A stretch of 64,000 nucleotides of DNA, taken from positions 1 to 64,000 of the forward strand of contig CAVYXA010000005.1 of the NCBI GenBank assembly GCA_963772365.1, written 5' to 3'. The notes beneath the pieces are model-generated. The model saw nothing but the letters and a program-made list of their open reading frames with translations, searched no databases and had not been told where the DNA came from. This DNA is from an uncultured Verrucomicrobiae bacterium. Its GTDB lineage: Bacteria; Verrucomicrobiota; Verrucomicrobiia; Chthoniobacterales; UBA10450. Positions 1 to 64,000 of the stretch are shown here, in pieces. Positions within the stretch are counted from its first letter, which is position 1. The number at the start of each line of letters is the position of its first letter. The position numbers and the translations under genes were made by a program.

Positions 1-129
1 ATAACTCCGCGCTGTTGAATTGCCTATACGGGAACTTCGCAGCCAGAAAAAGTAATGCTGCGATGGTGGTGGACGAAAACGAATCGGTTTCGACCGGGTT
101 GAGATGGTTTGGGCGGAGTTTGTCTTCAT
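1..129 (-). CDS. Partial hypothetical protein (N-terminus MKTNSAQTIS..., runs off the window), probably SOS-regulated
   Basis: ATG at 129 preceded by AAGGGAG SD-like sequence; frame open to the window edge; promoter and LexA box upstream. Confidence 0.5.
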   Translation of the reverse strand, partial: MKTNSAQTISTRSKPIRFRPPPSQHYFFWLRSSRIGNSTARSY

Positions 130-155
130 TTCGATCTCCCTTTCTGTTTTCCGTC

Positions 156-185
156 AGTATATGTTCATACGAACATCTATGACAA
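156..185 (-). promoter_or_regulatory. Sigma70-type promoter TTGTCA-N18-TATACT with a Verrucomicrobia-type LexA box (TGTTC-ATAC-GAACA, 162-175) in the spacer
   Basis: Perfect TGTTC-N4-GAACA palindrome between near-consensus -35 (180-185) and -10 (156-161) on the minus strand. Confidence 0.75.
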
Positions 186-453
186 GAATTAGCCGATGAC
201 CACTTCCCCGAAGGAGAGGAAAAGGTGGGGCTAGGCGGCCCCCTCGTTACCGTCCTGTTCGCGAAAATCTGTCAAAAATTTTCGCAGGTCGCAGGAGGTC
301 GTTTCCGGCGCTTTAGAGAAAGCCGGAGAAAAGAACGGCACCCTTCCAAACAAGTCGGAAAAAAACCGGGTGTAGAGCCTTCGTGTCGCGCGAGTTCTGG
401 AGCAAATGCGCCGGAGCGAGCGCGGCAAGAAACCTCAAAAAAAGACACTGTTT

Positions 454-914
454 ATGAACGAAGCTCAAATTAAAGAAACTGGTAAACGAAGCCGTATCAC
501 TCCATCGCGCCCTCACGACTTACAGCGAGCGTTTGAAAGCGCTCAAGGCTCATCTCATTCGTGAAGCCCAGCGTCACAAGGAAGATTTCACCATCACTGA
601 CGGCGGCGGTTCGCGCTGGACCGCCTGCGGAACCGATGGATGTATCGCTCGCATTAACTTCCCCGCGCCCGCGCTCGTGTCGCACATCGACACTGAAGAT
701 GAAACATTCGACAAGATTCTCGCGGTTGCGGGCGAATCGCTCGACGGACTTTTCGATTCGCGACATTACTTAAAACCAATCGCAGACTTTCGCGACGAAG
801 TAGCCGCCGCATTGCCGAGGCGCGCCGCAGCTCAATTGATCCAGCTTTGCGAAGTGAAGTGCTCACCGCGCGTAAGCTTCGAAACTGCGGAGACGAAAAC
901 CAAAGACCCGCTGA
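454..914 (+). pseudogene. ~150-aa hypothetical protein (MNEAQLKKLVNEAV...VSFETAETK), frameshifted near its start and near its stop
   Basis: Reconstructed by comparison with copy 2 (42537-42984); ORF 533..1117 carries the body. Confidence 0.7.
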
Positions 915-927
915 GGAGCCGAACGAC

Positions 928-1206
928 ATGCGCTACAAGAACAATGTCGGTCCACAGGTTCGGCGGCGCCGGTATGCTCTGGGCTGGTCGCAATCCGATC
1001 TTGCTACGAAGCTCCAGCTTGCCGGTTTCGATATCAGCCGCAGCGGTGTTTCCAAGATCGAAGCGCGCCTTTCTTACGTTGACGACAAAACGCTCCTTTA
1101 TCTTGCCGAAGTGCTAAAGGTCCCGGTCCAGGAACTTTTCCCGCCGCGCACGCCTGGCAATCGAATCCACGATTTCATCGAGAAACTAGAAACGACCCGC
1201 TTCTGA
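928..1206 (+). CDS. XRE-family helix-turn-helix transcriptional regulator (92 aa)
   Basis: RRYALGWSQSDLATKLQLAG..ISRSGVSKIEA HTH pattern; ATG 928 matches paralog start at 43000. Confidence 0.9.
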   Translation: MRYKNNVGPQVRRRRYALGWSQSDLATKLQLAGFDISRSGVSKIEARLSYVDDKTLLYLAEVLKVPVQELFPPRTPGNRIHDFIEKLETTRF

Positions 1207-1289
1207 CTTCGATGAGTCTTTCCACCACGCGCGAAAGCAATTCGGTTTGCGAAATAAACTTGGAATGCTGCAATGTTTCGCCACAGGAA

Positions 1290-1540
1290 AATTTTATCCT
1301 CCTACTGTAACCCCTAATGTCCAAAAAGTGGCAAAAAACAGCTAATGCTGGCTAATGCGTAAATGACGTAACCTATTGAAAAACAAGGTGTAGCATCAAA
1401 TGGCTAACGATAGCAAAACCCCATTTCTCGATTACAAATCAGCTGCTCTACCAGCTGAGCTATGCCGGCTTTTACGAGGGAAACCAGCACCTTCGAGACC
1501 GTTTGAAACGCCCATCTGCACCCCGAACTGCACCCCTTTT
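1290..1540. mobile_element. attP-like junction: arm-type repeats on both sides of a tRNA-derived core
   Basis: CTGTAACCCC (~1305), GCTAATGC x2 (1341, 1351), IHF-like TAACCTATTGAA (~1369), core 1430-1469, CTGCACCCC x2 (1516, 1528), integrase remnant downstream. Confidence 0.6.
1430..1469 (-). tRNA. 5' half only of tRNA-Thr(TGT); att core fragment, not a full gene
   Basis: GCCGGCATAGCTCAGCTGGTAGAGCAGCTGATTTGTAATC, then diverges; no T-arm or acceptor 3' strand found in the window. Confidence 0.9.
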
Positions 1541-1711
1541 GATAGACAACTGGCTGATCGCGACAAACGAGCTGAAAAGGCCAGCTTCCACAGGGTCACT
1601 ACTCTCGCCGCGACTTTCTCCCAGGCAAGTTGATTTGCCGAAGGTTTCGCCGCTCTACTCGCGGAGCAGCGCCTTCGCTGCACGTGGCCACGATAGTCGC
1701 GCATCTTCGCC

Positions 1712-1881
1712 ATGAAGAATACCGACGATCACTTTGGGAACGCACGGCAGTGCAAAACCTGTTTCGTTACCGGTCCGTCCGGCACCTACTTTCGCGAGAT
1801 TCAAGGTCGGCGGTAAACCGATTCGCCAGAGTCTTGAAACGAGAGTGTTCTCTGTCGCGAAACAGAGACTGCCGGATAAAT
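1712..1881 (+). pseudogene. N-terminal remnant of a tyrosine integrase (arm-binding region)
   Basis: Across frameshifts reads [44 protein letters not shown], recognised as a verrucomicrobial integrase N-terminus; no catalytic domain follows. Confidence 0.65.
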
Positions 1882-1882
1882 C

Positions 1883-2434
1883 CGGGTTCCTTCACGGAAA
1901 ACTCCAGCGTGAAGCCAAGCCGGAATCCGTGGGCCTTTCGCGTGTGTTGGGGGGGCTCCAGCGGTGGATCGGCTGCCGCCGTTGCGGCCGATGCCGCATT
2001 CGGTGCCTTGGGAACCGATACGGTGGGGTCCATTCGATAGCCTGCGGCGCTGAGCGGAGTGGTGAGATTGAAACCGAGTTACGGACGGGTCGCCCGCTTT
2101 GGCGTTGTCGCTCTCGCCTCGTCACTCGACCAGGTCGGTCCGTTAACGAAAACGGTGCGCGATCCAGCGCTCATGTTGTAGGCGATTGCCGGACAAGATC
2201 CGCAGGATACAACGTGCTTGAAAGTATCTGGCCGATAGTTTCACGATTGCGGCGAACCTGGCTGGGATTTGCGGAATCAGCACGCCGTGCGGTTTTGCCA
2301 GGATCGACAATGCTCGACTGCCCATCGGTCTGCAATTGCCAAGCAAGGCATTCGATGAAGGCCGCCTCTTGCAAATCGCGCACGCCTACGAGCAGAGCAC
2401 CGATTGGCACAAAGCCCGAGCGCCGATCACGTAA
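1883..2434 (+). pseudogene. gatA: Decayed Asp/Glu-tRNA amidotransferase subunit A with stops, frameshifts and a large internal deletion
   Basis: [27 protein letters not shown](G)[21 protein letters not shown], then the C-terminal [30 protein letters not shown]. Confidence 0.85.
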
Positions 2435-2576
2435 ATTAGCTTTTGGCACCGCGGTAGGCGACATTACGCGTCGGTTCCTAATCTGGCGACGCCCGGGCTG
2501 CGTATGGTGACTTTGGGCTGGTTTCTCTACTAGAACCCATTTGGGGGGCGAAAACCCGCGCTTCAGCCAAACAATT

Positions 2577-3941
2577 ATGCTTACGAAACCCGTTGCGCAC
2601 CCGAGGCAATTGTCGGTAAAATGGGCGCCTCGCTTGAAGCTTTCCACTTATCGCCTTCGCCCAGATTGCGCAGGTCTTCTTCTCCTCATATTCCCAGCAG
2701 TGCTCACCGCCCAAGTGATGACTTCTGGAGGATTGGAAGATCGCGGGTCCGCGGACATCCCTCTATCGACCGAGTCGGCCGCGCCCGCGTTGCCGCCAAT
2801 CGTTACTGAGAACGCACCGCCTGTCTCACCCGAGGAGCGACGGCTGCACTACCAGTTCAGTCTCGATCTTCGGACCGCAAACGATGACAACATTCTCCTG
2901 AGCGAAAGTGGCAAGACCGGCGATTTCAGCATCCGCATCGATCCAACCATCGCCATAAGCTTCGGAGATGAAGCGGGGGCAGCGAATATCGTGCATTTTT
3001 CTTATGAGCCCGATGTCATTCTCTTTGTCGATCATTCCAAGTTCGACACCGTCCAGCACATAATCCGGTTTGATGCTCAGTCGCGCCTGGGTCACTTAAA
3101 GCTCGGTCTGAGCGAAAACGCCCAATTTCTCAACGGGACGGATGTCAATCGGGCAAGCAACACCGGAGCATTCGTTAATGCAGTAAACCTGGATGTGCGC
3201 GGCCAGACCAACCTAAACAGGTTTGATACACAGCTAACGGCCAGCTACGATCTGACCGGCAAAACGTTTCTCAGCGGCGGAGTAGCCTGGTCGGTCAGCG
3301 ATTATGAGCAGTATATCAGCTCCCAGCAGATCTCGGGTAATCTCTTCGTAAACTACGCGTATGGTCCCAAGCTGGTTATCGGCGCGGGTGGCTCGATCGG
3401 CACCGAGATTGTCGATCAACCCACGCCCGACCAAACCTTCGAGCAGATCCACTTGCGCGCCTCCTATGAGTTAACGGGCAAGCTGGTCTCGCACGCATCG
3501 ATGGGCATCGAGATTCGCCAGCTCGGGACCGGCCAGAGCGATTATGTCTCGCCCGTGTTTGACCTTGGGATCGATTATACCCCCTTTGATGGAACCACCT
3601 TTAGCCTGACCGGCTCACGGCACATTACAAACTCGGCCTCACTGGCCGGACAGGATTTTTCTTCCACTGAGCTCATTGCCAGCGTCCGGCAGCGGGTGTT
3701 GCAACGCTTTTTCCTCAGCCTCACCGGTGGTTACCAGAACGAGAGCTATTTTGGAACCATCGGCTCGATCAGCGCGACCCGGGAAGATAACTATTATTTT
3801 ATTCAACCGGCAATCGATGTTAGAATTACCCGCTATTGGTACGGGGGCGCCTATTATCTTCACCGGAAGAATGACAGTTCAGCGAGCAATTTTGGGTTCG
3901 AGGAAACACAAGCGGGCATTCGCGCGACATTCACGTTTTGA
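2577..3941 (+). CDS. Outer-membrane beta-barrel protein, EPS-export associated (start uncertain)
   Basis: Alternating beta-strand pattern, C-terminal aromatic (ATFTF), directly upstream of export genes. Confidence 0.8.
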   Translation: MLTKPVAHPRQLSVKWAPRLKLSTYRLRPDCAGLLLLIFPAVLTAQVMTSGGLEDRGSADIPLSTESAAPALPPIVTENAPPVSPEERRLHYQFSLDLRTANDDNILLSESGKTGDFSIRIDPTIAISFGDEAGAANIVHFSYEPDVILFVDHSKFDTVQHIIRFDAQSRLGHLKLGLSENAQFLNGTDVNRASNTGAFVNAVNLDVRGQTNLNRFDTQLTASYDLTGKTFLSGGVAWSVSDYEQYISSQQISGNLFVNYAYGPKLVIGAGGSIGTEIVDQPTPDQTFEQIHLRASYELTGKLVSHASMGIEIRQLGTGQSDYVSPVFDLGIDYTPFDGTTFSLTGSRHITNSASLAGQDFSSTELIASVRQRVLQRFFLSLTGGYQNESYFGTIGSISATREDNYYFIQPAIDVRITRYWYGGAYYLHRKNDSSASNFGFEETQAGIRATFTF

Positions 3942-3981
3942 GCCGGGATGTTATGGCCGCGTTCGTTCAACGGTGATCGCA

Positions 3982-4704
3982 ATGAGCTTTGCCCGCCTGA
4001 TGCCATTCGCTCTCTTCCTCTCCGCTCTCTGCATTTCTCCCGTCGTGATTGCTCAAAACACAGCGCGCTCCGAAAATTCAAGAAGCAACCAACTGGGATC
4101 CAGCGCGCCCTCGCCTTACCCCTTCGATTCAACGCACACATCGGCAGACTCGCAGGCTTCGTCCAGTCCGGCGACGACGACTATTGTGAGCACGATCAGC
4201 GCACCGAGCGATTATCAACTCAGCACCGACGATCAGATCGCCGTGGAAGTCTTCGGGGAGGACGATCTTCGCACCGCCGCGCGACTCAACGCCGATGGCG
4301 CAGTCAGTTTACCGTTGCTCGGTTCCGTTCAACTGGCCAGCCTTACGCTCAATCAGGCAGCCAGGAAATTGACGGAACTTTATGGCCGCGACTACCTGGT
4401 GAATCCGAAAGTGAATGTAATGCTGATCGCTTATGCCAAGCGGCGGTTCACTGTCCTTGGCCAGGTGAATCGGCCCGGCAGTTACGACATGCCCGACGGC
4501 AGCCCGAGCGGGATCGATTTACTCGAAGCAATCGCCATTGCCGGCGGTTACACGCGCATCGCCGCTCCGGAACGCATTAGCGTCAAGCGGAGCAACCAGG
4601 TTATGCGTGTCGATGCCAAGAGACTGGCCCGCCGCGGCGGGAAGGAAGGCAATTTTCTTGTCGAACCAGGTGATACCATAACAGTGGGCGAGAGCCTCTT
4701 CTGA
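3982..4704 (+). CDS. wza: Polysaccharide export protein (Wza-like, Poly_export + SLBB)
   Basis: YQLSTDDQIAVEVFGEDDL, DGAVSLPLLG, VLGQVNRPG, GGYTRIA, PGDTITV. Confidence 0.85.
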   Translation: MSFARLMPFALFLSALCISPVVIAQNTARSENSRSNQLGSSAPSPYPFDSTHTSADSQASSSPATTTIVSTISAPSDYQLSTDDQIAVEVFGEDDLRTAARLNADGAVSLPLLGSVQLASLTLNQAARKLTELYGRDYLVNPKVNVMLIAYAKRRFTVLGQVNRPGSYDMPDGSPSGIDLLEAIAIAGGYTRIAAPERISVKRSNQVMRVDAKRLARRGGKEGNFLVEPGDTITVGESLF

Positions 4705-4718
4705 TTGTTTACCAAGGG

Positions 4719-7283
4719 ATGACTACGGCACCACAGACTTCGCGTCCTGAGACATCTGCAACGGCTCCGCATTTTAAAGCCGCATCGCCGGCCCCGCGGC
4801 AAGAACCGCCTGTTGCCGAACAGCGGCTGGAGGCAGGCCGTGGCATCGATTTTCGGCATCTTTGGCACACCTTAACGGAGCGAATTTGGATTCTGGCGGT
4901 GTGCACAGTCGCAGGGCTGGCCCTGGCTCTCGCTTATCTGGCGCGCACCCCGAAGCTGTATCAGGGGCACGTCGTCATGGAGGTCGAGTTTGCCGAACCG
5001 ACCATGATGACCAACGAGGATTCAACCAGCCGGGTGCGCTCGATGTTTCTGGCCAGCCAGGAAGCGCTGCGCACCATCGAGCAGAATTTCACCAATCGCA
5101 CTCTGATGGCTCGCGTCATCCGCGCTGAAGGCCTGGCCGACGACGATGGCCGTGCCTTGTTAGGCTTGGGGAAAACCGCCCCAAGCGCCTCCAAGGCATC
5201 GCCTTCAGTGACGCCAAAGCGAAGCGCTCCCTCAACGCTGGAACAGGAGTCCGCCTTTACGCCTACCGAAGAAGCATTGGCTGGCGCCCTTTCCACGATG
5301 GTTAAGCCAGTGATCCGCCGCGGCACACGCCTCATCGATCTCTACGTGACAAACCCCGATCCAGTTATGGCTAACCGGCTCGCAGAAGCCATTGGCCGCG
5401 AATACATCCGTAATTCCATCGAGCGCCGCGCTTCCTTCACCCAGGACACGTTGCGCTTTTTGCTGGAAGAAGAGGAACGACTGAAAGCGAATTTGCAAAA
5501 AAGCGAAGCAGCCGTGGCCGATTACAAAGAGAGGACACCGGATGCGCTCCAGCTGGGCGGAGGCGCCGCTGCGACCGGCACGCAAACAGGCGCCGGAGGA
5601 GGCGGAACTCGGGGCGGGCTGGTTGAGGACAAACTTCAGGAGCTGAGTGCAAAACTGATGGGCGCCAAGACCGATCGCCTCCATCTCGAAGGGGAACTTC
5701 GCCAGGTAGAAGACGCCGGCGACGACTTGACCGCGCTTCTGGCAATTCCCAGCATCGCGAATGCGCCGGTCGTGGCCGAACACCGTCACGAACTGAGCCA
5801 GATCGAATCAAACCTGGCTACGCTGGCGCAACGTTATAAGGAAAAACATCCCAAAATGATCGCCGCGCAGGCCGCCCTTGCCGAAACTCAAAACGCATTG
5901 CGCCGCGCCGTGCTCGAACAACCTTCCGTCTTGCACAATGCTGTCGATCAAGCGCGACTCACGGAAAAGAATCTGGACCTTGCCACCCACGAGCAGGAGA
6001 AGGCGGCCCTCGCCCTCAACAAAGCCGCCATTGGCTATCAAGAGCTCGCGCGCCAGGCCGAAACCGATCGCGCCCTTTACGAGAGTGTTCTTCGGCAGAT
6101 CAAGCAGGCCGACTTGAGCAAAGGGCTAAAAACAACTGCCGTCAGTGTCGTTGAACACTCGCCAGTCCCACGAACGCCGGTCAGTCCCAGCGCACAGAAA
6201 TCCGTCGCGCTTGGTCTGCTGGGCGGTCTTGCTGCCGGTCTCGGAATCATTTTCGGGTTGAATGCGCTGGATCGCTCCATAAAGACAGTCGATCAAGCCG
6301 AGAGTGCGCTCGGTCTTCCGGTATTGGCCGCCATTCCTGAAGTAAAACGCGACCAAGCCTCTGCTCGGCCTGCGGACGAATCCGCCCCGCCCGCGGGTAG
6401 CGCAAGTTACCGCCTGATGGCGGAAGCGCCCGAAGGCCCCGCCGCGGAAGCTTTCCGCAATCTGCGAGCAGCATTATCGCTTCTCGGGCCCGAAGCCGAA
6501 CGCAAGATTTCCTTGTTTACCAGCGCGCTGCCCACGGAGGGGAAGAGTTTTACGAGTGCCAATTACGCCCTGGCGCTTACCCAACAGGGTTATCGCGTTC
6601 TTTTGATCGACGGGGATCTGCGCCGGCCGGGTCTTCACAAGATTTTTATTCGAGCTTCTCACAGCGACAACGGCGCGACGGAGCCGGATATAAATGTAGC
6701 AGGTCTTGTTGATTACTTGATAGGCGAAATCACACTCGAAAAAACGGTCCGCCCGGTCGCCGCGCGTGACGTGGATGTTTTTGGGAGCAGGCCTGCCGGC
6801 GAGCGTACCGTCACTTCGACAGGCGGCGAGTTATATATATTGGTTGGCGGCCGCCGCGCCCCCAATCCCGCCGAATTGCTCAGCGGCAATTCGTTCCGCG
6901 AACTGATGGTTGAAGCGGCAAAATCATTCGATCGAGTGGTGATCGACAGCGCCCCGCTGTTGGCCGTGAGTGACACCCTCCTGATGGCGCCGCATGTGCA
7001 AACTGTTTGCATGGTTGTGCGCGCCGCTAAAACGGCCCGCAATGCCGTACAACGAGCCCTGGCTCTTCTCGCCGGGGCGGGCAAACGACCCGCCGGCGTT
7101 GTTCTCAATCGTCTGCCCAAGCGCCGCGGGACCGGCTATTACTACTACTACGCCTCGCACGGATACGGCGTCGGCGAAGGCTCGTATCCGGCGGATACGT
7201 CCTGCGCAATTAAGGGCGCAGGGCAGAGAAGCGGGGAGCGGGGAGCACGGGGTAGGAAGCTATTCCAGCCGTTACCGAATTAA
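4719..7283 (+). CDS. wzc: Polysaccharide co-polymerase/tyrosine autokinase; true stop probably TAA 7211-7213 after a 1-nt indel near 7188
   Basis: Two TM segments, coiled coil, Walker A PTEGKS, DGDLRRP, VVIDSAP, tyrosine cluster GYYYYY. Confidence 0.92.
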   Translation: MTTAPQTSRPETSATAPHFKAASPAPRQEPPVAEQRLEAGRGIDFRHLWHTLTERIWILAVCTVAGLALALAYLARTPKLYQGHVVMEVEFAEPTMMTNEDSTSRVRSMFLASQEALRTIEQNFTNRTLMARVIRAEGLADDDGRALLGLGKTAPSASKASPSVTPKRSAPSTLEQESAFTPTEEALAGALSTMVKPVIRRGTRLIDLYVTNPDPVMANRLAEAIGREYIRNSIERRASFTQDTLRFLLEEEERLKANLQKSEAAVADYKERTPDALQLGGGAAATGTQTGAGGGGTRGGLVEDKLQELSAKLMGAKTDRLHLEGELRQVEDAGDDLTALLAIPSIANAPVVAEHRHELSQIESNLATLAQRYKEKHPKMIAAQAALAETQNALRRAVLEQPSVLHNAVDQARLTEKNLDLATHEQEKAALALNKAAIGYQELARQAETDRALYESVLRQIKQADLSKGLKTTAVSVVEHSPVPRTPVSPSAQKSVALGLLGGLAAGLGIIFGLNALDRSIKTVDQAESALGLPVLAAIPEVKRDQASARPADESAPPAGSASYRLMAEAPEGPAAEAFRNLRAALSLLGPEAERKISLFTSALPTEGKSFTSANYALALTQQGYRVLLIDGDLRRPGLHKIFIRASHSDNGATEPDINVAGLVDYLIGEITLEKTVRPVAARDVDVFGSRPAGERTVTSTGGELYILVGGRRAPNPAELLSGNSFRELMVEAAKSFDRVVIDSAPLLAVSDTLLMAPHVQTVCMVVRAAKTARNAVQRALALLAGAGKRPAGVVLNRLPKRRGTGYYYYYASHGYGVGEGSYPADTSCAIKGAGQRSGERGARGRKLFQPLPN
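7214..7260 (+). repeat. Degenerate heptamer array (GGGGAGC-type), arm downstream of the four-helix-bundle gene
   Basis: AGGGCGC AGGGCAG AGAAGCG GGGAGCG GGGAGCA; GCGGGGAGCGGGGA (7231-7244) is the exact reverse complement of 7749-7762. Confidence 0.85.
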
Positions 7284-7637
7284 CATTCGGATGAATCCAA
7301 GCAGCATCCGGCTCTCTTGCTCCAGACCCGATACGATCTTGGCTTCATCAACCCGTTGCAGGTAGGCGTTTCTGCCCAGCAGAAACAGGATGTTGGCTAC
7401 TTCAAATGTCGAGCGCCGCGCCATGTTCAGAAAGTTCGCAAGGTCGGCCTTTGAAACGCTCCCGGAACCTTCTGCGATGTTATTCGTGATGCTTAGAGTC
7501 GCCGCGCGCAGCTGCTCGGCAAAACGAAAAAGACGCCTGCGCTCAAGTTGATCCGCCAACCGAAAAACCTCGGCGCTAAGTGTTGCCGCGTGCTTCCACA
7601 CCTCTAAGTCCTGAAAACGAAACTGCTTCTCTTTCAT
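7272..7637 (-). CDS. Four-helix-bundle protein (23S rRNA IVS protein / bAvd-like family)
   Basis: FQDLEVWK, QLRAATLSITNNIAEGSG, FLNMARRSTFEV motifs; 121 aa. Confidence 0.93.
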   Translation of the reverse strand: MKEKQFRFQDLEVWKHAATLSAEVFRLADQLERRRLFRFAEQLRAATLSITNNIAEGSGSVSKADLANFLNMARRSTFEVANILFLLGRNAYLQRVDEAKIVSGLEQESRMLLGFIRMLIR

Positions 7638-7677
7638 AGACGCCCAGAGATACTAACTCCAGTCTCGCTCCGCTAGT

Positions 7678-7801
7678 CCTTTCCCCCTGCCCCCCCGCAC
7701 CCTGCTCCGAGCTCCCTGCCGTCTGCTCTCTGCTCCCTGCCCTTTGCTTCCCCGCTCCCCGCCCTCTCTGCTCTCTGCCCCCCTGCTCCGAGCTCCCCAC
7801 G
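7678..7801 (+). repeat. Long degenerate heptamer array (GCTCCCT/GCTCCCC-type), arm upstream of the four-helix-bundle gene
   Basis: About 120 bp of 7-periodic pyrimidine-rich units, inverted relative to 7214-7260. Confidence 0.9.
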
Positions 7802-7804
7802 GGG

Positions 7805-9328
7805 CTACTGGCCTCGCCCAAAGAGCATCGTATACACCGTCTTCAACAGGATCATGGCGTCGAGCTTTAGCGAATAGTGCCTGATGTAATAGAGATCGTA
7901 TTGAAGTTTTTCGAGCGCGTCCTGTTCGTTTTCGCCGTAGGGATAATTTACCTGGGCCCAGCCGGTGATGCCGGGTTTCACCAGGTGGCGAAAATGATAA
8001 AGCGGGATTTTCTTCTCGTACCGCTCGGCGCACTTGATCCATTCCGCGCGCGGCCCGATCAAGCTCATATCGCCGCGAAACACGTTCCATAGTTGCGGCA
8101 ATTCATCAAGACGCAGCCGGCGCAGCCAGCGCCCCACGCGCGTGACCCGCGGATCGTTCTCCCGCGTATAAATGTCGTCGTCTGTTTCCGCGCCCGGCTC
8201 GCGCACAAACATCGTGCGGAACTTGTAAGCGATGAAAGAATGCCCTTCCCGTCCGATACGCACCTGCCAAAAAATCGCCGGGCGCCCGCTCTCCAGCCAG
8301 ATCAGCAGCGCGATCAATCCGAACAGTGGGGCAAAAATCAAGAGCAGGGTGGCAGAGCAAATCAGGTCGAAAAGTCGTTTCAAGTAATGATACGGCGAAA
8401 TCCGGGCGAGCTGAAATCCGATCTGCAACGGCCAGAAGGGATCGATTGTGTCCATGGGCACATGACGCCAATGGGTTTCGTGAAACGATTCCAAAGTGTA
8501 AACCCGGGCGCGCTGGAATTGCGTCCGGACCAGACGCTCGATCAATTTCGGTTCGAGCCGATCCATCCTCTCGGCCAGGATCACGCCGCTATAATGCCGA
8601 TCGAGCTGTGCGAGTTTTTCGCCGATACCGCTCTGGATAATGGGCGAGCCTTCCCCGGCGATTGTCGATCCAGCGCGCGCCGGATTATCATCCACAAAGT
8701 CCAGTTGCTGCTGGTTCACCGACCTTTTGTAAGCTTCGTAAAATCGCGCCGCCCGCTCTCCACTCCCGATCACGAGAAATGCCCGCTGTGCCGTTGAAGC
8801 GGCAAGCCAATGACGAAGAAATCGCCGGTAAAAAAGCGAGACTGGGAGAAACACGACGAAACTCACCAACAACACGCCACGGCTCGGTTTCATCGACGCA
8901 TCGAACGCCGCCGCGGAATAAAGCAAAAGCGCGCTGATCGCAGCCGCGCCTGCGATGGCGAGAACATGCTCGGTCGTGTAAGTGAGGCCGAGCATTTCCG
9001 TATTACGGTTGTAACCGCCGATGATGTAGAGCGCCTGCACAATCACCGCGACCACCACGCAATCCACCAGGACAAACTCAAAAGGATCGACAAAGAACGC
9101 ATCGCGCCGCAGATGGCCCACCGTGCCATAGATCACGACCCAACAAAGAATATCGCAGACAAAATAGAGCATCGCAGTCGCCCAGTCGTGCCTCCGAATT
9201 TTGGACAGGATGTGCCAGGGCCGATGGCGCCTGGATTCAACCGGCGCCGGCCAGGGTCGTTGTTCGCCCGAAGGGCGATCAACTCCGGGGTCTAATCCGA
9301 TTTCGGTTCCCGATTGCTGGGTCAACAT
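7805..9328 (-). CDS. EPS polyprenyl glycosylphosphotransferase (initiating sugar transferase)
   Basis: KRLFD, YKFRTM, DPRVTRVGRWLR, LDELPQLWNV.RGDMSLIGPR, KPGITGWAQV. Confidence 0.95.
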   Translation of the reverse strand: MLTQQSGTEIGLDPGVDRPSGEQRPWPAPVESRRHRPWHILSKIRRHDWATAMLYFVCDILCWVVIYGTVGHLRRDAFFVDPFEFVLVDCVVVAVIVQALYIIGGYNRNTEMLGLTYTTEHVLAIAGAAAISALLLYSAAAFDASMKPSRGVLLVSFVVFLPVSLFYRRFLRHWLAASTAQRAFLVIGSGERAARFYEAYKRSVNQQQLDFVDDNPARAGSTIAGEGSPIIQSGIGEKLAQLDRHYSGVILAERMDRLEPKLIERLVRTQFQRARVYTLESFHETHWRHVPMDTIDPFWPLQIGFQLARISPYHYLKRLFDLICSATLLLIFAPLFGLIALLIWLESGRPAIFWQVRIGREGHSFIAYKFRTMFVREPGAETDDDIYTRENDPRVTRVGRWLRRLRLDELPQLWNVFRGDMSLIGPRAEWIKCAERYEKKIPLYHFRHLVKPGITGWAQVNYPYGENEQDALEKLQYDLYYIRHYSLKLDAMILLKTVYTMLFGRGQ

Positions 9329-9451
9329 GATGCCACGCTCGATTGTGTCGTGCGGGCGCGATTTTACGATACTTGCTGAAGTTTGTCAGCACCATTTAGT
9401 AGGCATGGCCTGCATCCGAGTTCCGGCATTGCGCGACAGCAAACATTGCCC

Positions 9452-10233
9452 TCAATCTTTTCTTTCGATACTCTCTTTCTCGATCAACAAACGGCTCGAC
9501 AACAGGAACTCGGCGATTGTGCGTTGGGCCACGTAAAACCAGCCTGGCCAACCATCAAAAATCAGACCTCGAGCAAGGAGGAGATAGAAAAACATGGCCG
9601 GCGCAGCCGGGAAAATTCTTCGGCGCAATCGGTCCTGGAAGTTGAGTTCCTTCAACGGCGTCGAAAGCAAATGCTTTGCTTCGATCCTTGGCGTAGCCGT
9701 CTTGCGCCCGTAGCCAGTAGTTAAACGGCTTGCGATCGTCATGGTCGATCTTGCCGGTCAACTTTTCAATCGTACCACCGACAACGACGCGATGACCGTG
9801 GCCTTCATCGCGATAATGAGCCAGGCGACGCCGATAAAGAACGGTTCGGGGTGGATAGACCGTGCTCCGCAGCGGATGACCAAAAATACAGTAGCGGAAC
9901 TCCACGGAATAGCCGGCGACAGCCGACGGCGGATCGAGAACGCGAAGTTCCTCGACCAATTCCGGCGTAAGCACGTAATCGGCGTCCATCGACAACACCC
10001 ATTCGGTCGCGATCTCGCTTCAGCCCGAAATTACATTGGGCGGCAAAAGAATCGAAAGCGCGCGTCACGATTCGCACGTTTGCATGTGCCCCGCGAGCAA
10101 TCTCGAGTGTCCCGTCGGTGCTCCCGCTGTCGATGATAACGATCTCCTTCGCCCACGACAGCGCGGCCAAAGTGCGTCCAATGTTCAGCGCTTCGTTGTA
10201 GGTAAGGACCGAACCTGTGACCTGATCTAGCAT
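9452..10233 (-). CDS. GT2 glycosyltransferase split by two frameshifts
   Basis: LTYNEA..IIDSGSTDGT (ORF 9805..10242), MDADY (9555..9998), C-terminal DGWPGWFY (9452..9742). Confidence 0.8.
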
Positions 10234-10258
10234 GAACAACACACTCGATTATTCTCAA

Positions 10259-10618
10259 TCACGAGCCGCTCACAAATTCCATCCGATCGCGTAGATTCGC
10301 AGCCGGCGATTCCGACAGAATCCGAATGATTCGCCGGGCGAGCTCGCCCGGTCCCCACTTCTGCTGCGGGACGAGAATAATTCCGCTATGACTCTTACCA
10401 GCTCTCAGCCATTCCGTGTGAATCCAGGCGAATTCCGCGATGTTGCTCGTTATCAGGACGCGATTTGCCTCCGCTGCAAATCGCAGTTGTTGTTCATCGG
10501 TTTGCCGAGCCATGGCCGCTTCCGATGTCGTCAGCAGGATCACGCCACGAGAACGCAGCGCGCGGATTAGGGCGTCCGATTGAACATCCTCGTCCAGGTA
10601 GAGTTCTGGCAGACTCAC
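10259..10618 (-). CDS. DUF5615 PIN-like protein (putative toxin)
   Basis: LYLDEDV, DEQQLRFA, LITSN.AEF, HSGII; overlaps the DUF433 gene. Confidence 0.85.
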   Translation of the reverse strand: MSLPELYLDEDVQSDALIRALRSRGVILLTTSEAAMARQTDEQQLRFAAEANRVLITSNIAEFAWIHTEWLRAGKSHSGIILVPQQKWGPGELARRIIRILSESPAANLRDRMEFVSGS

Positions 10619-10887
10619 ACTGGATGTGGTTCGGGAGAGAGTCTTTCAGCCGTAGCATCCTCTTGACGCAATGCCGCATCAATTTCATCGGGATTAGCCA
10701 ATGCATGGGTCAGCGCTGCATACACTTGCGGCAATGAGAGAGAATTCAGAAGGCCGATTATCTCTTCGGGCGAATACCCACGTCGATAGTAGCGGGCAAC
10801 CCGATGAACCGGAACGCGTGTGCCTGCCAGGCATGGATGGCCGCCGCAAACGCCGGGGGTCTGCTCAATCATAGCGCCGATACTCAC
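10615..10887 (-). CDS. DUF433 domain protein (putative antitoxin)
   Basis: PGVCGGHPCLAGTRVPV..GYSPEEI..LSLPQVYAAL. Confidence 0.9.
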   Translation of the reverse strand: MSIGAMIEQTPGVCGGHPCLAGTRVPVHRVARYYRRGYSPEEIIGLLNSLSLPQVYAALTHALANPDEIDAALRQEDATAERLSPEPHPV

Positions 10888-11149
10888 GCATCGAGGTTAT
10901 CATCCATCTTTTGACAACGCAATCAACGACGTGATGTCGATCTTCGAAGTCGATCATTCCGACCGGTCGCCAGCCATCAACATTGTCATCCAAAGATACG
11001 GCACTCGCCCTGCGCCTCGGAACTGCAAGTTGACGAAACCTGTTTCGGTCAGGAGACGCGACAGCGTTTTGCGGCTCCAGAGTTTGATGTAGGCTTGCCC
11101 TGATTTGACGGACGGTGGGCTTAGGGTCAAAACCCGAAGGAGAGTCCAC

Positions 11150-11500
11150 ATGAAGACGCAGTTAAGTAAACCGGTTCGCAACCGGGCAAACTACACCGAA
11201 GAGTATAAGCAGCAGGCGCTGGAGCTTTGGCGCGCCAGTGGTCGCAGTGCGGCCAAAGTGGCGGCCGAGCTGGGGATTCGTCCTCCGTTGCTTTATCGCT
11301 GGGCACGCTTGGAGCGCTTGCCTCAGAGCGGCCCGAGCGCAGCAGCCAAGCCAAGGCGCAGCATGGAAGAACTGGAGCGGGAGAACCAATTCTTACGGGC
11401 CGAAAACGCCAGGCTTCTTGAGCAGAGGGACATTTTAAAAAAGTCTCTGGGCATCCTCTCCGAAGCGCCGCCGAGCGCTACGTCCAAGTCGAAGGTATGA
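11150..11500 (+). CDS. IS3 transposase OrfA
   Basis: YTEEYKQQAL..VAAELGI..LYRW HTH and leucine zipper; AAAAAAG -1 frameshift motif at 11437-11443. Confidence 0.9.
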   Translation: MKTQLSKPVRNRANYTEEYKQQALELWRASGRSAAKVAAELGIRPPLLYRWARLERLPQSGPSAAAKPRRSMEELERENQFLRAENARLLEQRDILKKSLGILSEAPPSATSKSKV

Positions 11501-12345
11501 GTGGGCAATATAAGATCGCCCGCTTGTGCGAAGCTTTGCTCGTTTCGCGCAGCGGCTTCTATGATTGGAAGCAGCGGCACCATCATCCAGGAGCGCGCCA
11601 GTTAGATAACGCTCGCCTGGTCGAGCAGATCCGGCAGGAGTTTGTCCGCAGTCGCCACACCTACGGCAGTCCACGGCTAGCGCATGCTCTGGGCTGTCCA
11701 GGAAGACGCAATCGCATTGCTCGGCTGATGCGCGCACAAAGACTTTTCGCTCGGCAGCGTTCCAAGTATCGGGTCAAAACCACCGATAGCGCTCACGGTG
11801 GCCCCATCGCACCGCACCGTCTGCGCCATCTCAAGGTACAAGCGCGCGATCAGGTCTGGGCCACTGATGCCACTGGCATCTTGACCGCTGAAGGTTGGCT
11901 TTACCTGGTCGCAGTGCTGGACCTCTTTAGCCGGCGGGTGGTGGGTTGGGCCATGAGCCCCATCCTGGATGCGCCACTGGCCATCAGCGCTCTGCGCATG
12001 GCCTTAAATCAACGTCGTCCCGCCCGCTCCCTCATCCTTCACTCCGATCGCGGCAGCCAGTTTGCCAGCGCCGCTTACCGGCAGGTCCTCTCGCAGCACC
12101 AACTCATTGCTTCCATGAGTCGCGCCGATAACTGCTACGACAATGCTTTCATCGAATCCTTCTGGAGCAGCCTCAAATACGAACTGGTCTACGACCAGCG
12201 CTTCGCTACTCGCGCACAGGCTCGCACCGCCGTCTTCGGCTACATTGAAACCTTCTACAACCGCATCAGACTGCACTCCAGCCTTGCCTACACCAGTCCG
12301 ATTAATTTCGAAATCAAAAACAAAACTAACAAAAATAGACTATAG
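11497..12345 (+). CDS. IS3 transposase OrfB (DDE integrase core)
   Basis: YGSPR, WATD, LYLVAVLDLFSRRVVGW, HSDRGSQF, CYDNAFIESFW, YNRIRLHSSL. Confidence 0.95.
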   Translation: MSGQYKIARLCEALLVSRSGFYDWKQRHHHPGARQLDNARLVEQIRQEFVRSRHTYGSPRLAHALGCPGRRNRIARLMRAQRLFARQRSKYRVKTTDSAHGGPIAPHRLRHLKVQARDQVWATDATGILTAEGWLYLVAVLDLFSRRVVGWAMSPILDAPLAISALRMALNQRRPARSLILHSDRGSQFASAAYRQVLSQHQLIASMSRADNCYDNAFIESFWSSLKYELVYDQRFATRAQARTAVFGYIETFYNRIRLHSSLAYTSPINFEIKNKTNKNRL

Positions 12346-12885
12346 GAATTGATCCCTACCTAACTGTCCGAAAAATCAATGCAAGCCCAATGTGACCCCC
12401 GCGCCACAGTGGATTCAAATGTTGGTCCCATCGATTTAACAGGGCAATGAGCAAGTTTTTTAAATACCCGTGATACGGTGTGGAGCAGATAAATCGTCCG
12501 CCGGGTCGGAGTGCGCGATAACACCCACGCGCAAAAGCATGTGGATCATAGAGATGCTCGATCACCTCAGTGCTAATGACGATGTCGAAGGGATCGCAGC
12601 CCAGGTTTTCCAGAATCTGTTCGTCCGCAGCCAGAGATTCAAACCGGGCCTGCGGATATGTTTGGCGGGCGATTGCGATGCCATCCGCGCTGGCATCGAT
12701 GCCGACAACGTCACAGCCTTTCCCCAAAAATATTCCGGCTGTATAACCGTTGCCGCAACCGACGTCGAGGATGCGCGTTTTCGGGCTCAACGGTCCGCAT
12801 AGCGTCATCACGTGCGGCATGAAGCGCCGATGCATGTGCGAAGCGCCGGCATCGCGCCATCCATAGATTTCCTGCGGCTGCGAAC

Positions 12886-13030
12886 TCATTGGGTTACCAC
12901 CGTTCCCGGCCGCGGCCCGGCGCCAATGACCCAATTATAAACGTCATGCATTTGGCGGGCCACCACGGACCAACTGAATTGCTTCTGGACTAACGACAGC
13001 CCGCGTTGTCCCATTGCCTCGCGACGACCC
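12886..13030 (-). pseudogene. Orphan C-terminal fragment of a GT4 glycosyltransferase
   Basis: RREAMGQRGLSLVQKQFSWSVVARQMHDVYNWVIGAGPRPGTV resembles the C-terminus of 14584..15738; its TGA overlaps the methyltransferase ATG. Confidence 0.75.
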
Positions 13031-13084
13031 GAGCACTGGATGAGCAAACCAAGTTTCAACGTCTTGCTTCAGTTCCCTTCTTTT

Positions 13085-13993
13085 TCAATCAAGAGCCTCG
13101 CCGCTCCGCCCTCTGGCTCGGTCCTCTGACTTGTAATCGCTGCCCCTCCCGGTGCATCTTTCACGAGCCTTCACATCACTGACGAACTCGTACCACGCCA
13201 GTAATCGGCACAAAACCCATCCACGATAGCCATCACGAAACCCTTGCCGAAAGATGTAATGATAGATGAACCGGAGTGTAGAGCGGAAGGGCATACGAAG
13301 GGCGCATGATTTCAACCAGCGCTTCCGCTCCAGCTGCGAGCCGAACAACTTCGCTCGTAATTGTTCCGACCCACCGCGTCGTAGCACCTTATCCCGAACC
13401 GCTGCTTCCCAGTTCGAATAGCGATTATGCTTCTCAATGAAAATTGCGACGCTGGGAAACGCGTAGTGCTCCATCGGTGAATGCAGATACCCTGCCCTTC
13501 CATTAAGCAATACATGCTCGTGCACCTCGTTGTCGCCAGACCCTGCGTCGGCGTCAATCCTTTCGTACCTGCCTTTTTGATGTCGAAATAATCTAAGATT
13601 CCAGCTCGGAAAATATCCGCAGTGATTGATCCACCCACCTAAAAACCAAAAACGCCGATTCAGGTACCATCCGTCCAGTTCCGCCGATGCAATGGCCTTC
13701 TCGATCTGCTGTTGCAATTCGGTGGTGATACGCTCGTCCGCATCGATGATAAGCACCCATTCGTTTCGCCATGGAATATTTTCCAGGGCCCAGTTCTTCT
13801 TGCGCGGGAATTTGCCGTTCCAGTGAAATTGCACGACTTGGGCGCCGAAACCGGATGCAATTTCAGTAGTCGCATCCGTGCTTCCCGAATCCACCACTAC
13901 AATTTCATCAGCAAAAGAGATGCTGGCCAGGCACGCGCCTAGATTTTCGGCTTCGTTTTTAACAGGGACCAAGACAGACAATGGTGCTTTCAT
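13085..13993 (-). CDS. GT2 glycosyltransferase
   Basis: SVLVPVKNE, VVDSGSTD, WVLIIDADE, EVHEH. Confidence 0.92.
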   Translation of the reverse strand: MKAPLSVLVPVKNEAENLGACLASISFADEIVVVDSGSTDATTEIASGFGAQVVQFHWNGKFPRKKNWALENIPWRNEWVLIIDADERITTELQQQIEKAIASAELDGWYLNRRFWFLGGWINHCGYFPSWNLRLFRHQKGRYERIDADAGSGDNEVHEHVLLNGRAGYLHSPMEHYAFPSVAIFIEKHNRYSNWEAAVRDKVLRRGGSEQLRAKLFGSQLERKRWLKSCALRMPFRSTLRFIYHYIFRQGFRDGYRGWVLCRLLAWYEFVSDVKARERCTGRGSDYKSEDRARGRSGEALD

Positions 13994-14036
13994 GAGCTGA
14001 ACGGAGTTGGCCACTGGTTCGTGATCGCGAAAAATC

Positions 14037-14582
14037 TTACTTCGGACGCGATCGAGTTTCTATGACGCGTGCCGGATTCCCGGCAACAATCGTCCATGGA
14101 TCGACATCTTTCATCGCCACTGCGCGCGCACCGACGATTGCTCCTTCTCCGACTGTTACTCCCGGGCCAATGAAGGCATCTGCACAAATCCACGCTTCAG
14201 AACCGATATCGATCGTCGCCCGAACCAGCGGAAACTCAGGCGCGGTATGATCGTGAGTCCCGGCACAAAGATGCGCGCGATGGGAGATGGTCGCGCGATC
14301 TCCAATCTGCACGGGGCCGAGATTGTAGATAAAACTGTATTCTCCAATGGCGCTTTGTTCACCAAGCTTCAAATTCCATGGCAGATAAATCTTGGCAGAT
14401 GCGTAAACATGCGCTTCGCGTCCAATTCTCGCGCCAAAAAGACGCAGAAGAAAGCGACGCCAGCCAAAGCAACGGCGTGGACTAAGGCGAAAAAGCGGCG
14501 TAGCCCAAGACCACAACAAACGGCCCATCATCTCACCTGGCGAATACTTGCGCGCTTTGCGGTTTTGTTCGACGTCGAGCAT
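14037..14582 (-). CDS. wcaF: WcaF-like hexapeptide-repeat acetyltransferase
   Basis: WRRFLLRLFGARIG, PWNL, LCAGTHD, AFIGPGVTVGEGA, VAGNPA. Confidence 0.85.
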   Translation of the reverse strand: MLDVEQNRKARKYSPGEMMGRLLWSWATPLFRLSPRRCFGWRRFLLRLFGARIGREAHVYASAKIYLPWNLKLGEQSAIGEYSFIYNLGPVQIGDRATISHRAHLCAGTHDHTAPEFPLVRATIDIGSEAWICADAFIGPGVTVGEGAIVGARAVAMKDVDPWTIVAGNPARVIETRSRPK

Positions 14583-14583
14583 C

Positions 14584-15738
14584 TCAGTCGAATCGCACAG
14601 TTGCCGGCGACGGGCCGCCGCCGATCACCCATTGATAGACGGCGCGCATTTGTTGACCGATGTCCGGCCACGAAAATCGATCTCGAACAAGTGCGAACCC
14701 GCGTTCGCCCTTCTCGCGCAGTCGTAAATCGTCCATTTGGAACAATCGCTGCAATCCTACGCTGATCGATTCGGCGCTCGTGCCGATTCGAATTGCTGCA
14801 TTCGCCTCAAACCCCTCCGGTAGATTGCACTCCGGTGTCATGAGCACTGGTTTGGCATATGCCCACGCTTCCAGGATCGACATTGGCAAACCCTCACTCA
14901 ACGATGGTAACACAAACGCATCGCACGCGCGGTAAACCTCGTCTTTCTCCGCTCCAAATTTCGGACCCATAAAAACGACCGAATCTCCAATTTCTACTTC
15001 GTCCTTTAGCCTTTCCAATTCCATTCGGTATCCGCCCTGGTCCCATCCGGCGATCGCCAAAACCCACTTTCGTGAATCTCGATTTCCGATTTCCGATTTC
15101 CGATTTTGAGCAAAAGCTCGAATGAGCGCCGCCAGATTCTTCTTCGGATGCAACCGCCCGAGATAAAGCAGCATTCGCGTTTCTACTTTCTCCTTTGTTT
15201 TTTCTTCTGGCAGATTGATTCCATTTGGAATGATGCACACGGGATTGCGTAAGCCGTACTCGCGGACGCTCCGATATTCGGCCTCGGAAAGGACGTGAAT
15301 GCACGCAGCGCTGCGATGGGCAGCGTTCTCCCAAAGGGCGCCGACCAGCCGCTTTTTCCACGCCGAATTTCGCACGGCCCAAGCGTCCAACATCCCATGG
15401 ACGGTATAAACTAGAGGCCGTTTTGTTCGGCGATACCAGCGATACGCGACGAGCGAATGATACGTCCACAAACCGTGCACGTGTGCGATGTCCGGTTCCG
15501 CTGCGGCCAACGCCTGTAAGTAACCGGGCGCGTAGCCCAAACTGTGCGGACCGACGCGCGGAAAAATCTTGGGCTGCAACGGCAACCAACTCGCAAGATC
15601 GACATCGGTAAATTCATCGGCTACACCGAAAACAGTGACTTCATCGTCTTCCGCGATTGCACGTGCCAAGCCGCGGGCGCTCTCCAATAACCCGCCGCTC
15701 CTTCGCGAGATCGAGTCGTGTAGAAATGCGATTTTCAT
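14584..15738 (-). CDS. GT4 glycosyltransferase
   Basis: HVHGLW, HGML, YLGRLHPKK, LPSLSEGLPMSILEAW. Confidence 0.93.
   Translation of the reverse strand: MKIAFLHDSISRRSGGLLESARGLARAIAEDDEVTVFGVADEFTDVDLASWLPLQPKIFPRVGPHSLGYAPGYLQALAAAEPDIAHVHGLWTYHSLVAYRWYRRTKRPLVYTVHGMLDAWAVRNSAWKKRLVGALWENAAHRSAACIHVLSEAEYRSVREYGLRNPVCIIPNGINLPEEKTKEKVETRMLLYLGRLHPKKNLAALIRAFAQNRKSEIGNRDSRKWVLAIAGWDQGGYRMELERLKDEVEIGDSVVFMGPKFGAEKDEVYRACDAFVLPSLSEGLPMSILEAWAYAKPVLMTPECNLPEGFEANAAIRIGTSAESISVGLQRLFQMDDLRLREKGERGFALVRDRFSWPDIGQQMRAVYQWVIGGGPSPATVRFD
15080..15107 (-). repeat. In-frame heptamer array (GAAATCG x4, first unit AAAATCG; encodes NRKSEIGNR)
   Basis: Plus strand CGATTTC x3 + CGATTTT inside the GT4 CDS. 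Confidence 0.9.
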
Positions 15739-16928
15739 GCGGAGCGTCGCATCACAGCCGCCAGCAACATGCGGTCGAAAACGCCCGGCGAGTTTCGCGG
15801 AAGGTCGAGTGCGAGTTTCGCGGCGCGAGCCAGCCCATCGCCGAATCGCTCAGGTCCGAAGTTCGAGGCGATCCGCTCGCTCGCCGTGGCGAGCCGCGCC
15901 CACTCGTCTTCCGGAAGCAATGCTATCTCGAACATTCTTTGGGTCAGATCGTCCTGGTTCGACGGGTCAAAGGTAAACCCGTTGTCCTGCACCAACTCAG
16001 GCACGCACCCGCAACGATTCGACACGATCACCGGCAACCCCGACGCAAGCGCCTCGTTGACGACGAGCCCCCATTGTTCGCTCGTGCTGGCATGAACAAA
16101 TGCATTCGCGAGCGCATAATAAACTGGCAATTCATCGTATTGCTTGAAACCGGGAAGGTGGACGCGGCTCTCCAACTGGAGCTCAGAGATCAGACGACAA
16201 ATGTCGGGTTTAAGCGGGCCATCGCCAAGAAGGACCATGTCCCAAGGTGACGAGCGTGCGCCCTGGTAATATCGTCCGTAAGCACGAATGAGCGTAAGCA
16301 GATTCTTTTTGGGAATAAATCGCGCCGAGGCCAGGAAGTAATTTTCCGGTAAACGAAACTGACTTCTGAGGTTTGCTCTCTGACTTCTGGCCTCTCTCGC
16401 CTTCTCGGCGAAATAAGCACTATCGACCACATCGTATCCGGTGAAGATCCGTTCCCGAGGCATGCCAAGATTGACGAGGTAATCAATATGTCGCTGACCG
16501 CCGACTAGCGCGGTTGAGTAAAGATCGACAATTCGCCGCTTGATCCATTCCCGCCAGATTACGCGCGGCTCATCATGCCGCGTGCTCTCCGACATCAGTA
16601 TCGCCGGCACTCGCGCTTGAGCGCACCAGCGAAGTGCCGCGAGGGCGGCATTGTCCGACCAGCCAGGAATCGCAAGCGCATCGGGTTTGATATCATCGAG
16701 AATACGACCGACCGCATGGGATACAGTTGCGGATGGCATCACTCGCGAGTCTCCGGTGGGGAATAAGGTCACCCGCCTGTAATCGGTCGATTGTGGCAGT
16801 TGCGACCACGCGTTCTCGTCCGTCTGGCCGGCGACTTCAATCGCCGTAAGTTGAACATGGCGCGCTGCAGCCAGCAACCGCGCGAAATGATACGGGCCGA
16901 AGTGGTGAAAAATAACAGCGACTCTCAC
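15735..16928 (-). CDS. GT4 glycosyltransferase (GTG start 16928)
   Basis: FGPYHFAR, ARFIPKKNL, EQWGLVVNEALASGLPV; degenerate heptamer array at 16359-16395. Confidence 0.9.
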   Translation of the reverse strand: MRVAVIFHHFGPYHFARLLAAARHVQLTAIEVAGQTDENAWSQLPQSTDYRRVTLFPTGDSRVMPSATVSHAVGRILDDIKPDALAIPGWSDNAALAALRWCAQARVPAILMSESTRHDEPRVIWREWIKRRIVDLYSTALVGGQRHIDYLVNLGMPRERIFTGYDVVDSAYFAEKAREARSQRANLRSQFRLPENYFLASARFIPKKNLLTLIRAYGRYYQGARSSPWDMVLLGDGPLKPDICRLISELQLESRVHLPGFKQYDELPVYYALANAFVHASTSEQWGLVVNEALASGLPVIVSNRCGCVPELVQDNGFTFDPSNQDDLTQRMFEIALLPEDEWARLATASERIASNFGPERFGDGLARAAKLALDLPRNSPGVFDRMLLAAVMRRSA

Positions 16929-18231
16929 TTCGAGAGCACTTCCGCCGCGCGTGGCTCCGGCACGAACATGGATCCTGGCCTGCGTTCCCTTGCGAAAAAC
17001 GCGATCGCCCCGATGAAAATAAGACTGTAGATCAGGCTTGGGATGAATGTTGCCGTCTGGTGAGTCGCTGCGCGCATGGCGGAGGTGGTTAGCTGGATAT
17101 ACAGAATCTGAGCGACAGTGCCTGTCGCTCGATTGGCCGCTGCCCACAATGTTTTAAAAAGATACGCGAGCGCGGCGAAGAACAGACAGCCGAAATATCC
17201 GAATTCGTTGAAGGAATCGCCGATTCCTGTAACGGTTAGCCCGACGGGCAGGCCGGCTCCAAGCTGGTCTTCCACGAAATCGCTCATGTCGCGGCGTTCA
17301 CCGCCGATCATCAGCGAATCTTTGAATTCCCTTCCGAGAAATTGCGCCGGGACAAAGCGAAAGACCAGTTCATTCCAGTATCCGGCGCCAAGCTGGTAGT
17401 CGCCACTCCACTGAGTCGCGGCTATTACTGCTGTCGCATTCTTTAGCTCACTCCTGGCTTCGAGCTCGAGCGATTCCTGAAACTGCGCTGCAAAGTCGAT
17501 CTCCTGTAGTGCTTGAAGCGGATCTTCCTGCGCCAACTGTCGGTTATCGGATGTGGCTGGAATACCGATGGTCGCAGCCACGACTGCGGTGACAATCACC
17601 CAACGCGGGGCTTTTTTTCCTTTGATAAAAAAAATACTCAGTCCGATCGACATGATGAAAAGAACGGTGGGTTCACGCCGCAGTAAAAAAGAGCGGCTTG
17701 GACCGGGATGATTGCCGATGCGATTGCCGCCAACCATGCGAGAAACCAGCGCTCTCTCAGCGCACAATAGAAACAGACTGCGAACCCGGGATAAACCAAG
17801 CCGCCAAAGAAGAGATAGATCGTTCCGATGCCAGTTAACTGGCCTGTGGCAATCGTACTCGTGAGTTCATCTCCCTCCAGCCTGCCGAGCTTGTAAGTGA
17901 AGTAAGAGCCGATCAGCACAAGAAGAATGCCCCCGACTAAGAAACGCGCAGGATCAACCGTGAAATTAATTTTTTTGAGAAGGCCGGGATGCGGCTGGCG
18001 CAGATAACCGAGCCAGCAGCACGCAAGGCACAAAAAGCACATTAACAGTGTTGTTTCACCATAAGCGCCACCCCAATGATGTCGATAAATGGTATAGGCT
18101 TGCGGCAGAATGAATGCGGCGAACGTCGCCGCCATGAAGTATGGGTATCCGTAAATCAAGCGCGGACGAAAGATAGTGGCCGCGATCAAGACCGCACACG
18201 TTCCGGCAAGTAATACGAAGTAAACAAACAT
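16925..18231 (-). CDS. Multi-TM membrane protein, probable polysaccharide polymerase (Wzy-like); one frameshift near 17685
   Basis: Two hydrophobic ORFs (17638..18231, 16925..17767) join; RFVPAQFLG and DSFNEFGYFG periplasmic-loop motifs. Confidence 0.65.
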
Positions 18232-18277
18232 CCGAAGAAATTTTAAAGGAGATTCGGAAGCAGAAGCGGAAGTCAGC

Positions 18278-19447
18278 TTAAAACGGATTCACTTTTTCAA
18301 AACAGTCAAAAAACATGTTGCGGTACTTCGGCGCGAGCACGGGCCAGCTAAAGCGTTGGCGCACGTAATCTCGGCGCCGTTCCGCGTCCGCCGGGGTATC
18401 ATGTTCGTTTAATTGATTCAACAGCAGCGCTGCCAATGCTCCCGGCTGTGACAGATCCGCGACAGTTCCTTCGCTCCCCAGCACGAACCGCATCACCGGG
18501 TGATCATGCGCGATCACGAGCAGACCATGAATGAGCGCCTCCAGAAAGACGCGGCCAAATCCTTCTCGCAACGACGCGAGAACGAACAAATCAGCTGCCC
18601 GATAGTAATCGGCAACTTGCTCGTGCGGCACTGAACGCGCGGTGAAATTTTCGTCGCCGAGTTTCTCGCGAGCAAGATCGACAATTGCGCGACTCCCCTC
18701 ATCCATCGTTCCCAACATGACCAGATAAGGAGCTGACTCGGTTCTGACCTCGGACCTCTGTCTTCTGACTTCCGCGACCAGCGAAGCGACTTCTCTAACC
18801 ACGTAATCCATTCGCTTCTGTTTCGCTGAAATCCAGCCAACGGTTAGAATAGTTGGTCGATCACTCGGGAGATTCAGTTTGTGCCGCAGCGTGCCTTTTG
18901 TCTCGTCGCGTCGGTCGGGCTCGCTCTCCGGCACATTGATTCCGTATGGGACCACACGATGTCGTGCCGGTGCTTCCCCCGCCGCGATAGCCTCGTCATA
19001 ATGGAATGGGGCAACCTGATGAACATAATCCGTGCGATCGAAGGGCGGATGACACGGCCCGCCGTTCGAGAAGAGAAGTCGGAACGGTACCCCGATCTGC
19101 TTGCGCCAGCGAAAAAGCTGAAAGCCAAGATTCGAATCACTGTAGAAAATTATATCGGGCTTGTGCTTGCGAATCTCCTGCACCATCGCGGGAAACGTTG
19201 AGAGCTGTTCGACCGTATAGCTATCCCGTCGAACCAGCTTCCCGAGTAAACACGTTACGACACCAGTCCGTCGTAAATTCCAGAGAACGTGTTCATCCAG
19301 TTTTTCCTCCCCTGCTCCCTTGTAGAGCGTAACATCCAGTCGTTCGGTCCGTGATAATGCATCAAACGCCTGTCGAAAGAATGTCTCGATGCCGCGGTCG
19401 ATAATCCCGACGCCGCTGCAACAGAAGAAAATCTTTAATGGCTGCAT
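18278..19447 (-). CDS. GT4 glycosyltransferase
   Basis: RGIE, KRMD, YRAADLFVLASLREGFGRVFLEAL; heptamer insert AEVRRQRSEVR at 18743-18775. Confidence 0.92.
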   Translation of the reverse strand: MQPLKIFFCCSGVGIIDRGIETFFRQAFDALSRTERLDVTLYKGAGEEKLDEHVLWNLRRTGVVTCLLGKLVRRDSYTVEQLSTFPAMVQEIRKHKPDIIFYSDSNLGFQLFRWRKQIGVPFRLLFSNGGPCHPPFDRTDYVHQVAPFHYDEAIAAGEAPARHRVVPYGINVPESEPDRRDETKGTLRHKLNLPSDRPTILTVGWISAKQKRMDYVVREVASLVAEVRRQRSEVRTESAPYLVMLGTMDEGSRAIVDLAREKLGDENFTARSVPHEQVADYYRAADLFVLASLREGFGRVFLEALIHGLLVIAHDHPVMRFVLGSEGTVADLSQPGALAALLLNQLNEHDTPADAERRRDYVRQRFSWPVLAPKYRNMFFDCFEKVNPF

Positions 19448-19450
19448 CGA

Positions 19451-20200
19451 CTAACGCGGTCCCATCCAGAACCAGGACATTCGCTCAGGCCGCGCCTCAT
19501 TCACCGTCCAGCGCAGATATTTGTTCGGTAGCAAGCGCGTGTAAAATGTTCTGAAGGGAAAATCCGCGCTCGTGCGCTCTTCCTGCCAAATCCGCGTGAT
19601 ACCATGCGATCGTTGGAAACGCGCGGCAATTTTTTCGGCGATACCTCGTTCGACAAATTCGTGCAGCTCGACCAACAAGAACGCGTGTAGCAACTGCGGC
19701 ACAATCGTTGGATCGAGAAGGGCAGCCTCGTAACCCTCGACATCGCAAATGACTAGTGCGTGTCGCGCATCAGATAACGAATTGGCGAGATCGGCCACCT
19801 CGCACTTTCCGCGTATATCGATCCTGGGTTGAACACCATTCAGCGTCGCCATTTTATCGAGTGATTGCCGCCGCTCAGAATCCATTTCGAACGCAATTAC
19901 CCGCGTGTTTGGATTCCGCAACGCCATTCCGACAGCATAGTACCCTTCTGCTGCTCCGATCACGACGATCAACGTCAGTTCGAGCGCGCACGCCTTCTCA
20001 ACGTATGGATGCAATTCGCGCTCGTAGGTGCCAAGCAGGTTCGGAAGGTGTGCGTGGCCACGGCTCCCGCGCAAATACTTCATTCCACAGAACGGTCCAC
20101 CCTGGACGGTCTGATCTGTTCGCAATTGCACTAATCGCTCAAGGTACACTGAGGGTCGAAACCACTTCGGCACAATTTTGCGAATCAAGTTCGCGATCAT
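19451..20200 (-). CDS. Putative SAM-dependent methyltransferase (FkbM-like)
   Basis: LGTYERE, IGAAEGYYA, CDVEGYE, VELHE. Confidence 0.7.
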   Translation of the reverse strand: MIANLIRKIVPKWFRPSVYLERLVQLRTDQTVQGGPFCGMKYLRGSRGHAHLPNLLGTYERELHPYVEKACALELTLIVVIGAAEGYYAVGMALRNPNTRVIAFEMDSERRQSLDKMATLNGVQPRIDIRGKCEVADLANSLSDARHALVICDVEGYEAALLDPTIVPQLLHAFLLVELHEFVERGIAEKIAARFQRSHGITRIWQEERTSADFPFRTFYTRLLPNKYLRWTVNEARPERMSWFWMGPR

Positions 20201-21065
20201 TTGCGTTCACAAAAAACCCAGAACGTGTGAAATCGTTTTTCAAAGTCGCGCCCTTCGATGAGCTGGCCCGCCAACCCTTTGACCGTCCAATTCTGGGCAA
20301 TTAAAATGCGATAAATGTCACGTTGTGGAATTCGCAGCTTGAACAGTGGATCAGGATGAATCTCGAGAAAAAGCAGTTTGGCTGCTCTCAATGTTTCCGG
20401 TGCACCTTCCAGCACGTGTTTTTCATATCCTTCCACATCAATTTTCACGACGTCAGGAACTGCATTCAGGCGATGGCAAATTGAATCCACCGTTTCCGTC
20501 TTTACTTCGACCGGTGTATCGGTCGCGATGTCCGGCGCAACCTCCAGATGATGCCAATTGAAATGCATCAGAATCTGTACCGGCTTTGCTCCCGCACGCG
20601 ACTTGTTCGCAGACCAGTTGCTCAAATCCGTTTAGCCGCGCGTTTGCAATACGAATCGCGTGCGAAATAGGCGAAGGATCGATGCTGATGACACGGCTAG
20701 CCGGGTTTTTTGCCAAAAAAGCCAAAGAAAAAACGCCGTGACTCGCGCCGATGTCGAGGAACGACCGCGCACCCGGGCTTTTCGCCAGAAAGAGATCGAG
20801 TTCATCGGCCATCTGAGGTGAGCGCCAGCAAAACCACTCAAAAGGTTCACAACTCTCGGGGCGGATGCGGGAGCTTAATTCCAGGACGAAGTATGATTTC
20901 GTCCAGCGCAGCTCCTTTTTGCAATTCGGTATGGCGCCTTTTCAACTCAGTAAGCCGCTGTGGCGGCTTCCGACGGATAGCTCGAATACGCTGAATCGAC
21001 CTAAATAGCCGCCAGGGTAACCGACGGCGCAAACTGCGCTTAAGCGGGTTCAAAAGAGAATGCAT
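20197..21065 (-). CDS. FkbM-family methyltransferase split by two frameshifts
   Basis: FLDIGASHGVFSL (ORF 20453..20812), PDVVKIDVEGYE..LFLEIHP (20197..20625). Confidence 0.8.
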
Positions 21066-21184
21066 GCGGATCGCTAGCTTAGTTCCCCGGCAGGCGCCCG
21101 GGTCGTTTCGGGATAACTGCCGCCGAAAGACTGCACTGGAAGAGAGGCTGAACTATGGGCGAGCAGCCATACGCGCCCCTGCAT

Positions 21185-21967
21185 TTATATCTCATATCCA
21201 AGCCTGGCAAGCTGCTCCCCACACTGGTCGCGAGCTATCTTCAGCTTTGCTTCGTCCCATATGATCCGGGTCGGCGCGCCCGTCGTCAGGATTTCGGTTG
21301 ATGTCGGCCTTACCGAGAAGATTCGATTCAATCGCGATTGCCACAGCCCTCTGAGTTTTGGCGGCAGCAATGGTTCCCGCTGCCGTGCTCCAGCGCCTAA
21401 GGATCGCTCTAGCGTCGAAATTACGCCAGCAGGGTTAGCGACGATATTTTCGTACTTCAGGATCAAGGGATCGGCGCGCGATGTCCAAAGATCGACATGC
21501 TTGGCCCAGCTTCTAAAACGCTCGCGCAGCCACTCGCTGCAAGGAACTGTTGATTCGTCAGCTTGCTTTTCGGCAATCTCCCAATTCCACAATGATTGCA
21601 CCACGGCTAAAGGATTCCTGAGCACATAGATAATCTTGGCGGAATTTCGTAACCATTTTCCAACGGCCGGTTGATTTTCGATCACCTCCATAAAATCGGG
21701 GCTGGTCCAATGCAGCTTTCCCACCATGTGCTCTGATCTTAGCAAAACTTTCTTTATTCTACTGTCGCTCCAGGTTCGGCGCGACGAAGTACGCAATGAA
21801 TCCACTGGAAGATAAACTGTATCATTCGGCTCACAGGGCAGTTTCCAGCCGCCGAACCCTGCGAATTGTCTTCGGATCAGATCAATTGTCAGATGAGTGC
21901 CGGATCGCATATGGCTGGCAATGATGACCGGAAACTTCAACTGGCTGACTAATTGCTCGTCGATCAT
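21185..21967 (-). CDS. Sulfotransferase domain protein
   Basis: IASHMRSGTH (5'-PSB), YVLRNP (3'-PB), LKYE. Confidence 0.85.
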   Translation of the reverse strand: MIDEQLVSQLKFPVIIASHMRSGTHLTIDLIRRQFAGFGGWKLPCEPNDTVYLPVDSLRTSSRRTWSDSRIKKVLLRSEHMVGKLHWTSPDFMEVIENQPAVGKWLRNSAKIIYVLRNPLAVVQSLWNWEIAEKQADESTVPCSEWLRERFRSWAKHVDLWTSRADPLILKYENIVANPAGVISTLERSLGAGARQREPLLPPKLRGLWQSRLNRIFSVRPTSTEILTTGAPTRIIWDEAKLKIARDQCGEQLARLGYEI

Positions 21968-22971
21968 TTTTCCTCGGGCATTCGACAATCAGCGCTGAGC
22001 TGATTGCGCCAGCTCAGCTTGAGCGCGAGCTCTTGTTCAAGCTCGGCAATGACATCAGACCGAATTTTTTGTGGACGAGCAGATTCGGAAAAACACGGGC
22101 GAAAGTGGTCGAGGAATTGAAGCAGATAGGTATGGACGAGCCGCTGCGCGATTCGAATGTACGGCGGTTGGAGATGATTTGTTTGATGAACCAATTGTAA
22201 ATCTGTTCCAAGGTTCCAATGCTTCAACCCGGGCAAATTATCTGGCGTGACAAATTTTTTCCATTCCCGCTCAGCCCAGTGATGCAGTTCCGGCCGTGAC
22301 CAGTTGGCGCGGTTCTCTGGGTCGCTCATCATGATCGCGCGCAGCAGGCAACGGCGCTCCAGCTGAACTGGGTCCCGATGTGGATAATGTCGAATGGGCA
22401 GCCGTTCCCGCGCGACGTAGCCGGCGTTGAATGGGAAGGAGACCGTTTCGGGCCATTGCATCGTGCTGCGGTAACGACAAAGCCGTGGCTCACTGTAGGT
22501 GCTGATCGCGTAATACCGGCGGCGTTCTTCGATTGGTCGTTGGCGATCTTGCAGCGTTTCTTCGCCCCGATTCCACGCGTTCAACTCCGACTGCGTCAGG
22601 CGGAAGTCGTAATACTGATGATACGCTGCGGTTTCGTGATTTCGCATGTAGCCCTTCACGAACTCCGGTGGCGGAATGTGATGAAACTCGTCGGCATCGA
22701 CGCGCAGGAACCAATCGCCCTCTCGCATCTGCTGGCGCGCGATCTGGAACAGGTAACCGCGCAGCCATGTTTCAGAGAAATACACTGGCTCTTTAAGCAA
22801 TGGAATGACCCGCCGATCACGTAACGCAAAATCCTCAACGATCTCCCATGTGTCATCCACGCTACCTGTGTCGAACACGTAAATGCCGTCAGCCCAGGTC
22901 AAGGCGTGCTCCAGGCACTGGCCGATGATGTCCGCCTCGTCACGTACTGGCAAAAGCGCGTAAAATTTCAT
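21964..22971 (-). CDS. GT2-like glycosyltransferase
   Basis: VRDEADII, DTGSVDDT, WFLRVDADEF. Confidence 0.85.
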   Translation of the reverse strand: MKFYALLPVRDEADIIGQCLEHALTWADGIYVFDTGSVDDTWEIVEDFALRDRRVIPLLKEPVYFSETWLRGYLFQIARQQMREGDWFLRVDADEFHHIPPPEFVKGYMRNHETAAYHQYYDFRLTQSELNAWNRGEETLQDRQRPIEERRRYYAISTYSEPRLCRYRSTMQWPETVSFPFNAGYVARERLPIRHYPHRDPVQLERRCLLRAIMMSDPENRANWSRPELHHWAEREWKKFVTPDNLPGLKHWNLGTDLQLVHQTNHLQPPYIRIAQRLVHTYLLQFLDHFRPCFSESARPQKIRSDVIAELEQELALKLSWRNQLSADCRMPEEK

Positions 22972-23879
22972 TCGATCGTTTTGGCCGGGGAGACTACCGG
23001 GGGCAATGACTGCCGCGACCGCCGCTCCAGCTTTAACCACTGATAATAAATTTGCCATTTAATCGGCGAGCGATGACGCAGACATGCCGGGATTCCGCGG
23101 ATTGCCGACCACCACCACACTGGTTCTTGTATGGCCCAGCGAATGCCCTGACTACAGACGTATTGAAACTGCCGCCAAATTCGAAACAATCCCACCGGGA
23201 TCAAGTAAGGCAGCGGACAACGCAACAAGACGCTCCACAATTCATTCCGCGCGTTCAGTTGATGTCGCCCTACGATGTTTCTGCCCTTCCCAGATACAGC
23301 GTGGTAGATGGTCATCGTAGGATCGAACCAGACATTATATCTGAGCGCGTAACATTGGAGCGCGTAATCCGGCTCTTCGTACATGTGCTCAAAGAAAACC
23401 GGGAAGCCCTTCGACCGCAGGTAAATGTCGCGGCGCATTGCCGCAGCACAATTTGCGTACACGCTAATCAAGTGCGCCGGCGACGCGGGTGTTTTCGTTA
23501 GATCGGCAAACGTGCCGTCGGTTCGTAATTCCGGAAAGGAAATCACGGCGGCACGATCATGCTCTTGAAAAAGGACTGACAATCGAGCAAAGAAATTTCG
23601 GTCAAGCGGGTAACTGTCGTCGTCAAAACTGGCGACAACCTGCGCCTTGGCAAGCCGCAACAATCGGTCTCGAGAATAGACGGAGCCACGCGGGTCATGA
23701 TTCTCTATGACGGAGCATGTGGGAAATTCGCGTTGGAGTGTTTCGGCGGTCCCGTCAGTGCAACCATCGGCGCAAATGAGAATTTCATCAGGCGGCGGGT
23801 CGCTCTCCAGCAGTTTGCGAATCGTAGCGCGAACTTCATCACGACGATTGTGGGTTGTAATGATCGCTGCAACGCTCAC
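22968..23879 (-). CDS. GT2 glycosyltransferase
   Basis: ITTHNR, DGCTDGT, FDDDS, YEEPDY. Confidence 0.9.
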   Translation of the reverse strand: MSVAAIITTHNRRDEVRATIRKLLESDPPPDEILICADGCTDGTAETLQREFPTCSVIENHDPRGSVYSRDRLLRLAKAQVVASFDDDSYPLDRNFFARLSVLFQEHDRAAVISFPELRTDGTFADLTKTPASPAHLISVYANCAAAMRRDIYLRSKGFPVFFEHMYEEPDYALQCYALRYNVWFDPTMTIYHAVSGKGRNIVGRHQLNARNELWSVLLRCPLPYLIPVGLFRIWRQFQYVCSQGIRWAIQEPVWWWSAIRGIPACLRHRSPIKWQIYYQWLKLERRSRQSLPPVVSPAKTIE

Positions 23880-23891
23880 TTCGACGCCAGG

Positions 23892-25115
23892 TTATCGTTT
23901 TTCAAAGGATCGTACAGCTGCTAAGAGCCGATCAGCATAACGGTCCCAGGTATAGTCTCGAGCACGCGCCCGCGCGGCCTCTGCCATGCGCTCACGCTTT
24001 TGTCGATCTTCGATGATTTCGGCCATAGCCTCAGCGAGTGCGTCTGCGTCCCGCGACGGAACGATCCTCCCCTCGATGTTGTCTCGCACGATCGCTCTCG
24101 ATTCCGGCACTGTGACAACCGGAATTCCACACGCGAGTGCTTCGTAGTGCACGCCGGGGCCGCCTTCTGCAAGCGATGGCAGCACAAAGATGTCAGCCGT
24201 GGCGTATTCGCCCGCAATTTTAGTCCGCGGCACCCGCCCGAGGAAGGTCAAATATCGACACGGCGGCTGGCTTGCCACTGAGGACTCGACATCGCCCGCG
24301 ACACGGAACTCGTAGGTGAAGCCTCGGCTCACCAATTTCTCCGCTGCCATGGCAAAGTAGTGAATGCCTTTGCGTAAGTCGGCGGTGCCTGCAAAAAGCA
24401 CGCGACCCCGCACCGGATTATTTTTCACTTTGTAAAACTCCGGGTTCGCTCCATACGGTACAATGGCCGTGCGTTCTTGGGGAAAGCCGAAGTTGTGAAC
24501 AAGGTCGTCTCGAACCGATTCCGAGGGGCAGATCGCAAAGTCCGTACGAGTCAGCAGGATATCTTCATTCCGAAATTGGCGGCTGATTGCCTCGAAATCA
24601 GGCATCTCCGTTTCCCATCCCGGAAACTTCTTCTGCTCCTCTCTGACGATGCGGATAGTGCTGAGCGGAATGTAGATCTCGGAGACCACAGTAAGCCCTT
24701 GTTCCTTCGCTGCGATTAGCAGCGGTCCGCATTCGCCAAGCATCGAATGCAGATGGGTTGCATGCCCAAAACCTTGACGTGCCATGGCATGGCCCAGCGC
24801 ATTCGAAAACCGCAGCGATTGCTTGAAATTCTCAATCGGATTTCGACGTGTTAAGCGGCGCCGGATCTCGTACGTCAGCGCCAACAACGGAAATGTAATT
24901 GTCTTCTCTCGCAAGCGGGCTGGTAAGCGTCGGCCCGCAAGCCGTCGCACCGTGGTGCCGATGAAAGGCAGCGCGACACAAAAGCGCGCAAGTGAACCAA
25001 TTCCGAGGTCACCCGTTATATCTGTGTACAGGCGTTCGAGCATTCCAGCATCGTTCAGAATCGCCGGTACCGCATACCCACGACGGGCACCGATTTGTGC
25101 GACAACGACTTTCAT
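23892..25115 (-). CDS. GT4 glycosyltransferase (start MKVVVAQIG)
   Basis: RKGIHY, ADIFVLPSLAEG..YEALACGIPVV. Confidence 0.9.
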   Translation of the reverse strand: MKVVVAQIGARRGYAVPAILNDAGMLERLYTDITGDLGIGSLARFCVALPFIGTTVRRLAGRRLPARLREKTITFPLLALTYEIRRRLTRRNPIENFKQSLRFSNALGHAMARQGFGHATHLHSMLGECGPLLIAAKEQGLTVVSEIYIPLSTIRIVREEQKKFPGWETEMPDFEAISRQFRNEDILLTRTDFAICPSESVRDDLVHNFGFPQERTAIVPYGANPEFYKVKNNPVRGRVLFAGTADLRKGIHYFAMAAEKLVSRGFTYEFRVAGDVESSVASQPPCRYLTFLGRVPRTKIAGEYATADIFVLPSLAEGGPGVHYEALACGIPVVTVPESRAIVRDNIEGRIVPSRDADALAEAMAEIIEDRQKRERMAEAARARARDYTWDRYADRLLAAVRSFEKR

Positions 25116-26551
25116 CAGGCCTTGGCTCTTACCGTCATGGCAAGCCAGATGCGTTTGTGCACTTCTAGCAAATCCTTCCAGCGCGGCAGCAGATTGTGCA
25201 ACAAAGCATGATGGAAATGCCAGCGTGCGGCCAGCATCATCACGATGAGAACGACTACCTCCGATGCAACAGCACCTACGACTACTCCGAAAATACCGAA
25301 TGGTCCGGCAAGCCACCAGCCGAGTGCCAGCATCGCGATCAAGCCGGCTGCGCGGGCCTCTAAGCCGATAAACGCCCGACCCTGGGCGCGCATTGCTTGC
25401 TCCAGGATGCCGGATTGCCCAGCAAATGCCGCTCTGGGGATCAAAAGAATTGCCGGCCAGATCGCCGGCCGGAAGGCGACGCCGTACAAAACTGGCAGAA
25501 GAACTGGAATCAGAACCGCGACGCCAATTCCAGCCAGCAACCAGGTCCATGCGGTGAAGCGAAACATTCGTGCTATCCGGTCGAAGCCTTCCCGATGTTT
25601 CTCCTGCGTTGACATGCCGAAACTCACAGTGCCAGCCGCGCCGGCAAGGCTGCTCACAACTGACGCCGCCGTAAGCGCGACCGTATAGAAGCCAAGTTGT
25701 TTCGTGCCTAACAGGTAAAGCAGAAGCGCCTTGTCAGCCGTCTGGGCAAGCGGGTTGAGCAGGCCGGCCAGACCGAATGGCAATGCTTCGCTTAAAACGA
25801 GCTTGGGAGATTCCATTGGCCCGGGCACCGGCGCGTGCCGCACTGCTAATGCGACGCGAGCGATCGCCACCACAGCATTCGCGATCAATAAACTGGCCAC
25901 AAACCACGTGACGCTGTGAATTCGTGCGACCCATAGAACGATAATTAACCCCAGATACACGGGGTTCACGATCAGCCGGGTCCAATTCATGCGACGAAAC
26001 CAGCCGGCGCCCTGGTCGATGGCAACAAGCCCAAGCGACACGTGATTAAAGATGATGAAGGGAAGAAAAATAAAAGCGCTCAATAGAACGGTTTCGTCGG
26101 CACGTGGCAACAGCCACGGGAGCGCGACGGCACAGGCTGCCGTCGCGAGCAGCCCTGTTAATGGTGTGAGCAACAGACCGGCGCGGATGACGCGCGGCAG
26201 ATTCTTTGCACGTCCAGCGCGGCGGGCGAGCGCGATGCCAACGCCCAGTCCACCGATGCCCGCAAACAAGGTTGGCCAAAGTATCGCAGCGGCAAATTGT
26301 CCGCGCCCCAGGGGGCCCAATAGTCTCGCCACGAGAATGCCTTGAAGTATTGTACAAACCTGGATGACGACATTCGTGACAAAGGTTCCGGCAAATTCTC
26401 GCGATCCGATTGGGCGCAGGGCTGGTGCTGGCGGCCCAGATAAATCATTGCTTGTTTCCTCTGTGTTCACGACTGCTCGACTGAAACGATTGTGGTGCTC
26501 GGTTGAGCACTGCAGCACGGACAGCGCTTCCGTTGGGTCAGGGGTTTCCAC
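25115..26551 (-). CDS. wzx: Oligosaccharide flippase (start may be GTG ~26470)
   Basis: ARLLGPLGRGQF, many TM segments, ADKALL..LGFYTVA. Confidence 0.88.
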   Translation of the reverse strand: METPDPTEALSVLQCSTEHHNRFSRAVVNTEETSNDLSGPPAPALRPIGSREFAGTFVTNVVIQVCTILQGILVARLLGPLGRGQFAAAILWPTLFAGIGGLGVGIALARRAGRAKNLPRVIRAGLLLTPLTGLLATAACAVALPWLLPRADETVLLSAFIFLPFIIFNHVSLGLVAIDQGAGWFRRMNWTRLIVNPVYLGLIIVLWVARIHSVTWFVASLLIANAVVAIARVALAVRHAPVPGPMESPKLVLSEALPFGLAGLLNPLAQTADKALLLYLLGTKQLGFYTVALTAASVVSSLAGAAGTVSFGMSTQEKHREGFDRIARMFRFTAWTWLLAGIGVAVLIPVLLPVLYGVAFRPAIWPAILLIPRAAFAGQSGILEQAMRAQGRAFIGLEARAAGLIAMLALGWWLAGPFGIFGVVVGAVASEVVVLIVMMLAARWHFHHALLHNLLPRWKDLLEVHKRIWLAMTVRAKA

Positions 26552-26675
26552 AATCCTTGAATGGCATACTCAAATCGATGGGATATCACAGATTAAGATG
26601 TTCGCTTCAATTCAGACTCCGAGTCATCCTGAATCCTCGCGCTTACAACTGCTGGAGCGGCATCAACGATTGCCT

Positions 26676-28347
26676 TCACTTATTTCGCCTGACTCTGGAG
26701 GGAACAGCTTCTCGATATAGTTTGGCAATCTTTAGCATTCCCGGGTTTTCGTACCAGCCATCGAACAGCATTATCTGTCCATTGCGAAGCGCTTGTACGA
26801 GGGCGTCATGATCTTCCACGCGATCACCGGTGCGAGCGTTGAGCACACTGAAAGCAGTTTTGTAAACAGCGCGCGCTCCGGCCGGTGTCGAGGTCACATG
26901 GTATTTCCAGTAGTTGTTGTAAGGTGCGGAATAGGCGAAGTAGCGCATCGATTCGTTTTCCGGCATCAGCAGTGCGTCCGGGTAAGCATCGGCAACACTC
27001 TTGAACACGTCAGGGTTTAAGGGACGACCGACTGTTGTTGTGGAGTCGACGTAAAACAGTGTGCAGCCCCAGCGTTTTTTCGCGTAGGCAATTTTATCTT
27101 TCAGGACTTGGGCCGCGTGCTCGTCATCGGCCTGGCCTTGCACCGGTTTGCCGTCCATCATCGTGATTTGCTGTGGGCGAATGCAGACGCCGGTTTTCAA
27201 ACCCGCGGCCCGAAATTTCTCGAAAAACTCATCAATAACTGACTTTCCTGAATTACTCTTGAACTCCATTTCCGGCGCCAGCGTCGGCACCAATCGCGGA
27301 TCACCATAATAACAAGCGTTGCGAAATTCCTGGCCTTCCGGGTCCCACGTGATCATTCCCTGAGCGTTCGCATCCTGCAGCACTTTCACGCTATTATCCG
27401 CGAACTTCAGCAGCGCTTCGCGGAATGTCCTAGTTCCTTCTTCGGTAGAAATGTCGATCTTGCCGCCATTTACAATCCAGCGGCGTGGATTGGTTGGCGC
27501 GTTTTGGCCGGAGCTGGCCAGAAAGATTGCGCCGATGGGACGATGATCCGACCAGCGGACCTGGAACGGATACTTTTTGCGGTAGCCTGCGATGATGTCA
27601 CCACCCAATTGCTGCACGGTTGCGCCGCCACGACCGAACCGAAATGAAACTTCACAGGTTTTGGTCTGGCCGGGTTTGATGTCCCGCATTTTCAGGCTGA
27701 ATGGATAACGCGTTTTCTCGGTGTTGGAGCTATTCAGCACGCCAATCGTCGATTCGAGGTCGTCCGCGCAGAAGTTTAGCGCGCCGCTTCCGTAATCAAC
27801 CAGAACAATCGGTACGCTGAAACGCGAATCGACAATCTGGGGATATTTATGCAGCGGGAGGAGGTCGCCTTTGAATCCGAAGCCGAACATGCCTGCTTCC
27901 AATGTGCCGCCATTCGGGACGCTGGGAAACGTCAACTGGAGCAAGCGCAACGGCTGTTCGTCGATCTCTCGGTCACTGTTATTTACCATTCGGACTCTGA
28001 TTGCCAGGATGTTGCCGCCTTTTTTCCGGGTACCGGCACGAGACGCGGCCCCACGGATACCAGATTTCTATTGTGTCACCTTGTTTCGAGGCGCTGGTCG
28101 GGACCGGTGACGAGATCCCGAGCCCTAGTGCGTCCAGTGCGGCTCGGATCATAGACTTGCCTGGCTTTACCTCGCCGTCTTCTGGCGATCGCAGGAACGG
28201 CTGCCCGTTGAATGAGAGCGAATCCAAGCCGCAATCACCAACTTTGAAGCTTAGCTCCTGTCTTGGAACAGTTCTCGCAAAGCTCGATGGCGACGAGTGC
28301 GCGACGACAAGGACAATTGCACCAGCGGCGATGGCAAGACGGCTCAT
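26676..28347 (-). CDS. Secreted hypothetical protein, frameshift near 28025; possibly carbohydrate-active
   Basis: Signal-peptide-like MSRLAIAAGAIVLVVA joins ORF 26676..27989; ATG overlaps the upstream stop. Confidence 0.7.
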
Positions 28348-29084
28348 TGGCGTGTTTGCGGCGGCAATTCGCGTCCGTATTTCCAAATCAACCACGGCAA
28401 TTCCGCCGCCCGTGCCAGGCGTGGAACAAAGACGCGCGGCTGCCGCAGCAATCTCAACAGCCAGCCGAGATACAACCGATCGGCCCATTCCGGAATAGCG
28501 ACCTGGTCGCCGGTCAAAAAACCAAGCGCCGCGCCGATGCAATGGATCGAGGGACGATAAGAAAGATGGTCTCGCAAATATTGGCCAAGTTTCTCCTGCG
28601 GGCCGCTGCCAACACCAATGACAACGTGGGCCGGATGCAAACTCTCGATTTTGTCGAGCAATTGTCGATCTTCGACGCGCAGGCTGTATCGTGGCGCCAC
28701 GTAGAGGTCGGCATTGGCAAATCCAAGACCTTTCGCCGCGAGCCAGCGCGCGGTCTTGTCGCGCGCATTCTCATTTGGCAAAACCCAAAGAACCCTGTGC
28801 TTGTTCTCCGCGAGCAGGCGCGCAACCAGCGCCTGAAGATATTTTAAGCCCGAAATGCGGTTCAGTTTTCGGCCGCGGGAAAATCTCCAAAGCAAAACCA
28901 TTGCCCCGCTGTCGGGAATGGCCAAATCGGCCCGCGTCATCGCTTCGGAATAAAAAGGATCGCGTCGGAGTCGGGCAAAACAAGTTCCGGACGGCGCGAC
29001 GAGAAAACCACCGCTTCGGGACATCAACTCAATGGCTCGATCGACATCTCCATCGAAAAAGTTGATACCGAGAATTTTTTGCAT
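28344..29084 (-). CDS. WecB/TagA/CpsF-family glycosyltransferase
   Basis: ADLAIPDSG, RISG, VGSGPQE, CIGAA, LGWLLRL. Confidence 0.88.
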   Translation of the reverse strand: MQKILGINFFDGDVDRAIELMSRSGGFLVAPSGTCFARLRRDPFYSEAMTRADLAIPDSGAMVLLWRFSRGRKLNRISGLKYLQALVARLLAENKHRVLWVLPNENARDKTARWLAAKGLGFANADLYVAPRYSLRVEDRQLLDKIESLHPAHVVIGVGSGPQEKLGQYLRDHLSYRPSIHCIGAALGFLTGDQVAIPEWADRLYLGWLLRLLRQPRVFVPRLARAAELPWLIWKYGRELPPQTRQ

Positions 29085-29148
29085 CGCCAGCAGTTCCACG
29101 GAGTCGCAGTGTAATCGCATTTTCGCGGCGCGAGAATCTGAATATGTT

Positions 29149-30891
29149 GTGCGCCCGTTGACCGCTCTCGCTTTCAAAGTCCAATCCCGACTCCCTCGTA
29201 GCCGCGCTGTCCATGTCGATCTTATCCTGGCGGCCCTGGTGCTCGTCGCGCTCTGGTTCATTCTGTGCCGGCACCTCAGCGGCGAATGGACGGTCAATGA
29301 GCAATATAATTACGGCTGGTTCGTTCCGTTCCTGGCGCTCTTCCTTTTCTGGCTGCGCTGGGAGGATCGGCCGCCGGTCAGAGGTCAGAGGTCAGAGGTC
29401 AGAGGCCAGAATTCAAAGAACTGGTTGGCAATCGCAATTGCGATCATCGGGCTCTTCTTGCTTTTGCCGATTCGGCTCTTTGAGATCGGCACACCGGAAT
29501 GGCGGCCGCTTGGTTGGATTCACGCCGCGGTTGTGGTAACGATCACGCTCCTTACGATCGGGACGATTGGCGGCCAACCGTGGCTCCGTCATTTTGCCTT
29601 TCCGGTTGCCTTCTTTTTCGTGGCGGTTCCGTGGGTCACGCCGATTGAGGTCCCGATTATTCAAGGATTGATGCGGACCGTCGCCAGTGTCGCCGCGGAA
29701 ACTGCGGCGCTTCTGGGAATCCCGGCTCAACTGGAGGGCAATCTCGTTCGTATCCCGAACGGGCTGGTCGGTGTGAACGAAGCGTGCAGCGGCGTGCGCT
29801 CGTTGCAGACGTCTCTCATGATCGGCCTGCTCTTCGGCGAGCTAAGGCGCCTGTCGATCCTGCGCCGCATTGCGCTTGTCGCGGGGGCAATCGCGATTGC
29901 GCTGGTGGCAAATTTCGGACGCGCCGTGTTTCTGGTTTGGGTAGCCGCGGCAAAAAGTATTCCCGAGATCGATCGCTGGCACGATGTCGCAGGATATACC
30001 ATGGTCGGGCTGGTTTTCCTTGGCTCATGGGGATTAGCGGCATTGCTCGGCAAAGAAAAGAGAGCCGGCGAAATCGGCCATCGGCCATCGGCAATCGGCA
30101 ATCCTTCTTTCACTATTCGTCCTTCACTCTTGCTCATGGCTCTTATTTGGATCGGCGCCGTGGAAATCGGCACCCATCTCTGGTATCGCGCCCACGAACG
30201 AAACCTGGTGGCCAGCACGCCTTGGGGAATTCGCTGGCCCGCGACGGCGTCAAATTTTCGCGAACTGAAGATCGGCCAGGATGTCCGGCGAATCCTGCGT
30301 TTCGACCGCGGCTCGGCTGCTTCGTGGACATCGACAGTTCCAACTCCGGCCGAAACGACGCAGCCGCGGGGCGTGCGACCGGTGACTTGTTTGCTTTATT
30401 TCTTCCGGTGGAATCCCGGTCGAAACAGCGTGCTCATTGCCAATTTGCATCGGCCCGATGTTTGTTTGCCGGCAGTCGGGTGGAAACAGGTCGCCGATAA
30501 TGGCGTGAAAATTTTTCCGGTGACGCCGACGTTCAACCTGCCATTTCGGCATTTTGAGTTTCGCCACGGCGCCGAGCACAACCCCACTGCACAGGTCGCG
30601 CATGCTTTTTACTGTTTGTGGGAAGATCGCGCCACCGATCCCGCTGCCGCCGCTGCCAGGCTGCCGCAAATGGCGGATGTCCCTTCAGCCTGGACGCGCA
30701 GCGAACGCGTCCGCGCTGTGATCGAAGGCCGGCGCCACCTCGGCCAGCAAGTAATGGAATTGGTTATCGAAACCCGTGGCCCGCTCGATGTCGATCAAGC
30801 CAACGCCCAGTTCGCGCAAGCCTTGCCCGGTTTGATCGAACTGCACAGCCAAACCGCTGTGGCCAACGACGGATCCACATCGCCAAAATGA
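29149..30891 (+). CDS. Exosortase-family protein fused to a C-terminal EpsI-like domain (start uncertain)
   Basis: QYNYGWFVP, VNEACSGVRSL (Cys), VANFGR (Arg), WHD (His); HRPDVCLPAVGW EpsI-like motif. Confidence 0.88.
   Translation: MRPLTALAFKVQSRLPRSRAVHVDLILAALVLVALWFILCRHLSGEWTVNEQYNYGWFVPFLALFLFWLRWEDRPPVRGQRSEVRGQNSKNWLAIAIAIIGLFLLLPIRLFEIGTPEWRPLGWIHAAVVVTITLLTIGTIGGQPWLRHFAFPVAFFFVAVPWVTPIEVPIIQGLMRTVASVAAETAALLGIPAQLEGNLVRIPNGLVGVNEACSGVRSLQTSLMIGLLFGELRRLSILRRIALVAGAIAIALVANFGRAVFLVWVAAAKSIPEIDRWHDVAGYTMVGLVFLGSWGLAALLGKEKRAGEIGHRPSAIGNPSFTIRPSLLLMALIWIGAVEIGTHLWYRAHERNLVASTPWGIRWPATASNFRELKIGQDVRRILRFDRGSAASWTSTVPTPAETTQPRGVRPVTCLLYFFRWNPGRNSVLIANLHRPDVCLPAVGWKQVADNGVKIFPVTPTFNLPFRHFEFRHGAEHNPTAQVAHAFYCLWEDRATDPAAAAARLPQMADVPSAWTRSERVRAVIEGRRHLGQQVMELVIETRGPLDVDQANAQFAQALPGLIELHSQTAVANDGSTSPK
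29376..29417 (+). repeat. In-frame heptamer array GGTCAGA x4 plus 2 degenerate units
   Basis: Encodes VRGQRSEVRGQNSK in an exosortase loop. Confidence 0.95.
30071..30104 (+). repeat. In-frame heptamer array C(C/A)ATCGG x~5
   Basis: Encodes EIGHRPSAIGNP at the exosortase/EpsI junction. Confidence 0.9.
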
Positions 30892-30928
30892 TTGACTGTC
30901 CACATATTTAAGGAATCCTTAAGGCTGC

Positions 30929-31183
30929 ATGAAACATTGGGATGTGATGGCGGTTTCGAAGGTGGGCCAGAGCACGTTGCCAAAGTGGTGGCGCGATGCT
31001 TCTGGTCTGACGCGCGGCGGTGTTGTCGAAGTCCGTCCATTGCGCGACGGCAACAACAGCATTGTTCTCACGCCCAAATCTACAAACCGGCGGGGCGTTT
31101 CGGGCGCTGAATTGCTTAAGCAGTTCTCCCGTTGTCCGCGGCCGATACGCCCGCCAGCGCGTCATCGGCTGCCTGTAAGGTGA
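30929..31183 (+). CDS. AbrB/MazE-like antitoxin
   Basis: VSKVGQSTLPKWWRDASGL..VVEV..IVLTP; overlaps the PIN gene (GTGA). Confidence 0.8.
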   Translation: MKHWDVMAVSKVGQSTLPKWWRDASGLTRGGVVEVRPLRDGNNSIVLTPKSTNRRGVSGAELLKQFSRCPRPIRPPARHRLPVR

Positions 31184-31587
31184 GCGTTCTGCTGGACGCC
31201 GATCTGCTGTCGATGCTGGAGCGTAAACGCGTCCCGACCAAATTGGCTGATTGGATGAATCGGCAGGGCGATTTGGTCATCAGTGTCGTGTCATTAGCAG
31301 AGTTGGAATTCGGGTTACGGCAATCGCCCGCCGCGCATCGTTCCGCCTTGAACAACTGGTTGAGCGAAACGCGGCAAAAGTTTGCCACCGCGACGGAGCA
31401 ATTGACCGAGCCAGTATTACTGCGATGGAAACAGTTGCTCGCCGATCTGAAGAAGAAAAAGCGGACCATGACATGCGAGGATTCATTAATTGCCGCGACC
31501 GCGTTGTTCCACGGGCACACTGTGGCCACACGCAATACCCGCCACTTCAAGCCCGCAGAGGTACCGCTAATCGATCCGCTGCTGTAG
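31180..31587 (+). CDS. vapC: PIN-domain (VapC-like) toxin
   Basis: VLLDAD, ISVVSLAELEFG, DSLIAATAL.HG.TVATRNTRHF. Confidence 0.88.
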   Translation: MSVLLDADLLSMLERKRVPTKLADWMNRQGDLVISVVSLAELEFGLRQSPAAHRSALNNWLSETRQKFATATEQLTEPVLLRWKQLLADLKKKKRTMTCEDSLIAATALFHGHTVATRNTRHFKPAEVPLIDPLL

Positions 31588-31632
31588 GCAAGACGTGGTA
31601 AATGGAAATCTTCGATTAGTTGATTCTGGATC

Positions 31633-33465
31633 GTGGCCACAACGGATTTCATGCTCACAGCCGAAGAGCGGCGGCTCAAGCGGCTCAAGCGGCGTCGCAT
31701 TGTATTGTCGATCGTCAGCGTGGTCGTCGTACTGGTCATTGGCTACTTCGCGGGGCGATCCGCACTGAATGCCGTTAAAGCCTGGCAGGCGCGCCGGCAC
31801 GCCGGAAAAGCATTTCGCTACATCGAGGCGGAACAATGGATCGACGCCCGAAATGAAGCGACCGCTGCCTATCAACTTCGCCCGACCGAGCCGCAGGCGA
31901 TGCGCGCGGTGGCGCGGTTCCTTTCCCGCACCCGCCAGATCGAAGCGCTGGATTTTTGGAAACAACTCCGGACGTCTTCGGTGCCGCTGAGTCGGCAGGA
32001 TTTGCGCGACGAGGCCGCGATCGCAATTTCTGCCGGCGAAACCTTGCGGGCCGAAGAAGCCGTGCGCGCGCTGTTGGCGACCAAACCGGAACCGACTGAT
32101 TGGCTGCTCGCGGCCCAACTGTCGATCCATAAAGGCGTGCCCGAGGGAGCGACTGGGTTCCTCGACAAAATATTCAACGATGCGCGCGCCACCGAGCGCG
32201 AACAATTTCAAGCTGCGCTGCTCAAGCTGACTACCGCGACGGACCCTGCATTGGTGGACGCCGCATGGGCGCAGGTGGAAAAACTTTCTCGTGGTCAAAG
32301 CGCGACCGCGCTCGATGCCCTCGTGATCCTGGCCAGTCGCGCGCTGTCGGAGGTCAGAGACCAGAATTCAGAGGACAGAAATCAGAGGTCAGGGGCTGAG
32401 AAACTGAGCCGGGCCCTGGAAACGCATCCGCTGGCAAAGGCGCCGCAGAAATTGATCGCGCTCGATCTGCTCGAACATGTCGATCCTGCGCAGCGACAGG
32501 CCTTGATCGGGCGCGCCATTGCCGAATGGAAAGATGCCGAGCCTTCATCGCTGGCCGCGCTGGCGACGTGGCTCAATGGCAAGGGCGAATATCAACGCGA
32601 GCTCGACACCATCCCGCTTAGCAAAACGCTGCAAAACCGCGAGCTTTTCCTCCAGCGCCTCGACGCGCTGGCCGCACTTGACCGCTGGGAGGAAGTCAAA
32701 CAACTCGTGGACAACAACCGTTTTCCACTCGACCCGTTCGTCCAAAAAATGTATCTGGCGCGATGCAACGCCAAGCTGGGCGAAAAAGTCGCTGCCGAAA
32801 ACAATTGGCAGCGGGCATTGGAAGACACAGCTGGCGATCCGACCAAACTGATGACAGTGGGCGATTACGCAGAAAAGAACGGCCTGCTTGATATAGCTGC
32901 TTCCGCCTACAATAACGCAATCGCCGAGGCGCCAAAATTGCGTGCCGCCTACCAGGGCCGATTGCGAGTCGCGCAAGCCGGTGGCAACACGAAAAATATT
33001 CACGCTGTAGTCGCCGATATGCTGCGGGTGTGGCCTAACGATCCCGCAGTTCAAAATGACGAAGCCTATTTGCGATTGCTGCTGCTTGGAGGATCGGGAT
33101 CTCCGGCATCGGGAGAAGAACACGAGCCTCCGGCTGAGGCCTCAACATTCAATGCTCAAGGTTCAACGCTCGATGAAATCGAGAAGCTGGGTGAAAAACT
33201 AGTGCAGAAAAATCCTGCCAGCATGCCCCATCGAACACTGCTGGCTCTGGCACGGCTGCGCCAAAATCGCCCGGCAGATGCCCTGGCGACCTATGCCAAC
33301 ATTCAGGTGACGCCGCGCGCGCTTACGCCCTCGGCACTCGCTGTCCACGCTGCGGTATTATCCGCCAACGGGCACGAGGAGGACGCAAGAGCGGAAGTCG
33401 GCCAGGTGCGGGTTGAAGATCTCTTGCCGGAAGAACGCGCCCTGATCGCAGGTGTCCGGAAATAG
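31633..33465 (+). CDS. Membrane-anchored TPR-like helical protein, paralog A
   Basis: N-terminal TM after KRRR, Ala/Leu-rich helical repeats, colinear with 37982..39769; heptamer inserts at 32347-32393 and 33141-33175. Confidence 0.8.
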   Translation: MATTDFMLTAEERRLKRLKRRRIVLSIVSVVVVLVIGYFAGRSALNAVKAWQARRHAGKAFRYIEAEQWIDARNEATAAYQLRPTEPQAMRAVARFLSRTRQIEALDFWKQLRTSSVPLSRQDLRDEAAIAISAGETLRAEEAVRALLATKPEPTDWLLAAQLSIHKGVPEGATGFLDKIFNDARATEREQFQAALLKLTTATDPALVDAAWAQVEKLSRGQSATALDALVILASRALSEVRDQNSEDRNQRSGAEKLSRALETHPLAKAPQKLIALDLLEHVDPAQRQALIGRAIAEWKDAEPSSLAALATWLNGKGEYQRELDTIPLSKTLQNRELFLQRLDALAALDRWEEVKQLVDNNRFPLDPFVQKMYLARCNAKLGEKVAAENNWQRALEDTAGDPTKLMTVGDYAEKNGLLDIAASAYNNAIAEAPKLRAAYQGRLRVAQAGGNTKNIHAVVADMLRVWPNDPAVQNDEAYLRLLLLGGSGSPASGEEHEPPAEASTFNAQGSTLDEIEKLGEKLVQKNPASMPHRTLLALARLRQNRPADALATYANIQVTPRALTPSALAVHAAVLSANGHEEDARAEVGQVRVEDLLPEERALIAGVRK

Positions 33466-33547
33466 AAGACGACCGGATCTCGTGCGGCCCCGCCTGTTAG
33501 TTGGCTAGAACGCTCGATTGCCAATCTCGGCGATGGTCGTCGAGAGA

Positions 33548-34160
33548 CTAAATCCTCTCCGAGCTTTCTGCGCTTTGGCGGCGAGAGAAGCGCTGCAAAC
33601 CGAAGAGGAGGAGCACGGGAAACGCGAGCCAAATGGTCGAGATCGATTCGGGGACGCCCACGACGACGTTATCGAGCCGGAAAAAGTCATTACCATGCTG
33701 GTAACGGAATTCCAAAGTAGTCGATGACCCCGTGGCCAGCAGGCCTGAAAACTGGAACTGCGTGTAGTCAAAGGTGGTCGTCTGCGGTTCGAGGATTGTA
33801 AAGATCGATACGTTGTTCCAAAAAACCTCGAAATAATCGCTGTTATCGAGGCCGGCAGTAAAATCGTTGGCCAGCCAGAATGAGAGATGATAGGTACGAT
33901 CCGGGAGAGGTGGTGAGGTTTTGATTCAGTGATCCAACGTTAGGATAGGCGCCTAAATATGCATAGTGACTTCCATCTTCGGCAAGGAGGGCGTTGTCAT
34001 CGACCCCGCTAAAACCGCTCGCGTCAACGTTAGTCCAGCCGCTGAAATCGCCGGTTTCAAAGCTGTGGTTCGCCACGATATTCGCCGATTGCGATGGGGA
34101 GGTGGCGGCACAGACGAGCCCGACGATGGCGAGGATTTTTGCCGGGAGCGAGAGTTTCAT
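33548..34160 (-). CDS. Secreted protein with a variant PEP-CTERM-like tail (VPES); frameshift near 33890
   Basis: Signal peptide, NHSFETGDFSGW; manual translation of the 3' part ends FRLDNVVVGVPESISTIWLAFPVLLLFGLQRFSRR. Confidence 0.8.
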
Positions 34161-34277
34161 GAGGGTCTCATGGGAGTTACGATGGGAACAGGATTACACC
34201 AGAGCGCATAGGCATCAGTCAAGTCATTTTTCTGCTCCCTACGAACAATTTATTCACAGCGCTAGTTTCCGCCCTGC

Positions 34278-36086
34278 CTAGCGTTTTGGGGGCGGCTGGG
34301 TCGATGAGGCGGCTTCTCCGCTCTTCGCCCACGCCTCGAGATGCGCCTGATAAAGTTGGGCGAGGGCAGTTGAGTGCGGATCGCGCGCGCGCGCGACGCC
34401 AAACATCCATTCGGCTTCGGGGAAGCGGCCCAACTGGTCGTAAGCAATTGCCAGATCGAGTGCGAAATTGCCATCGAGAGGTGCCAGCCGATGCGCTTGT
34501 TCGAACGCAGCCACCGCTTCGGCGGGTGGGGGCGGCGGCGACCCGCTCTGCTCGGCTTTGAAACGCAGCGCGAGCAAGGCGCGGCCGAGATAGAAAAAGA
34601 TCATGGGATTTTTGCGTTCGAACCGGAGAGCCTTTCTCGCAAAGAGGATAGCGGTCGCGGGCTCCTCGTTTTCCAGAGCAATCCGCGCCCGCAAGGCAAA
34701 ATACTCACCCGGGAAAAGGCGCGTCGCCTGCACCAGCAGCACAATGGCAAGCAGAGTCGTTACAATTCTCGGCGCAAAACTCGGAATAGGCCGCGCGTCA
34801 GCCGAACCGATTTTCAGGCCCGGACTGGCCACAATTCCAAACGCGAAGGCGAGGAGCACGGCATTCGCGGGAATGTGAAGATTGAAATCAACGATTGAAT
34901 GGACGGCGTAGGCAGCGATTGCCCCCAGGGCTCCGAGATTGAGCGCGAGGCGATTGCTCCGAAAGAAGCTGCCCGCGTGGATCCGTCGCGGGCCGAGGAT
35001 CAGGAAGGTGCGCCATCCGCGGCGCAGATGCGCATAGAGGAAGAAAAGGAATCCGGCGAAACCGACCAGGCCGTATTCGCAGAGCAGGTGAAGGTAGTCG
35101 TTGTGCACGTAGAGCGGATCGTTTTGCATGCGTGCACTGCGGAATTGGCGTCCATAAAAGCGATAGGTGCCGCTCCCGGTCCCAATGAACGGTTGCAATT
35201 TCCATTGCTCAAAGGCGGCGCGCCAAAGATCAAAGCGGGCATCATTGGCCACAGAAATCTTTTCCATTCGCGCGCGGACCTGCGCGTTCTGCGAGATCAG
35301 AGATCCGGCCGCGACCAACGCGACGACCAGCGCGACCAGCGCGCCGGCGCCAAGCCAGAGGAGGGATCTTCGCCCGGCTGGCCGCAGGGCGATGAGGCTG
35401 AGGAAAAGAAAGAGGAGGAGGCTGGCCCCCGCGCTCAGATATCCTCCGCGGCTGCCAGTCATGGCGAGGCCCACATAGCAGATCGCCGTGAGATAACCAA
35501 AAATCACCCGGGCCGACTTCGGCCAGCGACTCCAGCAGGTAATGGCGAGACCGAACACCCCGAGAATCTCGAGCAGCCCGGCGAGGTTATTCGGGTTGGT
35601 GTAGAGGCCGCTGGCCCGGTGCATCCCGGTTATGTTTTCCAGGTAAGGAAGGGGCTTGAAATTCTCGGCCACGCCGAATTGAACGAACCCGACAAAAACG
35701 TGGAGGACGGCGACGGCCAGCAGCGCCATGATGAGCGCAAGACGGCGGTCCGAGCTGGCCATGGCCGTGATCGTCAGGCCATAAACGACGAGCGCCGCCA
35801 GGACCGAATAGAGATCGGCCCGGGCGAAGTAGGGCGCTGGCGAGGTGAGCGCCCGGGTCGCGAGATAGCCGCAGAAGAGAGCGGTCGCCGCGAGACAAAG
35901 ACGATCGGCCGGGGAACTGGACTGGAGAAAAAAGGCAATCAGTGCCGCGACCCCGATCAGGCCATAAGAAGGGAGACAAAGCCCGAGTTCCTTGCCCCCG
36001 ATGAGCACTTGCAGGAGGGCGAGTCCAATGGCCAGGAACAGAAGGCAAAAAAAATTCCCGAGACGGGAAACCCACGGACTCGTCAC
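34278..36086 (-). CDS. O-antigen ligase family protein with C-terminal TPR (candidate protein O-oligosaccharyltransferase)
   Basis: RASGLYTNPNNLAG, TGSRGG, PFIGTGSG, HNDYLHLL.EYG, VHSIVDFNLHIPAN. Confidence 0.88.
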   Translation of the reverse strand: MTSPWVSRLGNFFCLLFLAIGLALLQVLIGGKELGLCLPSYGLIGVAALIAFFLQSSSPADRLCLAATALFCGYLATRALTSPAPYFARADLYSVLAALVVYGLTITAMASSDRRLALIMALLAVAVLHVFVGFVQFGVAENFKPLPYLENITGMHRASGLYTNPNNLAGLLEILGVFGLAITCWSRWPKSARVIFGYLTAICYVGLAMTGSRGGYLSAGASLLLFLFLSLIALRPAGRRSLLWLGAGALVALVVALVAAGSLISQNAQVRARMEKISVANDARFDLWRAAFEQWKLQPFIGTGSGTYRFYGRQFRSARMQNDPLYVHNDYLHLLCEYGLVGFAGFLFFLYAHLRRGWRTFLILGPRRIHAGSFFRSNRLALNLGALGAIAAYAVHSIVDFNLHIPANAVLLAFAFGIVASPGLKIGSADARPIPSFAPRIVTTLLAIVLLVQATRLFPGEYFALRARIALENEEPATAILFARKALRFERKNPMIFFYLGRALLALRFKAEQSGSPPPPPAEAVAAFEQAHRLAPLDGNFALDLAIAYDQLGRFPEAEWMFGVARARDPHSTALAQLYQAHLEAWAKSGEAASSTQPPPKR

Positions 36087-36152
36087 AGAATTCGCTTCAG
36101 GATTCGCAGCTCAGCAAGAAGCGCCACCACGAAACCTGCGACAGGTGTTAAC

Positions 36153-36392
36153 TTATTGGCTGGCCGGGCAGGCGCCCACCGTGTCGCCGTGGCCGATGTG
36201 CCGCTGATAATCCGGACTGCCGCACACCACCGTAATTGTGAGGGCCTTCTTATGGCAGAGGGTGCAATCGGTTGCCAACGCGCGCGGCGCCGTGGCGAAC
36301 CAGACGGCAATAGCGAGGCCGACGCCGATGAGGAGGCAGGCCAGCGTCAGCACAACACGGCAACGATCAATAAAATTGTGGAGTTTTTTCAC
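36153..36392 (-). CDS. Small exported Cys/His-rich protein (CTLCH...HIGHGD..GAC)
   Basis: TM/signal segment then a ~35-aa CH..H.HGD..G.C motif; co-oriented with the ligase gene. Confidence 0.65.
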   Translation of the reverse strand: MKKLHNFIDRCRVVLTLACLLIGVGLAIAVWFATAPRALATDCTLCHKKALTITVVCGSPDYQRHIGHGDTVGACPASQ

Positions 36393-36468
36393 AGTGCTGA
36401 GTAATTTCTAAGGACCATCTTTTAATGAGTTCGAAACGGAATAGCAAGCATATTTTTTGGCGATCGGC

Positions 36469-36561
36469 GTGAAGATCACGCTGTCCGGTAGGCTGGGAGA
36501 CGATGCCAAACATTATCAGGAGCGAGATCTAAAGCGTGCAATCGAAAAGACCCAATCATGA
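36469..36561 (+). pseudogene. C-terminal remnant of a HicA-like toxin
   Basis: ITLSGRLGDDAKHYQERDLKRAI; TGA overlaps the ATG of the HicB-like gene. Confidence 0.65.
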
Positions 36562-36788
36562 GCAAACCATCTGACCGGTAGATGAAAGTTGTAGCTTGGA
36601 GCGAGGAGGACCAGTGCTACGTCGGCCGCTGTCCCGGCCTGATGCTGGGCGGGGTGCACGGCAGCGATGAACAAGCTGTTTATGCCGAACTGTGTGAAGC
36701 GGTCGACGAGTGGATTGCGTTATGCGAAGCCGAAGGCCTACCACTTCCGGGAGCGACATCCCTTCGCGAAATCGAAGCGATGGTATGA
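36558..36788 (+). pseudogene. HicB-like antitoxin with in-frame TAG at 36579-36581 (or intact from ATG 36582)
   Basis: WSEEDQCYVGRCPGL..GVHG..ELCEAVDEWI..LPLP. Confidence 0.75.
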
Positions 36789-36939
36789 GCCGTTGTTGCT
36801 TCGGTCTTGCCCGGACCAAATGAGACAGAAGGAATCCGGGCTGGAGAGGGTTTCTCGCTTTGACGCGCTCGGGTCCTGAATTTTAAGAGAAGGAAGGGGC
36901 TTAGTTACCTTGTTTAGAATTCTGAGTTTCAGATTTTTA

Positions 36940-37015
36940 ACAGAAGGAAACAAAGTTAACGAAGGTTTTGGCAACCCCCTGCTTCAGAATCTTTGTTGCC
37001 TTCGTTATCTTCTGT
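36940..37015. repeat. Imperfect 25-bp inverted repeat built from 9-bp-period units
   Basis: ACAGAAGGAAACAAAGTTAACGAAG ... CTTTGTTGCCTTCGTTATCTTCTGT (19/25 match). Confidence 0.8.
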
Positions 37016-37120
37016 GGAGTTTTCTCTGAAATTTTTAACTGTTTCAGAATCTTTGTGTGCTCTTCAGGCTGGAAAAGGATCTGATCAGCATGTATGCTGT
37101 CAAAGATCGGAAGCAAGCTT

Positions 37121-37303
37121 ATGGGTAACGCCAGCACTCTCAAGAAACCAACCCTGGAGTCGCTGGCTGCGGAGATGCGCCGACTTCAGGAGCGCCTCGA
37201 GGACATTGAAGACCTTATTGAGCTCCGCAGCGCCGTGGAACGCAATGTCGGCAAACCAGGAGTGCCATGGGAAAAAGTAAAGGCTGAGCTGGATCTCGAC
37301 TGA
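37121..37303 (+). CDS. Small orphan antitoxin-like protein
   Basis: ERLEDIEDL..PWEKVKAELDL pattern typical of type II antitoxin C-termini; no toxin follows. Confidence 0.6.
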   Translation: MGNASTLKKPTLESLAAEMRRLQERLEDIEDLIELRSAVERNVGKPGVPWEKVKAELDLD

Positions 37304-37409
37304 CCTTCTTTGCCCGCCGTAGTCCGGCTGCTGCCGGACGAAGGCGGCTGACCGCTGACATTCTTCTGTTTAAACCCTGGCTGACAGGGCGCTTATTCTG
37401 GAATTCAGT

Positions 37410-37870
37410 TACTTACGACGAATTCTTATTTGCAGTTCAAGGTCAAGCTGTCGGAAATCTTTACGTATTACTCCCAATTTACCCCCGGCGCGGCTTTCGT
37501 CCCTGGTCCCTTGCCGGAGGTGGGACAGGGCGTGAACACGCCGTATAGCGGCACCACGCTCTCGGCGACCAGTTCAACTATCCACTTCGGCGACCCCACT
37601 ATACCAGCCGGGGACCACTCCAGCGCCTCCAGGGGGGATCTATGCGACTGGTCCGGCAGTATGTGAGCCATTTGGAGCCGCCAACAATAACGAATTTGCC
37701 CTGATCATCACCGGCACCTTCGTGGTGGATGCAGCATTTGCGGGGATCAATCTGCCGTTCGCGCTAGCGTCCGATGATGGGTCTCTGCTTTCTATACCTG
37801 ATAGCACCGGCACTTCAACGGTGCTGGACAATGGAGGATATCACGTAGCCATTACGGCCATTAGCGGAAT
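37410..37870 (+). pseudogene. Fragment of a secreted PA14-like domain protein
   Basis: NNNEFALIITGTFVV..FALASDDGSLLSI..VLDNGGYH; broken frames, no start. Confidence 0.5.
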
Positions 37871-37981
37871 GTCTCCCGTAGTCCTATCAAACCGGATCAC
37901 GCGACTTTCAAACCTAAGTGCCTAACGAACAGTTAGGAAGGCGGTGGAACGAGGTTGGGTAGTTCGACGATCGAACTGCGG

Positions 37982-39769
37982 CTAGAGCAGTGATTGAACG
38001 AGCGCGAGCTCCTCGGGCAGAAGTTTATCGGACGGGATTTGTTGCGCTTCCGTTTTCGCATCTCCTGCATGATTGGTGGCCGCGAGCACGGCCGCTTGGA
38101 TGGCAAGCGCTGAGGGAGTCATTGCGTTCGGCGCGATTCGGAGATCGGCGTAAACACGGAGGGCCTCTTGGTCGCGGCCTTGGCGCAAACGCGCGAGTGC
38201 GAGCAGCGTGCGATGGGGGAGGCTGGAAGGCTCGCGCCGGACGAGTTCCTCGGCGCGTTGTTCAATCGAAGCGAGGTCGCCGGTGTGGGTGGGATCGCTC
38301 TGCTCCGGCCAGAGGAGCAAACGCGTGTAGGCTTCATCGTTCTGGATCGCAGTGTCGTTAGGCCAGGACTTCATCATGTTCTCGAGAACACCGTGGATTT
38401 TTCTCGTGTCGCGTTGCGCTTGCGCGACACGGAGCAGGCCCAGGTGCGCGGCCCGTAACTTCGGCGCTGCGGTCACCGCAGAACTATAGGCGATCTCCGC
38501 AATTTCGAGAGTGCCGCTTTTCTCGGCATATTCAGCCAGGGTCATGAGTTTCTGAAGGTTGTTGCCAGCCGCTTCCAGCCCGCGCTGCCAGCTATTTTCT
38601 TCGGCAGCTTTTTCGCCCAGCTCGCCCGCGCAACGCGCCAGATACATCTGCTGAATTACCGGATCGAGAGGGAAACGTTCCGCTTCGAGCAAATCCTTGA
38701 TTTCATCCCAGCGCCCGAGTGGGCCGAGCGCATCGAGGTGCTGCAAAAAAAGCTCGCGCGTCTGCAACGCTTTCTCGAGCGGGATGGCCTCGAGTTCACG
38801 TTCATATTCGCCTTTTGCGTTCAACCATGTCGCCAGCGCCACGAGCGCAGTGGGATCAGCGTCTTTCCAGTCGGCGATGGCGCGCGCGAGGCAGGCCTCT
38901 TTTTCCGTAGGGTTGTCGTGCAACTGTAAATCGAGCGCGAGCAGTTTTTGCGGCGCTCTCGCAAGCGGATGTTTTTCGAGCGCGTGAATGAGATCCAAAG
39001 TTGGCATCGTCGCCGGGCCATCTCCCGCGAGGGCGCGCCGAGCGAGTATGCTGAGTGCTTCCAGCGCCGTATCGGTTTTCCCGGTCGCCAAACTGGTGAT
39101 ACGCGACCAGCCATCGGCGCGCGCTTGTTTGTTAGCTTCGCTCTCGCTCTCCGCGGAAGCTTGCAACTCGAGCATGGCGGCGTGCAACTCGTCGCGCTCG
39201 GTCCCTTCTTTGCCTTCGAAGATTTTCTGAAGATAGCGCTGCGCCTCCGGCATCGCGCCTTTTTGCATCGCGGCCTGGGCGGCGACTAACCAATCCTCCG
39301 CGGTGGCGTTCCTGCCCTCGTTCGCCAGCAGAATGTTGATCGCCTCGGCGGCTCGATCCGATTCGCCGTAGATCAAGGCGATCATGGCTTCGTCTCTCAA
39401 GTCTTCGCGGGTGAGCGGAGAAACGGCGCGGAGATTTTGCCAGAAATCGAGCGCATCCTGCTGCCGCGAGCGTGAGAGGTAACGGGCGACGGCGCGAAGG
39501 GCCTCGGGTTCTGTTGGTCGAAGCTGATACGCGGCCACGGCCTCCTGGCGCGCGCCGGTCCATTCTCCTTGCTCCATGAAGGCGAAGGCGCGCGTGGCGT
39601 GGCGGCGCGCCTGGAAGGCTTTGATAGCGTCCAATGTTGGTCGGCCGGCAAAAATTCCAGCGAGAACCAGCGCGAACAGGAACACGAAAATTATAAGAAT
39701 GCGGCGTCGTTTGTGACGGCGAAGACGCAACTCTTCCGCGGTTAGCATGAAGTCGTCGGAGCGCGCCAT
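37982..39769 (-). CDS. Membrane-anchored TPR-like helical protein, paralog B
   Basis: Shares DFMLTAEE, AYQLRPTEP, HPLA.APQKL, RFPLDP, WPND.A.QNDEAY, S.PHRTLLALARLRQ with paralog A. Confidence 0.8.
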   Translation of the reverse strand: MARSDDFMLTAEELRLRRHKRRRILIIFVFLFALVLAGIFAGRPTLDAIKAFQARRHATRAFAFMEQGEWTGARQEAVAAYQLRPTEPEALRAVARYLSRSRQQDALDFWQNLRAVSPLTREDLRDEAMIALIYGESDRAAEAINILLANEGRNATAEDWLVAAQAAMQKGAMPEAQRYLQKIFEGKEGTERDELHAAMLELQASAESESEANKQARADGWSRITSLATGKTDTALEALSILARRALAGDGPATMPTLDLIHALEKHPLARAPQKLLALDLQLHDNPTEKEACLARAIADWKDADPTALVALATWLNAKGEYERELEAIPLEKALQTRELFLQHLDALGPLGRWDEIKDLLEAERFPLDPVIQQMYLARCAGELGEKAAEENSWQRGLEAAGNNLQKLMTLAEYAEKSGTLEIAEIAYSSAVTAAPKLRAAHLGLLRVAQAQRDTRKIHGVLENMMKSWPNDTAIQNDEAYTRLLLWPEQSDPTHTGDLASIEQRAEELVRREPSSLPHRTLLALARLRQGRDQEALRVYADLRIAPNAMTPSALAIQAAVLAATNHAGDAKTEAQQIPSDKLLPEELALVQSLL

Positions 39770-40225
39770 TGCCGACATAATCTCGCGAAGAAGCGCGCGC
39801 GGCAAGGCGAAATAGAGCGGCTGAAGTGGAGTTGAAGACGTTGGGTATGAAAGTTTTAGAAAATTATCGCTAAGAGGGCAGATCTTGCTTGCTCTTAAGT
39901 TCGCTCCCAGACAATACTATGGAGTCTTTGTATCGGAAATGACTTCGTCCATCCCGGTCACAGCTGGATTTCATAAAATTTACTTCGCCCAGAACGCTAA
40001 CTCAGACTTAACTGATGCCGTCGATTCGGTCTCGACTGCGTCTAGTTCAAATTCCAATTGGCCATCGACATCGAGTTGAGATGTGGATTGAGATGATCTC
40101 CCCGATGGCTCTCACCAGCTTAACGGAGGAGCTGAAGCCCCCGCAGTGAAGTGTAGTCGTCGGATGACCCAGTTCGGTATTGGCCGGATCAAAACCATCT
40201 CGATAGATGGATAGGATCGACCCTG

Positions 40226-41641
40226 TCAGCCTGGAAACAGCGCGCAGATCTTGCGCAGTCGTCGCCGTTGACTCCAGCCTAGCACGGCAGCCGCCATGGC
40301 GCCGCCGATCCATGTGCTGGGCTCAGGAACAGCAGTGATGTCGAAAAGCGTGATAGCGTCGATAATCGCATAAGTAGGAACAGGTGAGTAAGTGAATTGA
40401 AGACTTGTATCCGAAGCGGTAAAAGTTCCGACGGCATATTGCCCAGCCGTACTGGTACCCGGTTGGTCGCCCAACAGCGTGACCGACGGGGAACCCGAAA
40501 GAACTGCACCATTAGGAGCACCGGGCTGGTGCGCCCAATATTGAACCTGATAGACGTGGCCCGCGGTCAGGCCGCTTAATGTCACCGTCGCGCTGACGTC
40601 TTTGACATACAATAGACCGCTCAATATTGTGGAATAGGTTGAGGTTGTCCCCCCTGACCCGGCTGTGGTCATAGAAGAATAAGTCACAGAGATCTTATGA
40701 TAGAAATCCGTCGCGCCGGTTGTAGGGCCGCTTAACGTGGAAAATCGCACGCCGTTAACAACGGTGCCCCCAACGCCCGGAGCGGTCACAGCGGCAGCAC
40801 CAACAGCACCAGCGTCAAGGAGAGTGCCGACATTCCTAACATCGGCGTTACCGTTTCCAGCCGAAATGTTCATGGCCGATCCCCAAGTAATGGTTGCACT
40901 AGGAGGCAGAGGCCGAGGCCCCTTTCGCGCGGGCGGAGGCGCCGCGCCGGGGCCGGGTCCAGCGAACGACGTGCCATTAGCATTAGAGGAGTAGGCACCT
41001 GGTCCGCCGCTGGCGGGTGACAAATGCTCGATGTTGTCGGTCTGTAGAACGTCAGATGAAACCGATCGCGTTTGGGCGGTAATGGCGCTGCTATCGGCAA
41101 ACTTCAACTGGTTATTGCTCGCGGCGCTCGCGAAATCGATGATGGAAGTCGAGGAGAGCGTGGGAGCGGCGGGAGTTTGTGAGATCCCGTTCGTATCAAA
41201 GGTGCCGCCAGCCAGAGTCATCGTAGGTGGCGTCGTCGAGTTACCCGTGTTAGCCCAACCCCTTTCCGCATCGCCCCCTTCGTCCGGGACTTGGATTGGC
41301 AGGATATATTGGCTACCAGGTCCGTTGCTGGCGAGCGCGAATAGTTCGATGTTGTGGGTCGAGCGAGAATCATCCAGCCCAACCCGTCGCAGCCAGTCTG
41401 GTTGGAGTTGAAGAAGCCGGGTGGTGGCGCCGCTCTTCGCAAACTTGAGTTGATTATTGCTCGCGAAATCGAGGATTGAAGCCGAGGAGAGCGTCAAAGC
41501 GCCGAGAGCCCCGTCCAAATTTGCATCCGCATGCCTGCCAAGCGTCTGCGCTTGGGCATGGGCGGACCGGTCAGCAAAAACCGGGACGCTCGTAATGAGC
41601 GCAATTCCCGCAACGACCGACAATCGGCGAGGATATTTCAA
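40226..41641 (-). CDS. PEP-CTERM sorting domain protein
   Basis: Signal peptide, Gly/Ser/Thr-rich body, C-terminal VPEPSTWIGGAMAAAVLGWSQRRRLR. Confidence 0.88.
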   Translation of the reverse strand: MKYPRRLSVVAGIALITSVPVFADRSAHAQAQTLGRHADANLDGALGALTLSSASILDFASNNQLKFAKSGATTRLLQLQPDWLRRVGLDDSRSTHNIELFALASNGPGSQYILPIQVPDEGGDAERGWANTGNSTTPPTMTLAGGTFDTNGISQTPAAPTLSSTSIIDFASAASNNQLKFADSSAITAQTRSVSSDVLQTDNIEHLSPASGGPGAYSSNANGTSFAGPGPGAAPPPARKGPRPLPPSATITWGSAMNISAGNGNADVRNVGTLLDAGAVGAAAVTAPGVGGTVVNGVRFSTLSGPTTGATDFYHKISVTYSSMTTAGSGGTTSTYSTILSGLLYVKDVSATVTLSGLTAGHVYQVQYWAHQPGAPNGAVLSGSPSVTLLGDQPGTSTAGQYAVGTFTASDTSLQFTYSPVPTYAIIDAITLFDITAVPEPSTWIGGAMAAAVLGWSQRRRLRKICALFPG

Positions 41642-41778
41642 ATGTACAGGCCTTGGTTAATTCTGCCCGATTCGATCAAAACGCCCTCGTAATGTCAAAC
41701 AAAAATAATACTCCAAACGCAGATAAATTGGGGGGAATTACGCTACAGCTAACTTTCAGTCGAAGAGAGGGATGACAG

Positions 41779-41835
41779 CAAGCACCAAATCCCAATCTTC
41801 AAGCCCCAAGGAAACTCCAATCCACAAACGCCAAA
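41779..41835 (+). repeat. Degenerate intergenic heptamer array (CAAnnCC-type)
   Basis: CAAGCAC CAAATCC CAATCTT CAAGCCC CAAGGAA ... Confidence 0.7.
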
Positions 41836-41888
41836 GCCGCGGCCAGCAGGCTGCGTTCGTCCCTCCACATTAGGATTTCTGCAATCCC

Positions 41889-42047
41889 TCGATTACGCGG
41901 CAGCCAAGGGCAATGATACTGATTACTTGCAATCGAGACGACTTCATCCCGCTGGCCAGCGCGCGAGCTCACTCTGGATTCGTTATCTTGATCCGACGGC
42001 CCTCTCGGATTTTGGAATGCGCCAAGGTTTTGCGCTTACTGGAATGA
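41889..42047 (+). pseudogene. Fragment of a DUF5615 PIN-like toxin
   Basis: LDYAAAK..MILITCNRDDFIPLASARAHSGFVILIRR; N-terminus missing. Confidence 0.7.
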
Positions 42048-42536
42048 CGAAGGCCTCGCGCTCGCGCCCTGACATTTCTGGCATCCTTTGTCGCCTATCA
42101 AAGCCAGGCCGTCCAATCACGTGAATTAGCTTTTAGCGCGCAGGTTACCGCAGGTTTCGGAGGATAGCGACAATCCATCGCCCAAAAAACTTCGAGGCGA
42201 TGCCGAGCGACAGCACGTTGGTCGGGAATCTCAAGACAATGGCCAATTACATCGACAAAAATCAAATGGAGCGAGACGCTGCACCATCGTTAGTGATGCA
42301 AAGCAGTTAAAGAAGGCCCTCGCGCAGTAAACCTGCGTTCCATCCAGCGCGTGGAAAGCTTTGATGCGCCTGCGCCGCGAGGAGACTGTGCCCACCCAGA
42401 AGAGCCATGGCACAGATTCCGAGTTTGCCTCTCGGTGTGGGTGATCATCTGCGCCGTCCTCGCTGCGTGTCGCGCGAGTTCTGGAGCAAATGCGCCGGAG
42501 CGAGCGCGGCAAGAAACCTCAAAAAACACACTGTTC

Positions 42537-42984
42537 ATGAACGAAGCTCAATTGAAAAAATTGTAAACGAAGCCGTAACGCTTCACCGGGACATCGCCGC
42601 TCACAGCGAACGCCTGAAAGCCGACCTCATTCGTGAGGCCCAGCGTCACAAGGAAGATTTCACCATCACTGACGGCGGCGGTTCGCGCTGGACCGCCTGC
42701 GGAACCGATGGATGTATCGCCCGCGTCAACTTCCAGCGCCCGCGCTTGTGTCGCACATCGATACTGAAGATGAAACGTTCGACAAAATTCTCGCGGTTGC
42801 GGGCGAATCGCTCGACGAGCTTTTCGATTCACGGCACTACTTAAAACCGATCGCAGACTTTCGCGACGAAGTAGCCGCCGCGTTGCCGAGACGCGCCGCA
42901 GCGCAATTGATCGAACTTTGCGAGGTGAAGTGCTCGCCGCGCGTCAGTTTCGAAACCGCGGAAACAAAAATCAAAGAGCGGTGA
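42537..42984 (+). pseudogene. Hypothetical protein, paralog of 454..914, two frameshifts
   Basis: Pieces in ORFs 42351..42566, 42407..42844 and 42712..42984. Confidence 0.7.
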
Positions 42985-42999
42985 GAACGGGAGGCCGAA

Positions 43000-43278
43000 A
43001 TGCGTTACAAAAACAATATCGGTCCGCAAGTCCGTCGCCGACGCTACGCTCTCGGCTGGTCGCAATCGAAGCTCGCCGCGAAATTGCAGATCGCCGGCTT
43101 CGACATCAGCCGGAGCGGAGTCTCAAAAATCGAAGCGCGCCTTTCGTACGTCGATGACAAATCGCTGTTGTATCTCGCCGACGTGTTAAGAGTCCCCGTT
43201 CAATATCTATTCCCATCTCGACCGTCTGACAAAAGTATCTACGATTTCATCGAGACGCTTGAAACGACCCGATTCTGA
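43000..43278 (+). CDS. XRE-family HTH transcriptional regulator
   Basis: Close paralog of 928..1206. Confidence 0.9.
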   Translation: MRYKNNIGPQVRRRRYALGWSQSKLAAKLQIAGFDISRSGVSKIEARLSYVDDKSLLYLADVLRVPVQYLFPSRPSDKSIYDFIETLETTRF

Positions 43279-43494
43279 TTTCGATGAAGTCCACGCGCGA
43301 AAGCAATCCGGTTTGCGAAACAAAGTTGGAATGCTGCATGTTTTCGCCACAGGAAAATTGTACCCCCTGATTGTACCCCTTATGTCCAAAAAGTGGCAAA
43401 AAATAGCTAATGCTGGCTAATGCGTAAATATCGTAACTGGCCGAAAATCAACCCTTAGCATCAAATGGCTAACGATAGCAAAACCCCATTTCTC

Positions 43495-43534
43495 GATTAC
43501 AAATCAGCTGCTCTACCAACTGAGCTATGCCGGC
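43495..43534 (-). tRNA. 5' half only of tRNA-Thr(TGT); att junction
   Basis: GCCGGCATAGCTCAGTTGGTAGAGCAGCTGATTTGTAATC; TTGTACCCC x2 arm repeats at 43358 and 43371; TATTGT -10-like hexamer 10 nt upstream. Confidence 0.9.
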
Positions 43535-43656
43535 GTGCCTGCGGACAATACTCGCTGCCGTCAGTTTCGCGAGCGGCTTTCTGGCTTTGAATTGGTTTTT
43601 GTTCAAACCGAACTGTTCACGTCCCTTCACCACGCTGGAACGTCAAGCAGCCGGCA

Positions 43657-44547
43657 TCAAGTCATTTGGCGCCCAAGATCTTCTAAAATAGCGAGGTAAG
43701 CTTTAAGCGCTTCGCTTGGATTGTTCTTCTTCCATCCCACGGCGGAATCCATCAACACGGCCGGTGTGATATCGCGAATGGTGATGTTTTCATGGGGAAC
43801 GTCTCTGATCTGTTCCGGTAGAACCGCCACACCTAGTTGGTTTCTGATTGCCTGAATCAACAAGGAGTCGCTCTCTACGGTTTCAAGGACCTTCGGTTTG
43901 AACCCCGCTTCCTCGCATGCCGAATTTAACCAGCGCGAATATCCTGGATAAACGGAGTCGGAGACGCTGATAAAAAACATTGACTCGAGGTCTTTCAGTT
44001 TCACTGAATTTTTTGAAACGAGCTGATTGTTTCTGGGCAGGAGAGCTATGCCGGGATAGGAAGCGATTACCCGAAATTCAAAAGCTCCAGCGGAGTTCAG
44101 CCCGGAGAGCCCGACAAAGGCAATATCGATCTTGTCCTCGGTCAACGCCTGGAGAAGATCTTTTGGAGGCATACCGAAAAGATTCACCGAGGTGGTGGGA
44201 AACTGCTGTTCAAACGCAGTGATGCTTGCCGGAAGCATTCGATGAAAAGGATTGGGGACGTAGCCAATTCGAATCGATCCCGATTGTTTTCCGACATCGC
44301 GAACGGATCGGATGACCTCGGTGCTGTAACCGAGAAGACGTTTGGCCCCAGCGAGGAGACACTCGCCTTCCCGAGTTAGTTTTACTCTTTTCTTTGAGCG
44401 ATCGAGAAGGCGCGCCCCAATCTCTTCTTCGAGATCTTTGATTTGTCGGGTGAGCGAAGGCTGCGCGATCCGGAGTTTCTCGGCTCCCTTGGTGAAGCTG
44501 AGTTCCTCGGCAACGGCGACAAAATAGCGAAGATGGCGCAGCTCCAT
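43657..44547 (-). CDS. LysR-family transcriptional regulator
   Basis: MELRHLRYFVAVAEELSFTKGAEKLRIAQPSLTRQIKDLEEEIG. Confidence 0.95.
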   Translation of the reverse strand: MELRHLRYFVAVAEELSFTKGAEKLRIAQPSLTRQIKDLEEEIGARLLDRSKKRVKLTREGECLLAGAKRLLGYSTEVIRSVRDVGKQSGSIRIGYVPNPFHRMLPASITAFEQQFPTTSVNLFGMPPKDLLQALTEDKIDIAFVGLSGLNSAGAFEFRVIASYPGIALLPRNNQLVSKNSVKLKDLESMFFISVSDSVYPGYSRWLNSACEEAGFKPKVLETVESDSLLIQAIRNQLGVAVLPEQIRDVPHENITIRDITPAVLMDSAVGWKKNNPSEALKAYLAILEDLGRQMT

Positions 44548-45122
44548 TGATCTGGTCGAAGATCGGTTGGACATCTCTTCTACCACAGTGATTATGAAAA
44601 TGATAGGAAAAAAGTATCAGGATTTCTTATTCCGGGCTTGCAATCCCGTCGTATTTTTGCCTTGAACCACCACTGAGTTTATTCCGGGCAATTGGATTTT
44701 GGACTCATACGCCAAAAGCATGGGAAACAGCGCAAGGAAGTATTAGCTAATCCAACGTAAAATGTGGCACAATCCTCAGCTCACGCATGAGCACCGATCA
44801 AGCCCTTACTGAGGCATTGTTCCCCTCCGACCGGTTTTTCGTAACTTCCACCCTCCTTTCTCGGAGAACTTACCGGACACGCCTTTTAGAAATGAATGTC
44901 TTCGCAATAAGAGATCGATTCCCGGCCAGTAATAACTTGGCGGGTTTTTTATCCCGATTTGCACATCCTGGGTCCTCCCTGAAGAGGACCCAAAACATCT
45001 GATCCCCGGCCGCCGACCGGTTGGGTGATAACACAACCTGGCAAAGAGAAATGAAAGGTTTCGCGCGAAAAACGCGTCGATCGACCAAGGGCGGCAGCTT
45101 GCCTCGAAACGGCGGAACTGAA

Positions 45123-46016
45123 ATGCGTACCCGAAGCGATTTGGGCTACAACGGCAGCCATAGTAACGCAAACCAAAGCGATGGCCCGGGCTACAGAAAC
45201 GGGCAGGACGGCGGGAATGGCAACGGCGCAGTGATGGCTTGCGACGAGATCGCGCAGCCGGTATTTCCATTGGCGGGTCGCGTTCGATTTGTTCCGCGGC
45301 GACTTTCTGCAGGCGTGCCGCGTTGGAAGCGGATCTTCGACATTACTTGCATCGCTCTCACATGCCCAGTGTGGGCTCCGCTTATGTTGATGGTCATGGC
45401 GTTAATCCGAGTTGCATCGCCCGGCCCCATCTTTTATCGGCAGGAGCGGGTCGGCTTTGGTGGCCGGCGCTTCATGCTCTTCAAATTCCGAACCATGCAC
45501 GTGGACGCAGGAACTGGAACGCATGAGGATTATGTTGCTGAATTGATCAAGAGCGGGCGGCCGATGGCTAAGCTCGATTCGGCCGGCGATTCCCGGCTCA
45601 TCCCAGGCGCCGGTTTTCTTCGCGCGTGTGGTTTGGACGAGTTGCCACAGATCTTCAACATTCTAAAAGGCGATATGAGCCTAGTGGGTCCACGCCCCTG
45701 TTTACCAAGGGAGTTTGTTCATTATGAGTCGTGGCAAAAACATCGTGTGGAAGCCCTGCCCGGACTGACTGGCTTATGGCAAGTGAGTGGCAAGAACGAG
45801 ACCACATTCAAGGAGATGATCGTTCTGGATCTGCAATATGTCCGCACTATGTCACTCTCGCTGGATCTCGAAATCATTTTGAAAACCATTCCCGCATTGA
45901 ACAAAGAAGTTTCACGGTGCTTAGGCCGTCTTTTTCGCAGACTGGCGGTCCGAATTTCAGTTCTCGGCCAGCCGCAACTGGCCGCGAATGTCGCGGCGCC
46001 AGATCGTAAATCATAG
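45123..46016 (+). CDS. Bacterial sugar transferase (start uncertain)
   Basis: KRIFD, GPIFYRQERVG, KFRTM, LDELPQ, GDMSLVGPRP, PGLTGLWQVSG. Confidence 0.92.
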   Translation: MRTRSDLGYNGSHSNANQSDGPGYRNGQDGGNGNGAVMACDEIAQPVFPLAGRVRFVPRRLSAGVPRWKRIFDITCIALTCPVWAPLMLMVMALIRVASPGPIFYRQERVGFGGRRFMLFKFRTMHVDAGTGTHEDYVAELIKSGRPMAKLDSAGDSRLIPGAGFLRACGLDELPQIFNILKGDMSLVGPRPCLPREFVHYESWQKHRVEALPGLTGLWQVSGKNETTFKEMIVLDLQYVRTMSLSLDLEIILKTIPALNKEVSRCLGRLFRRLAVRISVLGQPQLAANVAAPDRKS

Positions 46017-46019
46017 GTC

Positions 46020-47108
46020 ATGAAAGCCCAGACAGGGCTTGGGTTAATCGGCTGCGGATATTGGGGACCGCTCCTCATCCGCAACTTTAAAGGGCTACCG
46101 CATTGCCGTCTCAAGACGGTTTGCGACCTGAGCGATACGCGCCTCGGGCATGTTAAGAAATTGTACCCGGACGTCGAATGCATTACCGAGACCGATCAGT
46201 TGTTCGCCGATCCCGCGATCGATGCCATCGTCGTCGCCACGCCGGTTCAATATCATTACTCGTTGGCGAAAGCCGCCCTGCTCGCTGGCAAGCACGTATT
46301 CATCGAGAAGCCGATGGCTTCCTCCTCAGACCAATGTGAAGAACTAATTCAGATCGCCAAGGCCGCGGGGCTGGTTCTGATGGTCGATCATACTTTTCTG
46401 TATTCCGCCGCTGTTCGTAAAATTGCCGAGATCATCGAAGCTGGTGACATCGGCGACATTCGCTACATCAATTCCCGCCGGCTCAACCTCGGTCTGTTTC
46501 AAAAGGACATCAACGTCGCTTGGGATCTCGCTCCCCACGACATCTCAATCATTCTTTACATTTTGGGTGAGTTCCCGGTGACCGTGAATTGCCAGGGAAA
46601 CGCGCATGTCACGCCCAAGGTGGAAGACGTAACCAACATGTCGCTTTCGTTCCGGCACAAACGTTTCGCCACAATTCAAAGCAGCTGGCTCGAGCCGCGC
46701 AAGGTTCGCGAAATGACCATTGTCGGCAGCCGCCGCATGATTGTTTACGACGACTTGCAGACACATGAAAAAATCAAGGTCTATGATGTGCGGGTCGAGC
46801 GTCCGCCGCACTACGACAGCTTTGCCGAATTCCAGTACTGGTACCACTACGGTGACAGTTACATTCCGCACATTCATCAGGAGGAACCTTTGAAGCTGGT
46901 TTGTCAGCACTTCATCGATTGCATCGAGAGCGGATCGAAGCCGATCACGAGCGGACGCGAAGGCCTGGAGATGGTGCGCATTCTAGAGGCTGCCTCCGCT
47001 TCTTTAAAAGCCAATGGCGCGCCGGTCACGCTTTCGCCAATTGTCGATCGAATCGCTATCTCCGAGCCCGGCGAAAATCTCAGCATCCTTCCGTCCGCAC
47101 GGGCCTGA
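46020..47108 (+). CDS. Gfo/Idh/MocA oxidoreductase
   Basis: GCGYWG, HVFIEKP, DLAPHD. Confidence 0.93.
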   Translation: MKAQTGLGLIGCGYWGPLLIRNFKGLPHCRLKTVCDLSDTRLGHVKKLYPDVECITETDQLFADPAIDAIVVATPVQYHYSLAKAALLAGKHVFIEKPMASSSDQCEELIQIAKAAGLVLMVDHTFLYSAAVRKIAEIIEAGDIGDIRYINSRRLNLGLFQKDINVAWDLAPHDISIILYILGEFPVTVNCQGNAHVTPKVEDVTNMSLSFRHKRFATIQSSWLEPRKVREMTIVGSRRMIVYDDLQTHEKIKVYDVRVERPPHYDSFAEFQYWYHYGDSYIPHIHQEEPLKLVCQHFIDCIESGSKPITSGREGLEMVRILEAASASLKANGAPVTLSPIVDRIAISEPGENLSILPSARA

Positions 47109-47142
47109 GAGAGTCCTCATTCACTGACCTCCGACCTCTGAC

Positions 47143-48258
47143 ATGATTCCCTTTCTCGATCTTAAGGCTCATCATGCACCACTGCGCGATGAGTTCGATC
47201 GCGCGATTCGCGAAGTGATCGAAAGCGGCGCCTTTGCGGGTGGTCCGTTCGTCGAAAAATTTGAAAACGAATTTGCCGCCTATTGCGGTTGCGACCATGC
47301 GGTTGGCGTCGGCAACGGCACGGACGCTCTCTGGCTCGCGCTGATGGCTTGTGGCATCGGGGCTGGCGACGAAGTCATTACCGTGCCGAATACATTCATG
47401 GCTACGGCAGAAGCCATTACCTATTCAGGAGCCCGGCCGGTCTTTGTCGATGTAAACGAGCAGACGTACACGATGGACCCGGCCGGGCTCGAAGCGGCGT
47501 TCACGTCAAAAACCAGGGCTATTGTTCCTGTTCATCTGTTTGGACAAACGGCCGATATGGACCCGATCCTGGAATTCGCCAAAGCACATAATTTGGTAGT
47601 CATTGAAGATGCTGCGCAAGCCCACGGCGCGAAATACAAAGGACGCACCGCCGGGACGATGGGAGTGGCTGGTAGTTTCAGCTTTTACCCGGGCAAAAAT
47701 CTCGGCGCGTTTGGCGAGGCGGGTACGGTTATTACAAACGATGTGGCGTTACGGGACAAAATCCGCACCCTCCGCGATCACGGGCAGATCCGGAAATATC
47801 ACCATTCTCTGATCGGTTGGAATTGCCGGATGGATGGAATTCAGGCGGCGGTGTTGAGCGTGAAACTGCCACACCTCGACCGAGGGAACACGCTCCGCCG
47901 CCGTCACGCCCAACAATACAATGCCGCATTTTGTGGCATCGATGAGATCACTCCGCCCGTCGAGGAATCATATGCGAAACATGTTTATCACGTTTACGCA
48001 ATTCTCGTTCAGGAGAGAGATGAGATCATGTCGATCCTGAATAAGACCGGCATTCACACTGCGATTCATTATCCGGTTCCAATTCATCTTCAGCCGGCCT
48101 ATGGCCACCTCGGCTACGAGACCGGCGATCTTCCCGTTTCCGAGCGAATTGCTCACGAATTCCTTTCGCTTCCGATGTTTCCGGAATTAAGCGAAGCGCA
48201 GATCGAACAGGTCGCATCGACGGTAAAAGAAGCCGTCGCAACTGAGGCCGTAGCGTGA
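47143..48258 (+). CDS. DegT/DnrJ/EryC1/StrS aminotransferase
   Basis: NGTDAL, EDAAQAHGA, SFYPGKNLGA. Confidence 0.95.
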   Translation: MIPFLDLKAHHAPLRDEFDRAIREVIESGAFAGGPFVEKFENEFAAYCGCDHAVGVGNGTDALWLALMACGIGAGDEVITVPNTFMATAEAITYSGARPVFVDVNEQTYTMDPAGLEAAFTSKTRAIVPVHLFGQTADMDPILEFAKAHNLVVIEDAAQAHGAKYKGRTAGTMGVAGSFSFYPGKNLGAFGEAGTVITNDVALRDKIRTLRDHGQIRKYHHSLIGWNCRMDGIQAAVLSVKLPHLDRGNTLRRRHAQQYNAAFCGIDEITPPVEESYAKHVYHVYAILVQERDEIMSILNKTGIHTAIHYPVPIHLQPAYGHLGYETGDLPVSERIAHEFLSLPMFPELSEAQIEQVASTVKEAVATEAVA

Positions 48259-49382
48259 ACCAGTTGCGCATTTTATCTGTAGGGGAAGCTGACAGCTTCC
48301 CATGTGGCCGGGTTGCAGGGAAGCTGTCAGCTTCCCCTACAGCCTCCGATGTAACGATTGTCGATCCTCTGAGTGGTGATGCATGGGATAATCTCCTGGA
48401 TCATTTTCCGGAGGCGACTGCCTTTCATACGAGTGCTTGGGCCAGAGTGCTGTCCCGAACTTATGGCCATACACCTTTCTATCTTAAATTCACCCGCGCT
48501 GAGAACGTGATGGGAATACTTCCTCTGATGGAGGTTCGAAGCCCGCTTACCGGTTCGAGAGGTGTATCTCTTCCGTTTACTGATTTTTGCGGACCCCTCG
48601 TCGCCGACCACGGCGTTACGAAAATGATTGGCGAAAAGTTGAGTGAATTAGCGGCAGAACGACGCTGGAGATACATCGAGCTGCGAGGAATCGACCCGGC
48701 CATTTTTCCAAACGCGTGTCGAAGCGCAACCTTTCATGCTCACACACTTTCACTCGATCATTCGCCGACTGAATTATGGGACCGACTGGAGAGTTCCGTT
48801 CGGCGCGCTGTGCGAAAGGCCGGGCGGGAAGGCGTGACGGTTGAGTTTGCGTCGAATGGGAGCGGTATCCGCGAGTTCTATCGTTTGCACAGCCAGACTC
48901 GACGGCGTCATGGTCTGCCTCCTCAGCCGATCCGCTTTTTCATGAATATTTACGAGGAGATGATCGAAACGGGACGCGGTTTTCTGGTCCAAGCCAGAGC
49001 GTCTTCCAAAACCATTGCTGCCGCGATTTTCTTTCAATTTCGCGATCACGCGATCTACAAGTTCGGAGCATCGGACGAAACCTCTCAGAGATCTCGCCCT
49101 AACAATCTCGTGATGTGGGAAGCGATCTGTCGTTTAGTCGAACGTGGCTGCCGGACATTACATTTTGGCCGAACAGAAATGGAAAACGAGGGGCTCCGAC
49201 GATTCAAACTCGGCTGGAGAACCAGCGAAAACAAAATACAATATGTTCGTCTCGGAAAAGGCTCACCGGCCAGCACAGAACCGGGGCTTCACACTACCTC
49301 TTTTCACAAGATTTTTTTCCGAATGGTTCCCCTTTCCCTGAACCAGCTCGCCGGAGCCGCGATTTATCCGCATCTCGATTAA
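48255..49382 (+). CDS. GNAT/FemAB-like acyltransferase
   Basis: SLPFTD, RRHGLPPQP, PNNLVMWE, FGRT..GLRRFK..W. Confidence 0.82.
   Translation: MNQLRILSVGEADSFPCGRVAGKLSASPTASDVTIVDPLSGDAWDNLLDHFPEATAFHTSAWARVLSRTYGHTPFYLKFTRAENVMGILPLMEVRSPLTGSRGVSLPFTDFCGPLVADHGVTKMIGEKLSELAAERRWRYIELRGIDPAIFPNACRSATFHAHTLSLDHSPTELWDRLESSVRRAVRKAGREGVTVEFASNGSGIREFYRLHSQTRRRHGLPPQPIRFFMNIYEEMIETGRGFLVQARASSKTIAAAIFFQFRDHAIYKFGASDETSQRSRPNNLVMWEAICRLVERGCRTLHFGRTEMENEGLRRFKLGWRTSENKIQYVRLGKGSPASTEPGLHTTSFHKIFFRMVPLSLNQLAGAAIYPHLD
48279..48340. repeat. GTAG-type REP doublet (REPIN-like)
   Basis: GTAGGGGAAGCTGACAGCTTCCC (48279-48301) and its exact reverse complement (48318-48340). Confidence 0.88.
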
Positions 49383-49406
49383 ACGAGACACACAAGAAAA
49401 CTAGTT

Positions 49407-51743
49407 ATGTCCAAAGAACCCTCAGATCTGCAAATCAGAAAATCGGAACCCGTTCTTGCCCGACCAATCCCGCGCCCGCGCGAAGGCCGTGCTGCCGAGC
49501 ACCATTCGAGCTTGAATCAGGCCGATGTTCTCTATGCCCTGTTCAAACACAAAAAGAAGATCCTTTTCGCGACAATCGCCGGACTGATCGTGGCGGCATT
49601 GGTTTACGTCTTTTATCCTGCCGTCTATGAGTCAGATGCGAAACTACTAGTACGTTATCTCGTCGAGCGGAGCACCGTCGATACCGTTGAAACGGCCAGA
49701 AATCCGGGTGGTTACACCCCGGCAACCGATGCAGTCATCCGTGCTGAATCGGAAATTCTCAGCAGCTGGGATCTGGCGGTACAAACTGCGGAAGCGATCG
49801 GACCTAAGCGATTACTACCCGACTTTAAAGGAACTCCTAGCAAAGAGGACGCTGCTGCAGTGATTGCATCCGGTCTTTCACTTTCAACAACGAAAGGTAG
49901 CAACATCATCTTTGTTGCCTACAAAAATCACAATCCGGAACTGACTACCGTAGTCCTGAACGAGTTGGTTAATCGTTATTTTAACAAACACCTTGAAGTC
50001 CACCGCTCTGCCGGTGCGTTCGATTTTGTGGCTCAGCAAACCGATCAGGTCCGGGCCCGCCTGAATCAAACCGAAGACGCCCTGAAAGATGTAAAACAGA
50101 AGGCGGGAATCCTTTCGTTGCAGGACAGTACGTCGGCTCTTGTTGATGAATCCCAAAAGGTCGAGGATCAGCTACACTCTGCAGAGGCGGACATTGCCGA
50201 ACATCAGGCCCAACTACGCCAGCTTCGAACATCCACTGGAGGTGTCACCGTCATGGCTGGCGAAGAGAATGCTAGTCAGGGTTCCGACTCCTCAGTCTCA
50301 GATCAAGAAAATGGAGAAGAAAAGGCGGCGGGATCCAAGCCGGCAGCTTCGCCCAAGCCCACAGTTCCTCCTGAGCTTGTCCAGAAGTACGAAGGGCTCA
50401 GTGCCGGTCTGGACAAACTGAAGAAAGAGCGGACCGACTTGTTTGCTCACTACACGACTCGAAGCGAACGGGTAAAGGCGAACCAGGCCGGAATTGATCA
50501 GACTGCAAAGCAAATGCGGCAATTGGAGAAGCAATATCCCGACGTTTCCACCAAAGCCGAGACTAGTTCGCGCGGAAGCAGAGAGCTTACTCCCGCGTCC
50601 GAAGCTACGCGGGTCGCTGGCTTGCGAGCGCGCAGAGGCGCATTGGCCGCCAGGCTTGCTGACGTGAAGAAAAGAATTCAGCAGTTAGAGGAGGTCAGCC
50701 CAGAAATTATCGATCTTGAGCGCCAAAAACAACTGCAAGAGACCAACTATAAATATTTCCAGGAGACACTGGAAAAAGCACGCGTAGATGAAGCGCTGGA
50801 TCCATCCAAGATTCCCAACATCAGTGCGGTGCAACGGCCTTCTCCTCCTCGGCTCGACACCGGCAAGCGCAACAAAATTGTGATGGGCCTGGCCGTTTCC
50901 GGTCTTGGTTTGGCGATTGGGCTGGTCTTGCTCAAGGAGTTAATGTTCGACCGCAGCATTCGGCGCCCTTCAGAGATTGAAAAGTTCGTGGGCGCTGGTT
51001 CGCTCATGGCGATTCCTTATCATTACAAATTAAATGGCGCGTCCAAGGTGAAACGAAATGGGAAAGGGATGGCAATAATTCCGGCCGTGGCGTCGCAGAA
51101 AATCGCGCCATGGGATAAGGGGCATTTCATTCGCGCGTATGCCGAAGCGATTCGAGACCGGATCGGCCTCTACTTCGAGCTTCACAATCTGACGCACAAA
51201 CCTAAACTGGTCGGTGTTGCCGCGATCTCCGAAGGGGGCGGAGCTTCAACTCTTGCTACAGGGCTGGCCGCCGCCTTATCTGAAACGGGCGATGGAAAAG
51301 TTCTGCTGGTAGATGTGAACCTAGGTCCGGATCAGGTCCATCCCTTCTTCCGAGGTAAGCCCGCTTACAGTTTGAATACCGCCCTCCAGCCCGATGGCCA
51401 GATTGCCGCCGCGGCGGAAAATCTTTATCTGGCCGTCGTCGGTTCGCCCAATGCTGGTCCGGCCCAACTCGGCTTGAAAAAGTTTTTCGATCTCATGCCA
51501 AACCTCAAAGCCAGCGACTTTGATTACATCATCTTTGACATGCCGCCGCTAGATCAGACTAGCCCAACGTGGGGCATGGCGCCGTTCATGGACAAGATGC
51601 TGCTCATCGTGGAAGCGGAAAAGAACAGCCGCGACACGGTCAAACGCGCTCACCGAAAACTTGTTAGCGACCGGGATAATGTGTCCCTGGTGGTAAACAA
51701 AGTCCATTCCTACGCGCCAAAGCGCCTCGAATTAGAGGCGTAA
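49407..51743 (+). CDS. Wzc/Wzz-like chain-length regulator with degenerate kinase domain
   Basis: Wzz N-terminal TM, coiled coils, second TM, VLLVD, YIIFDMPP; Walker A reads SEGGGAST; no Tyr tail. Confidence 0.85.
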   Translation: MSKEPSDLQIRKSEPVLARPIPRPREGRAAEHHSSLNQADVLYALFKHKKKILFATIAGLIVAALVYVFYPAVYESDAKLLVRYLVERSTVDTVETARNPGGYTPATDAVIRAESEILSSWDLAVQTAEAIGPKRLLPDFKGTPSKEDAAAVIASGLSLSTTKGSNIIFVAYKNHNPELTTVVLNELVNRYFNKHLEVHRSAGAFDFVAQQTDQVRARLNQTEDALKDVKQKAGILSLQDSTSALVDESQKVEDQLHSAEADIAEHQAQLRQLRTSTGGVTVMAGEENASQGSDSSVSDQENGEEKAAGSKPAASPKPTVPPELVQKYEGLSAGLDKLKKERTDLFAHYTTRSERVKANQAGIDQTAKQMRQLEKQYPDVSTKAETSSRGSRELTPASEATRVAGLRARRGALAARLADVKKRIQQLEEVSPEIIDLERQKQLQETNYKYFQETLEKARVDEALDPSKIPNISAVQRPSPPRLDTGKRNKIVMGLAVSGLGLAIGLVLLKELMFDRSIRRPSEIEKFVGAGSLMAIPYHYKLNGASKVKRNGKGMAIIPAVASQKIAPWDKGHFIRAYAEAIRDRIGLYFELHNLTHKPKLVGVAAISEGGGASTLATGLAAALSETGDGKVLLVDVNLGPDQVHPFFRGKPAYSLNTALQPDGQIAAAAENLYLAVVGSPNAGPAQLGLKKFFDLMPNLKASDFDYIIFDMPPLDQTSPTWGMAPFMDKMLLIVEAEKNSRDTVKRAHRKLVSDRDNVSLVVNKVHSYAPKRLELEA

Positions 51744-51794
51744 TCGTCGTCGTTTTCGCTGACTTCTGCCGTCTGATCTCGGACATCTGAAGAG

Positions 51795-54047
51795 ATGCTA
51801 CGCAATAAGATCTATTACCGCGTAAAACCGTTCATACCTCCGGCGGTCCGAACCGCCGTCCGGCGGAAAGTCGTCAGACGACTCCGCAATGGCGTCGGGA
51901 ACATATGGCCCATCATGCCCGGCTCGGAACGGCTGCCGCAAAGCTGGGAGGGTTGGCCGAACGGAAAGAAGTTTGCGCTGGTTCTAACTCACGATGTAGA
52001 AGGTCGCGCCGGGTTAGCTCGGTGCCGTGATCTGATGAAGCTGGAGATGGATCTCGGTTTCCGTTCTTCGTTCAATTTTGTCCCGGAAGGTGAGTACCGC
52101 GTCCCTCGAGAATTAAGAGAAGAGTTAACTCAAAATGGCTTCGAGGTGGGACTCCACGATTTGCGTCATGATGGGCGATTGTTCGAATCGAAGCGGGAAT
52201 TCAGTCGGAATGCGTCGCGAATTAACCATTACGTGGCCGACTGGGGCGCGGCTGGATTCCGCTCCGGGTTCATGCTGCACAAGCTCGAGTGGCTTCATGA
52301 ATTGAAGGTTAAATACGACGCCTCCACTTTCGATACCGATCCATTCGAGCCCCAGCCGGAAGGGCGTCACACGATTTTCCCGTTCTGGGTTCCGGCTCCC
52401 GAAGTCGAAATTAGCCGGGCAATCAAACATCAAACATCAAACATCAAACATTCTGGCGGCGGCTACGTCGAGCTCCCTTACACACTTCCTCAGGATTCCA
52501 CACTCTTCCTATTGTTAGGCGAAACGACGATCGACATCTGGAAACGCAAACTCGATTGGATCGCGGAGAACGGGGGGATGGCCTTGCTGATCACACATCC
52601 CGATTACATGAGCTTCCGTTCGAAGCCAGACAGGACAGACGGGTATTCGGCTGCGCTCTATACTGAATTTCTCCAGTACGCCCAATCCAGATACGGCGGA
52701 CAATATTGGCATCCTCTGCCAAACTCGATTGCCGAGTTTGTCGTTCAACAAAAATGCGAATTGGCGTCCGGAGATAGTGCGGAAGCAAAGCATCCGATTT
52801 CCACTGGAATCAATGGTACCAATGGCAAGCTCCCGCCTGCGTCATTGGATCGACTGCGAGGCAAGCGCGCAGCGGTGCTTCTATTCTCCTATTATCCTGC
52901 TGATCCGCGACCCCGGCGGGCTGCGGAAGCGCTGGCCAGAGAAGGACTGATTGTCGATCTAATTTGTCTTCAACAAAATTGGAGAGAGGCACGAAGAGAA
53001 ATGATCAACGGAGTCAACGTTTTGCGAATTCCGGTAAAGCGCTCCCGCGGCGGTCAGTTGCGATACGTTTTCCAGTACTCCTCTTTTATTTTGCGGTGCT
53101 TTTTTCATCTCACTTTTCGCTCGTTGCTCCGACGGTATCATCTGGTTCACGTCCATAACATGCCGGACGTGCTCGTGTTCAGCGCGCTGGTTCCAAAGAT
53201 GTTAGGCGCGAAGATCGTCCTGGATCTTCACGATCCTATGCCGGAATTGATGCAGTCCATCTTCGGTCTTTCGCAGGAAAGCTGGAGTGTGCGCTTCCTG
53301 AAGCGACTGGAACAATGGAGCATTCAATTTTCCGATGCGGTGATCACCGTCAATGAAGCCTGCCGCAGGATTTACAGCAGTCGCAGTTGTTCCAAGGAAA
53401 AAGTCAGCGTGGTAATGAACGCGCCGAGTGAGGAGTTGTTCCCGCTTTCGCCTCCCGCTTTCAACTCTAATGGTCGCAATGGAGATTCATCGCGGCCATT
53501 TGCCATTTTGTACCATGGTTCCCTCGTGCCGCGAAACGGGTTCGACCTCGCCGTGGAAGCACTTCGCACGGCAACGAAGAGTGTGCCTGCGGCGGAGCTT
53601 TGGGTTTGCGGTGAAAGGACCCCTTTCTTTGACCAGGTCATGGCAAATGCGGAAAAGTCGGGGATCGGCCATGCCGTTCACTACCTGGGGCCGAAAGATC
53701 GACACGAAATTGCCGATGTGATTCGCCGCTGCGATGTGGGCGTGATTCCAAATCAACGAAACATATTTACCGAGATCAACACACCCACTCGAATCTTCGA
53801 GTGTCTCACGCTGGGCCGGCCAGTAATCGCGCCGCGGGCAGCAGGGATTCAGGACTATTTTGGCGATGATGACCTGATCTTTTTTGATTTGGGGGATGCA
53901 AACGACCTGGCGCGCAAGATCGAGTTTACTTTTTCACAGCCGGAATCTGTGGCGCGCATCGTCGAGCGAGGGCAGCAGGTCTACCGCGCTCACAGTTGGA
54001 CTCAGGAGAAATCAGTACTTCTGCAGACTCTCAGTAATTTGTTCTAG
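51795..54047 (+). CDS. Polysaccharide deacetylase-like domain fused to a GT4 glycosyltransferase
   Basis: LTHDVE, EVGLHD, GFRS, THPDY; then DPRPRR, HVHNMPD, DLHD, PTRIFE; ATCAAAC x4 insert at 52422-52449. Confidence 0.88.
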   Translation: MLRNKIYYRVKPFIPPAVRTAVRRKVVRRLRNGVGNIWPIMPGSERLPQSWEGWPNGKKFALVLTHDVEGRAGLARCRDLMKLEMDLGFRSSFNFVPEGEYRVPRELREELTQNGFEVGLHDLRHDGRLFESKREFSRNASRINHYVADWGAAGFRSGFMLHKLEWLHELKVKYDASTFDTDPFEPQPEGRHTIFPFWVPAPEVEISRAIKHQTSNIKHSGGGYVELPYTLPQDSTLFLLLGETTIDIWKRKLDWIAENGGMALLITHPDYMSFRSKPDRTDGYSAALYTEFLQYAQSRYGGQYWHPLPNSIAEFVVQQKCELASGDSAEAKHPISTGINGTNGKLPPASLDRLRGKRAAVLLFSYYPADPRPRRAAEALAREGLIVDLICLQQNWREARREMINGVNVLRIPVKRSRGGQLRYVFQYSSFILRCFFHLTFRSLLRRYHLVHVHNMPDVLVFSALVPKMLGAKIVLDLHDPMPELMQSIFGLSQESWSVRFLKRLEQWSIQFSDAVITVNEACRRIYSSRSCSKEKVSVVMNAPSEELFPLSPPAFNSNGRNGDSSRPFAILYHGSLVPRNGFDLAVEALRTATKSVPAAELWVCGERTPFFDQVMANAEKSGIGHAVHYLGPKDRHEIADVIRRCDVGVIPNQRNIFTEINTPTRIFECLTLGRPVIAPRAAGIQDYFGDDDLIFFDLGDANDLARKIEFTFSQPESVARIVERGQQVYRAHSWTQEKSVLLQTLSNLF

Positions 54048-54094
54048 CGTCCGGCGATGGTTTGGTCGATCACGAGTCTGATTGATTTTCTCGA

Positions 54095-55732
54095 ATGATC
54101 GCCGTTAGGGCGAGTGAAGACGAAAAAGATGTCGTCCGGGAATTTTTCGAGCTGTTCAAGACGCCGTGGCAGTTTTACGGGGATGGCTCGAATTATGACG
54201 TTCTGATCTGCTCGGGCGACCAGTTGCCGGAGAATGACGCGAGGCTGGTCTTGATTTATGGAAACGAACGAAACGATTTTGATCGACAAAACCGGCTCGA
54301 GTTTCTTTCTCAGCGCCCAAACGCGATTCTTTCCTTTCAGCACGATCGAATCCCAATTTATGGGAAGTGTATCGCATTTGCCGGGCAGGCCACGGAACAG
54401 CTTGTCGATGCTTCCACGCGCGAGTCGATCGCAACGGAAATCGCAACGCCGCGCCAAACCATTATCCGCATTGGTTTCAACCTGTTTGGCGAAATTCGGT
54501 CCTTACTAACCCATGGCCAACCGATTGAGCATGCTGCGGTCCCAACGCTCGATCTGCACATTGCGCTTCTTCGCCGTTTGATTCTCAGCCACTCGATAAC
54601 TCTTCTTGAAATTCCTCCTCTTCCCAGCGGTTACCGTTTTGCAGCATGTCTCACTCATGATATCGATCATGCCGGAATCCGACACCACCGGTTCGATCAT
54701 ACCATTTTCGGATTTCTTTACCGGGCGACCATTGGATCATTAGTCGATTTTCTTAGGGGCCGAAGATCGGCGGGGCAATTAGCTGCCAATTGGAGGGCAG
54801 CTTTTTCTTTACCTTTTGTTTACCTCGGATTGCTCCGGGATTTTTGGAAACGATTCGATCGCTACACCGATCTAGAACAGCGTCTCCCTTCAACTTTTTT
54901 CGTTGTACCCGATAAGAACCGCCCGGGAAGGAATGGAACGGCATCCGCCCCGCAAAAGCGCGCTACGCGTTACGATGTCTCCGATGTCGCGGAACAGATT
55001 CAGTGCCTTGCTGCCGCAAACTGCGAAATCGGTTGCCATGGCATTGATAGTTGGTCCGATACCAGTGAGGGCGCTCAAGAATTAAAGCGGATTCAGGGCG
55101 CAACGAACAGAGCAACAATTGGTCACCGGAGCCATTGGCTTTATCAAGATAAAGATTCGCCGCGATATCTGGAAGAAGCGGGCTTCGCTTATGATTCCAG
55201 CGTCGGCTACAACGAAACGATCGGTTATCGAGCGGGCACCACTCAGGTCTTCAAGCCTCTAGCGGCAACGCGGATACTCGAACTACCCCTGCACATCATG
55301 GATACGGCGCTATTCTTTCCTGATTACATGAACCTTTCAGAAGAACAAGCCAGGCGCCGACTGCGACCAATACTGGAGAACGCCGATCGCTTCGGCGGCG
55401 TGTTAACCGTGAACTGGCATGGTCGAAGTATCGCTCCGGAAAGACTCTGGGTGGATCCCTATCTGTCTCTGTTAGGCGCGTTGAAGAGTAAAGGAGCTTG
55501 GTTCGCTACTGCCGGTGATGCGGTCTCATGGTTCCAAAAGCGTCGCTCGGCCAGGATCGACAATATTACCAGCGAAGGCGATTCCATCCGCGCGCATGTT
55601 TCCGTCGCGGAGTCGGACAGCAAACTTCCGGGATTACTGGTCAGATTGCACAAGTCACCGTCCGAACATGTCGATCAGCCACTCAATGAATCCGGAGAAG
55701 TTGTGTTCGCCGACCTCCTTGGCACGCCGTAA
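54095..55732 (+). CDS. Polysaccharide deacetylase family protein
   Basis: LTHDID, EIGCHG, RSHWL, YDSSVGY, GYRAGT, IMD, NWH. Confidence 0.85.
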   Translation: MIAVRASEDEKDVVREFFELFKTPWQFYGDGSNYDVLICSGDQLPENDARLVLIYGNERNDFDRQNRLEFLSQRPNAILSFQHDRIPIYGKCIAFAGQATEQLVDASTRESIATEIATPRQTIIRIGFNLFGEIRSLLTHGQPIEHAAVPTLDLHIALLRRLILSHSITLLEIPPLPSGYRFAACLTHDIDHAGIRHHRFDHTIFGFLYRATIGSLVDFLRGRRSAGQLAANWRAAFSLPFVYLGLLRDFWKRFDRYTDLEQRLPSTFFVVPDKNRPGRNGTASAPQKRATRYDVSDVAEQIQCLAAANCEIGCHGIDSWSDTSEGAQELKRIQGATNRATIGHRSHWLYQDKDSPRYLEEAGFAYDSSVGYNETIGYRAGTTQVFKPLAATRILELPLHIMDTALFFPDYMNLSEEQARRRLRPILENADRFGGVLTVNWHGRSIAPERLWVDPYLSLLGALKSKGAWFATAGDAVSWFQKRRSARIDNITSEGDSIRAHVSVAESDSKLPGLLVRLHKSPSEHVDQPLNESGEVVFADLLGTP

Positions 55733-55759
55733 CTTCAGCATAGGCGGCTGATTTCTGAA

Positions 55760-56770
55760 ATGCTTACGCTTGCTCAATTTGGTTGTGGTTACTGGGGGCC
55801 GAACCTGCTACGGAATTTTTCTGCGCTGCCCGACTGCAGTGTGAAATATGTGGTCGATCAGAGTCCGGACCGCCGGCTGTTCGTGGAACGGAACTTCCCC
55901 AAGACCGTCGCAATCGAGTCGTGCGACCGCGTCTTAAAGGACTCCGATGTAGACGCCGTAGTCATCGCTACTCCGGCGGCGAGCCATTTCGTTTTGGCAA
56001 AGCAGGTGTTGGATGCCGGCAAGCATGTCTTTGTTGAAAAACCGTTAGCGACTAAGGCGAGCGAAGTGGATGAGCTCAGCCGGTACGCCGCCGATCGAAA
56101 CCTCGTAGTAATGGTGGGTCACACCTTCATTTACAATTCTGCCGTCCGTTACGTGAAGCAGCTGATCGACGCAGGCGAACTGGGGGAAATCCGCTACATC
56201 TACAGCCAGCGTTTGAATCTTGGCCGGATCCGGGCGGACATTGATGCTCTTTGGAATTTTGCGCCTCACGACATCAGCATCATCCAATACTGGCTGGGAA
56301 ATCCGGAGCCGCTCTCCGTTTCACGCCAGGGGATGGCTTACATGCAGGACGGAATCGACGATGTTGTTTTCCTTAATCTCGAGTATCCCGGGAAGATCAT
56401 CGCTAACATTCACGTGAGTTGGCTCGATCCGCAGAAAGTCCGCAAGATGATCGTAGTCGGCTCGCGCAAAATGGTTGTTTACGACGACGTCGCTGAAAAC
56501 AAGATCGCCATTTACGACAAGGGAATCGATAAAAAAGCGATCCTTGGACAAAATATGGACTTCGATCATCCGCAGCCGCTGCAATTCAACTATCGAAGTG
56601 GCGATGTGCTTTTGCCTCAGGTGGAGTTTACCGAGCCGCTCCGCGTCGAAGCCGAGCATTTTGTCGATTGCATTCTGAACAGTCGCACTCCTCTAACCGG
56701 GGCCGATCACGCCCGCACTGTCGTCTCGATCCTCGAGCGCGCCCGGCCGTTCAATCATAATGGGCAATAG
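55760..56770 (+). CDS. Gfo/Idh/MocA oxidoreductase
   Basis: GCGYWGPNL, HVFVEKP, FAPHD. Confidence 0.93.
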   Translation: MLTLAQFGCGYWGPNLLRNFSALPDCSVKYVVDQSPDRRLFVERNFPKTVAIESCDRVLKDSDVDAVVIATPAASHFVLAKQVLDAGKHVFVEKPLATKASEVDELSRYAADRNLVVMVGHTFIYNSAVRYVKQLIDAGELGEIRYIYSQRLNLGRIRADIDALWNFAPHDISIIQYWLGNPEPLSVSRQGMAYMQDGIDDVVFLNLEYPGKIIANIHVSWLDPQKVRKMIVVGSRKMVVYDDVAENKIAIYDKGIDKKAILGQNMDFDHPQPLQFNYRSGDVLLPQVEFTEPLRVEAEHFVDCILNSRTPLTGADHARTVVSILERARPFNHNGQ

Positions 56771-56801
56771 GTCGGCACAACAAATCGCGAAGCGTTAAAT
56801 A

Positions 56802-57332
56802 ATGGCCCGAGAACGCAGTGTCGCTGTAGGGGAAGCTGACAGCTTCCCGCTGGGAGAGGATCTGCGGGCCGCGAACGTTCCCAAACTCCGTCATGTCGGC
56901 ATTGTCGATGTTAATTTCGGAAAAAACGTCACAGTCGTACAGCCGGTGAATCTCTACGGCTGCGAAATTGGTGATGAAACGTTCATCGGACCATTTGTCG
57001 AGATTCAAAAGGGCGCCACGATCGGCAAACGCTGCCGAATCCAATCACACGCTTTCATCTGTGACATGGTGAAGGTTGGCGACGACTGCTTCATCTCCCA
57101 TGGCGCGATGTTCATTAACGACCTGTTTACTACCGGCGGACCAGCCGGAAAACCCGAGCTCTGGCGCTCAACCAAAATCGGCAAACACGTCAGCATTGGA
57201 ACGAACGCGACGATTCTTCCGGTGACAATCTGTGATCACGCGGTGATCGGCGCTGGCGCCGTAGTGACCAAGGACATCACCGAACCCGGCTTTTACGTTG
57301 GTAACCCTGCGCGTTTGCTGCGGCCGATTTAA
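56802..57332 (+). CDS. Hexapeptide-repeat N-acetyltransferase (WbpD-like)
   Basis: NLYGCEIG, GPFVEIQ, IQSHAFIC, MFIND, VGNPA. Confidence 0.88.
   Translation: MARERSVAVGEADSFPLGEDLRAANVPKLRHVGIVDVNFGKNVTVVQPVNLYGCEIGDETFIGPFVEIQKGATIGKRCRIQSHAFICDMVKVGDDCFISHGAMFINDLFTTGGPAGKPELWRSTKIGKHVSIGTNATILPVTICDHAVIGAGAVVTKDITEPGFYVGNPARLLRPI
56826..56848 (+). repeat. Single GTAG-type REP identical to 48279-48301
   Basis: GTAGGGGAAGCTGACAGCTTCCC. Confidence 0.9.
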
Positions 57333-57433
57333 CGGTTCAACGATTTAACTATTTAACGATTGCTCGTTGTAGCGTGCGCTGTCTCAGCGCAAAATATCGT
57401 TTACGCGTTGCGCAACGTGTTTAACTTTACGAC

Positions 57434-58018
57434 ATGAGGGCTACAATCGAACCACCGAGTCCGATCGGTTCTGATAAACGGCTTTACACGTACAACGAGT
57501 TGGTGGCAGAAATGCCCGAATCAAGCCAGCCCACCGAATTGTGGGACGGAGAATTGATCATGTCGCCAGCGCCATCGTTTTTTCACCAAAAGATCGTCTT
57601 TCGCTCCCAGAAGGCGCTTAACGACTGGGTTGTCGCTCGTCGGTTAGGCGAGGTTGTCGGCGCGCCTATCGATATGGTCCTATCGCCACACCGGGTAGTG
57701 CAACCGGATGTCGCCTTTATCGCGAAAGAGCGGCTGAATATTATTGAGCGGGCAATCATGGGTCCGGCCGATCTTGTCCTGGAAGTGATTTCACTCGGCG
57801 GACGCAATCGCGATCGGATAGAGAAACGTGACCTCTACGAGCAATACGGAGTCAAAGAGTATTGGATTATCGATCCTGAGTCGGAAACGGTCGACGTCTT
57901 GGAGTTAGTGAACGGGCGATTCGAGCTTGGCATGCGCTGCATAAATGGCCAGAGCGCAGCCTCGCGCCTACTACCCGGGTTTGAAATTGCGCTCGGATAC
58001 CTATTTGGCGGCGATTGA
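57434..58018 (+). CDS. Uma2-family (PD-(D/E)XK) endonuclease-like protein
   Basis: ELWDGELIMSPAP..HQ, VQPDV, DLVLEVIS, YEQYGVKEYWIIDP. Confidence 0.93.
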   Translation: MRATIEPPSPIGSDKRLYTYNELVAEMPESSQPTELWDGELIMSPAPSFFHQKIVFRSQKALNDWVVARRLGEVVGAPIDMVLSPHRVVQPDVAFIAKERLNIIERAIMGPADLVLEVISLGGRNRDRIEKRDLYEQYGVKEYWIIDPESETVDVLELVNGRFELGMRCINGQSAASRLLPGFEIALGYLFGGD

Positions 58019-58136
58019 TGCGCGTAGGTTCTGTCCACCTACATCCACCCTCCTGGCCTCAATTCTTGAATCTTCCCTCTGACTTGAACGTTGGATGTTG
58101 AGCGCTGAGCGTTCGGCGTTTTCCTCCTTTTCCAAC

Positions 58137-59264
58137 ATGAAAATAGCCTTTGTCGATCTTCATGCTCAGTATCTGAGCATTAAATCGGAAACCGATGCGG
58201 CGATTGCCGAAGTGATCGCTGAGTCGTCGTTTATTCGAGGCCCGCACGTAGACAAGTTCGAGAAGAACTGGGCCAAGACTGTCGGTGTAAAACATTGCAT
58301 CTCCTGCGCCAATGGAACGGATGCGCTTTACATCGCAATGCGCGCGCTTGGGATCAAGCCCGGCGATGAAGTCATTACCAGCGCGCACTCCTGGATCGCC
58401 ACCTCGGAAACGATTACCCAGGCCGGCGGACGCGTCGTCTTTTGCGATACGGAACAGGACACGTTCACTGTCGATCCTGCGGATATCGAAGCGAAGATCA
58501 CGCCGAGGACGGTCGGCATCATCCCAGTCCATTTGTACGGTCAACCAGCCGATATGGGCGCGATCATGTCGATCGCGAAGAAGCACAAGCTTTGGGTGAT
58601 AGAAGATTGCGCCCAGGCGCATCTCGCCCGGTACAAAGGACAATTTGTCGGAACATTCGGCGACATTGCGACCTTTTCGTTCTATCCCGGCAAAAATCTC
58701 GGCGCCTATGGCGACGCCGGATGCATCGTGACCGGCGACGATCGCCTGGCCGATTGGATGACAACTTTTGCCCGTCACGGCGGCAAAGGCGAGCACGTGA
58801 TGGAAGGGATCAATAGCCGGATGGACGGCCTGCAAGGGGCAATTTTGAACGTGAAATTGCCGCACCTCGCTGCGTGGACAACAGCCCGGCAGCAAATCGC
58901 AGCGCGATATGATGAGTTCCTGAAAGATGTGACCGATGTCGTTACGCCAATCGTCGGGACGGGGCGCGAACACGTTTACCATCTCTATGTGATTCGCATA
59001 GAAAAACGGGATGCATTGCGGAAACATTTGGCCAATGCTGGCGTCAGCACGGTCCTAAATTATCCAAAGGCGCTGCCATTTTATCCGGCTTATTCCTATC
59101 TCGCTCATAAGCCGGAAGATTTCCCCGTAGCCCACGCGAATCAGTCGCGTATTCTTTCCTTGCCCATCTATCCTGAGATCTGGGACGAAATGATTTCTTA
59201 CGTGGCTGACTCCATTGGCGAGTTTATGAACGCCGGCGCGAGAAAAACCACCGCTGTCTCCTGA
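58137..59264 (+). CDS. DegT/DnrJ/EryC1/StrS aminotransferase
   Basis: NGTDAL, EDCAQAH, SFYPGKNLGAYGDAG. Confidence 0.95.
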   Translation: MKIAFVDLHAQYLSIKSETDAAIAEVIAESSFIRGPHVDKFEKNWAKTVGVKHCISCANGTDALYIAMRALGIKPGDEVITSAHSWIATSETITQAGGRVVFCDTEQDTFTVDPADIEAKITPRTVGIIPVHLYGQPADMGAIMSIAKKHKLWVIEDCAQAHLARYKGQFVGTFGDIATFSFYPGKNLGAYGDAGCIVTGDDRLADWMTTFARHGGKGEHVMEGINSRMDGLQGAILNVKLPHLAAWTTARQQIAARYDEFLKDVTDVVTPIVGTGREHVYHLYVIRIEKRDALRKHLANAGVSTVLNYPKALPFYPAYSYLAHKPEDFPVAHANQSRILSLPIYPEIWDEMISYVADSIGEFMNAGARKTTAVS

Positions 59265-59385
59265 TTTCAGCGTTTCAGTTTGTCAGCTTTTAAAATTCAG
59301 TCGCTGCCCACGCTCCTTCATCGCTACCCTCGCGATTTTACCTTCTATGTCGCTCTTCCCGATCGCTCCATTCAGTTTTTCGAGC

Positions 59386-59451
59386 CTGTCCTCTGCCATC
59401 AGTCGTCTGTCCTCCTCTTCTGACTTCTGATCTCTGACCTCTGACCTCTGG
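59386..59451 (+). repeat. Intergenic pyrimidine-rich heptamer array (CTGACCT-type) ending 2 nt before an ATG
   Basis: CTGTCCT CTGCCAT CAGTCGT CTGTCCT ... CTGACTT CTGATCT CTGACCT CTGACCT. Confidence 0.9.
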
Positions 59452-59453
59452 CT

Positions 59454-60068
59454 ATGCCTTCTCCTCTCAACGTCCTCTGCGTCATCGGAACGTCAGCGGC
59501 AACTTCTGCCACGCATGTGGTCGTTGGGCATATTGCAAAGCGACTTCAGGCATTAGGCGCCACGGTTGACGTTTTCGATCCCAGTAAAAAGGCGCTATTG
59601 CTTTTTAATCCCGAGTCCTCGTTTGGTGCGTCGGAGTTCCTGGAACTCAAGAAGCGAGTGGAGTTGGCTGACGTCTATGTACTGGCCACACCGGATTATC
59701 ACGGCAGCATTTCCAGCACACTCAAAAATTTTTTGGATCATTTTTGGCAGGAGTTTACCGGCAAGCTCTTTGTTGAAGTAGTTTGTTCTCCCGAAAAAGG
59801 TCTGACTGTCATCGATCAGCTCCGGACCGTCGCTCGTCAATGCTACGCCTGGACGTTGCCCTACGGCTTATCTGCTGCTCCCACGGATGTGAAAAAGAAC
59901 GAGATCGTCGGCGATGCTCTTCGTGAGCGGATCGAAATGCTCGTTCATGATCTCAAAGTTTACGGCGTCATTCTTCGCCAGCAGCGTGCGGCTGACTTGT
60001 CGGGTTTCGATCCGAGCTTCTTAACTCGATTACGCCGGCACGGATCCGCGGCCGGTTTGGCAGGTTGA
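59454..60068 (+). CDS. NADPH-dependent FMN reductase family protein
   Basis: ADVYVLATPDYHGSISSTLKNFLD. Confidence 0.85.
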   Translation: MPSPLNVLCVIGTSAATSATHVVVGHIAKRLQALGATVDVFDPSKKALLLFNPESSFGASEFLELKKRVELADVYVLATPDYHGSISSTLKNFLDHFWQEFTGKLFVEVVCSPEKGLTVIDQLRTVARQCYAWTLPYGLSAAPTDVKKNEIVGDALRERIEMLVHDLKVYGVILRQQRAADLSGFDPSFLTRLRRHGSAAGLAG

Positions 60069-60077
60069 TTCCACCCC

Positions 60078-61108
60078 ATGCCATCACTTAAGAAACCGAT
60101 TTTCATAGTCGGCTTGCCCAGAACTGGATCAAAGCTGTTGATGAATATCATCAACAACAATGCTTTGACCAATTATCATGTTGCCAATGAAGTGCAGTTC
60201 TTCGGTCATTCTCGGCTCGGGCGGGTCCTTCAGAGACGTCGGGGCATAATGCCAATTATCGAAAGGGAACGAAGTGGTTCCGGCCGGATCAACTGGGAGC
60301 GCGCAGTCGATCGCTTGTATTCGGGCGAAGCCAAGGGCGTTCACTGGAACGGTCTCAGTGGCGGCTGGTTGAACATTCCCAAGAGCAAACTTTTGCAAAG
60401 TCTGTCGCAAACGGATGAGAGCCCGAGATCAATCTATGAAGCCATTCTAGCCACGCAGGAAAAGGAGTACAGCGGTTACGGCGACAAAAGCGGCCCGAAT
60501 CTTTATTTTGTGGATGAGCTTCTGAGCTGGTTTCCTGATGGGAAGGTAATTCAAATCATCCGCGATCCGCGGGCGATCCTGACTTCCCAACACAAGCGAT
60601 TGCTCTCGATGTTGGATACAAAAGCGGGGCGCCGGGTCTTGTCACGAAAGTCAAGAAACTGTGCTACAGCCCGATGATCGTCCTCTATATTCTAACGTAT
60701 TGGGGATACGCCATTTGGGTGGACAATCGATTATCGCGATCGCATCCCAATAACTATCTTGGCATTCAGTTCGAGAAATTGATTGCGAAGCCGGAGGAGA
60801 CGACAAGAACGATCTGTCAATTCCTCTCTATTCCGTGGGACGCCAGAATGATCGCGCCGCCGAAACGGGATTCCAGTTATATTGATCCCAGCGATATTCG
60901 AAAAAAAGTCGACCGCGGCACGGGCATGGATCAAGAGGCGACCGACCGTTGGCGTGTCCACATCCGGCCGTGGATGAAACTGGCTGCGAACATTTACGGT
61001 TCGCTCTTTTATCCTGCCGCTTTGGCGAGATTCGGTTACGTGGATCATAACGTTTCGCGCTCTGTCGTTTCCAGTAAGGAAACAATGGCGTCCGTTCCGA
61101 AAGGATGA
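60078..61108 (+). CDS. Sulfotransferase, one frameshift near 60645
   Basis: PIFIVGLPRTGS, GDKSG, IIRDPR; second ORF QFEKLIAKPE..ICQFL. Confidence 0.85.
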
Positions 61109-62652
61109 GAACGGAAGAAGTCCATAGTCTGATCCTGGGCGCGGGGACTTCTGGTCTTGCCGCTGGACACGTCCTAGCAAAGGCCGGCCTTAATCCCGTG
61201 ATCCTGGAAAAAGATTCCGCGCCTGGCGGTTTATTTCGATCCATTCAGAGGGGCGACTTCGTCGTCGATATCGGCCGCAAGGAATTATACAATCGGATTG
61301 CCAAGGTTGATGCGTTCTGGAGCGAGCTTCTGGGAGGCGATTATCGCGACTATTCCCATCGCGGCGGGATCCTCTTCAACGGACATATCATCGACATGTC
61401 CCCGGCCTTTCGCGGATTTCGCCGCGGTATGCCATGGACCATGTTGCTTGGATGCGGTCTTGATTTTCTCTGGTCGCGCGCCAGACCGAGTAAACCTGCG
61501 CCGCGAAATCTCGAAACCTACTTTTACCAAAAACGTGGACGCCGTCTTACCCAGATCGCCGCGCAAGGTTTTCAGGAAAAACTGAATGGACACAAATGGT
61601 CGGAGATCGCCCTCGCGGAAAACTATAAGAACGGCGCCGACGCCAGTTTCTTTTCAACCGTCAGTGGCCTGGTCACACGCATCACTTCTCGAAGGGAAGT
61701 GAACACCTACAAAGGGATCTGGCGGCATCCCGCCAAAGGCACTGGCCAAATTTGCGAGAAACTAGCGGAACATATCCTTAAGCTGGGAGGAGTGATTCAC
61801 TACAAGGCGCAAGTCACGGCAATGGCCTGCGTTTCTGATGACGGACGGCAGAGGGCAGAGGACAGAGGACAGAGGACAGATGTCAGAACTCAGTCGTCAA
61901 TCGTCAGTCATCAGTCATCCGGTCAGCGCATTGACACAGTTACCGCGCAGATCGGTGAGGAAACGATCTGTTTCAAGCCATCGCACGTTGTCTCCAGCAT
62001 CCCCCCCGGATTGCTCAAGCGTTTTTTGTACACAGGTGCGGCGTCTCCGTCATCAGCCATCGGTCCTCAGTCGTCTGCTGCGAGTGCGCCAAAGCGCACT
62101 GTGATCCTCGTCTATTTGTTCCTGAACGAGGAACCACGTTTCCCACACGCCTGGCTCCAGGTAACTTGTCCGAGCACACAAATTGGCCGGATCACCAATT
62201 ACGCTGCGTTCAGTCGCGACATGGTCCCACAGGGCAAAACCTGCCTTTGCTGCGAGCTGTATTGCTTCGGGCCGGACGAACTCCTCGAAATGAACGACCA
62301 GGCAATTGTCGATCTTACACTTTCCGACTGCGCGAAGTCGGGCCTGCTGGATCGGGCAAAATGCTTTGATCATCTGGTTTTGCGGCTTCCGGGCGCAGAC
62401 GCATCGCAAAACCGGGACAACTGGATGAGCCCGGAGCGGATGAAGCTCCTGTCTGAGCTGGAGCAGTTCAAAAATCTGTACTACGTCAATCGCACCGAGA
62501 CAGACATTGCCACCTTGGCCGGGTTGGAAGCCGCCGAATCGATTGTGTCGGGTGACCGGACACATTTCGATCGGCGGGTCGATCCCGCCGAACTGGGGAT
62601 CAGGAGCGAATCCAAAGCCTTCGAATTCCAACTCCCCGTCGTGTCCGAGTGA
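61105..62652 (+). CDS. FAD-dependent oxidoreductase (protoporphyrinogen oxidase/amine oxidase-like fold)
   Basis: ILGAGTSGLAAG..ILEK..PGG; heptamer inserts at 61835-61926 and 62043-62077. Confidence 0.85.
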   Translation: MRTEEVHSLILGAGTSGLAAGHVLAKAGLNPVILEKDSAPGGLFRSIQRGDFVVDIGRKELYNRIAKVDAFWSELLGGDYRDYSHRGGILFNGHIIDMSPAFRGFRRGMPWTMLLGCGLDFLWSRARPSKPAPRNLETYFYQKRGRRLTQIAAQGFQEKLNGHKWSEIALAENYKNGADASFFSTVSGLVTRITSRREVNTYKGIWRHPAKGTGQICEKLAEHILKLGGVIHYKAQVTAMACVSDDGRQRAEDRGQRTDVRTQSSIVSHQSSGQRIDTVTAQIGEETICFKPSHVVSSIPPGLLKRFLYTGAASPSSAIGPQSSAASAPKRTVILVYLFLNEEPRFPHAWLQVTCPSTQIGRITNYAAFSRDMVPQGKTCLCCELYCFGPDELLEMNDQAIVDLTLSDCAKSGLLDRAKCFDHLVLRLPGADASQNRDNWMSPERMKLLSELEQFKNLYYVNRTETDIATLAGLEAAESIVSGDRTHFDRRVDPAELGIRSESKAFEFQLPVVSE

Positions 62653-62738
62653 TCCGTCCTCCGTCCTCTGACTTCTGACTTGTGTCGTGTGTCGCCCATC
62701 CGTCCTCTGAACACTGACCTCTGACATCTGATCTCTGA
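62653..62738 (+). repeat. Intergenic pyrimidine-rich heptamer array complementary to the in-gene array at 61845-61890
   Basis: TCTGACATCTG (62720-62730) is the reverse complement of CAGATGTCAGA (61877-61887). Confidence 0.9.
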
Positions 62739-62744
62739 AATAGA

Positions 62745-64000
62745 ATGCCTCCCCAACTGGCATTAGTTATAACGCTCGTTTTCGTTGCCTGGTTATTCTG
62801 GCGTGACATTGGCGAGAAGCCAAACATCACAGGCGCGATCTGGCTGCCTACGATATGGATGTTCCTCGTCGCTTCGAAAGCTCCTTCTAAATGGCTTAGC
62901 ATCCTGGGTTTTCCTGGCCTTATGGCCACTTCCACCGAAGAGGGAAGCTCGTTTGACGCTGCAACGTTGCTCGTTTTGATTGCTTTGGGCATTTGGGTTT
63001 TGGCCAAACGGCGAGTCGGTCTGACCGAGTTTGTTCGGGATAATCCGTGGCTTACCCTGTTCATCTTCTACTGTTTTCTCGCCACGTTTTGGGCGGATTT
63101 ACCTTATGTTTCTTTTAAGCGCTGGATCAAAATATTGGGTCACCCTGTGATGGTTTTGGTCCTATTTACGGAGCCGAACCCGATGGAGGCGTTTACTCGG
63201 ACGGTCAAACGCTGTGCTTACGTGATTCTGCCTGTCTCAATTCTTTGGATAAAATATTTTCTCCATCTCGGTCGCAAGACTGGCGAGTGGGGAGGATCGG
63301 CAAACTGCGGTGTTGCTGCAGGGGCAAATGCTCTGGCTGGTACTTGCATGCTATTAGCGCTGTTCTTCTTGTGGTATGGACTCCAATTGCTTCAGACAGA
63401 TAAGACCCGATGGCGGCGCAACGAAATTCGCCTCGTTGTTTTCCTGCTTTGGATGACTGGGTATTGCTTGGTGAAGGCAGGCAGTGCAAACGCCGATTTG
63501 TCCCTTGTAATTGGGATAGGGACGATGGTCTTTATTAGTTTGCGCTCCGTTAACAAAAAGCAGATTGGCGCCTACGCTCTCGCGGCAATTATTGCGTTCG
63601 TCGTGGCACAGATGACATTTGATGTTTACGGAATCATAGTAGGGCTAACTGGACATCAGACCACGATAGAAGGACGAGGCAGGCTCTGGCAGACATTGCT
63701 GGAAAGTGACACGAATCCACTTTTCGGAGTAGGATTTGAAGCCTATTGGCTCGGTGAGCGTGCCGAAAGGATTTGGGCAATGCCGGAATTTTGGTGGCAC
63801 CCAACGCAGGCCCACAATGGCTATCTTGAGTTGTATCTAAATCTCGGAATCATCGGCATCCTGATCTTCTTTGGGGTGATTGTGGCCGGCTTCCGGAAAA
63901 TTCGCCGCGACCTTCTGATAGATTTTGAGTGGGGAAGATTTGAAATAGCCTCTTTCGTCGCGATTTTGCTTCACAATTGGACCGAGGCGAGCTTCAAGGG
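62745..64000 (+). CDS. O-antigen ligase/Wzy-family membrane protein, partial (runs off the window)
   Basis: ATG 62745 MPPQLALVITLVFVAWLFWRD...; later NPLFGVGFEAYW and QAHNGYLELYLNLGIIG. Confidence 0.85.
   Translation, partial: MPPQLALVITLVFVAWLFWRDIGEKPNITGAIWLPTIWMFLVASKAPSKWLSILGFPGLMATSTEEGSSFDAATLLVLIALGIWVLAKRRVGLTEFVRDNPWLTLFIFYCFLATFWADLPYVSFKRWIKILGHPVMVLVLFTEPNPMEAFTRTVKRCAYVILPVSILWIKYFLHLGRKTGEWGGSANCGVAAGANALAGTCMLLALFFLWYGLQLLQTDKTRWRRNEIRLVVFLLWMTGYCLVKAGSANADLSLVIGIGTMVFISLRSVNKKQIGAYALAAIIAFVVAQMTFDVYGIIVGLTGHQTTIEGRGRLWQTLLESDTNPLFGVGFEAYWLGERAERIWAMPEFWWHPTQAHNGYLELYLNLGIIGILIFFGVIVAGFRKIRRDLLIDFEWGRFEIASFVAILLHNWTEASFK

Follow-up and report, generated by a model that had tools for sequence, protein, structure and literature searches.

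The window, i.e. the whole stretch of 64,000 nucleotides that was analysed, harbors a Wzc-like tyrosine autokinase gene (wzc) and an EPS polyprenyl glycosylphosphotransferase (sugar-transferase) gene with convergent stop codons, and the gap between the two stops is filled by a small gene together with inverted GAGC-core heptamer arrays. The features are listed below in the order of their coordinates.

4719..7213, plus strand: Wzc-like tyrosine autokinase, flanking host gene (TIGR01007 above cut-off)
about 7213..7256, plus strand: downstream arm of approximately 5-6 units, in opposite orientation to the upstream arm and ending at the predicted wzc stop
7231..7244, no strand: downstream half of a perfect 14-bp inverted match (repeat scan)
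7272..7637, minus strand: four-helix-bundle gene, 121 aa, of the clade with GAGC-core arms (TIGR02436/PF05635)
7638..7677, minus strand: non-repetitive leader from the upstream arm to the start codon (from the sequence)
about 7678..7804, minus strand: purine-rich upstream arm, beginning directly past the sugar-transferase stop; its approximately 15 degenerate heptamers (array at about 7678-7798) share a GAGC/GGGC core
7749..7762, no strand: upstream half of the perfect 14-bp inverted match (repeat scan)
7805..9328, minus strand: EPS polyprenyl glycosylphosphotransferase, flanking host gene (TIGR03025, 344 bits versus a cut-off of 295.55)

The 14-bp inverted match has a chance level of 2 in 20,000 random windows of the same geometry (contig C1), and it is accompanied by a longer imperfect match (7213-7247/7731-7765, 35 nt, 71%) and a second one of 20 nt (7233-7252/7779-7798, 85%). 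The sugar-transferase stop at 7805-7807 forms the boundary of the cassette. On the opposite side, the wzc frame as assembled stays open through the small array to 7283, while two of three aligned relatives contain an extra T after window position 7187 that places a TAA stop at 7211-7213; a wzc stop at 7213 is therefore supported, and the missing base may be either an assembly error or real. The original prediction of an array-flanked 121-aa gene, with the 14-bp match, an array adjoining the sugar-transferase stop and a probable true wzc stop at 7213, was hence reproduced in all these elements. No Rfam match was found in 6800-8200 and no tRNA in the window. A single DNA run (share 0.06) yielded four short pieces without any joint, from which nothing is concluded.

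The 121-aa protein belongs to the TIGR02436/PF05635 family, with 79.5 bits (cut-off 24) and 85.1 bits (cut-off 33.8), respectively. A single-sequence model (pLDDT 63.5) retrieved generic bundles only and was superseded by an alignment-based model (pLDDT 96), which displays the fold of Xcc0516 and BT_0352 (2GSC: Z 18.9, rmsd 1.1, 111 aligned; 2RLD: Z 17.1; TM 0.89). The model also matches the Avd structures 8UB7 (Z 15.2) and 4DWL (Z 14.7) with rmsd 1.6-2.3 over 106-116 residues, in agreement with the kinship to the DGR protein bAvd that had been proposed. The identity to Avd amounts to 12-13%, and PDB sequence searches recovered 2GSC and 2RLD and did not recover Avd; judged from the model, this kinship is at the fold level only. 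By analogy with Avd and with Xcc0516, the ring of which is described in the accessible text of PMC4990558, the protein would assemble into a homopentameric ring. Neither a catalytic motif nor a partner enzyme was found for it.

Inverted flanks above the 99th percentile of control genes were detected at 149 of 214 homologues, the control consisting of 2273 genes, 23 of which exceed this threshold by construction. Flanks in direct orientation exceeded it at 15 of the 214 homologues, and the mismatched-pairs control for inverted flanks yielded 4.35%. Period-7 arrays on both sides were present at 105/214 homologues compared with 9/2273 control genes. Within the source genome, only seven of 12 paralogues lay above the 99th percentile and eight above the 95th. 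Since related genomes are non-independent, all p-values are overstated. The anticipated enrichment of inverted 7-periodic arrays around homologues relative to other genes was thus observed, and the focal locus represents one instance of a gene-plus-arms cassette that is widespread. These cassettes are mostly co-directional with the upstream gene (177/201), and the median distance from its stop to the beginning of the arms is 1 nt. Single genomes carry as many as 12-14 paralogues that differ in their units; in the source genome, for example, the paralogue at C1:1307386 has the unit GTGACGA and that at C5:68596 a CAGA core. In a clade with six-base units the polarity is reversed, with a purine-rich upstream arm in 2 of 22 cases.

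Sequence comparisons indicate that the repeat unit goes with the protein clade across phyla and not with the host genome, which, along with the arm enrichment, speaks for the earlier proposal that gene and arrays constitute one system. Units of nearest proteins matched at 5.35 of 7 positions versus 3.87 in permutations (maximum 4.18), and those of paralogues in one genome at 3.9 of 7. The number of core-label changes on the tree was 34 for 131 rows, compared with 79.7 after shuffling (minimum 74), and 22 versus 49 for the family only. The GAGC unit accompanies 39 of 54 proteins that are at least 45% identical to the focal protein, spanning at least six phyla, and 3 of 147 proteins below 40% identity. 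Clade-linked units would also arise if gene and arms had simply descended together.

The family gene is under purifying selection, with a median dN/dS of 0.09 in 68 pairs (dS was saturated in 237 further pairs). Among same-site orthologues with a fourfold-site identity of 0.32-0.34, both arms were present in 9/9 and 5/5 cases, and at two older sites both were detected in only 5/8 and 5/7. Inside the arrays, a core of 3-4 bases is conserved and the other positions vary, the lag-7 identity being 0.80-0.93 in the core versus 0.58-0.74 elsewhere, with simulated decay flat at approximately 0.74. Because the arms are kept where synonymous positions are near-random and their core is conserved, they are probably not scars but sequences that are bound and maintained. 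Adenine-specific mutagenesis as the source of the variable positions was ruled out by inspection of the units.

At the wzc/sugar-transferase junction, four of five relatives lack the gene and the fifth contains one of another clade with another unit, so that the empty sites looked for do exist. The same sugar-transferase gene is followed by four unit types in five loci. The idea of a system acting across EPS loci was too narrow, as paralogues and relatives also occupy gap-pgk-like, pyrK-pyrD-like, cysD/cysN-like and ABC-transporter junctions as well as, in genome G074, the inside of an hsdM-like gene; 45 GAGC cassettes follow 29 upstream gene families. Some cassettes have the same flanking genes in different phyla. 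In the G074 hsdM-like gene, the only site at which target duplication could be resolved, approximately 30-38 bases are replaced by the cassette compared with six uninterrupted alleles, and the target is not duplicated. The relatives at the focal junction share 67-73% protein identity, and this site is too diverged for a target duplication to be resolved. No transposase was found in the cassette or among 50 neighbor fragments, no reverse transcriptase was present among the same fragments, and the genome (90% complete) gave no hit to PF00078; with these and a target duplication missing, the mode of cassette movement is inferred only.

The source genome contains 150 period-7 arrays versus 11 after shuffling, 16 of them near a family gene and 134 away from any. 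The unit of a relative's cassette is matched exactly by 37 of the 150 (10.2 for letter-shuffled units). Of the 26 inverted array pairs, 18 enclose no family gene, ten of these with cassette polarity, four reversed and four tied. Arrays of one type cluster around the cognate gene, for instance at 59-81 kb of contig C5 and at 373-407 kb of contig C2 in genome G035. The strict GAGC-array pattern had zero matches in the source genome. Overlapping GAGC-array matches are abundant in genomes G022 (57), G024 (31), G012 (20), and G069 (17), where the focal query found no gene of the GAGC clade; arrays therefore need no present cognate gene, and a strict dependence on one in the same genome is not supported. 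The gene-poor genomes G027, G006, and G002 showed 5, 4, and 9 arrays per approximately 400 kb, compared with 13-20 in six such windows of the source genome and 32 on C5, a lower density that is suggestive only, as it comes from partial samples of three genomes, with broken genes in G027 and G002. By crude gene calls, gene-less arrays past the stops of plus-strand genes were of the GA type in ten cases and of the TC type in seven, and the polarity of solitary arrays followed no clear rule with respect to transcription.

The anatomy of the cassette is common with ORF-bearing 23S intervening sequences (IVS), while by analogy it would work most like REPIN-RAYT systems. According to the accessible text of PMC4990558, the Coxiella burnetii 23S IVS (helix 45, S23p) carries a gene of the same family behind GACAGAT heptamers, and RNase III cuts its stem; inverted arms and GA-containing heptamers upstream of the start codon are thus shared. 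Unlike the 23S IVS, the focal cassette lies between two protein genes and not inside an rRNA gene, and its gene is under purifying selection, whereas S23p is described there as decaying. With REPIN-RAYT systems (covered in part by PMC3337134) the cassette shares a gene with its own inverted extragenic repeats, gene-less inverted doublets elsewhere in the genome, and long persistence. It differs in that the protein is an all-helical TIGR02436 four-helix bundle instead of a RAYT tyrosine transposase, that the arms are tandem 6-8-base units whereas REPs are palindromic, and that a genome may hold so many differently-united paralogues. In contrast to insertion sequences or MITEs, the cassette has no transposase, and target bases were replaced rather than duplicated at the hsdM-like gene. 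Intergenic heptamers were also reported from Xanthomonas and Nostoc (PMC4692102, where their over-representation is recorded without explanation in the main text), Beggiatoaceae (PMC4679880), and Geobacter (PMC2700814). As described in the available texts, they resemble the cassette arms in having approximately four units, in lying between genes, often as convergent pairs, and in polarity, with the G-rich strand past stops and the antisense before starts. They are treated there as quadruplexes or regulator sites, whereas the cassette arms are tied to the four-helix-bundle family. The term 'helix bundle' is absent from the main texts of PMC4692102 and PMC4679880, supplements being outside the scope, and no link of TIGR02436/PF05635 to intergenic inverted heptamer arms outside rRNA was found in the literature covered (main texts, few subscription papers). 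Repeats next to xcc0516 may be listed in the repeat tables of PMC4692102.

We propose, with about even confidence, that gene and inverted arrays constitute a single cassette subject to gain, loss and replacement at gene junctions, and that the arms are retained or renewed through binding of the protein to the GAGC core of the cognate repeat on DNA. Since relatives either lack the gene at this junction or hold a version of another clade with a repeat of its own, the protein likely recognizes and maintains its own repeat. A pentameric ring on arms of 4-5 units would have about one site per subunit. Insertion would likely proceed via host recombination or repair, with replacement of a short stretch and no target duplication. 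As the cassette seems to depend on read-through, insertions would survive chiefly in intergenic positions and co-directional with transcription. The many gene-less arrays would likely be derivatives, like REPINs beside RAYT genes. The stem in the RNA would be a side effect, through which RNase III can excise a cassette that has landed in 23S rRNA.

TRAP is a ring-type regulator that binds mRNA repeats, and the four-helix-bundle ring might likewise bind GA-core repeats in mRNA, control its own message via the stem, and act in trans on arrays at long-operon junctions. Such post-transcriptional regulation, which we deem unlikely though worth serious attention, is in line with the conserved core, the co-directional cassettes whose arms start just past stops, the clustering of same-type arrays around the cognate gene, and the long retention under purifying selection, as well as with MacGregor's proposal of a post-transcriptional regulator for TAACTGA repeats (main text of PMC4679880) and the membership of Avd in an RNA-protein complex (8UB7). 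It is opposed by the strand symmetry of the arms, the occurrence of gene-less arrays past stops in both orientations (by crude gene calls), and the reversed polarity of the six-base clade, and alone it does not account for replacement by another clade at one junction or for the hsdM insertion. The original prediction also considered an IVS at the mRNA level, in which the arms pair and RNase III frees the RNA of the gene, or the stem makes the insertion neutral by juxtaposing the stop and the start on its two sides. Its structural part stood: the arms can pair in the minus-strand RNA (7200-7810), which is predicted to fold at -263.9 kcal/mol (z -4.19 versus 20 shuffles), with a pairing probability of 1.0 for the 12 inner pairs of the 14-bp helix, and the terminal inverted repeats are thus able to form a long stem as in 23S IVSs. 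The Coxiella precedent (accessible text of PMC4990558) and arms that adjoin both neighbors also favor it, and real arms pair slightly better than unit-shuffled ones (mean -2.4 kcal/mol, n=118, p 5e-4; focal-locus rank 0.017), a weak register-specific pairing that fits RNA pairing and arm homogenization alike. The mismatches, however, show no clear sense-strand G-U excess (195:198 and 102:84; a small tRNA control gave 7:1). The case for an mRNA stem is weakened by this, even though a strict test (55%, interval 47-62%) leaves room for a weak bias. Moreover, duplex stability does not differ between antisense and sense (83 vs 85 loci), pairing needs no clade-specific core, and the gene downstream of the focal cassette is convergent, so that there is no coupling for a stem to rescue. 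We therefore regard an mRNA-level IVS as rather improbable.

That the gene is a mere passenger among heptamer arrays generated by slippage or carried in transferred gene blocks would agree with the many arrays away from any family gene, with arrays that lack a cognate gene, and with cassettes sharing flanking genes across phyla. This notion is largely refuted by the both-sided arm enrichment and the clade-linked units, and runs against the position-specific conservation within arrays; we consider it very improbable. Equally slight is the chance that the protein recruits a reverse transcriptase in trans, which copies the cassette RNA or writes the repeats. DGR-type variation is adenine-specific mutagenesis; unlike this, the conserved cores of the various clades include A on one strand or the other. 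The fold shared with Avd, a reverse-transcriptase assistant in DGRs (4DWL, 8UB7; accessible text of PMC10053308), and the co-directional insertion at gene ends would suit such retro-mobilization, but the sequence identity to Avd is low, both neighbors at the focal locus are EPS genes, and the searches for a reverse transcriptase in the neighbor fragments and for PF00078 in the genome were negative.

If the cassette proposal is correct, recognition of its own repeat by each protein would account for the enigmatic 7-base repeats found in numerous bacterial genomes and join three loose ends, namely a widespread, function-unassigned family with structures, the intergenic heptamer excess (as recorded in the main text of PMC4692102), and the origin of ORF-bearing rRNA IVSs. 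The clade-to-unit code would provide each protein with a predicted cognate sequence and with natural non-cognate controls in the same genome. More tentatively, and with some doubt on our side, the pentamers may be sequence-specific repeat-binding rings, with one 6-8-base unit per clade, that write or renew the inverted arrays and mobilize the gene encoding them, no transposase being needed; they would then represent a new class of selfish element and the source of heptamer repeats and ORF-bearing 23S IVSs, and the Avd function of DGRs would likely descend from them or be a cousin. If true, this would add to those known a genomic element that persists without a transposase, along with a family of small rings that read repeats.

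The focal cassette is real and non-random. Its gene lies between two inverted arrays (arms) of a short repeated word (the unit), and its landmarks are:

7272-7637, minus strand: four-helix-bundle ORF of 121 aa (TIGR02436, PF05635)
7805-7807: sugar-transferase stop; the upstream arm starts directly after it
7211-7213: TAA, candidate wzc stop; the downstream arm ends here

The ORF passes TIGR02436 at 79.5 bits (cut-off 24) and scores 85.1 bits against PF05635. An alignment-based structure model (65 sequences; pLDDT 96) matches Xcc0516 (2GSC, Z 18.9), BT_0352 (2RLD, Z 17.1) and the DGR accessory protein Avd (8UB7, Z 15.2; 4DWL, Z 14.7) at 12-13% identity, while the best unrelated bundle in the same comparison reached Z 12.7, below Avd. 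Both arrays and the 14-bp inverted match of the original prediction were found again, a match of that kind occurring in 2 of 20,000 random windows, and the transcript proposed to form a stem is also predicted to fold (z -4.19 against 20 shuffles). The TAA at 7211-7213 also holds up as the "probable true" stop of wzc, provided that the sequence lacks one base after 7187; two of the three relatives aligned there point that way.

Homologues (234 distinct) were collected from the source genome, its family, its phylum and named genomes, the family-level set being 150 matches listed of 150 + 57; one further locus, from an unpublished genome, was left out beforehand, and 20 were removed for short flanks or coverage below 70%. 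Two unpublished genomes, G008 and G003, enter the tallies but carry none of the claims made here. The anticipated enrichment of inverted flanks was borne out, with 149 of the remaining 214 above the 99th percentile of 2273 crude control genes, in a set rich in relatives of the focal protein (78/214) whose kin are not independent. The corresponding figures were 15/214 for direct-orientation flanks and 4.35% for mismatched arm pairs, and period-7 arrays stood on both sides of 105/214 homologues compared with 9/2273 control genes. The source genome has 12 family genes, most with visible arms of differing units, and seven exceed the percentile. The best period was 7 in 151 loci, 8 in 37, 6 in 22 and none in 4; GA was present in 132 of the 151 heptamer units (upstream orientation), and median arm length was 4.4-4.6 units. 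In 177 of the 201 cassettes that allow a call, the direction is that of the upstream gene; arms start a median 1 nt past its stop (n=144) and end a median 4.5 nt ahead of the next start (n=130). Among 50 of 90 neighbour fragments scanned with Pfam, 35 had hits, 17 of them by our reading to sugar-pathway enzymes and the others unrelated; no transposase, recombinase or reverse transcriptase was found in these 50.

Several loci have features of their own. Two source-genome loci (L006 and L009, C5:226852 and 229395) and 20 family loci form a clade with 6-base units and reversed polarity, the pyrimidine-rich arm lying upstream and the downstream arm often being translated into a low-complexity C-terminal tail. 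L130, a GAGC-clade gene, likewise has a pyrimidine-rich upstream and a purine-rich downstream arm. The four-helix-bundle genes L338 (genome G027) and L337 (G002) are broken by mutually similar inserts of ~60-80 bases. At 4 of 177 cassette loci (L019 in G017, L024 in G026, L021 in G012, L190 in G070), the 3' end of the upstream gene recurs as an inverted 12-21-base copy just past that gene's stop; the longest such copy among 2276 control genes was 10 bases.

The repeat unit follows the protein. Unit similarity climbs from ~3.6/7 at <40% protein identity to 5.5-5.9/7 at >60%, and nearest protein relatives match at 5.35/7, against 3.87 in 1000 permutations, while paralogues of one genome match at only 3.9/7. 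A FastTree tree of 131 rows requires 34 switches between core labels (79.7 when shuffled), and the family alone 22 (49 shuffled). GAGC units accompany 39 of 54 proteins at >=45% identity to the focal protein and 3 of 147 at <40%; their hosts include Verrucomicrobiota, Planctomycetota, Bacteroidota, Fidelibacterota and others, and 29 gene families precede GAGC cassettes at 45 loci.

Selection on the family proteins is purifying (dN/dS has a median of 0.09 across 68 pairs; 237 more pairs were saturated). The arms, judging from their sequences, are maintained as well. At fourfold-site identities of 0.32-0.34, both arms persist in 9/9 loci of one shared site, presumably gap-pgk-like, and in 5/5 (one unit throughout) and 5/8 at two others; a fourth site, at 0.43, keeps both in 5/7. 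Adjacent units of GAGC-clade arrays agree at 0.88, 0.89, 0.93 and 0.80 in the core and at 0.62, 0.58 and 0.74 outside it, a contrast that phase anchoring biases somewhat, while simulated uniform decay gives a flat profile. Repeated binding sites would be expected to show such a conserved core at regular intervals, and we infer that the family protein may bind the arms, one subunit per unit.

Empty-site alleles at the wzc/sugar-transferase junction, which the original prediction had proposed to look for, do exist: among 29 compared loci of sugar-transferase relatives, the convergent junction is kept in five, four of them without the family gene. The two stops are 6 bases apart in G027, 25 in G001 (same genus) and G031, the latter with a heptamer relic, and ~130 in G029, with relic units inside; in G017, the junction is filled by a gene of another clade, whose unit is of CAGA type. 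A family gene follows this sugar transferase at five loci with four unit types, and the 3' junction looks like a repeat hot spot. Long tandem arrays of a ~37-base unit or a mosaic of 7-base units lie past the sugar-transferase stop at L021 (G012) and L035 (G021). An hsdM-like gene is uninterrupted in six relatives; in G074 (L265), a cassette replaces ~30-38 of its bases and has caused no duplication; the two arms are in frame with the halves of the gene. The source genome's cassette there (L012/L264, C1:1420380-1420864) has the same right junction, and 222 target bases are absent. The G074 gene carries two more in-frame inserts (63 and 81 bases), and relatives' genes carry other small ones.

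Arrays also occur without a family gene, in the window at:

15080-15106: 7-base array
18742-18772: 7-base array
29376-29410: 7-base array
30072-30103: 7-base array
32346-32392: 7-base array
52422-52451: 7-base array
59419-59450: CAGA/TCTG-type 7-base array
61849-61919: CAGA/TCTG-type 7-base array
62653-62739: CAGA/TCTG-type 7-base array

The last three open a CAGA/TCTG-type cluster that surrounds a cognate gene at C5:68596 and extends to ~81 kb on the contig. The source genome holds 150 arrays of period 7, compared with 11 in shuffled sequence and with 12, 20 and 11 at periods 5, 10 and 11. Only 16 of the 150 lie near a family gene, and 37 are identical in unit to a relative's cassette, where chance would give 10.2. 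Inverted pairs without the gene show cassette polarity in 10 cases, the reverse in 4 and a tie in 4. Three gene-poor genomes, sampled in part, have fewer arrays. GAGC arrays abound in four family genomes with the cognate gene undetected there, which counts against a strict gene-array link. That the gene is a mere passenger among arrays we consider very improbable.

Elsewhere in the window, what we take to be a glycosyltransferase-like gene (9555-10242, minus strand) is split over two frames, probably by one of several frameshifts in the assembly. A presumed IS3-like two-ORF element (11105-12345, plus strand) appears to interrupt a methyltransferase-like gene (10954-11181 and 12356-12934, minus strand), beside a small gene pair (10259-10887) that looks similar to DUF433/DUF5615 modules.

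We give about an even chance to a cassette whose protein would probably bind its own repeat on DNA and, once bound, keep or renew the arms; host recombination or repair would let the cassette be gained and lost at gene junctions, and gene-less arrays would be left as remnants. Regulation by the protein through binding mRNA is possible, if doubtful. An mRNA stem cut by RNase III is less probable still: were a sense-strand stem under selection, G-U pairs should exceed A-C mismatches, and no such excess was found in 169 two-armed loci (195:198) nor a clear one in a stricter count of 153 (102:84, 55%, interval 47-62%), whereas 41 tRNA acceptor stems, a small control, gave 7:1. Sense and antisense arm duplexes are equally stable (83 vs 85 loci). 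Real arms do have a small pairing advantage over unit-shuffled ones (-2.4 kcal/mol, n=118; -68.3 vs -60.6 at the focal locus), and in 29 of 36 cases the partner of a GAGC arm matches it better than other GAGC arms do, which fits DNA homogenisation of the two arms or weak RNA selection. Mobilisation by reverse transcription is highly unlikely, PF00078 having no match in the source genome (90% complete).

The gene-plus-arms anatomy is already known in rRNA, because the Coxiella 23S rRNA intervening sequence (IVS; PMC4990558) combines a four-helix-bundle family gene with GACAGAT heptamers and a terminal stem, and is cleaved by RNase III; the focal locus differs in location and is not an IVS. Closest in working is REPIN-RAYT (PMC3337134), whose transposase is absent from the focal cassette. 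The Xanthomonas and Nostoc heptamers (PMC4692102) share polarity, four-unit preference and convergent pairing with the cassette arms, and similar repeats are reported in Beggiatoaceae (PMC4679880) and Geobacter (PMC2700814). Among the papers that our literature search listed, none links the four-helix-bundle family to intergenic arms. With its position outside rRNA, the focal cassette represents a new form of the IVS-type four-helix-bundle cassette; its mechanism remains a proposal, and the clade-to-repeat code of such cassettes is testable.
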